Assembly (NCBI GenBank): GCA_945952315.1
Contig: CAMFIE010000011.1
Span: 51,638-115,637 of the forward strand
Reading direction: 5' to 3'
DNA from: an uncultured Rhizobium sp.
GTDB lineage: Bacteria > Pseudomonadota > Alphaproteobacteria > Rhizobiales > Rhizobiaceae
DNA length: 64,000 bases
Shown here piece after piece: positions 1-64,000 of this stretch. The translations under genes and the position numbers were made by a program. The notes beneath the pieces were generated by a model that saw only the letters and a list, made by a program, of their open reading frames with translations, searched no databases and had not been told where the DNA came from. Every line of letters starts with the position of its first letter. Within the stretch, counting starts at the first letter, position 1.

Positions 1-359
1 TCGGCGCGAAATTCGGCAAGGGCGTCTATCTCGACATGACCGATATCACCGAATTCGATTGCGTCGAGGTGGGCGATTTCGTGGCGGTCAACGGTTTTGC
101 AGCGCTTCAGACCCATCTTTACGAAGACCGGGTGATGAAGATCGGCACTGTCCGCGTCGCTGAAGGCGTGACCATCGAAGCCGGTTCGACCGTGCTCTAT
201 GACAGCCATGTGGGCGCCTTCGCGCGGCTCGGACCGCTGACCATCGTGATGAAGGGCGAAAGCATTCCCGGAAATTCCGAATGGCACGGTGCGCCCGCCG
301 TCCGGCGTCAGTCCCTTTCCGGGCTGGAACTGCAACCCGTCTCCCACATCAACGGCTGA
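1..359 (+). CDS. 3'-terminal fragment of a hexapeptide-repeat (left-handed beta-helix) protein, resembling the C-terminal domain of NRPS-like enzymes; 5' end lies outside the window
   Basis: Frame-3 ORF runs off the 5' edge. The translation has imperfect [LIV]-G-x-x-x-x hexapeptide-like periodicity (VEVGDFVAVNG, VRVAEGVTIEAG, VLYDSHVGAF). A phosphopantetheinyl transferase gene follows 4 bp later, consistent with a carrier-protein enzyme. Confidence 0.4.
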   Translation, partial: GAKFGKGVYLDMTDITEFDCVEVGDFVAVNGFAALQTHLYEDRVMKIGTVRVAEGVTIEAGSTVLYDSHVGAFARLGPLTIVMKGESIPGNSEWHGAPAVRRQSLSGLELQPVSHING

Positions 360-363
360 TCCG

Positions 364-1176
364 ATGCAAGTACCCGATTTTTCAGCCCCGGCTTCCGGGG
401 AAGGGCGGAGCCTTGCCCGGGTGGAAGCGGCCCTCTTGCCGCTCGACGATCTCGACCGGGAGATGCTGGAAGCCCTTTGCAGCGAAGAAGAGTGCGCGCG
501 GCTGAAGGTCATCCGCAACCAGCCGATGCTGAAGCGCAAGCTCGCCTCCTCCGCCCTTGCCCGTGCCTTTCTCGCCTACCGGCTGGGCGGGACGGCCCGC
601 GACTGGCAGATCATTCCCGATGCCGCCGGTGCACCCCGGGCACACTGCCGCAATCGGCAAGTGCCGGTTCACATGAGCCGCAGCCATTCGGCAGGATTTG
701 CCGTCGTTTCAATCAGCGCGGATTGTCCGGTCGGTGTCGATGTGGAGCGCATCGCACCGCATGTCAGCGATCCGGGTTTTGCCGACCACTGGTTTTCCGG
801 TGAGGAGCGCGCCTTTCTGGCAGGCGCGGGCGACGACGGACAGGAGGTCGCTCGCCGCTTCTTCCGCCTGTGGACGCTGAAGGAAGCCTATCTGAAGGCG
901 CGCGGCCTCGGGTTTGCGCTGCCGCCGGAAACCGTTTCCCTGGCCAAGGCCGACGCCATGCCCTTCTTTCGCCTGCCGCCGGAGGAGCGGCAGAGCTGGA
1001 CCTTTGAAAGCCATCGGCTTGGCACGGATCATTGTCTTTCCTTCGTTGCCCGTGCGGCCGGGATCGATTTCTCCCTTCATGAAACCGGACTGGTGGATGG
1101 CGCGTTGATCTTTGCCCCCGCCGGTTCCCGCAGACTTGTCGATACGAGGACCTTTCATGCTCATCCCGAACCATGA
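364..1176 (+). CDS. 4'-phosphopantetheinyl transferase, Sfp/EntD type
   Basis: ATG at 364. Motifs GVDVERI and FFRLWTLKEAYLKARG, the (F/W)xxKE(A/S)xxK signature of PPTases. The 3' end overlaps the lpiA start by 20 nt. Confidence 0.8.
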   Translation: MQVPDFSAPASGEGRSLARVEAALLPLDDLDREMLEALCSEEECARLKVIRNQPMLKRKLASSALARAFLAYRLGGTARDWQIIPDAAGAPRAHCRNRQVPVHMSRSHSAGFAVVSISADCPVGVDVERIAPHVSDPGFADHWFSGEERAFLAGAGDDGQEVARRFFRLWTLKEAYLKARGLGFALPPETVSLAKADAMPFFRLPPEERQSWTFESHRLGTDHCLSFVARAAGIDFSLHETGLVDGALIFAPAGSRRLVDTRTFHAHPEP

Positions 1177-3754
1177 AACTTCTTCTCTTGATGCCCCTCC
1201 GCTGAAGCGCCTCCTGCAACGCTACCGGCTCTATCTGATCGCCGCTGTGATCGTCGCCTTCTTCGCGATGATCGGCGTGTCGATCTACCGGCTGACGGAA
1301 GAGGTGCGCTATGACGATGTGATCGCAGCCCTTGCCGCGACCCCGCTCACTGCAATTGCGCTCGCCATTCTCTCGACCGCCCTGAGCTTTGCGGCACTGG
1401 TATTCTATGATGCCAATGCGCTTGACTATATTGGCAAGCGGCTGCCCGCCGGCTCGATGGCGGTAGCCGCCTTCATGGCCTATGCGGTCGGAAACACCGT
1501 CGGCTTCGGGGCGCTGAGTGCCGGGGCGATCCGCTTTCGCGCCTATTCCCGCCTCGGGCTGCAGCCGGGCGAAATCGCCCGCGTCATCGCTTTCGTGACG
1601 CTTGCCTTCGGGCTCGGACTTGCGGCGGTGAGCGCACTTGCCGCCCTTGCCGTTGCGCCGCGCATCGCGGGCATTCTCGGCATCGAACCCTTCGCGTTGC
1701 GCATGCTCTCGCTCGGCCTTCTCGCGATCATGGGCTTTGTCTTTTTCCTCGGGCGCGACGGGCGCACGGTGACGCTGTTCGGCTTCACACTCGCGCTGCC
1801 GGACAGCCGCACCGCCTCGCGCCAGTTTCTCGTCACCGCCTTTGATATCGCAGCCGCGGCGACGGCGCTTTACGTGCTTCTGCCGCATGCGGGCATGAGC
1901 TGGCCGAGCTTTCTCGCGATCTATGCGACAGCGATAGGCATCGGCGTCCTCAGCCATGTGCCGGGCGGGCTCGGCGTGTTCGAAGCGGTGATGATGGCGG
2001 GGCTTTCGCATGCGATCAGCCTTGACCAGCTGCTCGGAAGCCTGCTGCTCTACCGGCTCATCTATTATGTGCTCCCGCTGCTGATTGCGGTGGCCGTGCT
2101 GCTCATCACCGAGACAAGGCAGATGGCCGCGCGTCCGGAACTGGCCGGTGTCGCACAGGTGGCGGTTCGCCTTGCGCCGCTGCTGATCTCCACGCTGACG
2201 CTGATCCTCGGCTCGATGCTGATCTTTTCGAGCGTGGTGCCGACCGGGCCGGAAAATCTCGATTTCCTTGCCGACTATCTGCCGCTGCCGATTGTCGAGG
2301 GCGCGCATTTCCTTTCCAGCATGCTGGGCCTTGCGCTGGTGGTGGCCTCACGCGGCCTTGCCCAGCGCATCGATGCCGCCTGGTATGTCGCCTTCTTCGC
2401 AAGCCTTGCGGCGCTGGTCTTCGCCTTCCTGAAAGCGATTGCGATCTATGAGGCCGCACTCCTCGGCTTCCTGATGCTGGCGCTCTTCATCAACCGCGCC
2501 ACCTTCGACCGGCCCGCGACCTTGATGAACGGGCGGCTGGGGCCAAGCTGGCTCACGGCGATGGCGATCATCGTGCTTGCCGCCTTCGTGCTGCTTCTCT
2601 TCGTCTATCGTGACACGCAATATACGCAGGAGCTCTGGTGGCAGTTCGAGTTTTCCGGCGATGCGCCCCGCGGGCTGCGGGCGCTTCTGGGTGTGACCAT
2701 AGGCGCCTCGGTGATGGCCCTCTTCAGCCTGCTGCGGCCCGCCGCCCGGCGGCCTGAAGCGCCCAAAGAACAGGATATCAACCAGGCCATCGCCATTGTC
2801 ATGGCAAGCGACAATGCCGATGCCAATCTGGTGCGGATGGGCGACAAGCGCCTCCTGTTTTCCCGCTCAGGCAAAAGCTTTCTGATGTACGGTATTCAGG
2901 GCCGCTCCTGGATCGCGCTTGCCGATCCGGTGGGCGTAGAAGAGGAGTTTCCGGAACTGGTCTGGAGCTTCATCGAAACGGCGCGAACGAGCGGTGGCCG
3001 TGCCGCTTTCTACCAGATTTCCTCGTCCCTCCTTGCCCCTTGCGTCGATGCGGGGCTCAGAGCCTTCAAGCTCGGGGAGCTGGCAAGCGTTGACCTTGAG
3101 GGGTTCGAGCTGAAGGGCGGGCGGCTTGCGGGCATCCGCCAGTCCTATAACCGGGGCTTGCGCGACGGACTGACCTTCGAACTGGTGGATACGCCTGCCG
3201 TTCCGGCCCTCATGGAAGACCTCAAGACGGTTTCCGATGATTGGCTTGCCCATCACAACACCAGCGAGAAAACCTTTTCGCTCGGCGCCTTTGATCCCGC
3301 CTATATTGCCGCCCAGCCCGTGGCCGTGGTGCGGCTTGAAGGCCGGATCGTCGCCTTCGCCACCTTGATGGTGACAGAGAGCCGGGCGGAAGCGACCATC
3401 GATCTCATGCGCTTCCTGCCGCAGGCGCCGAAGGTGACGATGGATTTTCTCTTCGTCAGCATCATCCTGCATTGCCGCGCTCAGGGATACCGGCATTTCA
3501 ATCTCGGCATGGCGCCACTTTCCGGCATGGCGCGGCGCGAGGCGGCTCCGGTCTGGGACCGGGTCGGCGCAACGCTGTTCGAGCACGGCGAGCGCTTCTA
3601 CAATTTCAAGGGTCTCAGGGCCTTCAAGGCGAAATTCCACCCGCGCTGGGAGCCGCGCTATCTCGCCGTCTCCACCGGAACCGGCGCTGCCCTTGCCCTC
3701 ATTGACGTCACCCTGCTGATCGGCGGGGGAGTGAAAGGAGTGATCTCCAAATGA
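1157..3754 (+). CDS. lpiA: Lysylphosphatidylglycerol synthase (MprF/LpiA family; N-terminal polytopic membrane flippase domain plus C-terminal aminoacyl-PG synthase domain)
   Basis: About 865-aa protein. The first ~520 aa are highly hydrophobic; the C-terminal ~300 aa soluble domain is typical of MprF. Followed by acvB with a 4-bp ATGA overlap, the conserved lpiA-acvB operon of Rhizobiaceae. ATG 1157 preferred over the TTG at 1112 reported by the track. Confidence 0.85.
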   Translation: MLIPNHETSSLDAPPLKRLLQRYRLYLIAAVIVAFFAMIGVSIYRLTEEVRYDDVIAALAATPLTAIALAILSTALSFAALVFYDANALDYIGKRLPAGSMAVAAFMAYAVGNTVGFGALSAGAIRFRAYSRLGLQPGEIARVIAFVTLAFGLGLAAVSALAALAVAPRIAGILGIEPFALRMLSLGLLAIMGFVFFLGRDGRTVTLFGFTLALPDSRTASRQFLVTAFDIAAAATALYVLLPHAGMSWPSFLAIYATAIGIGVLSHVPGGLGVFEAVMMAGLSHAISLDQLLGSLLLYRLIYYVLPLLIAVAVLLITETRQMAARPELAGVAQVAVRLAPLLISTLTLILGSMLIFSSVVPTGPENLDFLADYLPLPIVEGAHFLSSMLGLALVVASRGLAQRIDAAWYVAFFASLAALVFAFLKAIAIYEAALLGFLMLALFINRATFDRPATLMNGRLGPSWLTAMAIIVLAAFVLLLFVYRDTQYTQELWWQFEFSGDAPRGLRALLGVTIGASVMALFSLLRPAARRPEAPKEQDINQAIAIVMASDNADANLVRMGDKRLLFSRSGKSFLMYGIQGRSWIALADPVGVEEEFPELVWSFIETARTSGGRAAFYQISSSLLAPCVDAGLRAFKLGELASVDLEGFELKGGRLAGIRQSYNRGLRDGLTFELVDTPAVPALMEDLKTVSDDWLAHHNTSEKTFSLGAFDPAYIAAQPVAVVRLEGRIVAFATLMVTESRAEATIDLMRFLPQAPKVTMDFLFVSIILHCRAQGYRHFNLGMAPLSGMARREAAPVWDRVGATLFEHGERFYNFKGLRAFKAKFHPRWEPRYLAVSTGTGAALALIDVTLLIGGGVKGVISK

Positions 3755-5121
3755 TTAGACGCACTGTAATCGCAAGCCTCATCGCCCTGCTGGGCTTCAG
3801 CGCGGCAAACGCCCGGGCCGAAGATGCAAAGACCTTCGATACCGGCATGATCCCGCCCGGCCATATCTTCCTGCCGGAAGGCGAGCCGAAGGCGAACATC
3901 TTCCTGATTTCCGGCGGCGATGGCTGGACCGATGCCGAGGAGCAACAGGCCTCCGCCCTGAAGGACAAGGGGGCAACGGTGGTCGGTATCGATTTCAAGG
4001 CCTATCTCGCCAATCTCCGCAAGGATGACGGCAGCTGTGTCTACATGATTTCGGATGTGGAGGCGCTTGCCCAGCAGATGCAGCGGGCGGGCGGTGCGAC
4101 GAAATACAATCCGCCGATCCTCGCAGGCATCGGCGAAGGCGGGGCGCTGGCACTCGCCATGATCGCCCAGAGCCCGGCCGCCACCATCGGTGAGGCCATC
4201 GCGATTGACCCGGTGGCAGGCATTCCGCTTTCGAAAGTGCTTTGCACGCCGGCCACCAAGACGCCGGATGGCGACCGTACCATCTATGGCCTGACAAAGG
4301 GTCCGCTGCCGGCCCCGGTTACGGTCTTCCTCACCGGCAAGGCGGATGCGAAAGGGGCCGATCATGCGCGGTCTCTCACAACCGATCATCCGGATATCGC
4401 GATCCGCTCCGTATACGACCCTGCCGCCGCTGTGCTTTCACAAACGCTTTCGGACCGTGTCGATGCGGCAAGCGACGATGGCAACACGCTCGGCCTGCCG
4501 CTCACTGTTCTGGAGGCAAAGCCAGCACTCGACACGATGGCCGTGATCTATTCCGGCGATGGCGGCTGGCGCGACATCGACAAGCAGGTGGGCGGCGTGC
4601 TGCAGGCACGCGGCATTCCGGTGGTGGGTGTCGACTCGCTGCGCTATTTCTGGTCAGCCCGCACGCCCGATGAAACCGCCTCCGACCTCTCCCGCATCAT
4701 CGATACCTATCGGCGGCAATGGAATGTCGCGCATGTGCTGCTGATCGGCTATTCCTTTGGCGCCGATGCGCTGCCCGCCACCTTCAACCGGTTGCCCGCA
4801 GACATGAAGGCGGATGTGAGCCAGATCACGCTGATGGCGCTGACCCATGAAGCCGATTTCGAGATCTCGGTCGAAGGCTGGCTCGGCGGCAGCGGTTCTG
4901 ACCCGATCGGCGATCCGCTGACCGATATCGCAAGGATCAACCCTGCCCGCATCCAGTGCATCTATGGCAAGGATGAGGACGGCGATGCCTGCCCCGAACT
5001 CACATCCAGGGGCGTCGAGGTGATCGGGATTGATGGTGGCCACCATTTCGACGGCGACTATGAAGCGCTGACCGACAAGATCATCGCCTCCCTCAAAAAA
5101 CGGCTTGCGGCGGCAAAATAA
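3751..5121 (+). CDS. acvB: AcvB/VirJ-family periplasmic protein (lysyl-PG hydrolase family)
   Basis: RBS GAAAGGAG 6 nt upstream of ATG 3751; signal peptide MIRRTVIASLIALLGFSAANARA; two alpha/beta-hydrolase-like halves; immediately downstream of lpiA with overlapping stop/start. Confidence 0.85.
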   Translation: MIRRTVIASLIALLGFSAANARAEDAKTFDTGMIPPGHIFLPEGEPKANIFLISGGDGWTDAEEQQASALKDKGATVVGIDFKAYLANLRKDDGSCVYMISDVEALAQQMQRAGGATKYNPPILAGIGEGGALALAMIAQSPAATIGEAIAIDPVAGIPLSKVLCTPATKTPDGDRTIYGLTKGPLPAPVTVFLTGKADAKGADHARSLTTDHPDIAIRSVYDPAAAVLSQTLSDRVDAASDDGNTLGLPLTVLEAKPALDTMAVIYSGDGGWRDIDKQVGGVLQARGIPVVGVDSLRYFWSARTPDETASDLSRIIDTYRRQWNVAHVLLIGYSFGADALPATFNRLPADMKADVSQITLMALTHEADFEISVEGWLGGSGSDPIGDPLTDIARINPARIQCIYGKDEDGDACPELTSRGVEVIGIDGGHHFDGDYEALTDKIIASLKKRLAAAK

Positions 5122-5238
5122 GGCTCGTTTCGGCAGAAAAGGGAGTGAAAGTCACATTTATCACCATAATTGAACAAAACTAAGCCACACAGCCCGCCTT
5201 GATTGCACCCTCCACAGGTTCAACAACGGAGGATGGGC

Positions 5239-7188
5239 ATGGCGTATCGCAGGGGAATTCTCGCAGCACTCGTGGCTGCACTGATGGCAGGCACGGCAAC
5301 GGCTGCGGTGAACGGACCGGTCAAGGCAGTCACGCTGTCCTCCGGCGGCCTTGCCGAGGTGATCCGCGAGGCGGATGTTTCGGCCGACCGGGAAATTTCA
5401 ATCGACGTGCCGCTCGACCAGATCGATGATGTGCTGAAAAGCCTTGTCGTTCGTGACGAAAAGGGCGCGGTGAAAAACCTGTCGCTGGCGGGACCCAATC
5501 CGCTGGAAGAAACCTTCCGCACCCTGCCCTTCAAGCCGGATGACCTGACATCGATGCCGCGGCTTCTCTCCTCGATCAAGGGAACCCGCATTCGCGCCGG
5601 TGAACGGGAAGGTGTGATCCTCGGCGTCAGCGAAACCGGCTCCGATGACAAGCAGCAGGTCTGGCAGCTGTCGCTGATGAGTGATAACGGCGAGATCGCC
5701 ATGGTGGAACTGCCCGGCACGAAAATCGAGATCGTCGATCCGGCCATGCGCGACAAGCTGGCGAAAGCCATGGGCGTGATCGCCAAGGGCAACGCGGACG
5801 GCGCCCGCACCGTAACGGTCAGGCTGGATGGCGAGGGAAGCCGCAAGGTCGCGATTTCCTACGTGGTCCCGACGCCGATCTGGAAAACCACCTATCGCCT
5901 CGTCACCGGCGATGACGGCACGGTTCGCCTGCAGGCCTGGGCCGTGTTTGAAAACGCCTCCGGCGAGGACTGGAAGGATGTGGCCGTCACACTCTCCTCC
6001 GGCCGCCCGGTCACGCTGCGGCAGAACTTGCACCAGCATTTCTGGCGGCAGCGCACGGAAGTTCCGGTCGACAATGGCTTTCAACGGCTTCAGGCCCCGT
6101 TTCCCCTTGCCCTTGAGGATGCCGTTGGCGGGCAGGCGTTTGGCGCTGCCAAGCGTGAAGCCGAAAGGGCCATGCGGCCCGCGGCAGCGCCCATGGCCGA
6201 AGCCTCGTTTGAAATGGCCAGAGCCGAACAGGCAGACGCGACAGAGGGCGATATCACCTCCCGCTTTGCCCTCAATGGCACCTTCGACGTGCCGAATGGC
6301 GACACGGTTTCCGTCCCGATCCTCGACAAGGGGGTGAAAGCGGAAATGGTCTCCCTCTACAGCGCAGGTCAGGCCAGCCGCTTTGCCGATGCGGCGGCGA
6401 TGATCGAAAACACCTCCGGCATCAGCCTGCCAGCCGGCATTCTCACCGTCTATGACGGCAAGGCCGGATATGTGGGTGACGCCAGCCTGAACGGCCTGCC
6501 GACCGGCGAGGAACGCGCCGTGCGCTTTGCCGCCGATCAGAAGGTCAGCGTGACGGAGGAGGTGGACAATGGCCGCGAAATCACCGCCATCACCGTCAGC
6601 GATGGCATGATCCACGCAAAATCGCTGATCCGCGACACCACGACCTATCACGTCAAGGGCGCAAATGATGGCGAGCGCACGGTGCTGATCGAGATCCCGA
6701 AGCGGGACGGCTCGACCTTCGACGGTGGTGATGCCGCCGTAAAGCCGACCGCGACCGATTACCGCCTGAAGGTGACACTCGCGAAGGGCGAGGAAAAGGC
6801 CCTCACCGGACGGTTCGAGACCGTGCAGGAGGAAAGCTTCGGGCTTGTCGATGCCAGTGCCCAGGATATCCTCAACTGGCAGTCGGCGGCAGCCGATCCC
6901 GATATCAAGGCCAAGCTCGAAACGCTGGCCAAGGCGCGCAAGGACCAGGCGGATGCACAAAACCAGCTCGCCGCGCTCGATACCGAATATGAACGGGTCT
7001 CCGATGATCAGGTCCGCGTGCGCGGCAATCTTGCGGTCGTCAGCGGTGGCGATACGGGCGCCCGGTTCGACAAGCTTCTGAACGATCTGCAAACCCAGCT
7101 GGAGGAGATCGAAACCCGCCGCATTGAACTGCGCAAGACGATCGAGGACTTCAATGCACAGGTCGGAGAGATCATCCGCACCTTCTGA
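5239..7188 (+). CDS. Secreted DUF4139/DUF4140-family protein (mucoidy-inhibitor MuiA-like) with C-terminal coiled coil
   Basis: ATG 5239 is 6 nt after GGAGG. Signal peptide (ILAALVAALMAGTATAAVNG). C-terminal ~120 aa is heptad-rich (KAKLETLAKARKDQADAQNQLAALDTEYERV...LQTQLEEIETRRIELRKTIEDFNAQ). Confidence 0.6.
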   Translation: MAYRRGILAALVAALMAGTATAAVNGPVKAVTLSSGGLAEVIREADVSADREISIDVPLDQIDDVLKSLVVRDEKGAVKNLSLAGPNPLEETFRTLPFKPDDLTSMPRLLSSIKGTRIRAGEREGVILGVSETGSDDKQQVWQLSLMSDNGEIAMVELPGTKIEIVDPAMRDKLAKAMGVIAKGNADGARTVTVRLDGEGSRKVAISYVVPTPIWKTTYRLVTGDDGTVRLQAWAVFENASGEDWKDVAVTLSSGRPVTLRQNLHQHFWRQRTEVPVDNGFQRLQAPFPLALEDAVGGQAFGAAKREAERAMRPAAAPMAEASFEMARAEQADATEGDITSRFALNGTFDVPNGDTVSVPILDKGVKAEMVSLYSAGQASRFADAAAMIENTSGISLPAGILTVYDGKAGYVGDASLNGLPTGEERAVRFAADQKVSVTEEVDNGREITAITVSDGMIHAKSLIRDTTTYHVKGANDGERTVLIEIPKRDGSTFDGGDAAVKPTATDYRLKVTLAKGEEKALTGRFETVQEESFGLVDASAQDILNWQSAAADPDIKAKLETLAKARKDQADAQNQLAALDTEYERVSDDQVRVRGNLAVVSGGDTGARFDKLLNDLQTQLEEIETRRIELRKTIEDFNAQVGEIIRTF

Positions 7189-7196
7189 TCATGGCT

Positions 7197-7231
7197 CCCC
7201 GCCCGGTTTCAGCACGCTGCGCCGGGCGGGG
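7197..7231 (+). terminator. GC-rich stem-loop (CCCCGCCCGG ... CCGGGCGGGG) just after the DUF4139 gene; no U-tract, followed by A-rich run
   Basis: 10-bp perfect inverted repeat with a 15-nt loop, 9 bp after the stop codon; lacks the canonical T-run on the + strand. Confidence 0.25.
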
Positions 7232-7254
7232 CAAAAAGCTGAACGATTGTCAGT

Positions 7255-7400
7255 TTCGGCCTCTGTCCCACGCCATGGCACAGGGAATGTATCCTGCTGA
7301 AACATATAAATTTTTTCAGAAGTCATTTTCCTTCGAAAATCGTCCATGCTGTTTAAATTTATTTATATTTTATGCCCATATACTATTCGCGTGGGTCAGG
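7255..7400. promoter_or_regulatory. About 140-bp AT-rich tract (much lower GC than the flanking DNA) upstream of hypothetical gene 7505..8131; candidate promoter / nucleoid-protein (MucR/Ros-type) binding region
   Basis: Sequence aacatataaattttttcagaagtcattttccttcgaaaatcgtccatgctgtttaaatttatttatattttatgcccatatactattcgc stands out against about 60% GC flanks. Confidence 0.3.
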
Positions 7401-7504
7401 AACATGGTTGGACGGGCAGGCTTTTCGAAGAGAGCCGCCGCGCGCGCCGTTCAGGACCCCAGGGACAGAGCCAGAAAACCGTTTTCAAGCGACCAAGACA
7501 AGCC

Positions 7505-8131
7505 ATGACACACGCGCAAACCAACACCCCCTCACAGCCGCAGGCGCAGAACCTGACCCGGCTGGACCGCTGGGTCGGTCTGGATGACGGCTCGCCGATG
7601 CGTTTCGTCGAGCTGACGCAGGACATGCTGAAAATCTTGAAGCCCGAGGAAATCCACAAGCTCACGGTCGCCAATCTGACGATCATGGGGCAGTCGGAGA
7701 TCGGCCAGATCACCAAGGTGCTGCCCTCCAACAGCAAGCTTCGCCAGCCGAAGGCCCTGCGGCCTTCGACACTGAAGGGCCTCCCCTATCTCGGCTCGTG
7801 CAAGATCGGCGAGGTGCTGTTGCGCGAACAGGGCGGCCAGTTCGTCGTGAACCAGATTTTCATGTCGAATTTCGAGGCCGAGATCGACACGGGTGCCGAA
7901 GAGGACCTGTTCGTCGGTGTTTCGAAAGAGGTGAGCAACCGCCCTCGCATGTTCTACGGTCTGAATGTGATTGTCGACCGTGTCGGCCAGCCTGTGGGCT
8001 TCGATTTGAACAGCGGCCGCAAGGGACTTGTGTTCCAGACCCGTGACAAGGCCGAAGCCATCTGGCATATCGCAGCCGCCGCCACCAACCAGTCGATCGA
8101 GGCCCTTCGCGCCAAGGCGAAAGCCCGCTGA
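7505..8131 (+). CDS. Hypothetical protein (208 aa), no recognisable domain
   Basis: Normal-GC ORF with good codon usage starting MTHAQTNTPSQPQ. The track ORF 7346..8131 extends the N-terminus through the AT-rich tract, which is implausible. Protein is mixed-charge and soluble, without signal peptide. Confidence 0.55.
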   Translation: MTHAQTNTPSQPQAQNLTRLDRWVGLDDGSPMRFVELTQDMLKILKPEEIHKLTVANLTIMGQSEIGQITKVLPSNSKLRQPKALRPSTLKGLPYLGSCKIGEVLLREQGGQFVVNQIFMSNFEAEIDTGAEEDLFVGVSKEVSNRPRMFYGLNVIVDRVGQPVGFDLNSGRKGLVFQTRDKAEAIWHIAAAATNQSIEALRAKAKAR

Positions 8132-8638
8132 AGGCATTTTGCCGCCGCTTGCCCTCCGTGGCTGATTCGCCCGGAAAGCCGGCGCGGACCGATGCTGTTG
8201 CAACTTTCAGGAAATTGATTTCCCCCGCTGGTTTAACAGGCCGGCCCGAAATGCGTCGGGCTGGGCGCCTGCAGACAGTAGAATTCGGCTATTAGCCCCC
8301 CGGATTGATGACCAGAATGGTTGATCGCACTACAATTGCGCCCGGCAGAACTGGTGTATCATTAACACCTTCATAACAATGAGGGTATTTCTACCATGCT
8401 TGCTTATCGCGGCATTAGCTATTAACTGCGAAATATCATCTAACAAAACAAGGACTAACCGGCCGGAAAGAGCCGGAAGTCTGGCCAGAAAGCAGACGCG
8501 GTTTTTCCGGCAGAACATGCGCAAGATAACTGCCCAAAACGCAGGTTCTCAGGCATGATGGCATTAAGAAATATCAACGGTGGGGCACACGGGTTTTTTC
8601 CGGCATCTGTACAACGAGATGCAAATTGTTTGTAAAGA

Positions 8639-9331
8639 TTGCAGGGCATGAGCTTTAACACGATTTGCCAGAAACTCATTGATGCCTGGGTCGCAACGCG
8701 CCCGGAAGTGGTTTCTACGCCTGAGGAAATCTATCAGTCCGTCGTCTCGATGTTGCCGACCCGTGCCCGGCTGACCGTGTTCTACACGTCCGATCCGTCG
8801 CCGAAGGAATGGATCCTCTCCACCGTCAAGCATTCGCGCATCACCGCCCGCATCCTGAACCTCGATACGATTTTCGCAGGCGGAAAGCTCGGCGAGCTGC
8901 GCGACCAGACCTATGTGGAAGAGGCGGTCCTGCCGCAATATCTGCGTGCCATGGAACGCAAGCAGCCGACGCTCGACAGCGTGGTCACCAAGATCCTTGG
9001 CGTGCGCGTCACCTATGACCGCATCATCCTGCCGCAGAAGACGCCGGGCCGTCCGGAATGGCTGGTTGTGTGCACCTATGGCAAGTTCATGGCGAAGGTT
9101 CCGGCGACCCAGCTCGACCTCGACCCGACAGACGAGGCCATCGTCCTTGCCCTCATCGACGGCAAGACCAGCAAGGAAATCGCGCTGGAAGTGGGGTTGT
9201 CGCACCGCACGGTCGAACACCGGCTCGACCGGATGAAGAAGCAGATCGGCGCCCGCTCGCTGCCGCATCTGAGCGCGCTTTTCGTCTGCGCCGGTTTTGA
9301 CCGGACGATCCGCTTCAAGGATCAGCCGTAA
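8639..9331 (+). CDS. LuxR-family transcriptional regulator (C-terminal LuxR/FixJ-type HTH; N-terminal about 160-aa putative ligand/autoinducer-binding-like domain)
   Basis: C-terminal DEAIVLALIDGKTSKEIALEVGLSHRTVEHRLDRMKKQIGARS is a canonical LuxR-type HTH. Preceded by a 500-bp non-coding, relatively AT-rich region (8140..8638). Alternative start at 8648 (MSFNT). Confidence 0.7.
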   Translation: MQGMSFNTICQKLIDAWVATRPEVVSTPEEIYQSVVSMLPTRARLTVFYTSDPSPKEWILSTVKHSRITARILNLDTIFAGGKLGELRDQTYVEEAVLPQYLRAMERKQPTLDSVVTKILGVRVTYDRIILPQKTPGRPEWLVVCTYGKFMAKVPATQLDLDPTDEAIVLALIDGKTSKEIALEVGLSHRTVEHRLDRMKKQIGARSLPHLSALFVCAGFDRTIRFKDQP

Positions 9332-9334
9332 GGC

Positions 9335-10540
9335 TCACACCCGCTCGAGCGCGACGGAAATCCCCTGCCCGACACCGATGCACATGGTGGAGAGGGAATA
9401 GCGACCGCCGGATAGCTTCAGTTCCAGCGCTGCCGTGCCGGTGATGCGGGCACCGGACATGCCGAGTGGATGCCCAAGCGCAATCGCCCCGCCATTCGCG
9501 TTCACCCGCTGATCGTCATCGGCAATGCCAAGCAGCCGCAAGGTGGCAAGTCCCTGCGCGGCGAAGGCCTCGTTGAGTTCGATCACGTCGAATTGATCGA
9601 TTGTCATGCCAAGCCGGGCCATCAGCTTCTGCGATGCCGGTGCCGGACCGATCCCCATGATGCGCGGCTCGACCCCTGCCGTGGCACCCCCCAGAACGCG
9701 GGCAATCGGGGTGAGCCCGTGCCTGCGGGCGGCCGCTTCCGACGCGATGATCAGCGCTGCAGCCCCATCATTGACGCCGGATGCATTGCCCGCCGTCACC
9801 GTGCCGCCCTCCTTGCGGAAAGGCGTGGGCAGCTTCGCCAGCGCTTCCATCGTCGTCGCCCGCGGATGCTCGTCACGATCCACCACCACCGGATCTCCCT
9901 TGCGGGCCGGGATGGTGACGGCGGTGATTTCCTGCGCCAGACGGCCATTTGCCTGCGCCTGCGAGGCCTTTGCCTGCGAACGCAGCGCAAAGGCATCCTG
10001 ATCCTCACGGCTCACCTTGAACTGTTCGGCAACATTTTCGCCCGTCTCCGGCATGGAATCGACGCCATACTGCTTCTTCATCACCGGGTTGATGAAGCGC
10101 CAGCCGATGGTCGTGTCGTGGATTTCCGCCGCCCTTGAGAAGGCGCTTTCGGCCTTCGGCATCACGAAGGGCGCGCGGCTCATGCTTTCCACACCGCCCG
10201 CGATGATCAGGTCCGCCTCGCCTGCCCGGATGGCGCGGGCCGCCGTGATCACCGCATCCATGCCCGAGCCGCAGAGCCGGTTCATGGTGGTGCCGGGCAC
10301 GCTGTCTGGCAGGCCTGCGAGCAGAAGCGCCATGCGCGCGACATTGCGATTGTCCTCGCCCGCCTGATTGGCACAGCCGAAGATCACCTCGTCGACGGCC
10401 GCAAAATCCAGCCCCGGATGACGCGCGACCAGCGCTTTCAGCGGCACCGCGCCCAGATCATCGGTGCGGACCGCAGACAGGGAACCGCCAAAGCGGCCGA
10501 TGGGCGTGCGGATATAGTCGCAGATAAAGGCTTCGGTCAT
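9335..10540 (-). CDS. pcaF: 3-oxoadipyl-CoA / 3-oxo-5,6-dehydrosuberyl-CoA thiolase (PcaF/PaaJ-type thiolase)
   Basis: MTEAFICDYIRTPIGRFGG...NRLCGSGMDAV...ANQAGEDNRNVARMA closely matches the PcaF/PaaJ N-terminus. ATG at 10540 (revcomp of ggtcat). Stop is 3 bp from the convergent LuxR-gene stop. Confidence 0.75.
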   Translation of the reverse strand: MTEAFICDYIRTPIGRFGGSLSAVRTDDLGAVPLKALVARHPGLDFAAVDEVIFGCANQAGEDNRNVARMALLLAGLPDSVPGTTMNRLCGSGMDAVITAARAIRAGEADLIIAGGVESMSRAPFVMPKAESAFSRAAEIHDTTIGWRFINPVMKKQYGVDSMPETGENVAEQFKVSREDQDAFALRSQAKASQAQANGRLAQEITAVTIPARKGDPVVVDRDEHPRATTMEALAKLPTPFRKEGGTVTAGNASGVNDGAAALIIASEAAARRHGLTPIARVLGGATAGVEPRIMGIGPAPASQKLMARLGMTIDQFDVIELNEAFAAQGLATLRLLGIADDDQRVNANGGAIALGHPLGMSGARITGTAALELKLSGGRYSLSTMCIGVGQGISVALERV

Positions 10541-10650
10541 GATCTGGGCTCCGGCAGGACAGGGTCGTCGGGGTTCGGCAGGCATATGAGCCCGCATTCG
10601 ATATCAACCGGAACAGGGCTTGTATAGCCGGTTCAGGAGGCGCCGGCGGC

Positions 10651-12048
10651 CTAATCCGCAAAGCCGAAGGGCGTGTCGGTGCGCCGGTAATTGTCGGGCA
10701 GAAGCTGGCGTCCGATGGGTGGTTCCGAGCGCGAGCGGCAGTCCGTCCGCTGGCAAAGGCGGCAGGAAATGCCGATGGGCGTGGGCGCGGGCGGGGCCAC
10801 CTGCTGGTTGAAATAGACCATCCGCTCGGCATAATGCGCCTCGCAGACCAGCGCCACGGCCCGGGTGACGGTCGGCAGGCCATAGCCGCCCCCGCCGGAG
10901 GAAACGGTGCGGGCAATCGAGAAGAAGCGCTGGCCATCCGGCAGTTCGAGCAACTGGGTGGAGATGGTCCGCGGGGTGGCAAAGACCTGATGCAGGCTCC
11001 AGAGCGGGCAACCGCCGCCATGCCGCGCGAAAGGGAAATTGCCGCTGTCCAGCCGCTTCGAGACATTGCCCGCCGCATCCACCCTTATGAAGAAGAAAGG
11101 CACCCGCTCCTGCCCCGGCTTCTGCAGCGTTGTGAGCCGATGCGCCGTCTGCTCGAAGCTCGCGCCGAAATGCCGGGCAATCGCCTCGACATCATATTTG
11201 CGGCTGTCCACCACCTTGGTGAAGGCGGTGTATGGCATGATGATCGCGCCCGCGCAATAGGCGGCAATCGCCCGGTGGGCGAGGCGGGCGGCGCTGTCGG
11301 TCTTGAGATTGCCCTCCCCCACCGTTTTCAGGATTTCATCGCCGAATTCGATATAGGCAAGCTGCTGCGCGAGCTGGAAATTCTGCGATGCCGTGTCGAG
11401 ACTGTCATCGAGCAGCACCTCGCGGCGATGCCAGTCGAGGCGGCGAAGAGACCCGGTCATCACCTCGGCCGGAAGCTTGCGCACGGTCAGCCCGTGGCGC
11501 TGCTTGAAATAGATGGGATAGCCGCCTGCCTCGACGATCGTGGCCGCGAGCTTTTCCGCGGCCGCATCCAGCGGCGGGAAACAGTTTCGCCGGGCGGCAA
11601 GAAAACCGCGCACGGCGGCGACCGGATCTGCCGTCTCGCCACCCGTACCGGGGGTGGCCTGCCGCTGGTCGGCGAGCGCGAACTGCGCCTCCTTGTAGGC
11701 GGTGTAAAGCCGGAGCATCGCCTCGGTGAAGCCGGGAAAGCTCGAGAGCACATCGGCCACTTCCAGCGGCGAGACATCGCTTTCGGCAAAAATCGGATCC
11801 CGCATTGCAGCACGCAGCCGCTCGGTCAGTTCCTGTCCGCTGTCCTCCAGCGCTGCCGCAAGATCGATCTTGTAGGCCTTGACGAGACGAAGCAGGACCT
11901 CCGCCGTGACCGGACGCTGGTTGCGCTCGATCAGCGCGATATAGGAGGGCGAAATCGCCAGATCTTCCGCCATCTTGGCCTGCGTGATGCCGAGATCCTT
12001 GCGCAGGCGGCGAAGGCGGGGACCGATATAGTTTCCGAGCTTTTCCAT
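10651..12048 (-). CDS. XRE-family HTH regulator with DUF2083/ImmA-like C-terminal domain (RamB / short-chain-fatty-acyl-CoA-regulator type)
   Basis: N-terminal IGPRLRRLRKDLGITQAKMAEDLAISPSYIALIERNQRP is an XRE HTH. Long C-terminal domain with cysteine cluster (CRLCQRTDC). Divergent from aceA, as for RamB-type glyoxylate-shunt regulators. Confidence 0.7.
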   Translation of the reverse strand: MEKLGNYIGPRLRRLRKDLGITQAKMAEDLAISPSYIALIERNQRPVTAEVLLRLVKAYKIDLAAALEDSGQELTERLRAAMRDPIFAESDVSPLEVADVLSSFPGFTEAMLRLYTAYKEAQFALADQRQATPGTGGETADPVAAVRGFLAARRNCFPPLDAAAEKLAATIVEAGGYPIYFKQRHGLTVRKLPAEVMTGSLRRLDWHRREVLLDDSLDTASQNFQLAQQLAYIEFGDEILKTVGEGNLKTDSAARLAHRAIAAYCAGAIIMPYTAFTKVVDSRKYDVEAIARHFGASFEQTAHRLTTLQKPGQERVPFFFIRVDAAGNVSKRLDSGNFPFARHGGGCPLWSLHQVFATPRTISTQLLELPDGQRFFSIARTVSSGGGGYGLPTVTRAVALVCEAHYAERMVYFNQQVAPPAPTPIGISCRLCQRTDCRSRSEPPIGRQLLPDNYRRTDTPFGFAD

Positions 12049-12175
12049 ACGGACATTACAACATTACAAGGAAAGTTTGTAAAGTTATACAACGTCACAC
12101 CAAGCGCTCTTTTGCACTGCACCAATGCCGGATATCGCTAACCCATACAGAACGCGAACTCATCTGGAGGTCCCC

Positions 12176-13768
12176 ATGTCCTACAAGGCACATATCGACG
12201 AAGCCGCCGCGCTGATCAACGGCAAGGCGAACTGGAACGGCATCTCGCCGGAAGCCGTTGCCCGCATGCGCGTGCAGAACCGTTTCCGCTCCGGCCTCGA
12301 CATCGCGAAATATACCGCAAAGATCATGCGCCAGGACATGGCCGCCTATGACAAGGACCCGGCAAAATACACCCAGTCGCTCGGCTGCTGGCACGGCTTC
12401 ATCGCCCAGCAGAAGATGATCTCCATCAAGAAGCATTTCGGCAATACCGACCGCCGTTACCTTTATCTCTCCGGCTGGATGGTTGCAGCGCTGCGCTCCG
12501 AATTCGGCCCGCTGCCGGACCAGTCCATGCATGAAAAGACCTCGGTTCCGGCGCTTGTCGAAGAGCTTTACACCTTCCTGCGTCAGGCCGATGCCCGTGA
12601 GCTCGGCATGCTGTTCCGCGAAATCGATGCGGCCCGCAAGGCTGGCGATCAGGTCAAGGAACGCGCGCTGGTCGAGAAGGTCGAGAACTACCAGACCCAT
12701 GTCGTTCCGATCATCGCCGATATTGATGCCGGCTTCGGCAATGCGGAAGCAACCTACCTGCTCGCCAAGAAGATGATCGAGGCCGGTGCCTGCGCGCTGC
12801 AGATCGAAAACCAGGTCTCTGACGAAAAGCAGTGCGGCCATCAGGACGGCAAGGTCACCGTGCCGCATGATGACTTTGTCGCGAAGATCCGCGCCTGCCG
12901 CTATGCCTTCCTCGAACTCGGCGTCGATGACGGCATCATCGTTGCCCGCACCGACTCGCTCGGCGCAGGCCTGACCAAGCAGATCGCGTTTTCCGCCAAG
13001 GAAGGCGATATCGGCGACCTCTACAATTCCTACCTCGATTGCGATGACGTGACCGGCCAGCCGGTTGGCAATGGCGATGTGCTGATCACCCGCAACGGCC
13101 GCACGCTGCGTCCGAAGCGCTTGATGTCGAACCTCTACCAGTTCCGCGAAGGCACGGGCGCTGACCGCTGCGTTCTCGACTGCATCAACGCCATCAACAA
13201 TGGCGCCGACCTGCTCTGGATTGAGACCGAAAAGCCGCATATCGAGCAGATCGCCTCGATGATGGACCGCATCAAGGATGTGATCCCGAATGCCAAGCTG
13301 GTCTACAACAATTCGCCGTCCTTCAACTGGACGCTGAATTTCCGCCAGCAGGTGTTCGATGCCTGGCAGGCCGAAGGCAAGGATGTTTCCGCCTATGACC
13401 GCACCAAGCTGATGAGCGTCGATTACGACAGCTCGGAACTCGCGATCGAGGCCGACGAGCGCATCCGCACCTTCCAGCGCGATGCATCGAAGCGCGCCGG
13501 CATCTTCCATCACCTGATCACGCTGCCGACCTATCACACGGCCGCTCTTTCCACCGACAATCTCGCCAAGGAATATTTCGGCGAGCAGGGCATGCTCGGC
13601 TATGTCGCCAATGTCCAGCGTCAGGAAATCCGTCAGGGCATCGCCTGCGTCAAGCACCAGAACATGTCCGGCTCCGATATCGGTGACGATCACAAGGAAT
13701 ACTTTGCCGGTGAAGCCGCCCTCAAGGCGGGCGGCATCCACAACACCATGGGCCAGTTCGCCGCCTGA
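12176..13768 (+). CDS. aceA: Isocitrate lyase (long form)
   Basis: ICL signature K-x-C-G-H (EKQCGHQDGK). RBS GGAGG 7 nt upstream of ATG 12176. 530 aa. Confidence 0.9.
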   Translation: MSYKAHIDEAAALINGKANWNGISPEAVARMRVQNRFRSGLDIAKYTAKIMRQDMAAYDKDPAKYTQSLGCWHGFIAQQKMISIKKHFGNTDRRYLYLSGWMVAALRSEFGPLPDQSMHEKTSVPALVEELYTFLRQADARELGMLFREIDAARKAGDQVKERALVEKVENYQTHVVPIIADIDAGFGNAEATYLLAKKMIEAGACALQIENQVSDEKQCGHQDGKVTVPHDDFVAKIRACRYAFLELGVDDGIIVARTDSLGAGLTKQIAFSAKEGDIGDLYNSYLDCDDVTGQPVGNGDVLITRNGRTLRPKRLMSNLYQFREGTGADRCVLDCINAINNGADLLWIETEKPHIEQIASMMDRIKDVIPNAKLVYNNSPSFNWTLNFRQQVFDAWQAEGKDVSAYDRTKLMSVDYDSSELAIEADERIRTFQRDASKRAGIFHHLITLPTYHTAALSTDNLAKEYFGEQGMLGYVANVQRQEIRQGIACVKHQNMSGSDIGDDHKEYFAGEAALKAGGIHNTMGQFAA

Positions 13769-13797
13769 GCGACGAAACGGACATCAGACAAGACGAA

Positions 13798-13827
13798 GGG
13801 GGCGAGCCATCGCCCCCTTTGCCGTTT
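13798..13827 (+). terminator. Rho-independent terminator of aceA
   Basis: GGGGGCGA-gcca-TCGCCCCC hairpin followed by TTTGCCGTTT, 30 nt after the aceA stop. Confidence 0.6.
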
Positions 13828-13909
13828 GGACAGGACGTCGGTTTTATCGTCATGCTCGGGCTTGTCCCGAGGATGAGGGTCGAGGAGGGGTCAGGGCCAG
13901 GCGGCCAGT

Positions 13910-14731
13910 CTATCTCCGGGTAATCCGGATTTTGAGAAGCGCCACCTCTTCCGCCGTCAGCGCGCGCACGGCGCCCTTTTCCAGCTCTCCCAGCGCAAGG
14001 CCGCCGATCTCGACGCGGATGAGCCGCAGGCATTCGGCCCCGAGCACCTCCAGCATGCGGCGGATCTGCCGGTTCCGGCCTTCTTCCAGCACCACTTCCA
14101 GCCAGGAATTGCGCCCGCCTTCGCGCAGGAGCGTGACCCGCTTCGCCGTCAGCCGCTCGCCCTCGTGGATGACGCCTGCCTCCATGGCGGCGAGAAAGGC
14201 CTGATCGGCAATTCGGTCGATCTGGACATGATAGGTCTTGGCTACATGGGTTTGCGGATCAAGCAGCATCTGAGCAGTGACCGTGTCATTGGTGAAGAGC
14301 AGCAGACCTTCGCTTGCCTTGTCCAGCCTGCCGACCGGGGAGATATGGGCCTGATCGAGCGCGCCGAGACAGTCATAAACCGTCGGGCGGCCTTCCGGAT
14401 CGTGGCGGGTGGTGAGAAGCCCACGCGGCTTGTTCAGCATCAGCCAGACCGGCTTTTCCGCCGCGACCCGCTTTCCGTCGACGGTAATGCGCGCGGTTTC
14501 CACATCCACCCAGGTCTCGAGCGCCGTCATCACCCGGCCATCGACGGAAACGCGGCCCGCGCGGATCAGCGCTTCAGCCTCGGTGCGCGAGCAGAAGCCG
14601 AGCTTGGAGAGTGCACGCGCAAGCGTTGCCCGCTTGCCGCCCGTCTCTGCTGCGGGCTTTTTCGCCGGGTGAGCCGGTCTTGCCTTGCGCGTTGGTTTCA
14701 TCCCGTCGGTCCGTTCCGGTTTTCCTGCCAC
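13910..14731 (-). CDS. rRNA pseudouridine synthase, RsuA/RluB/RluE family (S4 domain plus PseudoU_synth_2)
   Basis: S4-like N-terminal region ([29 protein letters not shown]) and catalytic motif [20 protein letters not shown] at 14731 or ATG at 14701. Confidence 0.75.
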
Positions 14732-14853
14732 GGATTGCCATTGCGCGGGCGGTCCCGTCCACCAAATTCTGCAATCGCCTTTGACCCCGCCCCGCGCGAA
14801 GGGTAGAAGCCGGGCAGAACGAACGAACTGCCACTGCCCGAAAGCGCCCGACC

Positions 14854-15777
14854 ATGACGACTGTCGAGACCCTCACCACCGAACTCGTGACGCTGCGCGA
14901 CTACTGGCGCTATGCAATCTCGCGCTTCAATGCCGCCGATCTTTCCTATGGCCATGGCACCACGACGGCGAGTGACGATGCGGCCTTCCTGCTGCTCGAC
15001 AGTCTCGACCTGCCGATCGATGCGCTCGATCCCTTCCTCGATGCCCGGTTGCTGCCGGAGGAGCGCCGGCTGCTTGCCGAGCGGATCGAGGCCCGGGTGA
15101 CGACCCGCAAGCCCTCTGCTTATCTGACCGGCCGCTCCTATATCCAGGGCGTGCGCTTCCTTGTCGACGAGCGGGTGATCGTGCCGCGCTCGCATATCGG
15201 CGAAATCCTGTTCAATGAATATGTGAACGGTCAGGGCTCCTCGATCCTGCCTGATCCCTTCTCGGTGGAAAGCGTGGCCGAGCTTTGCACCGGCTCCGGC
15301 TGCCTTGCTGTGCTCGCCGCGAAATTCTATCCGCAGGCAAGCGTCGATGCGGTTGATCTCTCCGCTGATGCACTGGAGGTCGCAAAGCTCAACCTCGCCG
15401 AACACGAGGTGGAAGAGCAGGTCAGCCTGTTCGAAGGCGATCTCTTCGAACCGCTTCAAGGCCGCACCTACGATCTCATCATCACCAATCCGCCTTATGT
15501 GCATCATGAGGCGATGGCGGGCTTTCCGCCGGAGCACCGGGCAGAACCGGCCATGGCCCATGACGGCGGCGAGGACGGGCTGGATCTGGTGCGCCAGATC
15601 CTTGATCAGGCGGCAGACCACCTCAATCCCGGCGGTGCTCTCCTCTGCGAGATCGGCTCTGGCCGGGAAATCCTTGAAGAGGACTATCCGCATCTGGACT
15701 TCGTCTGGCTCGAAACCGAGCAGTCGCAGGATGCGGTGTTCTGGATTTCGGCGGAAGCGCTGGGCGTGACCTTCTGA
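14854..15777 (+). CDS. prmB: 50S ribosomal protein L3 glutamine N5-methyltransferase
   Basis: PrmB-type N-terminal domain plus class I SAM fold with NPPY motif (IITNPPYV); 307 aa. Confidence 0.75.
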
Positions 15778-15936
15778 TACCCCTCTACATGGCCATGGTG
15801 CCAGACGGCGAAAACCGGCAAGCCATGTAAGGCCAGAATTGACAGGCTGCGGGCCGATGGGCATGGTTCTTTCCAACCCTGCGGGCCATTGCGCCTGCTC
15901 TTTTGCGGCTTTCAATCACCCCGGCACGAGGACATC

Positions 15937-17316
15937 ATGACCATCAACCTGCAAACCAACGATATGGGCAAAGTCATCGAGGCGGACCGCGCCCATGTCT
16001 GGCACCATCTCAGCCAGCACAAGGTTTACGAGACCGTTGATCCGCGCGTCTATATCGAAGGCCGTGGCATGAGGCTCTGGGATGCCAAGGGCAATGAATA
16101 TCTCGATGCCGTGTCGGGTGGCGTGTGGACCGTGAATGTCGGCTATGGCCGGGAATCGATTGCCAATGCGGTGCGCGACCAGCTGGTGAAGCTCAACTAT
16201 TTCGCAGGCGCCGCAGGCACCGTTCCGGGCGCGCTGTTTGCCGAAAAGCTGATCTCGAAGATGCCGGGCATGAGCCGCGTCTACTATTCCAACTCGGGCT
16301 CGGAAGCCAACGAGAAGGTCTACAAGATGGTGCGCCAGATCGCCCATCGCAACGGCGGCAAGAAGTGGAAGATCCTGTTCCGCGACCGGGACTATCACGG
16401 CACCACCATCGGCACGCTCGCCACCTCCGGCCAGCCGCAGCGCGCGGCCCAGTATGGCCCCTTCCCGGATGGCTTCGTGATGGTTCCGCACTGCCTCGAA
16501 TACCGCAAGCAGTGGGACGTGGAGAACTATGGCGAGCGGGCGGCTGACGCGATCGAGGAAGTGATCCTGCGCGAAGGCCCCGATACCGTCGGCTGCCTCG
16601 TGCTGGAGCCGGTCACCGCTGGCGGCGGCGTGATCGTTCCGCCGAAGGGCTACTGGGAGCGCGTGCAGGAAATCTGCCGCAAGTATGACATCCTGCTTCA
16701 TATCGATGAAGTGGTCTGCGGCATCGGCCGCACCGGCAAGTGGTTCGGCTACCAGCATTTCGGCATCCAGCCGGATTTCGTGACCATGGCCAAGGGTGTC
16801 GCCTCCGGCTATGCGGCGATTTCCTGCACGGTCACCACCGAGCGCGTCTTCAACATGTTCAAGGAAGATCCGACCGATACGATGAGCTATTTCCGCGACA
16901 TTTCCACCTTCGGCGGCTGCACGGCAGGCCCGGTGGCGGCGCTTGAAAACATGCGCATCATCGAGGAGGAAAACCTGCTCGAAAACACCGAGAAGATGGG
17001 CGACTACTGCCTCGGCAAGCTGTCCGAGCTGATGGGCCGTCACAAGGTGGTGGGCGATGTGCGCGGCAAGGGCCTGTTCCTCGGCGTGGAACTGGTCGCA
17101 GACCGCATCACCAAGGAGCCGCTGCCGGAAAAGCTGGTGCAGGCCGTTGTCGGCGAATGCCTCGTCAAGCATGGCGTGATCATCGGCGCGACCAACCGCT
17201 CGCTCGATGGTCTCAACAACACGCTCTGCCTCTCGCCCGCACTGATTGCCACCAAGGACGATATCGACCGCATCGTTTCGGCAATCGATCAGGCCCTGAC
17301 GACGATCTGCGGCTGA
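15937..17316 (+). CDS. Class III (omega) aminotransferase, PLP-dependent
   Basis: Motifs YYSNSGSEANE, HIDEVVCGIGRTGKWFG, TMAKGVASGY (PLP lysine); 459 aa. Confidence 0.8.
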   Translation: MTINLQTNDMGKVIEADRAHVWHHLSQHKVYETVDPRVYIEGRGMRLWDAKGNEYLDAVSGGVWTVNVGYGRESIANAVRDQLVKLNYFAGAAGTVPGALFAEKLISKMPGMSRVYYSNSGSEANEKVYKMVRQIAHRNGGKKWKILFRDRDYHGTTIGTLATSGQPQRAAQYGPFPDGFVMVPHCLEYRKQWDVENYGERAADAIEEVILREGPDTVGCLVLEPVTAGGGVIVPPKGYWERVQEICRKYDILLHIDEVVCGIGRTGKWFGYQHFGIQPDFVTMAKGVASGYAAISCTVTTERVFNMFKEDPTDTMSYFRDISTFGGCTAGPVAALENMRIIEEENLLENTEKMGDYCLGKLSELMGRHKVVGDVRGKGLFLGVELVADRITKEPLPEKLVQAVVGECLVKHGVIIGATNRSLDGLNNTLCLSPALIATKDDIDRIVSAIDQALTTICG

Positions 17317-17342
17317 TCCGCACCGATTTCAGACCGAAGAAC

Positions 17343-17376
17343 AAAGGCCCCGGCATCTGCTTGCCGGGGCCTTTTT
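17343..17376. terminator. Bidirectional rho-independent terminator between the aminotransferase (+) and GH42 (-) genes
   Basis: 13-bp stem AAAGGCCCCGGCA / TGCCGGGGCCTTT with 6-nt loop, flanked by A-run on the left and TTTTT on the right. Confidence 0.65.
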
Positions 17377-17409
17377 GTCTCATGCGGAATGAGGTCTGCA
17401 CGACCCGCC

Positions 17410-19473
17410 TTATGCTGGCCGGCCTTCCTCGATCCAGATGGACAGATCGGCTGGCGCAACCATCCGGCTGCCAACGAGGAATGCGGTTTCGGCCGGTGCC
17501 GGTGCTTCCGCCGCCGCCATGCCGAAATTGAAGGCAAAGCGAAGCCGCCCGCGCCGGGCAATCCGCAGATCACCGAGATCCGGCAACGTCTCCACGCCCG
17601 CCCAGGTGAGGCTGTCCTCCATCAGCTTGAGCAACAGATCACCCTTGGGCAGGGTTGCCACATAGCGCGCCCTCGCATTGCCGATGATGGCGGGGGACCC
17701 ATTGCGATACGCGCCGTCAAACGTGGCAAGCACCGTCTCGGCCGTGCGGATCGTCTCGCGCCAGCCGCCAGCCACATGGCTTTCATTGCCGTAGAGCACG
17801 GTTTCGGTGTGAAAGGGGGGAAGCGATTCCACCCGCGTGACCCGGACATCCAGAAGGGCAGAAAGCGGCCCCGGCGGAAGATCGGCGGGAATGTGCATGT
17901 CTTCGGTCTTGCTGCCGCTGCGCGGTCCGAACAGCGCCTTTGCGGGGGCCGCCTTCAGCCGCTCGATGAAGCCCGGATCGGCGATCACCAGATCCGGTGC
18001 GACCACCAGCTTGTAGCCGTCGAGATCGGAATGCTGGCCGATGAAATCCACGTCGACACCGAGCCGCGACAGGGCGGAATACCAGTCGAGCGCAATGGCG
18101 GACGCATTGTAGCTTTTGCCCTGCGGCAGCGCGCGCGTGGCAAAGCGGGACTGGTAATCCAGCACGAAGGCAACAGGCGCCTTGCCGCGCCTTTCCCCTT
18201 CCGGCAGGCGCCGCCGCTCGTCCGCGACCGTCTTCACCTCGTGAAAGCCCTGATCTTCTTCGCTGTTCGGCAGGAGCAGGCCCGCATGGAACTGCTCCTG
18301 CGCGAAAGGCGCCTGTCGCCAGCGGAAATAGGCGACCATGTCCACGCCATGCGCATAGGCAAGCCAGGTCCAAAACCGCACCATGCCATCCGCAGGCGAT
18401 TGGTTGTGGGATGCCCAGTTGACCGGCCCCGGCTGCTGCTCCATCACCCAGACCCGCCCGCGCCCGACCGCCCGGTAAAGATCGTGGTTGAAAGCGACCT
18501 GATCCGGATCGCCATGACGAAGATAGCGGGCCTTGTCCGCCTCGCAAAGCCGCCCGTTCAGAAGCCCGCCCATCGGATAGACATCCCAGGAAGCGATATC
18601 GATATCTTCGCCCAGCGCATGATGATCGAAATCCGTGTTCTGCGACATGAAATTATGGGTGATCGGGCGTCCCGGCGCATGCGCGCGCAGAATATCGGCC
18701 TGCACTCGGTTGAAGGCACGCACCTGATCGGAAGAGAACCGATAGTAATCCAGCAGATGGGTCGGGCTTGGCTCCTCGACCAGATTGTTCGGCAGCTCCA
18801 CCTCGTCAAAGTGATTGTAATGCATGCTCCAGAAGGCAGTGCCCCAGGCGCGGTTCAGCGCATCGACCGAGGCGTAGCGGTCCTTCAGCCAGAGCCGGAA
18901 AGCAAGGAGTGCTTCCTGCGAATAGGAATGCACCGTATCATGATCGCCATATTCATTGTCGATCTGCCAGGCATGGACATGGCCGTTGCGGCCATAGCGT
19001 TTCGCCATGGCTTCGGTGATGCGGGCGGCTTCCTGAAGGTAGCGGCGGCTGGAGAAGCAGTAGTGGCGGCGCGCACCGAATTTACGCACACGCCCTTCCG
19101 CATCAACGGGAAGGATGTCCGGATAAAGATCGATCAGCCATTTCGGCGGGGCCGCCGTCGGTGTTCCGAGAATGACCTTGAGACCGGCGCGGCCAAGCAC
19201 ATCGATGGCCTCGTCCATCCATTCCCAGGTGAAGACCCCCGGCGCGCGCTCGATATGCGACCAGGCGAACTCGCCGATCCGCACCCATTCGAGGCCGAGT
19301 TCGACCATGCGCCGGGCATCCTCCTGCCAGAGCGCACGCGGCCACTGTTCGGGATAATAGCAGACGCCGAGCGAAAGCCTTCCGCCCTCCTGCCGGGCGG
19401 GGGTGATCGCGGCCATGGGACCGTTCGGCTCGTACATCATCTCATCCTTCATCATCAGGCATTCCGGTTTCAT
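17410..19473 (-). CDS. Beta-galactosidase, glycoside hydrolase family 42
   Basis: GVCYYPEQWP N-terminal motif, QIDNEYG catalytic acid region, three-domain length typical of GH42. True start may be the ATGATG at about 19440-19452 (RBS AAGGATGAG). Confidence 0.8.
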   Translation of the reverse strand: MKPECLMMKDEMMYEPNGPMAAITPARQEGGRLSLGVCYYPEQWPRALWQEDARRMVELGLEWVRIGEFAWSHIERAPGVFTWEWMDEAIDVLGRAGLKVILGTPTAAPPKWLIDLYPDILPVDAEGRVRKFGARRHYCFSSRRYLQEAARITEAMAKRYGRNGHVHAWQIDNEYGDHDTVHSYSQEALLAFRLWLKDRYASVDALNRAWGTAFWSMHYNHFDEVELPNNLVEEPSPTHLLDYYRFSSDQVRAFNRVQADILRAHAPGRPITHNFMSQNTDFDHHALGEDIDIASWDVYPMGGLLNGRLCEADKARYLRHGDPDQVAFNHDLYRAVGRGRVWVMEQQPGPVNWASHNQSPADGMVRFWTWLAYAHGVDMVAYFRWRQAPFAQEQFHAGLLLPNSEEDQGFHEVKTVADERRRLPEGERRGKAPVAFVLDYQSRFATRALPQGKSYNASAIALDWYSALSRLGVDVDFIGQHSDLDGYKLVVAPDLVIADPGFIERLKAAPAKALFGPRSGSKTEDMHIPADLPPGPLSALLDVRVTRVESLPPFHTETVLYGNESHVAGGWRETIRTAETVLATFDGAYRNGSPAIIGNARARYVATLPKGDLLLKLMEDSLTWAGVETLPDLGDLRIARRGRLRFAFNFGMAAAEAPAPAETAFLVGSRMVAPADLSIWIEEGRPA

Positions 19474-19545
19474 GAACCGCCACCCGACCGCCAGCGAGGG
19501 GGCTGAAGCGGGAGGGTGGCGGCTTTCCCGAGGAGGGTCGGGAGC

Positions 19546-38937: not shown

Positions 38938-38954
38938 CGCGTCTCTCTGTCTTA

Positions 38955-39055
38955 TGCCGGGAAAAAGCTATGGCGCGGGCCTTGGCCCGGCGGCATTAAA
39001 TCCCGCCGCAGCGGGCTTGGCAAACCCGCCGCCGCGGGGGTGGCGGCGGCGGGTT
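38955..39055. repeat. Cluster of three GC-rich hairpins in the SBP-to-permease intercistronic spacer (largest: 13-bp perfect stem AACCCGCCGCCGC / GCGGCGGCGGGTT at 39023..39055)
   Basis: Inverted repeats CGGGC/GCCCG (38976..38989), CCCGC/GCGGG (39002..39015) and the 13-bp stem; REP/RIME-like or mRNA-stabilising intercistronic element. Confidence 0.4.
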
Positions 39056-39068
39056 GCGGGAGGCGGTG

Positions 39069-40385
39069 TCAGAGTGCACCGGCATCCTCGAGGATCTGGG
39101 TCGCCTTTTTCGCAGCGGCGTCCAGAGCCTCCTTGGAGGTCTTGTCACCCAGAATTGCGGCCTGCAGTTCCGGATATACGGCATTGGAGATTTCGATCCA
39201 CTGCGGGGTCTGCGGTACGGCAAAGGCGTATTTCGCAGCCTCCTGGAAGGCGGTCAGCACTTCCTTCTTGTAAGGATCCTTTTCGGCCTGCTGGATATCC
39301 CATTCCCAGACCGCCTTGCGGGTGGGAAGCGAACCATTGGCCGCCTCGATCTTCTGGCTGTCGTCATTGGTCAGGAACCAGACGAGCGAAGCCGCCGCTT
39401 CCTTGTTGGCGCAGCTTTCGGTGACCGAGAAGCCGTGGTGACCGGACCAGCCGGTATGCTTGCCGGACGAGCCCGCCGGCTGCACGACGACACCGACATT
39501 GCCCGCAACCTTCGAGGACTTCGGATCGTTGAAGAAGGTCGCCCAGCCAGGCCAGTCGAGATTGACCGCGATGGTGCCGGACGCAAAGCCCTGCCCGAGA
39601 TCATCCCACAGATAGTTGGTGGTGCCCGCCGGAACTGCCTTCGCCTTGTAAAGATCGACGAACCAGTTCAGCGCGCGCTCGCCCGCTTCGGAATTGAAGG
39701 CCGGACGGCCATCCTTGTCGAGATATTCGCCGCCTTCCGCCACCAGCATTTCATAGAAGCGGCCGTTGATCGCCTCTTCCTTGCCGGCAAACTGCGTGCC
39801 GTACATGTTCGGCGGGTTGGAGAAGAACTTGGCCTGATCGGAAACCTGCGCCCAGGTGGTCGCAGGCGCGAGATCGTAGCCGTATTTCTCCTTGAACTTT
39901 GCCTTGTTGCCTTCATCGGCAAACAGGCTCTTCTGATAGTAGAGCGCGGAGACGTCGAACTGGGCGCGCGGCAGCATGATCAGCTTGCCGTCGATGGTCG
40001 AGGACTTGATGTTGGCGTCCACGAACTGGCCGATTTCTTCCGCCGGAAGAAGCTTGTTCAGATCGGTATAAAGCTCCGGATACTGCGGCGCGAAGGAGGA
40101 ATGGTTGGAGCCGACGCACCAGGTGATGCCGCCCGTTGCCATATCCGACTTGATTTCCTTGTCGAGCTCGAAGTGGTTCTTCTTCGAAAGCACGTTGACC
40201 TTGGCGCCCGTCAGCTTTTCCCATTCTGCAATGCGGGCATAAAGCGGCTCATACTGCTGGCCGCCAATCAGCTTGGCATCGATCGTCACGCCGGGGAAGC
40301 TCCCCGGCAGGTCTCCCGCGCTGCTGCCTCCCGCAGCGAGCACGGCTAGAAGTCCGGCGGAAACGCCGGCAAGCCATTTCGTCAT
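39069..40385 (-). CDS. Carbohydrate ABC transporter substrate-binding protein (family 1)
   Basis: Signal peptide MTKWLAGVSAGLLAVLAAGGSSAG; RBS GGAGGAACAACC before ATG 40385; first gene of the operon. Confidence 0.8.
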   Translation of the reverse strand: MTKWLAGVSAGLLAVLAAGGSSAGDLPGSFPGVTIDAKLIGGQQYEPLYARIAEWEKLTGAKVNVLSKKNHFELDKEIKSDMATGGITWCVGSNHSSFAPQYPELYTDLNKLLPAEEIGQFVDANIKSSTIDGKLIMLPRAQFDVSALYYQKSLFADEGNKAKFKEKYGYDLAPATTWAQVSDQAKFFSNPPNMYGTQFAGKEEAINGRFYEMLVAEGGEYLDKDGRPAFNSEAGERALNWFVDLYKAKAVPAGTTNYLWDDLGQGFASGTIAVNLDWPGWATFFNDPKSSKVAGNVGVVVQPAGSSGKHTGWSGHHGFSVTESCANKEAAASLVWFLTNDDSQKIEAANGSLPTRKAVWEWDIQQAEKDPYKKEVLTAFQEAAKYAFAVPQTPQWIEISNAVYPELQAAILGDKTSKEALDAAAKKATQILEDAGAL

Positions 40386-40526
40386 GGTTGTTCCTCCCGT
40401 TCGGCGATCGGCTTTCCGACCGCACACCGACCCGCCTCACTCACATATGGATCGATAATTCATAGGTAAACATCATATTCATGCACCGTCAAGCGGATTA
40501 GGCGGAAAATTCGCATTTGACCTCGT

Positions 40527-40542
40527 TATTCATATTTGAATA
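40527..40542. promoter_or_regulatory. Candidate IclR-type operator: 16-bp near-palindrome TATTCATATTTGAATA in the divergent promoter region between the sugar-acid operon and the IclR gene
   Basis: One mismatch pair; lies in the 200-bp AT-richer intergenic region 40386..40587. Confidence 0.25.
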
Positions 40543-40587
40543 TAAAACGGGAGTCGCGGCCGGGCCGCCCTGCAAGGAGAAAAGCGC

Positions 40588-41358
40588 ATGGAGATCGAGG
40601 AAGACAATGACCGCTATCGCGCGCCCGCACTCGACAAGGGGCTCGATATTCTCGAACTGCTCGCCCATACCGATGGCGGCCTGACGCAGGCGGAGATTTC
40701 CAAGCAGCTCGGCAAAAGCCCGAACGAGTTTTACCGCATGCTCGACCGGCTGGTGCGACGCGGTTATGTAGCACGTCAGGACGACCGTTTCATCCTCACG
40801 CTGAAAATGTTTGGCCTGGCGCATTTCCATGCGCCGGTGCGCAGGCTGGTTTCCTTTGCAACGCCGGTGATGCGCGAATTCGCGAACCGCGCCCAGCAAT
40901 CCTGCCATCTTGCAGTGCATGATCGCGGCGAAGTGGTGGTGATCGCCCAGCAGGACAGCCCGACCTACTGGGGGATATCGATCCGCGTCGGCGCCCGCAT
41001 CTCGCTGTTCAACACCGGGTCGGGCCATATCCTGCTCGCCTTCCGCGATGCGGCCCAACGCGAGATGATGTGTTCCGAACAGGAGCGGCTGGACAGCGAA
41101 ATCCGCCGCCCGGCCGATCTGGAGGAAAAGCTGGAGCTGATCCGCGCGCGCGGTTTCGAGACGATGGACAGCCTGCAGACGGCGGGCGTGCGCAACATTT
41201 CCGCGCCTGTCCTGTCCCTCGACGGCCATTCGCTGGCGGCGCTTACCTGCCCCTACATCTCCCCGATCAATGCCGATGCGCCTTCGCTGTCGGACATGGA
41301 AGATCTGATCCGGGAAGCCGCACGGGAAATTTCCGTGATGGTGGGAGGTCGCGGCTGA
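40588..41358 (+). CDS. IclR-family transcriptional regulator
   Basis: N-terminal wHTH (ALDKGLDILELLAHTDGGLTQAEISKQLGKSPNEFYRMLDRLVRRGYV) and C-terminal IclR effector domain. RBS AAGGAGAAAAGCGC before ATG. Confidence 0.85.
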   Translation: MEIEEDNDRYRAPALDKGLDILELLAHTDGGLTQAEISKQLGKSPNEFYRMLDRLVRRGYVARQDDRFILTLKMFGLAHFHAPVRRLVSFATPVMREFANRAQQSCHLAVHDRGEVVVIAQQDSPTYWGISIRVGARISLFNTGSGHILLAFRDAAQREMMCSEQERLDSEIRRPADLEEKLELIRARGFETMDSLQTAGVRNISAPVLSLDGHSLAALTCPYISPINADAPSLSDMEDLIREAAREISVMVGGRG

Positions 41359-41452
41359 GACGGCCGAAATTTTTATTTGAATAGTTCATTCGTCTGTGAG
41401 TATAGTCCCTGCCATTGGCGCAAACCAATGTGCTGCCGCAGGGGAGGAAGCC

Positions 41453-42304
41453 GTGCTCATAGATTGCCATCTGCATGTCATCGATACGGGACGTCTCAGC
41501 TATCCCTGGCTGGACGGCTTTGATGCGCTGAAAGGGGACTTTCTCTATGAAACCTATGCGCTTGAGGCAAAGCGCACAGGCATTGGCGCGACCCTCCACA
41601 TGGAGGTGGATGTGGCGCCCTCCGACATCGGCCGCGAGACGGAGATGCTGAAGGACATCGCAAGGCGTCCCGGTTCGCTGATCCGCGGCGCGATTTCCAG
41701 TTGCCGCCCGGAGGAAAAGGAATTTCCCGCCCTGCTCGAGACCGCCCTTCAGGATGACTTCGTCAAGGGCTTCCGCCGCGTGCTGCATGTGGTGCCGGAT
41801 GATCTGTCCGAAGGCGCGCTGTTTCGCGAAAACATCCGGCGGCTGGAAAAGACAAGACTGACCTTTGACCTCTGCACCCTGCCGCATCAGGTGGACAAGG
41901 TTCTGGCCCTTGCCGATCTCGCTCCCGGTGTGACCTTCATTCTGGATCACTGCGGCGTGCCCGCGATTGCCAGCAACGCCCATGCGGCCTGGGCAAAGGG
42001 GATCGCCGAAATCGCCAAACGGCCGAATGTGCTGGTCAAGCTTTCCGGGATCGTTGCCTACGCTGATGCCGGAAGCTGGCAGGTGCAAACGCTGCGGCCC
42101 TATGTGGAAACCGTGCTTTCCACCTTCGGCCCGTCCCGGATGCTCTGGGGCAGCGACTGGCCCGTCTGCACGCTTGGCGGCACGCTTTCCACCTGGGTTG
42201 CGGCCACCCACGCGCTGCTCGACCCGCTTTCCAAAGATGAAAAACAGGCGATCCTTTCCGGCAATGCCACCCGGCTCTGGTCGCTTCCGGAGGTACAGGC
42301 ATGA
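41453..42304 (+). CDS. Amidohydrolase-2 family lactonase (L-fucono-/L-rhamnono-lactonase, LigI-like)
   Basis: N-terminal IDCHLHV metal-binding motif, C-terminal WGSDWP. GTG 41453 preceded by GGGAGGAAG (the track ORF starts at an upstream ATG without RBS). Confidence 0.65.
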
Positions 42305-42840
42305 CCGCGACCGTTGGCGTTTCTTCCACCTATCCGAAAACCATGCCGGCAAACCACGCGGAAATTCCGGTCTGGAACGCGGAAAACTGGTTTTACGAGG
42401 ATTTCGAGATCGGCCACCGCATCCGCTCGCTCAGACGGACAATTTCCGAAGGCGAGAGCCAGCAGTTCAACGCGCTGGTACTGGACATGCACCCCTATGT
42501 CTCCGACCAGATCTTCGCCGAGACCGAAGGCCTGTTCGGCAAGCGTCTGGTCGCCGGTGCCTTCGTCTTTTCCGCAGGGCTCGGGCTCGTGGCCACCAAC
42601 TGCGTCAACGCCTTTTCCTATGGCTATGACAAGCTGCGTTTCATCAAACCCACCTTCATCGGCGACACGATCTATACGATCCGCACCAATCTTTCCAAAC
42701 AGCCGAAATATGAGGAACTGGGCCTGATCCGCGCCTCTTACGAGGTATTCAAGGGTGAAGGCGAGCTGGTGCTCTATTGCGAGCATATCCAGACGGTGCG
42801 CTACCGAAATGGCCGCCCTGCAGATGAGGACAAGGCATGA
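42301..42840 (+). CDS. MaoC-like (hotdog) dehydratase/hydratase
   Basis: 179 aa; ATGA overlap with the upstream lactonase gene and with the downstream CoA-transferase gene. Confidence 0.75.
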
Positions 42841-43997
42841 CAGACGATGCGAACGCCGGACTGCTGGACGGCATCAACGTACTCGACATGAGCCAGTTCC
42901 TGTCCGGGCCGATGGCAGCGCTGAAGCTCGGGGACCTTGGCGCTAGGGTGATCAAGATCGAGCGCCCCGATGGCGGCGATCTCTGCCGCAGCCTCTACCT
43001 GTCCGATACGGAAATCGGGGGCGATTCCACGCTTTTCCACGCGATCAACCGCGGCAAGCAGAGCTTTGCCGCCAACATGAAGGACGAGCGTGATCTGGCC
43101 GCTATCCGCGCGCTGATCGCGCGGGCCGATGTGGTGATCCAGAATTTTCGCCCCGGCGTCATCGAACGGCTGGGTCTTGACTACGAGGCGGCGCGCGCCA
43201 TCAATCCCGGCATCGTCTATGCCTCGATCACCGGCTATGGCCCCGAGACCGAGTGGCGGCATCTGCCGGGGCAGGATCTGCTTGCCCAGGCGCGCTCGGG
43301 CGTGATGTGGCTGAACGGCGAGGCCGGTGACGGCCCGGTGCCCTTTGGTCTGGCAATTGCCGACATGCTGTGTGGAAACATCATCGTACAGGGCATTCTT
43401 GCCGCCCTCGTGCGCCGGGGCGTGACCGGCAAGGGCGCGCATGTGGAAACAAGCCTGCTCGAAGCAATGGTGGATTTCCAGTTCGAGGTGCTGACCACCC
43501 ATCTGAATGACGGGGGCCGCCTGCCGCAGAAATCCGCGTTCCGCAATGCCCATGCCTATCTGTCGGCGCCCTATGGGGTCTATCGCTGCGCGGAAGGCTG
43601 GCTGGCGCTTGCCATGACGCCGCTTGCAAAGCTTGCACCGATCCTCGATCTGCCGGCGCTTGCCACCTTTGCGCCGGAAGAAGCCTTCACCAGACGCGAC
43701 GAGATCAAGCAGCTTGTGGCGGCACGCCTTGCCGAACAGCCCGTCGGCCACTGGCTCGCCCGCCTTGAACCGGCCGATATCTGGGCGGCCGAAGTGCTGG
43801 ACTGGCCGCGGCTTCTGAAAACCGAGGCATTCCGCCAGCTTGGCCTGACCCAGAGAGTGACGCGGGAGGACAATGTCTCGATCCTCACCACCGCCTCGCC
43901 GCTCAGGGTGAATGGCAAGCGCCCGCTCTCCGCCCGTGCCGCACCCAGGATCGGGGATCAGACGGCCCTGATCCGGGAAGAGCTCGGCCTGATGTAA
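42837..43997 (+). CDS. Family III CoA-transferase (CaiB/BaiF type)
   Basis: N-terminal [33 protein letters not shown] and the conserved Asp region typical of CaiB/BaiF; 386 aa. Confidence 0.85.
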
Positions 43998-44214
43998 CGC
44001 CCACAAGCATTCGACTGATGGTTGCGAAGTGCATTCGAAATAGAACGAGGGTAAAAACCCCCTCGACTTCAACTTTCACCAATCCCTTCACTATTCATCC
44101 CGGTTTCACTTGAATGCTTATTTGGCAATCAATAAATCTGGGATGGCAGTGTTTCGAGGCTTGATCATTCGGGCGGCTTCTGCGGGTCAGAATGCCAGAT
44201 CGGCCGCACTGCCT

Positions 44215-46248
44215 ATGGGGATTTACATGTATAACGAGCAGATTGCCTGGCAGGCCGGCGGCATTGCCGTCGGTGTGATTTCACTCGTCCTGCTTTTGTT
44301 TCTCACCGGGACGGTGCGCTACATTTCGAACGGACGGATCGGCATTCTCGAAAAGCTGTGGAGCTTTGGCGGATCGGTCAAGACCGGCTTCATCGCGCTG
44401 AACGGCGAAGCGGGCTTCCAGCCGGACGTGCTGCGCGGCGGCTTCCATTTCTTCGTGCCGTTGCAATACCGCGTCCATTCGGCCTCGCTTGTCACCATTC
44501 CGCAGGGCCAGATCGGCTATGTCTTTGCCCGCGACGGCGTGGCGCTGCCGCCAACCCAGACGCTGGCAAGCAACGAGACGGCATCCGATTTCCAGGATGT
44601 TCGCGACTTTCTCGGCAAGGGGGGCCAGAAAGGCCCGCAGCGCAAGATCCTGCGCGAGGGCACCTATGCGATCAATCTGGCGCAATTCGTGGTGCTGACC
44701 GAACAGCAGATCTATGCGGTGAAGCTGAACGCTTCCGACGTGCAGGTCTTTACCCAGATGGCCGAGCTGATCGCCGAACGCGAAGGCTTCACGCCGCTGG
44801 TGATCAAGGACAGCCAGGACATGATCGGCATCGTGACCGTGCATGACGGGCCGTCGCTGCCGGATGGCGAAATCATCGCGCCGTCTGTCGGCCATGCCGA
44901 CAGCGACCCGTTCTTCCACAACAATTTCCAGGATCCGGAACTGTTTCTCGCCGCAGGCGGCCATCGCGGCCGCCAGCTGCAGGTGCTGGCGGATGGCTCC
45001 TACTACATCAACCGGCTGTTTGCGACCGTGGAACTGGTGAACAAGACGATTGTCGAGGTCGGCACGGTCGGCGTCGTCGTGTCCTTCACCGGCAAGCGTG
45101 GGGCCGATATTTCCGGCGATGGCTACCGTCACGGCGAGCTTGTCGAGCCCGGCTATCGCGGTGTCTGGTCAAAGCCGCTTCTGCCCGGCAAATATGCCTT
45201 CAACACCTATGCGGGCAATATCGTCATCGTTCCGACCACCAATTTCGTGCTGAAATGGAAGAAGGAGGATTCCGGCCCGCACCGGCTGGACGAAAACCTG
45301 TCGGAAGTCTCGATCATCACCCGCGACGCCTTCGAGCCGATGCTGCCGCTTTCGGTGGTGGTGCATATCGACTATCTCAAGGCCCCGCTTGTGGTGCAGC
45401 GCTTCGGCGATATCAAGCGGCTGGTCGAACAGACGCTCGATCCGATGGTCTCGGCCTATTTCAAGAACATTGCCCAGACCAAGACGCTGATCGAGCTGTT
45501 GCAGGACCGCAGCCAGATCCAGCAGATATCGTCGGAAGAAATGAAGGACAAGTTCGCGGGCTACAGTCTGGAACTGCAGGAAGTGCTGATCGGCACGCCG
45601 CATGCGGAAACGGGTCAGGCAGGCATAGAGCAGATCCTGATCCAGCTGCGCGACCGGCAGATCGCGGTGGAAAAGGTGGAGACCTATCGCCTGCAGGAAT
45701 CCGCCGCCGTTCAGGAGCGGACCCTGCGCGAAAAGCAGGCGCTTGCCGAGCAGCAGGCGCAGATTACCGCCTCTTCGCTCGCGATCCAGATCAAGGAAAA
45801 CGAGGGCAAGGCGAAGCTCGCCCAGACCCGGCAGGAGGCCGAAACCATTCAGGTTACCGCCAAGGCCAATGCCGAACGCGCCCGCATGGAAGGCATCGGT
45901 GAAGGCGACCGCATCAAGGCAACCGCTCAGGCAGAGGCCGAGCGCATCCGCGTTGTCGGTCTTGCCGATGCCGAAAAGGTCCGCGCGGTCGGCACCGCAG
46001 AAGCCGAGGCCACCGAGCGCAAGGTCGCAGCCTTCGGCGGCCCGGACTATCAGCTGCATGCGCAGGTGCTGATGCGGTTTGCCGAAGCCATTGAAAACGG
46101 AAAGCTGCCGCTTGTGCCGCAAATTCAGGTCGGCGGATCGACAGGCGAAAAAGGGGCCGCCGGTGGTCTCGTCGAAATGATGCTGTCCATGCTGGTGGCC
46201 GACCGTATCAAGCAGCCGGAACCGGTTGAAAAGCCGGTAGCAGAATAG
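44215..46248 (+). CDS. Flotillin-like SPFH/band-7 protein with long C-terminal EA-repeat coiled coil
   Basis: N-terminal TM helix (GIAVGVISLVLLLFLTG), SPFH domain, C-terminal alanine/glutamate-rich heptads (AQAEAERIRVVGLADAEKVRAVGTAEAEA). Confidence 0.8.
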   Translation: MGIYMYNEQIAWQAGGIAVGVISLVLLLFLTGTVRYISNGRIGILEKLWSFGGSVKTGFIALNGEAGFQPDVLRGGFHFFVPLQYRVHSASLVTIPQGQIGYVFARDGVALPPTQTLASNETASDFQDVRDFLGKGGQKGPQRKILREGTYAINLAQFVVLTEQQIYAVKLNASDVQVFTQMAELIAEREGFTPLVIKDSQDMIGIVTVHDGPSLPDGEIIAPSVGHADSDPFFHNNFQDPELFLAAGGHRGRQLQVLADGSYYINRLFATVELVNKTIVEVGTVGVVVSFTGKRGADISGDGYRHGELVEPGYRGVWSKPLLPGKYAFNTYAGNIVIVPTTNFVLKWKKEDSGPHRLDENLSEVSIITRDAFEPMLPLSVVVHIDYLKAPLVVQRFGDIKRLVEQTLDPMVSAYFKNIAQTKTLIELLQDRSQIQQISSEEMKDKFAGYSLELQEVLIGTPHAETGQAGIEQILIQLRDRQIAVEKVETYRLQESAAVQERTLREKQALAEQQAQITASSLAIQIKENEGKAKLAQTRQEAETIQVTAKANAERARMEGIGEGDRIKATAQAEAERIRVVGLADAEKVRAVGTAEAEATERKVAAFGGPDYQLHAQVLMRFAEAIENGKLPLVPQIQVGGSTGEKGAAGGLVEMMLSMLVADRIKQPEPVEKPVAE

Positions 46249-46274
46249 GCGGCACAGAGGGTGTCAAATGAGAA

Positions 46275-46310
46275 GGGCGGACCATCCAGCCGATGGCCCG
46301 CCCTTTCCCT
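46275..46310. terminator. Bidirectional terminator-like hairpin between flotillin (+) and the Gate-domain gene (-)
   Basis: GGGCGGACCATC / GATGGCCCGCCC stem (one bulge) followed by TTTCCCTT. Confidence 0.5.
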
Positions 46311-46412
46311 TGCTTGAGGATTCCGTGCCTTTTTTCAGGTTCACTGGCCCGGATCCGCAAAGCCGAAACAGCATCGGCACGGACGCCGCTCCGCGGCAAA
46401 TGCAACCACACC

Positions 46413-47402
46413 TCAAGACTGCCGCGTGATGAGTGGAGGCTGCTTTTCCCGTTGCGGAAAAAGCCAGGCGTGGAACGTGCTGTCGGAAATCCGGGAGAGC
46501 AACGCGGCGATGATACCCGTTGCCACAATCGCAAAAAGAAGCCGGGCCGTCAGCACCCCGTGCACATTCGCCCCAAGCGCAAGGACGATCAGCGTATCTT
46601 CGATCACGCTATGGGCAAAGCCCATGAAAATCGAGGACAGGAAAATCTGGCGCGGAGAAATCTCCCCCGATTGCGCTTCCTTGATCAGAAGCCCTGCCCC
46701 GTAGGAAATGCCGAGAAACAGCCCGACGGCTGTGAGATGCCCCGCCTCGCCGCGAATGCCTGCAAGGCGCAGGAATGGCGACAGCGCCTTCATCATCAGA
46801 GCGAGAATACCGCTTGCCTTGAGAAGCTGGAGGCCAAGGGAAAGCGCGACAAGGATCACCAGCATCCAGACCAGTGTTTCCGCAAGCCCGAACGCATAGT
46901 CCAGCCAGTCCGGCGTGGTGCTGAGCGGTATCCAGGTCGGGTTGACAGGGGCGGAAAGCCAGCCCGTACAGGCAAAGATCTGATGCAGCACAAAGGCATA
47001 GAGCAGACTGCCGGCAAGCCGCAGCGCGGTTGTCGCGGCAATGCCCGGGCCCGCCTGCTGGATGATTTTCTGCTCGATGGGAAGCCCATGCGCAAACAGG
47101 ATGAGTGCCGAAAACACCGTCACATCCGCAACCGTGAGCGCGCCCGGCGGGACCAGCGAGAACAGCAAGGGCACCGCCCCCCAGAGACCCACAAGCATTC
47201 CCGTCAGCCATGCGAGCCCAAGCTCGGCTGGCAGGCCGACAACATTCATCACCGGTGCAAAAAACGGTGCAATCGCCTTGATGACCCCGTAACGCGACAA
47301 GAGCTCCGTGCCGATGGCAATCGGAACCGTGATGCGCACCAGCACCCAGTAAACATTCAGCGTTTCCAGCGTGTTGCGCCGGACCTTTGCAAACAGAGAC
47401 AT
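46413..47402 (-). CDS. Integral membrane protein with nucleoside-recognition (Gate) domains (YjiH/SpmA-like)
   Basis: 329 aa, multiple TM helices, two internal Gate-like repeats. Confidence 0.55.
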   Translation of the reverse strand: MSLFAKVRRNTLETLNVYWVLVRITVPIAIGTELLSRYGVIKAIAPFFAPVMNVVGLPAELGLAWLTGMLVGLWGAVPLLFSLVPPGALTVADVTVFSALILFAHGLPIEQKIIQQAGPGIAATTALRLAGSLLYAFVLHQIFACTGWLSAPVNPTWIPLSTTPDWLDYAFGLAETLVWMLVILVALSLGLQLLKASGILALMMKALSPFLRLAGIRGEAGHLTAVGLFLGISYGAGLLIKEAQSGEISPRQIFLSSIFMGFAHSVIEDTLIVLALGANVHGVLTARLLFAIVATGIIAALLSRISDSTFHAWLFPQREKQPPLITRQS

Positions 47403-47659
47403 GGTCCCCCCATGATGTCACTTTGCCCCTGATAAACCAGAACGCCACAAACAGCTGTCCAAAAAACGCGGTTTCAGGCAATTTGTTACCGCGCCTGCCG
47501 CTTTTCAGCGGCACCCTCTGCCTGCGGCGTCACAATTCCGGAAAATGCCCGGCCCGGCCTGATCGCGGCTCGCATTCACAAAATGAAGCGCCTCCTTCGC
47601 AGCCGTCTGGACGCGCATGGAAGAACCGGGAACGGGAAGGAAACCGTGCGTTCAGGCCG

Positions 47660-48160
47660 TCAGGACTGCACGCGGCCGGTGTCTTTTGGGAAGATCATTC
47701 TGTCCAGCGTGTCGTCCTTCAGCACCATGGCATGCCAGACGGCAGCGCAAATATGCGTCGCAACCAACGCAAGTATGATCCATGATCCCAGGACATGAAG
47801 CGGGGCAACACTGAAAGAAATGTAGCTTGCGACAAAGCCGAGGGCGGCCTGCCCGATAAGGGCGACATAAAGCGCGAAATGAAGAAGCCTTGCCGCGATG
47901 TTGAAGCGATGGGTTGCGGCTGCAGACGGCGCACCGCTCACCACACGGATGACCAGTCGCAAACCCATCAGGACACCGATCAGGATGCCGCACGCATTAT
48001 GCACCTTGTGTTCGATGATGTCCCAGGGCGCTGGCTGCAGTCCCATGTGAACCGTGTGGTGTGTTCTCTCTATGCTGCCGCCCGTGAGAAACTGGACGGC
48101 GATAAAGACCACCACAACCCAGTGCAGCAATATCTGTAGGCGGCTATATCCCGCGTTCAT
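47660..48160 (-). CDS. Cytochrome b561 family protein (CybB-like)
   Basis: Four TM helices with conserved His pairs (LLHWVVV...H...H). Start MNAGYSRLQILLHW at 48160. Confidence 0.7.
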   Translation of the reverse strand: MNAGYSRLQILLHWVVVVFIAVQFLTGGSIERTHHTVHMGLQPAPWDIIEHKVHNACGILIGVLMGLRLVIRVVSGAPSAAATHRFNIAARLLHFALYVALIGQAALGFVASYISFSVAPLHVLGSWIILALVATHICAAVWHAMVLKDDTLDRMIFPKDTGRVQS

Positions 48161-48203
48161 GTGAGCCTCATGCAAACCCTTAGGTTGATCAGGCTAGCTT
48201 TTA

Positions 48204-49413
48204 TCAATTAAGAATTCCTGCCTGACCGTCGTCGCTGGAGGCTGGCCAGAGCCACGCCGCAAGAACCAGACCGGCGACTGCAATAGCGCAAAGCACGAGC
48301 GCAGTCGATGGCAGGCCGATTTTAGCACCCAGCCATCCTGCCAGCGGATAGGTCAAAAGCCAGCAGGCATGGGACAGCGCAAACTGTGCGGCAAAGAGCG
48401 AAGGACGGTCTTGCGCAGGGGACGAACGGCGAAGGAGCCGTCCCGAAGGGGTCTGCGCCCCGGAATAACCGAGACCGATCACCAGCCAGACCACGAGCAG
48501 CCCTTCATAGGACTGGACAAAGGCAGTCGCAATGAGACCGGCGACTAGGATGCAGACACTCGCGAGCATCACGGGACGATCCGGCATGCGGTCCAGGAGC
48601 CTTGGAAGGACGAGCGCGACAAGCATCGAGCCGCCGCCGAAAGCTGCAAGGGCAAGGGCGGTCTCGTCCTGTGCGAGCCCAAGCCTCGACTGCACGAAGA
48701 CGAAGGTGTTGACGATCACCATCGAGCCAGCAGCTGCGACGCAGAGCGATATGGCAAGAAGCCCCCGCAGGCGCGGCGTGCCAAGATAGAGGCGAATGCC
48801 CCGTGTTGTCCGCTCGTAGATGCCGCGCCGCCCGGGCCTGCGCGCGCTCGGAAGCCGGACGGAAACAACAAGGGCTGCGGAAGCAAAAAAAGCCGATGAC
48901 GGTGCCTGCGAACAGCGCGTGGAACGAAATGACAGTCAGAAGTGCTGCCGCCAGCATGGGGCTGACGAGGCTTTCCAGATCATAGGCGAGACGGGACAGC
49001 GAAAGCGCCCGCGTGTAGTCCTTCTCATCGGGAAGCACGTCCGGAATGGTTGCATGAAAGGTCGGCGTGAAGGCGGCCGAAGCCGACTGGAGAACGAAGA
49101 TCAGTATATAGACCTGCCAGACTTCCGTAACGAAAGGCAGGCAGACGGCGACGGCAGCGCGAACGAGATCAAGCACAACCAGCATCGGGCGTCGCGGCAG
49201 AACCTCAGCAAAAGCCCCCGCAATCGGTGCGACACCCACATAGGCGATCATCTTGATCGCAAGCGCGGTGCCAAGGACCGCTCCCGCATGCGCGCCTGCG
49301 ATGTCATAGGCAAGAAGCCCGAGCGCGACGGTCGCGAGTCCCGTACCGATCAGGGCAATGACCTGCGCCAGAAACAGATGGCGGTAGGTGCGGTTCTTGA
49401 GGATGTCGAGCAT
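48204..49413 (-). pseudogene. MFS transporter gene interrupted by a frameshift (candidate site: T7/A7 homopolymer at about 48884..48892)
   Basis: ORF 48505..49413 has a convincing MFS N-terminal half, then becomes Arg/Cys-rich nonsense. ORF 48204..48722 in another frame encodes the C-terminal MFS half. Confidence 0.5.
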
Positions 49414-49437
49414 GTCAGCATCTTTCGCTGCCTGTCG

Positions 49438-49713
49438 TCACAGGTACTTCGTGATGGTCCGGAATTCGTCCATGGCCTGACGCTGGCTTTCGGCGAGATC
49501 ACCGACCGCGTCCTCAAGGCAGTGATCGAGATGATCCTGTATCAGCGTCCGCTTGGCGTTGCGGACGGCACTTTCGACCGCGTGCAGCTGCTGGGCGAGA
49601 TCGAGGCATGGACGGCCTTCGCCGATCATTTCGATCACGCGCCTGAGGTGCCCCTCGGCGCGGCGCAGGCGCTTTGCGATCTCGGGATGGGTTTCGTGTC
49701 GATGGTCGCTCAT
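49438..49713 (-). CDS. CsoR/RcnR/FrmR-family metal-sensing transcriptional repressor (DUF156)
   Basis: 91 aa. RcnR-type ligand set H4, C36, H61, H64 (CsoR-type reading gives C36, H61, C65). Directly upstream of the MFS gene on the same strand. Confidence 0.8.
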   Translation of the reverse strand: MSDHRHETHPEIAKRLRRAEGHLRRVIEMIGEGRPCLDLAQQLHAVESAVRNAKRTLIQDHLDHCLEDAVGDLAESQRQAMDEFRTITKYL

Positions 49714-49919
49714 GGCATGACCCTATCCTCCCGGGGAGGATGTTTCAACAGCGGATCTCGCGCCCGGAAACGGACAGATCAGTCGAGACCAAAGCCTGCC
49801 GCGTCTTGTCGCAAAGCCCTGGACGTTCGCCGTCGGCGCCGTATTTTGGCCTCCCTTCCTTAAGCAGAAATCAGGGAATTCTCCCTAAGCTAGACCCCTG
49901 TTGTGACCATGAGGGGCAT

Positions 49920-51884
49920 ATGTGCGGTTTTTCCGGTTATCTCGGCCATGTGGACGCGCCGGATAGAACACTGGTGGCAATGGCGGATGCTATCGCCCAC
50001 CGGGGGCCGGATGGCCGTGGCTTCTTTCATGCGGACCGCAAGGGAAGAACGCCCGGCGTGGGGCTTGCCCATGTGCGACTGGCGATCATCGATCCGTCCG
50101 ACAGTCTCCAGCCGATGCTTTCTGCCGATGGCACCCTCGCGCTGGCCTTCAATGGCGAAATCTTCAACTATACGGAGCTGCGACAGGACCTGATCGCACG
50201 CGGTCACACCTTCAGAACCTCCGGCGATACCGAGGTTCTGCTCAAGCTCTATGAAGAGATGGGCGAGGCCTGCCTCAGCCGTCTCAATGGCGACTTCGCA
50301 TTCGCGATCTGGGATGGCCGACGCAAATGCCTGTTTCTGGCCCGCGACCGGATGGGGGTGAGGCCGCTTTTCTATACGCGGCATGGCGGAACCTTCTACT
50401 TTGCCTCCGAAGCCAAGGCGCTGCTTACCGTGCCGGGCATCGGCTGCGATCTTGATCTGATCGCGCTCGACCAGATCTTCACGCTTTGGTCCCCGATCGG
50501 GCAAAGGACTGCCTTTTCCGGCATCTCGGAACTGGAACCGGGAACCTTCCTGCGCGCCGATGCATCCGGCGAGCGGATCGACTCCTACTGGCAGCTCGAT
50601 TTTCCCGACGCGGCGGATGCTTTTCGCGACACGGGCGATCCAGATGCGAGCCTCGAGCAACTGAACGATCTTCTTGTCGATGCCACGCGGATCCGCCTGC
50701 GTGCCGATGTTCCGGTCGGCGCCTGTCTTTCCGGCGGACTGGATTCCTCGCTCGTCGCCGCACTCGCGGCTGAGCACGCGCCGCAGGGATTGCGCACATT
50801 TTCCATCGCCTTCGACACGCCGGAGCATGATGAAAGTGCCTTCCAGCAGCAGATGGCTCTCCATCTCGGCGTTTCCAATGACACGGTCAACTGCTCAGGC
50901 GGGGATATCGCTTCTGTCTTCCCGCAGGTGATCCGGCTGGCGGAAAAGCCGCTGATCCGCACGGCACCCGCGCCGATGCTGAAGCTTTCCGCACTCATCC
51001 GGGAGAATGGCATCAAGGTGGTGCTGACCGGCGAAGGTGCCGACGAGGTGTTCGCGGGCTACGACATTTTCAAGGAGGCGCGGGTCCGGCGTTTCTGCGC
51101 GCGTCAGCCCGGTTCCCGGCTGCGGCCGCTTTTGTTCCGCAGGCTTTACCCCTATCTTCCGGGTCTCCAGAAGCAGTCTGCCGCCAGTCTTGCCGCCTTT
51201 TTCGGGGCGCATGCAAGCGCTGACGATGACCCGCTGTTCTCGCACCGGCCCCGGATCGCCAACACGGCGGGCGCCAAACTGTTCTTCTCCGACGACCTGA
51301 AGGCACGCCTTGGCGCCTATGATGCCGCTGAAGACCTGATTTCCCTTTTGCCGGAACGCTTTTCCCGCTGGCATCCGCTGCATCAGGCGCAGTATCTCGA
51401 AACCCGTTTCCTGCTGCCGGGTTACATCCTCTCCAGCCAGGGCGACCGCATGGCCATGGGCAATGGCGTCGAAGGCCGGTTCCCCTTCCTTGATCACCGA
51501 CTGGTGGAATTTGCTGCCAAACTGCCTCCGGAACTGAAACTGAGGGGGCTCGAAGAAAAGTATCTTCTGCGCAAGGCAGCCAGCGGGCGGCTGCCCGCAT
51601 CGATCATCAACCGGGTGAAGCAACCCTATCGCGCACCGGACAGCAAGGCCTTCCTCGGCGGTACCGGGAGCGACTATGTGCGCAGCCAGTTCGATCCCGT
51701 CCGACTGAAAGCGCAGGGTCTTTTTAACCCTGCGTCTACCGGAAAACTTTATGAAAAATGTGCAACCTCCGAGGCTCCCGGCTTTCGGGCAGATACAGCC
51801 TTTGTCGGCATTCTGTCCACGGGCCTTTGGCTGGAGGCATTCAGGGCAACGAGCAAACCGACCGCTGCCGGTCTGGCAGCCTGA
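49920..51884 (+). CDS. Asparagine synthetase B-like glutamine amidotransferase (class II, N-terminal Cys nucleophile)
   Basis: Starts MCGFSGYLG (Cys2 nucleophile). PP-loop SGGLDSS in CLSGGLDSSLVAAL. RBS GAGGGG before ATG 49920. 654 aa. Confidence 0.8.
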   Translation: MCGFSGYLGHVDAPDRTLVAMADAIAHRGPDGRGFFHADRKGRTPGVGLAHVRLAIIDPSDSLQPMLSADGTLALAFNGEIFNYTELRQDLIARGHTFRTSGDTEVLLKLYEEMGEACLSRLNGDFAFAIWDGRRKCLFLARDRMGVRPLFYTRHGGTFYFASEAKALLTVPGIGCDLDLIALDQIFTLWSPIGQRTAFSGISELEPGTFLRADASGERIDSYWQLDFPDAADAFRDTGDPDASLEQLNDLLVDATRIRLRADVPVGACLSGGLDSSLVAALAAEHAPQGLRTFSIAFDTPEHDESAFQQQMALHLGVSNDTVNCSGGDIASVFPQVIRLAEKPLIRTAPAPMLKLSALIRENGIKVVLTGEGADEVFAGYDIFKEARVRRFCARQPGSRLRPLLFRRLYPYLPGLQKQSAASLAAFFGAHASADDDPLFSHRPRIANTAGAKLFFSDDLKARLGAYDAAEDLISLLPERFSRWHPLHQAQYLETRFLLPGYILSSQGDRMAMGNGVEGRFPFLDHRLVEFAAKLPPELKLRGLEEKYLLRKAASGRLPASIINRVKQPYRAPDSKAFLGGTGSDYVRSQFDPVRLKAQGLFNPASTGKLYEKCATSEAPGFRADTAFVGILSTGLWLEAFRATSKPTAAGLAA

Positions 51885-51896
51885 TACTGGAGTAAT

Positions 51897-52169
51897 ATGA
51901 TGAGCACCGTCTTCGCGTCCTTCGTTCGTGCATTCATTGTTGAAAGCTTCCTGTTCGGTGATGCATCCGCAGCGCCTGCGGACGGAGAGTCGCTGATTGC
52001 CGCAGGCATCATCGATTCCACCGGCGTTCTCGAACTGGTCGCCTTTGTCGAAGATTGTTTCAGCGTCACGGTCGAGGATGCCGACATCACGCCGGAAAAT
52101 CTTGATTCCATCGAAGCCATCGCGACTTACATCCAGAAAAAGTCCGGGCGCGCGCCGCTTGCCGCTTAA
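51897..52169 (+). CDS. Acyl/peptidyl carrier protein
   Basis: Phosphopantetheine attachment motif GIIDSTGVLELVAFVE; 90 aa. Confidence 0.7.
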   Translation: MMSTVFASFVRAFIVESFLFGDASAAPADGESLIAAGIIDSTGVLELVAFVEDCFSVTVEDADITPENLDSIEAIATYIQKKSGRAPLAA

Positions 52170-52193
52170 GGCGCAGACGCGGGGAGACGGACC

Positions 52194-53741
52194 ATGCGGG
52201 TGGAAACCTTCCTGGCGAGCAGTGCGCAACACGATCCGGACCGGATTGCCATCATCGCAGGGGATCAGCGGCTGAGCTATCGCGACTTTCATGCGAAGGC
52301 GCGCGCGCTTGCCGGGCATCTTGCCGCCCATGGCGTTGCGCGCAATGACCGCGTGCTTGTCTTCATGGACAATTGCTGGGAAGCGGCGGTTGCCATTTTT
52401 GCGACCCTTTGCGCCGGGGCGACGTTCAGCCCGATCAATGCCTCGACCAAGGCCGGAAAGCTTGCCTACATCATCGGCAATTGCGAACCGCGCGCCATCA
52501 TCACCCAGGCCCGCCTGCTGCCGATTGTCGAAGAGGCCCGCATCCTGTCCGGCCAGAGCACTCTTCATGTCGTCTCCGCGGACGGCAGGGCGGGCGCTCC
52601 GGAAGGTGTCACCTCTCTGACGCAGGCGATGATGGCCGATCCCGTTGACCCTGCGCATCACGGCACGGATGACGATCTCGCCATGCTGATCTACACGTCA
52701 GGCTCAACCGGGCAACCGAAGGGCGTGATGATGACCCACCGCAATATCGATGCGGCATCGGGATCGATCATCACCTATCTTCGGATGCAAGCGGACGACA
52801 TCATCCTCAACGTGCTGCCGCTCGCCTTTGACTATGGCCTTTACCAGTTGCTGATGTGCGTGAGGCTTGGCGCGACACTGGTGCTTGAAAAGTCGTTCGC
52901 CTTTCCTCGCGCCATCTTCGACATCATGCGCCGGGAACGGGTAACGGGTCTGCCGCTGGTTCCCACCATGGCCGCGCTGATCCTGCGGATGCAGGATCTA
53001 GAACCGGGCTTTCTGCCCGACCTGCGCTTTCTCACCAACACGGCGGCCGCCTTGCCGGAAGATCACATTGCCCGGCTTTCGGCGCTTTTCCCCGATGCCC
53101 GGCTCTATTCCATGTACGGGCTGACCGAATGCAAGCGCTGCACCTATCTGCCGCCGGAAGAGCTTCACCGCCGCCCGGGTTCGGTCGGCATCGCCATTCC
53201 GGGCACGGAGGCCGTTGTCGTCGATGAGAATGGCGTACCGGTCGCGCCCGGAGTTACCGGTGAGCTGGTCATCCGGGGGCCGCACGTGATGCAGGGATAC
53301 TGGCGCGATGAAGCCGCAACGCAAGCCGCGCTGAAGCCCGGCAAGGGCCCGGGTGAACGGCAACTGCATACCGGTGATCTGTTTCGGGTGGACGAGGACG
53401 GGTTCCTTTACTTCGTCGGCCGGAAGGATGACATCATCAAGACCCGGGGTGAGAAGGTCGCGCCCAAGGAGGTGGAGGCGGTGCTTTATGCCCTGCCCGG
53501 CATCGCCGAGGCCGTGGTTGTCGGTCTTGCCGATCCCGTTCTTGGCCAGGCGATTGCCGCACTTGTGGTTTCAGACCGTGACGATCTGACCGCGCGGGAC
53601 ATACAGGCGCATTGTGCGCGGCACCTCGAGGACTTCATGGTTCCCGCTGCTGTCGAATTCCGGACATCCCTTCCGCGCACCGACACGGGGAAAGTCAGCC
53701 GCAGGCTCGCCGCCGAGATGATGAAGGAGAGGACCCTGTGA
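52194..53741 (+). CDS. AMP-dependent synthetase/ligase (adenylate-forming enzyme, likely loading the adjacent carrier protein)
   Basis: AMP-binding motifs IYTSGSTGQPKGV, YGLTEC, TGDLFRVDEDGFLYFVGRKDDIIKTRGEKV. Confidence 0.8.
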   Translation: MRVETFLASSAQHDPDRIAIIAGDQRLSYRDFHAKARALAGHLAAHGVARNDRVLVFMDNCWEAAVAIFATLCAGATFSPINASTKAGKLAYIIGNCEPRAIITQARLLPIVEEARILSGQSTLHVVSADGRAGAPEGVTSLTQAMMADPVDPAHHGTDDDLAMLIYTSGSTGQPKGVMMTHRNIDAASGSIITYLRMQADDIILNVLPLAFDYGLYQLLMCVRLGATLVLEKSFAFPRAIFDIMRRERVTGLPLVPTMAALILRMQDLEPGFLPDLRFLTNTAAALPEDHIARLSALFPDARLYSMYGLTECKRCTYLPPEELHRRPGSVGIAIPGTEAVVVDENGVPVAPGVTGELVIRGPHVMQGYWRDEAATQAALKPGKGPGERQLHTGDLFRVDEDGFLYFVGRKDDIIKTRGEKVAPKEVEAVLYALPGIAEAVVVGLADPVLGQAIAALVVSDRDDLTARDIQAHCARHLEDFMVPAAVEFRTSLPRTDTGKVSRRLAAEMMKERTL

Positions 53742-54742
53742 CCACAAAACCGTTCGGGAACGGCGAGGCACCCTATGGGCCGCATGTCTTCGCCATTGAT
53801 GCGGAAGCGGAAACGGCGCGCATCGTAAAGGGACTGCGCCAACAGCTGAAAGACCAGCGGAAGCGGGGGCTGGTGCTCGGCTTGTCTGGCGGCATCGATT
53901 CCAGCGTCTGTCTTGCCCTTGCCGTGCGGGCGGTTGGAGAAAAAAATGTCTGCGCGCTCTACATGCCGGAAGCGGATTCGGATCCCGAAAGCCTGGAGCT
54001 CGGTCAGCTGGTGGCCCGGACGTTTGGTGTCGAGGGCATCATCGAGGACATAGCGGAGCCACTTGCCGCTATGGGCTGCTATCGGCGGCGCGATACGTTC
54101 ATCCGCGATGTGGTGCCGGACTACGGCGCGGGCTGGGCATCGAAAATCGTGATTTCGGATGCGCTGCAGGGTGGCTTCAGCATTTCCTATCTGGTGGTCG
54201 CCGATCCTTCAGGCAACCAGACCCGCCACCGCCTGCCGCTTGCAACCTATCTCGGCATCGTGGCCGCATCCAACATGAAGCAGCGGACGCGGAAACAGTT
54301 CGAGTATTTCCATGCCGACCGGCTGAACTTCGCGGTTCTCGGAACGCCGAACCGGCTGGAATATGATCAGGGCTTCTTCGTCAAGAACGGTGACGGGGCC
54401 GCCGACGTCAAGCCGATCGCCCATCTTTACAAGAGCGAGGTCTATGCGCTCGCAAACCATCTCGGCGTGCCGGAAAAGATCCGCAAGCGGCCGCCGACAA
54501 CCGATACCTATTCTCTGGCGCAGACACAGGAAGAGTTTTATTTCTCGCTGCCCTGGGACCGCATGGATCTTTGCCTCTACGGCATGAATCACGGTATTCC
54601 CGCCGGTGATATCGGACAGGCCGCCGGGCTGACTGTGGAAGAGGTCGAGCGGGTGTTTGCAGATATCCGGTCGAAGCGACGCGCGACACGCTATCTGCAT
54701 CAGCCGCCGCTGCTCATCGAACCCGTTGCGGAAATTGCCTGA
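53738..54742 (+). CDS. NAD+ synthetase (NadE)-family PP-loop ATP pyrophosphatase / amidating enzyme
   Basis: PP-loop LGLSGGIDSSV; GTG start overlapping the upstream stop (GTGA); about 335 aa. Confidence 0.65.
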   Translation: MTTKPFGNGEAPYGPHVFAIDAEAETARIVKGLRQQLKDQRKRGLVLGLSGGIDSSVCLALAVRAVGEKNVCALYMPEADSDPESLELGQLVARTFGVEGIIEDIAEPLAAMGCYRRRDTFIRDVVPDYGAGWASKIVISDALQGGFSISYLVVADPSGNQTRHRLPLATYLGIVAASNMKQRTRKQFEYFHADRLNFAVLGTPNRLEYDQGFFVKNGDGAADVKPIAHLYKSEVYALANHLGVPEKIRKRPPTTDTYSLAQTQEEFYFSLPWDRMDLCLYGMNHGIPAGDIGQAAGLTVEEVERVFADIRSKRRATRYLHQPPLLIEPVAEIA

Positions 54743-54755
54743 GCGGACAGACGTT

Positions 54756-55862
54756 TCAGTCGAGATCGCCGCCGAAGAAGCGGTTCCAGCTTTCCCCCGC
54801 CAGCCCGTTTATGAAACAATCCCCTTCGGAGAACCGTTTCACGAGTTCCGTATCCCTGGCATGGATCACGCTTGCTGAAACACTGGTAAAAATCATCGGG
54901 CGGCGTGTTGCAGCCTTGAGGATGCCACTGCTGCTGCGGCCCCGCACGGCGCTGGCTCCGCGCGCGAAGGCATGGGCAAACAGCTGGTCCAGCACAAGCC
55001 CGTAATGCTCCGGTTCCGAAAGCAGCTGCAGGACACGCGCGATCCCGCCCGGCTTTGAATGATAGAGGAACCCGCCAAGGATTGCTCCCGATTTCTGGCG
55101 CACCAGCGCAAGCGCCGGGTCTCCGAATGCCGGCTTTTCCATTGCGGTTTCCAGCACATGGTCGAGATATCCATGGCTCCAGTCTGGCCGGGCTGCTTGC
55201 CTTTCACTGAAAGCGCGTACCGCATCGCCGAACTCGGTCCTGCTGCAGGTCTGGGTCGAGATTGCCGCCGGAGCGGGTTCCGGTCTGAAACCGAGGAGGC
55301 TCTCACCAAACGTCCTTCTGCTGAAAAGCGCATCCACGCCGCGGGCAAGCCCGCCGAACAACCGCAACGGGGGCAACCAGCGGGAAGCGGCCGTCAGCAG
55401 GAAGCCTGACGGACGCAGAACGCGGAACCAGTCCAGACTGAAATCCGGCAGATTATCCCCCCGCACTTTTTGCCACATGGCCTGCGAGACGGGGCTTGCG
55501 GTCTCGCTCATGGACACGTCCTGCGGCCCCGCCAGGAAGGCCTTCAGAAGACGCGCGCCCGCGAGCGGATCGCGGTCTTTCTCCTCGGTCATCAGGGCAC
55601 CGCAGAAGGCCGCACGCACGCGGCGCCCGTCGATCACATAAGGAACGGTGTGAACCCCGATGAACCCGGTTATGCGGCCGTCCGATGTGACATGCACCAG
55701 AGAGGGAATATCCGGTTCGCGATAGGGCCCATCCAGATAGAATTCCCGGAAATAGGCGCGAAGGGCGTTCGAAGGCGCCTTGCGCTCGTGTCGCAGCAGC
55801 CTGTTGAAAAGCGTCGCAACCTGATCGAGATCATGCGCCGCAAGCGGTCTGACGAGGCTCAT
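54756..55862 (-). CDS. FemAB-like / GNAT-fold acyltransferase family protein (Acetyltransf_6-like)
   Basis: 368 aa; weak GNAT-like features. Assignment by context and length similarity to exosortase-associated FemAB-like proteins. Translationally coupled (ATGA) to the upstream methyltransferase gene. Confidence 0.4.
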   Translation of the reverse strand: MSLVRPLAAHDLDQVATLFNRLLRHERKAPSNALRAYFREFYLDGPYREPDIPSLVHVTSDGRITGFIGVHTVPYVIDGRRVRAAFCGALMTEEKDRDPLAGARLLKAFLAGPQDVSMSETASPVSQAMWQKVRGDNLPDFSLDWFRVLRPSGFLLTAASRWLPPLRLFGGLARGVDALFSRRTFGESLLGFRPEPAPAAISTQTCSRTEFGDAVRAFSERQAARPDWSHGYLDHVLETAMEKPAFGDPALALVRQKSGAILGGFLYHSKPGGIARVLQLLSEPEHYGLVLDQLFAHAFARGASAVRGRSSSGILKAATRRPMIFTSVSASVIHARDTELVKRFSEGDCFINGLAGESWNRFFGGDLD

Positions 55863-56590
55863 GGCCGGGTTCCACCTGTAAATCTTGCCACCGCCACGCG
55901 GTCGTGCCCTTCCGCATCCTGTACGAAGTCGAGCGGCTCGAAAACCGCGCTGCGGCTCAGCAGCAGGCGTGCCTGCCGGTCCTGACCGTGACCGAACTCA
56001 AACAGAAGATAGCCGCCCTGTTTCAGATAGGAAGGCGCCTCGCGCACCAGCCGTTGAAGAATGGAAATGCCGTAAGGCCCGCCGTCGAAGGCCTCGCGCG
56101 GGTCCTCTTCCATCAGACTTGCGCTTTCGCCCATGAGCTTGGCCGTTGAAATATAGGGCGGATTGCAAACGATGATCGCAGCCCGATCGTCACCGACGGC
56201 CTGCTCAAGCGCCTGGAAAAGATCCCCCTGAAAGACCTGAACCCGGTCTTGAAGCCCAAGCTGCTCCGCATTCCGTCGCGCTGTCGCAACAGCATCTGCA
56301 CCGAGATCCGCCGCCAGGACCCTTGCATCGGCGCGCGCGCGCGCCAGCACACAGGTCAGATTGCCAGACCCGCAACACATGTCGATGACGAGCGGTGACC
56401 GCTCGCTGATCTGACCGAGAAGCCCGACGGCCCGCTCTCCCAAGAGCGCGGTTTCCGCCCGCGGTGCAAAGACCGCCCCGTCCAGCCGTAGTTCCAATCC
56501 CATGAATAGGTGTTTTTCGCCGCGTCGCATGCCTGTCTCGGTGCTTTTTGGACTGAATTCGAAACCGGGGACATAATATCCTGAAATCAT
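55859..56590 (-). CDS. Class I SAM-dependent methyltransferase with NPPY motif (HemK/PrmC-like N-methyltransferase family)
   Basis: SAM motif IDMCCGSGNLT, catalytic IVCNPPYIS; 243 aa. Confidence 0.7.
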   Translation of the reverse strand: MISGYYVPGFEFSPKSTETGMRRGEKHLFMGLELRLDGAVFAPRAETALLGERAVGLLGQISERSPLVIDMCCGSGNLTCVLARARADARVLAADLGADAVATARRNAEQLGLQDRVQVFQGDLFQALEQAVGDDRAAIIVCNPPYISTAKLMGESASLMEEDPREAFDGGPYGISILQRLVREAPSYLKQGGYLLFEFGHGQDRQARLLLSRSAVFEPLDFVQDAEGHDRVAVARFTGGTRP

Positions 56591-57062
56591 TTCATTTTCA
56601 GAAATCCGGGAACATTGAATTCAATCAACAAGAAGCAGAAAGCCCTGATTTGTGCCAGGGATCCCTGGAAGGGCAGAAACCGCCGCCGTTCCGCCGACCT
56701 GCCCCCTTGCCGACGGTTGCTCCATTCCTCCATTTTTGCCGGGGCAACGTCAAGGCGCATGAATTCGGGGGGCAGCCGACTTCGAACATCTCGGCGCTCC
56801 GGCAGGTCTCCGGCGTAAATTGCATGTCTATTCGGGATTTTGATCCGGGCACCGCGCGCTAGGCGCGCCGGGGCGGGCAGGAGGTCAACCCATGCCGTCA
56901 TGCAGGGATTGAAGGATGCGCCTCGAAATAAGCGACGCTCATGAAGCCATCAATGCAACTCATTTCACCTCGCGAGACCCCTCTAATAGCGTTCACCCAG
57001 CCAAATAGCTTCCCATAGCGGAGACGCGGCCTCGAAAAAAACGACAATCAGAGGGAACAACA

Positions 57063-58112
57063 ATGAAATTCTATCGCAAATTCGGGATGATTTCTGCCTT
57101 TGCCCTTGCCCTGCCAATGATGGCGGGCACAGCGCTTGCCGGGTCGTCGCTCACCGTCATGAGCTTTGGCGGCGCCTATCAGGATGCCCAGCGCAAGGCC
57201 GTGTTCGAGCCCTTCGCGGCGGCATCGGGCGCCAAGATTTCCGAACAGGAATATGGCGGAGAGATTGCCAAAATCAAGGCGATGATCGACAGCGGCAATG
57301 TCACGATCGATGCCGTCGACGTGGATGCGCCAACCCTGCTGCAGGGGTGCGATGAAGGAATTTTCGAAACCATCGACTGGTCCGTAATTGGCGACAAAAG
57401 CGAATGGATCGACGGAACAACGTCCGACTGCGGCGTCGGCACCATCGTCTACGCTACAATTCTTGCCTATGACGGGGCGAAGATGAAGGATGGTCCCAAA
57501 ACCATCGCCGATCTCTTCGACACGACAAAATATCCCGGCAAGCGCGGCCTTTGGAAAAACCCGGCGACCAATCTCGAATTTGCGCTGCTCGCCGATGGGG
57601 TACCGGCCGGCGAGGTATACAAGACGCTCGCGACCGCAGAAGGCCAGGATCGCGCGTTCAGGAAGCTCGACAGCATCAAGAAGGACATTGTCTGGTGGGA
57701 AGCCGGCGCTCAGGCCCCGCAACTTCTTGCGTCAGGAGAAGTTGCGCTGACCACCGCCTGGAATGGCCGCATCTTCAATGCAAACAAGGAGGGGCATGAT
57801 TTCCGCATCGTCTGGGACAACCAGATCCTCGATTCCAACTATTGGGCGATCCCGAAGGGCGTCAAGGACAAGGCCGCTGCCATGGACTTCGTCAAGTTCG
57901 CGGCCGATCCGAAGAACCTCGCTGCGATGACCAAATACATTCCCTACGGACCGGTGCGCAAGACAGCGGCAGAATTCGTGGCCAAGGAGGATGCCGCGAA
58001 CCTGCCGACCAGCCCCGCCAACATGACCATCGCACTGACGCTGGACAATGGCTTCTGGGCCGATCACGGCGATGAAATCCGCAAGCGCTTTACCACCTGG
58101 CTTGCCCAGTAA
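57063..58112 (+). CDS. Polyamine-type (PotD/PotF family) ABC transporter substrate-binding protein
   Basis: Signal peptide, PotF-like fold-family motifs (VMSFGGAYQD, WNGRIFNANKEG). First gene of a four-gene operon. Confidence 0.8.
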   Translation: MKFYRKFGMISAFALALPMMAGTALAGSSLTVMSFGGAYQDAQRKAVFEPFAAASGAKISEQEYGGEIAKIKAMIDSGNVTIDAVDVDAPTLLQGCDEGIFETIDWSVIGDKSEWIDGTTSDCGVGTIVYATILAYDGAKMKDGPKTIADLFDTTKYPGKRGLWKNPATNLEFALLADGVPAGEVYKTLATAEGQDRAFRKLDSIKKDIVWWEAGAQAPQLLASGEVALTTAWNGRIFNANKEGHDFRIVWDNQILDSNYWAIPKGVKDKAAAMDFVKFAADPKNLAAMTKYIPYGPVRKTAAEFVAKEDAANLPTSPANMTIALTLDNGFWADHGDEIRKRFTTWLAQ

Positions 58113-58145
58113 AGCCTGACGGATTGGACAAGGGAGGAAGACGAG

Positions 58146-59288
58146 ATGAACGGAACGATACCCCTCAGCCACCACTCCGCGAGCCTGGAGCCACCGCAGG
58201 CGGAGCCAGCAAGAAAACCCCTTGTCCAGTTCCAATCTGTCAAGAAGTCCTATGATGGCAAGAGCCTCGTCGTCAAAGACCTCAATCTCGATGTCGGTGA
58301 AGGCGAATTCCTGACCATGCTCGGCCCGTCCGGATCGGGCAAGACCACGACACTGATGATGCTGGGCGGGTTTGAACGCCCGACCAGCGGTCATATCCTT
58401 CTCGATGGCAAGGCCGTCGAGAAGCTTCCACCGGAAAAGCGCAATATCGGCTTCGTCTTTCAGAACTATGCGCTCTTCCCGCATATGACCGTGGCGGAAA
58501 ACATTGCCTTCCCCTTGCGCTACCGCAACAGATCACGCGCGGAAACGCAGGCGCGTGTTGCCCGCGCCCTTTCGATGGTTCATCTGGATACATTCGGCGA
58601 TCGCAAGCCCGGGCAACTCTCCGGTGGCCAGCAGCAGCGCGTGGCGCTCGCCCGTGCGCTGGTCTTTGAACCCTCGCTCGTGCTGATGGACGAGCCGCTG
58701 GGCGCCCTCGACAAGCAGTTGCGCGAACACATGCAGTTCGAGATCAAGAAGTTGCAGGTCGAACTCGGCATCACCATGGTCTATGTCACGCATGACCAGT
58801 CGGAAGCGCTGACCATGTCGGATCGCATCGCGGTTTTTCACGACGGCATGATCCAGCAATGCGCCGATCCGGTTACGCTTTACAATGCGCCGGTCAATCG
58901 CTTCGTCGCGAGCTTCATCGGCGACAACAATCTTCTGCCCTGCCAGCTCAAGCTGGCCGACAAGGACCGGTTGCGTGTGGCGATGGCCGATGGCAGCGAA
59001 CTGGATGCCATCAATCCTCCGGCCGGACGCATGAAGGATCTCAGCCTTTCCATCCGCCCGGAGCGGATCGCCGTCGCGGGCAAGACGTCAAGCCCGCTCA
59101 ACAATCGTTTCCAGGCCCGCGTCGGTTCGCTCTTTTTCCAGGGCGATCATGTGCGTCTGACACTGGAGGCCTTCGGTTCGGATGCGCTGGTCGCCCATGT
59201 TGCCGCCCGCGACGCAGCCGGTCTGAGGGCCGGTGACCGGGCCGCCTTTGAAGTTCCCTTCGCCGATTGCCGCATTCTGGAGGCATGA
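58146..59288 (+). CDS. Polyamine-type ABC transporter ATP-binding protein (PotA/PotG-like)
   Basis: GPSGSGKTT, LSGGQQQRVALARA, VLMDEPLGALD, TOBE C-terminus. Confidence 0.85.
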   Translation: MNGTIPLSHHSASLEPPQAEPARKPLVQFQSVKKSYDGKSLVVKDLNLDVGEGEFLTMLGPSGSGKTTTLMMLGGFERPTSGHILLDGKAVEKLPPEKRNIGFVFQNYALFPHMTVAENIAFPLRYRNRSRAETQARVARALSMVHLDTFGDRKPGQLSGGQQQRVALARALVFEPSLVLMDEPLGALDKQLREHMQFEIKKLQVELGITMVYVTHDQSEALTMSDRIAVFHDGMIQQCADPVTLYNAPVNRFVASFIGDNNLLPCQLKLADKDRLRVAMADGSELDAINPPAGRMKDLSLSIRPERIAVAGKTSSPLNNRFQARVGSLFFQGDHVRLTLEAFGSDALVAHVAARDAAGLRAGDRAAFEVPFADCRILEA

Positions 59289-60535
59289 CGATGAGCACCG
59301 CCACCCTTTCCCTTGGCCGAAGCGCAGCCATGCCGCTCCGGCAGGCGGTTCGCCGGGCCGAACGTCCGGCCCGCAATCTTGCGGTTCTCATGGTCGTGCC
59401 CGCTCTGCTTTTCGTGATCATCACCTTCTTCGTGCCGATCCTGAAGCTGCTCGCCACATCCGTACAGAACCCGGAAGTCGCCTCCGGACTGCCGCAAACC
59501 ATGATCATGCTGAAGGACTGGGACGGGCATTCGCTCCCAGACGAGAAGGTCTTCGCCGCCCTTGCCGCAGACCTCGACGCCGCGCACAAGACCTCATCGG
59601 CAGCATCGATCGGCAAACGCCTCAACTATGAAATTCCCGGAGCCCGCAGCCTGCTGGTGGGCACCGCGCGCGTCGTCTCCGCGTTTTCCCCGCCCTACCG
59701 GGAGGCATTCCTCGCGCGCGATGCCGCCTGGGGAAATCCGGAGATCTGGTCAGTCATCGCCCGCAACGAAAGCAGGCTCACACCCTTCTACCTGATGCAG
59801 GCGGTCGACCTTCGCCAGGATGCCGAAGGCCATCTGCAAAGCGCACCGGCGGATGAAGCGATCTTTCTCGATGTTCTCGGCCGCACATTGGCTGTCGCCG
59901 GTCTCGTCACGCTTTCGACACTGATCCTTGGCTATCCGGTCGCCTACATGCTGACGCAGGCCCCTGCCCGCATCGCCGCCCTGATGATGCTGATGGTTCT
60001 GCTGCCGCTCTGGACATCGCTTCTGGTGCGCACAACGGCCTGGGTGGTGCTGCTCCAGACCGATGGCGTCATCAATGACATCCTGATCGGCCTGCATCTC
60101 ACGGCCGAGCGCCTGCAGCTCATCTTCACGCGCTTCGGCACGGTGCTGGCGATGACCCATATCCAGTTGCCCTTCACCATTCTGCCGATCTATTCCGTCA
60201 TGCGCACCATTCCCGCAACGCATCTGAGGGCCGCCCGCTCGCTCGGGGCACCGCCGGTTGCGGCTTTCTGGCGGATCTATGCACCCCAGACCATCCCGGG
60301 CGTGACAGCCGGTTGCCTGATGACCTTCATTCTGTCGCTTGGCTATTACATCACGCCGGCGCTGGTTGGTGGCCCGCGTGACCAGATGCTGTCGAACTTC
60401 ATCTCGACCTATATCAACCGCGATCTGAACTGGAACTTCGCCGCTGCCCTTGGCGCAGTCCTTCTCCTCGTCACCCTCGGCATTTACGGCCTCTTCCTGA
60501 AGCTCGCCGGTGCCGACAAGATCAAGCTGGGATGA
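59285..60535 (+). CDS. ABC transporter permease (PotB/PotH-like)
   Basis: ATGA overlap with the ATPase gene. EAA loop LRAARSLGAPPVAAFWRIYAPQTIPG. Long N-terminal periplasmic loop. Confidence 0.8.
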   Translation: MTMSTATLSLGRSAAMPLRQAVRRAERPARNLAVLMVVPALLFVIITFFVPILKLLATSVQNPEVASGLPQTMIMLKDWDGHSLPDEKVFAALAADLDAAHKTSSAASIGKRLNYEIPGARSLLVGTARVVSAFSPPYREAFLARDAAWGNPEIWSVIARNESRLTPFYLMQAVDLRQDAEGHLQSAPADEAIFLDVLGRTLAVAGLVTLSTLILGYPVAYMLTQAPARIAALMMLMVLLPLWTSLLVRTTAWVVLLQTDGVINDILIGLHLTAERLQLIFTRFGTVLAMTHIQLPFTILPIYSVMRTIPATHLRAARSLGAPPVAAFWRIYAPQTIPGVTAGCLMTFILSLGYYITPALVGGPRDQMLSNFISTYINRDLNWNFAAALGAVLLLVTLGIYGLFLKLAGADKIKLG

Positions 60536-61344
60536 GCATCATGTGGCTTCCGACCTATGCAACCCCCTTCGAACGCGCCTCGCGCTTCATCGTGTTGAGT
60601 TTTGCGATTTGTGTTCTGCTGTTCCTGATTGCGCCGCTCTTTGTCATCGTGCCGCTCTCCTTTTCGCATGATCCTTTCTTCACCCTGCCGGTGAAACAAT
60701 GGTCATTGCGCTGGTATGCCGATTTCTTCGAGAACCCGCGCTGGATAACCGGCATCATCAATTCCACGGTGACGGCAACATCCACTGCCATTCTCGCGAC
60801 CACGCTTGGCACGCTGGCCGCCATCGGCATCACACACCCGGCATTCCCCTTCCGCAAGGCGGCGATGGCGGTGCTGATTTCGCCGATGATCGTGCCAATC
60901 ATGATCGTCGCCGTCGGTTCCTACCTGTTCTATGGCGAACTCGGCCTGACGAACACGCGGCTGGGGCTGGTGCTTGCCCATACGGCCCTTGCCGTTCCCT
61001 TCGTGATCGTGACGGTCACGGCAACACTCTCGACCTATGACGGCAACCTCTCGCGGGCAGCCGCAAGCCTTGGTGCACCACCGCTCTCACGCTTCTTCCG
61101 GGTCATGCTGCCACAGATCCTGCCGGGCGTGGTCTCCGGCGGCATCTTTGCCTTCGCCGTTTCCTTTGACGAGGTGGTGGTTGCGCTGTTTCTGACCGGG
61201 GCTGAACAAAGAACACTTCCCGTCCAGATGTTTTCCGGTATCCGCGATCAGATCAACCCGACCATCATGGCAGCCGCAACACTGCTTCTGGCCTTGTCGA
61301 TCCTGCTGTTCGGCACGCTTAATTTGCTGACCCGCCGCACATGA
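60532..61344 (+). CDS. ABC transporter permease (PotC/PotI-like)
   Basis: ATGA overlap with the upstream gene. EAA loop SRAAASLGAPPLSRFFRVMLPQILPG. Confidence 0.8.
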   Translation: MSIMWLPTYATPFERASRFIVLSFAICVLLFLIAPLFVIVPLSFSHDPFFTLPVKQWSLRWYADFFENPRWITGIINSTVTATSTAILATTLGTLAAIGITHPAFPFRKAAMAVLISPMIVPIMIVAVGSYLFYGELGLTNTRLGLVLAHTALAVPFVIVTVTATLSTYDGNLSRAAASLGAPPLSRFFRVMLPQILPGVVSGGIFAFAVSFDEVVVALFLTGAEQRTLPVQMFSGIRDQINPTIMAAATLLLALSILLFGTLNLLTRRT

Positions 61345-61449
61345 GGCAAGGCCTTCGGCAATAACAGTGCGTCCGGCAGGCTGGTCAGGGATATCCCCGG
61401 TCCGCCTGCCGGTTCAGGTAATGCCAGCTGCTTTTCAATTCTTTTAACT

Positions 61450-62322
61450 TCAGGGCCGTTCGGAAGCGACAAAAGCATCCGCAATACGGGCCGCAAAGCT
61501 TTCAGCGACGGTCGACCGTTTCTTGTCCGTGTTCAGATAGATGCCGACCACCACATCCGAAAGCCGCGGCAGATGCCGGGCATCCTGGACAATCGAAAGC
61601 TTCGGCGGCACGATGCGGCGCGCCAGAACCGAATTGCCGAAGCCGGAGACAACCGCCGCCTCGATACCGGCAAGACTGGGGCTTTGATAGACGATTTCAT
61701 ATTGGCGTCCGTCGCGCTGCAAGGCCGAAAGCATGCCGCGCCGGTAAAGGCAGCCCTCCGGATAGCAGACGATCCGCAACTGTCCGTCTTCATCCTCGAT
61801 CAGGTGATCCGGCCTGTCCCCCACCCAGACCAGCGGTTCGCGCCAGGTCATGAAGGCACCCTCTGCCGGACCATCGGCGGTCATGGCGACGACAATGTCA
61901 TGCAGGCCGTTGCGCAGCCCCTGCAGCAGATTATGCGAGAGATCGCAAACCACATCGAGCGTGAAATCGCCGGTCGAACGGGCAATGCCCGCCATCAGCC
62001 GAGGCAGGAAATGATCGGCATAGTCGTTGGGAATGCCGAGCCTCAGCTTGCCGCGCGAATCCCGGCTTGAAAGCCGCAGCATGAGATCATCATTCAGCGC
62101 CAGCATCTGCCTGCCATAGGTGGCAACAAGCTCGCCGGCTTCGGTTGGCGTCGCGCCGCCATCCTTGGTGAAAAGCTGGACGCCGATCAGATCCTGCAAC
62201 CGCCGCATCTGCAGGGAAATGGCAGGCTGCGTGCGGCCAAGCTGCTCACCGGCGCGCGTATAGCCCCGCAGATCGATGACCGTTATGAACGTGCGCAGAA
62301 GATCGGTTGGAATGTTGCGCAT
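61450..62322 (-). CDS. LysR-family transcriptional regulator
   Basis: N-terminal HTH MRNIPTDLLRTFITVIDLRGYTRAGEQLGRTQPAISLQMRRLQD; LysR substrate-binding domain. Confidence 0.85.
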   Translation of the reverse strand: MRNIPTDLLRTFITVIDLRGYTRAGEQLGRTQPAISLQMRRLQDLIGVQLFTKDGGATPTEAGELVATYGRQMLALNDDLMLRLSSRDSRGKLRLGIPNDYADHFLPRLMAGIARSTGDFTLDVVCDLSHNLLQGLRNGLHDIVVAMTADGPAEGAFMTWREPLVWVGDRPDHLIEDEDGQLRIVCYPEGCLYRRGMLSALQRDGRQYEIVYQSPSLAGIEAAVVSGFGNSVLARRIVPPKLSIVQDARHLPRLSDVVVGIYLNTDKKRSTVAESFAARIADAFVASERP

Positions 62323-62449
62323 GGCGACGTCCCGTGGATGTGAAAAAGCCGCCAGGGCCTTGAGGCACTGGCGGTCGGAATATGGTAGTCCCCCGATAAG
62401 ACCCTGTCGAGCAGGCAAATGCCGGAGGACCGGAAGGTCAGTTGGGGTA

Positions 62450-63694
62450 TCAACGGGCCGGAATGATGTTTTTCTCCGGACCGAAGGGGAAGTGGGTGAT
62501 GTTTTCCGAACCGTTTTCGGTGATCACCAGAATATCATGCTCGCGATAGCCGCCAGCGCCCGGCATGCCTTCCGGCAGTGTCAGCATCGGTTCCATGGAA
62601 ACAACCATGCCCGGCTGGAGTACGGTGTTGATGTCCTCGCGCAGTTCCACGCCGGCCTCGCGACCATAATAGTGCGACAGCACGCCGAACGAGTGACCGT
62701 AGCCGAAGGAGCGATAGCCGAGCAGGCCATAGGAACGGTAGATCTCGTTCAGCTCGCTTGCGACATCGCCGCAACGCGCACCGGGTTTCAGGAGTTCCAG
62801 ACCGCGACGATGCACCTCGACATTCACATTCCAGATGCGCAGATGCTCGTCAGAGGCGTGATCCAGGAACAGCGTGCGCTCCAGCGCCGTGTAATAGCCG
62901 GAGATCATCGGGAAGCAGTTGAGCGAGAGGATATCGCCCTTCTGCACCTTGCGCGACGTGACCGGATTGTGGGCGCCGTCGGTGTTGACGCCGGACTGGA
63001 ACCACACCCAGGTGTCCATCAGCTCCGCATCCGGGTAGGTCTTGGCGATGTGGCGAACCATGGCCTGAGTACCGGCGAGCGCCACTTCATATTCCGGAAT
63101 GCCTTCCCGCAGGGCGTCGCGTATCGCTTCACCGCCAATATCGGCCGTATGCGCACCTTCCTTGATCAGCACGATTTCTTCGGCCGACTTGATGGTGCGC
63201 ATCCACATGGTCGGCGCGCCGACATCAACAAACTCGGCCTTGGGGAAGGCCTCCTTGAGAAGCTTGAGATAATCGAGGTTCAGGTGATCGAACTCGACGC
63301 CAATGCGCTTGGCATCCGGCAGAAGCGTCTGGAGCGCGAAGAAGAAATTGTCGCGTTGCCAGTCGGTGTACGTGATGTTATCGCCTGCCGTGCGGCGCCA
63401 GGGCTGGCCGGCATCAATGCCCGCCGAAACAGACGTTGCAATCTTGTCTGTGACAACGAAGGCATAGCGCCGACCGAAATAGCAATACATGAAATCGGCG
63501 AAATAGTTGATGTTGTGGTAGGAGGTCAGGATTGACGCGTCGAGCTTCAGTTCCTCGTTGATCTTGCGGAGACCATCCTGCCGACGGCTCATCTCGGCCG
63601 CACTGAAGGTGGGCTTGGCCTTTTCGCCATTGTGCATCTTCTGAAGCCGCATCAGTTCATTCGGCATGCCTTTGGCAAAGATATTCATCATCAT
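62450..63694 (-). CDS. M24-family metallohydrolase (creatinase / Xaa-Pro aminopeptidase type; creatinase-N plus pita-bread domain)
   Basis: Pita-bread metal ligands (D..D, H, E, E) in HGYGHSFG...ME region. ATG triplet at 63688-63694 after TTGGAG. Confidence 0.75.
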   Translation of the reverse strand: MMMNIFAKGMPNELMRLQKMHNGEKAKPTFSAAEMSRRQDGLRKINEELKLDASILTSYHNINYFADFMYCYFGRRYAFVVTDKIATSVSAGIDAGQPWRRTAGDNITYTDWQRDNFFFALQTLLPDAKRIGVEFDHLNLDYLKLLKEAFPKAEFVDVGAPTMWMRTIKSAEEIVLIKEGAHTADIGGEAIRDALREGIPEYEVALAGTQAMVRHIAKTYPDAELMDTWVWFQSGVNTDGAHNPVTSRKVQKGDILSLNCFPMISGYYTALERTLFLDHASDEHLRIWNVNVEVHRRGLELLKPGARCGDVASELNEIYRSYGLLGYRSFGYGHSFGVLSHYYGREAGVELREDINTVLQPGMVVSMEPMLTLPEGMPGAGGYREHDILVITENGSENITHFPFGPEKNIIPAR

Positions 63695-63738
63695 CTCCAA
63701 TTCTGTTGCCGTGCCCGATGCACGGTCATTGAAGAGAC

Positions 63739-63770
63739 GTTACTCACTCGCGGTTTTTCTTTGAAATGAG
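63739..63770. promoter_or_regulatory. Inverted repeat TTACTCA-N18-TGAGTAA upstream of the M24 hydrolase gene
   Basis: 7-bp inverted repeat with T-rich spacer (ggtttttctttg), about 45-75 bp upstream of the predicted start of the minus-strand M24 gene. Confidence 0.2.
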
Positions 63771-64000
63771 TAATCCATATCAAGCCATTAGCAATTCTGG
63801 GTGCGGTCCGTCTGCCCAACGCTCGCCTAGAAGCAAGGTCGAACAGATGACAAGAGGACCGTGCACAGGCGCGTTATTCACGATCGGTTGGATGGTGTTG
63901 CAAGTGCGCGGTCGGGTTTCAGCAAGGCCGCGCATCGATTGCTAAAGGGTAAGCGCCGTTACAAAGCCACGTCGGTTTATGCTTGACGGAATGGGATGAC

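Follow-up and report, generated by a model that had tools for sequence, protein, structure and literature searches.

A conserved six-gene module with a VinN-like ligase in an uncultured Rhizobium and its relatives, proposed to tailor surface glycans

In a stretch of 64,000 nucleotides from an uncultured Rhizobium sp. (the whole of which is referred to here as the window), six adjacent genes encode proteins for which the current database names include asparagine synthase, fatty-acid ligase, and NAD synthase, and this raises the question of whether they are unrelated neighbors or the parts of a single pathway and, in the latter case, what such a pathway might make. All six reading frames are intact and lie where the first-pass annotation had placed them, and the latter had also described correctly the tight packing of the plus-strand genes, with gaps of 12 and 24 bases on either side of the carrier protein gene, and the GTGA in which the GTG start of the NadE-like gene overlaps the stop codon of the ligase gene, so that the two are translationally coupled. 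The two genes on the minus strand overlap by 4 bases, according to their reading-frame coordinates, and form an operon that converges on the first, with the respective stop codons 13 bases apart. No promoter or terminator signals were detected above chance, and no riboswitch was found.

The six genes occur together in 67 of 80 Hyphomicrobiales loci, in layouts that are convergent, divergent (L081, L083), or co-directional (L074), while the AsnB-like, carrier, ligase, and NadE-like genes are linked in 72 of these 80 genome loci, and the methyltransferase and GNAT genes are paired in 74 of 80. The carrier gene is always located between or beside the AsnB-like and ligase genes. A scan of metagenomes with the NadE-like gene as anchor recovered 80 loci with relatives 56-75% identical. 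In 63 of them, and in 43 of the 44 loci of at least 6 kb, the relative is linked to AsnB-like, carrier, and ligase genes, which complete the four-gene core; counted for the AsnB-like gene, linkage to the other three holds in 38 of the 44 long loci. The core is found in at least six gene orders in the metagenome loci, with a GC content of 0.45-0.73. Given the linkage of the same genes in the genome loci, and of the core in the long metagenome loci, the arrangement is far from chance, and is a conserved functional unit.

The same evidence bears on the reading of these genes as ordinary housekeeping functions that are merely co-located, that is, an asparagine synthetase, an NAD synthetase, a fatty-acid-CoA ligase, an ACP, a release-factor methyltransferase, and an acetyltransferase. 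Public annotations carry such names, and the TIGR01536, NF002048, and TIGR00536 models are all passed, but the linkage survives many rearrangements and the wide range of GC content, translational overlaps are present, the pocket of the ligase is of the amino-acid type, like that of VinN, rather than the fatty-acid type, and the AsnB-like protein falls short of the E. coli-type AsnB model (313, against a cut-off of 499). The methyltransferase also lacks the release-factor-binding domain, and a second HemK-like gene is present in the window, at 14854-15777. This reading is considered highly improbable.

The ligase (52194-53741, plus strand, 515 aa) has the PF00501 and PF13193 domains expected of the AMP-forming enzyme that had been annotated. 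Its best NCBIfam match is the exosortase-A-associated ligase TIGR03098, at 456 bits, below the cut-off of 592, and it scores 288 bits against the amino-acid adenylation domain TIGR01733 (cut-off 317). The closest relative in the PDB is VinN (3WVN), which aligns over the full length at 283 bits, and the specificity region scores 129 bits against VinN, compared with 69 for the next match. The TECKR segment (beta13-beta14 loop) is ungapped in this alignment and, with the numbering offset checked, residues D230, F231, S299, K330, and R331 of VinN correspond to D, Y, T, K, and R in the ligase, that is, all five published specificity residues (see PMC11253843 for their roles) are identical or conservative. 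The motif FDYGLY is kept in 69 of 73 orthologues, and YGLTECKRCTY in 71 of the 73. Judged by its sequence, the ligase belongs to the NRPS-type amino-acid adenylating enzymes and has a VinN aspartate-type pocket. Its predicted substrate is an acidic amino acid of the aspartate type, which it would activate as a beta-amino acid and attach to the carrier protein. Given this type of enzyme and pocket, the fatty-acid product or small signaling lipid that had also been suggested is unlikely. VinN itself uses 3-methylaspartate or aspartate, which it attaches to a stand-alone carrier protein, and the logic of VinN, stand-alone ACP, and decarboxylase has been described (PMC10662134).

The 90-aa carrier protein (51897-52169, plus strand) remains below the cut-off in all its HMM matches, with a weak match to the PP-binding HMM (E 0.015) and 55.7 bits against NF052616 (cut-off 130), and it aligns with a peptidyl carrier protein of solved structure, 2my5 (E 1.3e-10). 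In its IIDSTG motif, the serine, which is the predicted phosphopantetheine site, aligns with the residue changed from Ser to Ala in 2my6. The AsnB-like protein (49920-51884, plus strand, 654 aa) is a Cys2 glutamine amidotransferase with a PP-loop, as annotated: it has a Met-Cys start, with Cys2 as the glutaminase nucleophile, the PP-loop SGGLDSS, and the PF13537 and PF00733 domains, and it passes TIGR01536, a generic asparagine synthase model, at 497 bits (cut-off 267). The second-best NCBIfam match is the XrtA amidotransferase TIGR03108, at 420 bits, below the cut-off of 817, and the closest solved structure is the hydroxyamidotransferase TsnB9 (7ylz, 220 bits), followed by E. coli AsnB. This enzyme is proposed to amidate the free carboxylate of the carrier-bound amino acid.

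The NadE-like protein (53738-54742, plus strand, 334 aa) likewise belongs to the PP-loop family to which it had been assigned, and passes NF002048 at 500 bits (cut-off 313), with a match to PF02540. It shares the PP-loop (SGGIDS) and the GDGxxD motifs with the NH3-dependent NAD+ synthetase (NF002048/PRK00876), and the NAD-synthase motifs are largely intact. However, the genes for relatives of 56% identity or more nearly always accompany AsnB-like, carrier, and ligase genes, and an insertion of about 50 aa sets the protein apart from the solved Pyrococcus NadE (2e18); its substrate is therefore probably not NaAD. It is proposed to be a dedicated amidating enzyme of the pathway rather than a housekeeping NAD synthase, although its exact role is a guess.

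The methyltransferase (55859-56590, minus strand) carries the motif CNPPYIS, and passes TIGR00536 at 139 bits (cut-off 115.5), with a match to PF05175, in agreement with its annotation as HemK-like. The gene callers and the ortholog alignment favor a start at 56530 (223 aa); conservation begins at FMGL, and NPPY is kept in five of the six aligned orthologues. The PrmC model TIGR03534 gives 163 bits, under its cut-off of 199, and is matched at profile positions 53-252 alone, with the N-terminal release-factor-binding domain absent. The closest PDB matches are 4dzr and E. coli HemK, and relatives of this enzyme methylate the side-chain amides of glutamine. The methyltransferase is proposed to N-methylate a carboxamide or amine of the transferred group.

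The 368-aa protein encoded beside it (54756-55862, minus strand) had been described as FemAB/GNAT-like. It has no Pfam or NCBIfam match, even at E <= 10, and no FemAB signature, and its AlphaFold model (pLDDT 88.7, pTM 0.88) shows the fold of a tandem GNAT acyltransferase. The Foldseek matches (TM 0.5-0.58, 9-14% identity), the best of which include the N-myristoyltransferases and Eis, represent likeness at the level of the fold only. Among its 264 homologues, all of the 120 listed are unnamed, “hypothetical”, or generic GNAT/N-acetyltransferase-domain proteins, and the model points to a tandem GNAT N-acyltransferase of an undescribed family. The proposed role of this protein is to pass the aminoacyl group from the carrier to an acceptor amine, although its donor could alternatively be an acyl-CoA.

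The nature of the acceptor is suggested by the genomic surroundings. Wzx/Wzy polysaccharide genes adjoin 52 of the 80 genome loci, where the neighbors include Wzx, a GumC-type co-polymerase, Wzy_C, an HfsH-like deacetylase, and a full-length tandem-GNAT paralogue (27% identity, E 7e-34). This synteny fits the polysaccharide decoration that had been among the original suggestions, and the reading of the six genes as a self-contained tailoring module, which builds an amino-acid-derived substituent on the carrier and places it on a surface glycan, is given a somewhat better than even chance. A carrier-tethered unit that is amidated, transferred, and N-methylated had already been envisaged in the first-pass annotation, and the present scheme is the same; in it, the integrity and linkage of the genes, the assignments to families and folds, and the conserved pocket of the ligase are observed, while we infer the chemistry, including the substrate, the order of the steps, the amidated carboxylate, the acceptor, and the methylated atom.

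Under the glycan-tailoring scheme, the ligase would adenylate the side-chain (beta) carboxyl of an acidic amino acid of the aspartate type, and a beta-aspartyl thioester would form on the carrier, leaving the alpha-carboxylate and the amino group free. In the vicenistatin counterpart, VinO decarboxylates the free carboxylate, as does a PLP decarboxylase (TIGR03099) in the XrtA-associated set. The module has no decarboxylase and has, instead, two enzymes of carboxylate-amidating types, the glutamine-dependent AsnB-like and the ammonia-type NadE-like proteins, one or both of which would convert the free carboxylate into a carboxamide and so produce a thioester of the isoasparaginyl type. The second amidating enzyme may act on another carboxylate, that of a uronic acid, for example, or process the amide further. 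The tandem GNAT would then transfer the group from the carrier to an amine, most likely that of an amino sugar in a lipid- or nucleotide-linked repeat unit, which would be exposed, in the relatives, by the adjacent HfsH-like deacetylase, and the HemK-like NPPY enzyme would N-methylate the new carboxamide or the amino nitrogen. The module belongs to a Wzx/Wzy polysaccharide locus in most relatives, and some other bacteria have it in an EPS locus with an exosortase, whereas in the present genome, where it stands alone, it would act in trans. The O-antigens of Providencia and Proteus offer a chemical precedent, as they contain amino sugars that carry aspartic acid in amide linkage, among them Qui4N with aspart-4-yl (PMC10609480). 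Against this scheme, only one amidating enzyme is needed, and two are present. It may also be noted on the opposing side that the AsnB-like protein passes a generic asparagine synthase model, and that the GNAT and the methyltransferase both have their closest structural relatives (N-myristoyltransferase and Eis for the former, PrmC for the latter) among enzymes that act on proteins.

The acceptor could also be something other than a glycan, given that there are no polysaccharide genes in the 64-kb window, and no adjacent Wzx gene in 22 of the 67 complete six-gene loci. The module might then make a free small molecule, such as an N-acylated or N-methylated aspartate or isoasparagine amide, or a dipeptide-like osmolyte or signal, by analogy with N-acetylglutaminylglutamine amide, with the tandem GNAT acylating a soluble amine and the link to polysaccharide loci being regulatory or historical. 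The resemblance of the AsnB-like protein to the NAGGN amidotransferase TIGR03104 (358 bits, below the cut-off of 570) is in line with this, as is the action of the tandem GNATs MshD and Eis on small molecules. However, the module has no exporter or regulator that is conserved alongside it, the Wzx/Wzy genes that directly adjoin so many of the loci include the paralogous tandem GNAT, and the module is found within EPS loci that contain an exosortase in three independent metagenome cases; a free product is considered unlikely.

In these three metagenome loci (L133, L140, L168), in which the NadE-like protein is 57-59% identical, an exosortase-EpsI gene lies immediately downstream of the four-gene core, and adjacent GT2, Wzy_C, Wzx, or priming-transferase genes mark EPS loci. 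Such proximity is also compatible with a protein acceptor, in which case the tandem GNAT would attach the aminoacyl group to a protein that is secreted or on the surface (a PEP-CTERM protein in the exosortase hosts), either at its N-terminus or at a lysine, and the HemK-like enzyme would methylate a protein amide. The structural matches of the GNAT to the protein-acylating N-myristoyltransferases and Eis, and the protein glutamine methyltransferases related to the HemK-like enzyme, are in keeping with this possibility, but the former are of fold level only (9-14% identity, TM about 0.5), and no candidate substrate protein is conserved beside the module. A search with one query found no exosortase homologue in the window or the 80 Hyphomicrobiales loci, as the first-pass annotation had claimed for this DNA, and Shinella genomes have been reported to lack PEP-CTERM proteins (PMC9012009). 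A protein acceptor is thus judged quite improbable.

The resemblance to exosortase-associated genes that had been proposed is upheld by these three loci, and by TIGR03098 and TIGR03108 as the best and second-best models of the ligase and amidotransferase, respectively, but not by family membership, as both scores are under the cut-offs, here and in the exosortase-adjacent relative L133, and the putative FemAB-like protein is unmatched. The module shares a stand-alone carrier and an EPS-locus setting with the XrtA accessory set (TIGR03098 ligase, TIGR03108 amidotransferase, ACP), which is likewise uncharacterized in function. That set also includes the PLP decarboxylase TIGR03099 and a FemAB-family protein, TIGR03019. 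The module differs in the absence of a decarboxylase, instead of which it has a NadE-like enzyme, a HemK-like methyltransferase, and a tandem GNAT that shows no FemAB signature, and in that the one-query search detected no exosortase homologue in the window or the 80 Hyphomicrobiales loci. The module is an uncharacterized variant of the exosortase-associated accessory set. The first-pass interpretation is thus partly supported, in its glycan decoration and its kinship with this set, and not in its lipid product or its link to a PPTase.

A stand-alone A-domain beside a stand-alone carrier is also found in the VinN/VinL system for the loading of beta-amino-acid starters in vicenistatin-type macrolactams (PDB 3WV4, 3WV5, 3WVN), with the full-length likeness, conserved acidic beta-amino-acid specificity residues, and ungapped TECKR loop noted above. 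In contrast with that system, the module lacks glutamate mutase, the VinO decarboxylase, VinM, VinK, and a PKS, its downstream enzymes are amidotransferases, a GNAT, and a methyltransferase, and its context is polysaccharide rather than polyketide. DltA and DltC provide carrier-protein-dependent D-alanylation of cell-surface polymers, and the synthesis of the Nod factor involves deacetylation by NodB, N-methylation by NodS, and acyl transfer from NodF by NodA. The likeness to these systems is one of logic, in which an adenylating enzyme loads a small carrier and a transferase moves the group to a glycan, and a deacetylase, N-methyltransferase, and N-acyltransferase co-occur in the full loci of the module, although all the protein families differ and the module adds an amidation step.

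The Sfp-type PPTase that had been placed at 364..1176 of the window is real, as confirmed by PF01648, with the called gene at 421-1176. Its proposed link to the cluster is not upheld, given that it belongs to a different operon, 49 kb from the six genes, together with a 1348-aa AMP-binding protein and lpiA/acvB.

The six genes at 49920-56590 represent a variant, uncharacterised to date, of the accessory gene set associated with exosortases, and a concrete substrate can be predicted for it. All six were recovered as intact reading frames, arranged in two convergent blocks. The plus-strand block comprises an AsnB-like amidotransferase (49920-51884, 654 amino acids, with a Met-Cys start and the PP-loop SGGLDSS), a carrier protein (51897-52169, 90 amino acids, IIDSTG), an AMP-forming ligase (52194-53741, 515 amino acids), and a NadE-like PP-loop enzyme (53738-54742, 334 amino acids), whose GTG start overlaps the stop codon of the ligase. 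These genes are converged upon from the minus strand by a 368-amino acid protein (54756-55862) and a HemK-like methyltransferase (55859-56590, 243 amino acids, CNPPYIS), the true start of which is likely to be 56530. The spacing of the plus-strand genes, with intervals of 12 and 24 bases and a GTGA overlap, is as the first-pass annotation described. Four of its six family assignments exceeded the curated cut-offs of the HMM scans (TIGR01536, PF00501/PF13193, NF002048/PF02540, and TIGR00536); the carrier protein was recognised only weakly, and the 368-amino acid protein had no Pfam or NCBIfam match, even at E <= 10. The GC content of the locus is not unusual, the promoter and terminator scan remained at chance level, and the Rfam scan found no RNA family.

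The conservation of this arrangement was assessed in 80 genome loci fetched around homologues of the 368-amino acid protein, all from the Hyphomicrobiales, with the genes being mapped by tblastn within 10 kb. These loci represent the genera Ensifer/Sinorhizobium, Rhizobium, Shinella, Neorhizobium, Pararhizobium, Mesorhizobium, Aminobacter, Chelativorans, Aquamicrobium, Bosea, Rhodopseudomonas, and Roseiarcus. The AsnB-carrier-ligase-NadE block is intact in 72 of the 80 loci, the methyltransferase-GNAT pair in 74, and all six genes are found together in 67. The two blocks are mostly convergent, as in the window, and are divergent in Aminobacter (L081 and L083) and co-directional in Roseiarcus (L074). 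In some Sinorhizobium strains, the blocks are parted by unrelated inserts, which include minCDE in S. meliloti; as these inserts hold unrelated genes (minCD and hypothetical proteins) in some of the relatives, they were rejected as conserved partners.

In 52 of the 80 loci, an adjacent Wzx gene is present, and the module directly abuts a Wzx/Wzy-type polysaccharide locus, which encodes a Polysacc_synt flippase, a GumC-type co-polymerase, a Wzy_C protein, glycosyltransferases, and a polysaccharide deacetylase that best matches the holdfast deacetylase HfsH (162 bits, under the cut-off). The same locus also holds a full-length paralogue of the 368-amino acid protein, with 27% identity. No polysaccharide genes were found in the window or within reach past its ends, and the module likewise stands alone in the closest relatives (Rhizobium aquaticum and Rhizobium sp. 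C1 and C4), between dctABD-type and transporter genes. A rival reading, in which the module would make a free small molecule, is compatible with this stand-alone context.

The module is retained in well-studied plant symbionts, including on the pSymB-type chromids of S. meliloti and S. fredii, as well as in Mesorhizobium, Bosea, and Rhodopseudomonas, where it belongs to an uncharacterised Wzx/Wzy polysaccharide locus. In S. meliloti Ak57 (L091, on a replicon labelled pSymA), the halves of the module lie approximately 10 kb apart, separated by an L,D-transpeptidase, an EAL protein, a two-component system, and minCDE; the same locus is found on pSymB of strain 1021, at 1435513-1440214. From the gene order relative to minCDE, this locus may correspond to about SMb21506-21515, and the GumC-type co-polymerase beside the module may, on our assumption from gene order only, be the published SMb21506. 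The latter is reportedly the subject of Jofre & Becker 2009, and a literature search for the S. meliloti orthologues by locus tag returned only citations of that study on SMb21506.

With the NadE-like protein as the anchor, a scan of metagenomes recovered a further 80 loci (56-75% identity, GC 0.45-0.73). In 63 of these loci, one or more of the three core partners (the AsnB-like, carrier, and ligase genes) adjoin the NadE-like gene; of the 44 loci with a length of 6 kb or more, 43 have one or more of the partners, and 38 have all three. The loci present at least six gene orders, with the tandem GNAT being found in 16 and the HemK-like methyltransferase in nine. A variant with the order NadE-AsnB-ligase-methyltransferase-carrier is followed by a conserved 290-amino acid protein (L146, region 12747-14504, together with L166, L129, L130, L152, and L109), which has homologues in these six loci and no Pfam or NCBIfam match. 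In L146, this protein is followed, in turn, by an alpha/beta hydrolase with a weak match (74 bits, under the cut-off of 203) to TIGR03101, "hydrolase 2, exosortase A system-associated".

Among solved structures, the ligase matches the adenylation domains of NRPSs, and aligns full-length with VinN, the adenylation enzyme of the vicenistatin pathway (3WVN), at 283 bits; in the specificity-conferring segment, VinN scores 129 bits, against 69 for the next protein. The substrate of VinN is (2S,3S)-3-methylaspartate, with L-aspartate also being bound, as a beta-amino acid, and is loaded onto the stand-alone ACP VinL. Specificity depends on D230 for the amino group, on the bulky F231 and S299, and on K330/R331, which sit on a beta13-beta14 loop shortened by one residue (PMC11253843). 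When the VinN numbering is corrected for the 16-residue tag offset, which was verified, D230, F231, S299, K330, and R331 align with D, Y, T, K, and R in the window ligase, and the alignment is ungapped inside the TECKR segment, that is, the beta13-beta14 loop. The motifs FDYGLY and YGLTECKRCTY are near-invariant across 73 orthologues, being conserved in 69 and 71 of them, respectively. As in the VinN system, a stand-alone carrier gene adjoins the ligase gene, ending 24 bases upstream, and while its 90-amino acid product is weakly recognised by HMMs, its serine aligns in register with that of the solved peptidyl carrier protein 2my5. The macrolactam partners of VinN are absent: no glutamate mutase, PLP decarboxylase, VinM, VinK, or PKS gene was found in the window or the related loci. 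When the ligase served as the query in an exhaustive search of representatives, giant multi-module NRPSs dominated the matches (31-33% identity per domain); the search showed an NRPS-type adenylation domain only, without reaching the XrtA-type ligases, those associated with exosortase A. A weak HMM match of the carrier protein to the OlsH/OlsI ornithine-lipid system was dropped, given a score far under the cut-off and the lack of a GH3-like gene.

The best prediction from these sequence comparisons is that the ligase would activate an aspartate-type acidic amino acid, tethered via its side-chain carboxyl. Aspartate appears to be more likely than 3-methylaspartate, because there is no glutamate mutase nearby. 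The VinN-like specificity segment and five residues therefore make a fatty-acid substrate, or the "signalling lipid" proposed previously, unlikely. In other metagenome variants of the module, TECKR is replaced by TEC[A/I/V/T/M/L/H]R or TEA[A/T]ARL, a pattern expected of a substrate-determining position, which suggests that different lineages may load different amino acids onto the same scaffold. Across the L092-L171 ligases, the pair equivalent to K330/R331 is of the KR, [A/I/V/T/M/L/H]R, or A/T-A-R-L type. The ligase pocket also offers a specific and cheap test, the loading of aspartate onto the carrier protein.

Two amidating enzymes accompany the ligase. The AsnB-like protein passed TIGR01536 (497 bits, above 267), scoring 313 bits against the E. 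coli-type model NF006949, under its cut-off of 499, and its gene context suggests a specialised role. The NadE-like protein belongs to the NadE family (NF002048, 499.7 bits, above 313, with the motif SGGIDS), although a housekeeping role as an NaAD amidase is disfavoured by its persistent linkage to the genes for the AsnB-like protein, the carrier, and the ligase, and the whole subfamily, by these linkage data, is probably misnamed and not an NAD synthase. Candidate roles for the second amidating enzyme are the amidation of a uronic acid, the further conversion of the amide into an amidine or nitrile, and an ammonia-dependent route running parallel to the glutamine-dependent one.

The 368-amino acid protein had been read as FemAB-like. 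Its structural model (pLDDT 88.7, pTM 0.88, from a 40-sequence alignment) contains two GNAT domains in one chain, as in the tandem-GNAT N-acyltransferases of the Eis, NMT, and MshD type, no FemAB-type HMM matched, and FemX and FemA are absent from its top 60 hits, which points to a new family with a predicted tandem GNAT fold, rather than a member of FemAB. All 120 homologues listed are unnamed, "hypothetical", or generic GNAT/N-acetyltransferase-domain proteins, and the named ones among them are from the Hyphomicrobiales. The methyltransferase matches the HemK subfamily model TIGR00536 and has the NPPY motif, and its relatives methylate glutamine amides. In contrast with PrmC/HemK, it lacks the N-terminal release-factor-binding domain and misses the equivalog cut-off (TIGR03534, 163 bits, under 199.1), matching profile positions 53-252 only, with conservation among the orthologues beginning at residue ~29. 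The current annotations of the module's parts read asparagine synthase, NAD(+) synthase, generic acyl-CoA ligase, hypothetical protein, and methyltransferase; plain housekeeping functions for these parts conflict with the gene linkage, with the pocket of the ligase, and with the truncation of the methyltransferase.

The resemblance to exosortase-associated genes noted in the first-pass annotation is real, given that the four-gene core lies beside an exosortase in three metagenome loci (L133, L140, and L168). In these loci, the NadE-like gene is followed, immediately or after one other gene, by an exosortase gene whose product also has an EpsI domain (PF09721 and PF11984, passing TIGR02602 and TIGR02914), and then by GT2, Wzy_C, Wzx, PCP-kinase, and priming sugar transferase genes. 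In L133, the exosortase (8866-10869) is fused to an N-terminal sugar-nucleotidyltransferase/hexapeptide (GlmU-like) domain, and directly follows the carrier-AsnB-ligase-NadE module and a separate EpsI protein, with a B12-binding radical SAM gene upstream of the module. Against the curated models of the XrtA set, the window ligase matches TIGR03098 best, at 456.3 bits, yet remains under the cut-off of 592.35, the AsnB-like protein scores 419.8 bits against TIGR03108, under 816.9, and both cut-offs are also missed in the exosortase-adjacent L133. The ligase and amidotransferase form a sister family to their XrtA-associated counterparts, found both with and without an exosortase. No exosortase or EpsI gene lies near the module in the window, as had been stated: tblastn with the L133 exosortase found no homologue there or in the 80 Hyphomicrobiales loci, and no PF09721 or PF11984 match occurs among the genes called in the window at ~1-15,100 and 15,900-64,000. 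The composition of the XrtA accessory set, including a decarboxylase and a FemAB protein, is taken here in part from NCBIfam model names. A lack of PEP-CTERM systems has been reported for Shinella (PMC9012009), and the main text of Haft 2006 (PMC1569441) makes no mention of the ligase, ACP, and amidotransferase genes.

A PLP decarboxylase is carried by the XrtA set. In vicenistatin-type pathways, likewise, the next step after loading removes the free carboxylate of the carrier-bound amino acid by decarboxylation (PMC10662134). By contrast, the module has no decarboxylase, and possesses instead two enzymes that convert carboxylates to carboxamides via an adenylate. In the simplest reading, the free alpha-carboxylate of the carrier-bound group would be amidated, giving an isoasparaginyl-type thioester, which the tandem GNAT would then move onto an amine, exposed, in the full loci, by the HfsH-like deacetylase, and the HemK-like enzyme would N-methylate the transferred product. 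Amide-linked aspartic acid is known on the amino sugars of Providencia and Proteus O-antigens, including through C4 (PMC10609480). In another rival reading, the acceptor would be a protein, which is compatible with the fold relatives and the exosortase adjacency. With a glycan acceptor, the whole would amount to an undescribed, widespread pathway in the Hyphomicrobiales and many other bacteria, some with exosortases, a tentative and on balance rather doubtful proposal. Here, a VinN-type enzyme working outside polyketides would form a carrier-bound beta-aspartyl group, an "NAD synthase" or AsnB paralogue would make the isoasparaginyl-type amide, members of the new tandem-GNAT family would attach it to a surface glycan, and a paralogue of the protein-glutamine methyltransferases would N-methylate the amide on a non-protein substrate. 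The initial observation stands, and its interpretation is partly supported.

If true, this pathway would provide the first concrete chemistry for the ligase/ACP genes of the exosortase EPS loci, which have long been unexplained. Since this core is also found next to exosortases, its elucidation would offer a first biochemical handle on these accessory genes. It would also indicate that the surface glycans of bacteria can be decorated with an amino-acid amide, a new type of modification with a bearing on symbiosis and on the formation of biofilms and flocs.

The Sfp-type PPTase gene, previously placed at 364..1176, is present at 421-1176; that it primes the carrier protein of the module is possible but unsupported. 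Upstream lies a 1348-amino acid AMP-binding/AMP-binding_C/hexapeptide-repeat protein, whose 3' end fills the first ~359 bases of the window, and which the PPTase probably serves; downstream are an MprF/LpiA-like lysyl-phosphatidylglycerol synthase (~1157-3754) and a VirJ/AcvB homologue (3751-5121). These four genes form an apparent operon (window 1-5121; 2563-11371 in L172), and it is unusual for lpiA-acvB to be preceded by both an NRPS-like enzyme and a PPTase.

The window is the terminal part of a 93.8-kb metagenome contig, which ends at window position 64000. Besides the PPTase and lpiA/acvB, the initial 16 kb of the window carry genes for a thiolase, an isocitrate-lyase-like protein, and a second HemK/MTS-type methyltransferase (14854-15777, plus strand, 307 amino acids, 34% identity to that of the module), which is probably a genuine ribosomal-protein or release-factor glutamine methyltransferase. 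The remainder, from ~16 to 64 kb, holds ABC transporters, catabolic enzymes, and regulators. Beside the module, the region 48204-49713 contains a minus-strand MFS transporter gene split over two reading frames (48505-49413 and 48204-48722), a probable frameshift, pseudogene, or assembly error, and an adjoining CsoR/RcnR/FrmR-type repressor gene (49438-49713), divergent from the AsnB-like gene; neither is kept with the module in the other loci. Elsewhere in the window, a minus-strand gene (19546-22581) encodes a 1011-amino acid fusion of aminoglycoside-phosphotransferase-like (APH), peptidase M23, and class-III aminotransferase domains, and is adjoined by another class-III aminotransferase gene.
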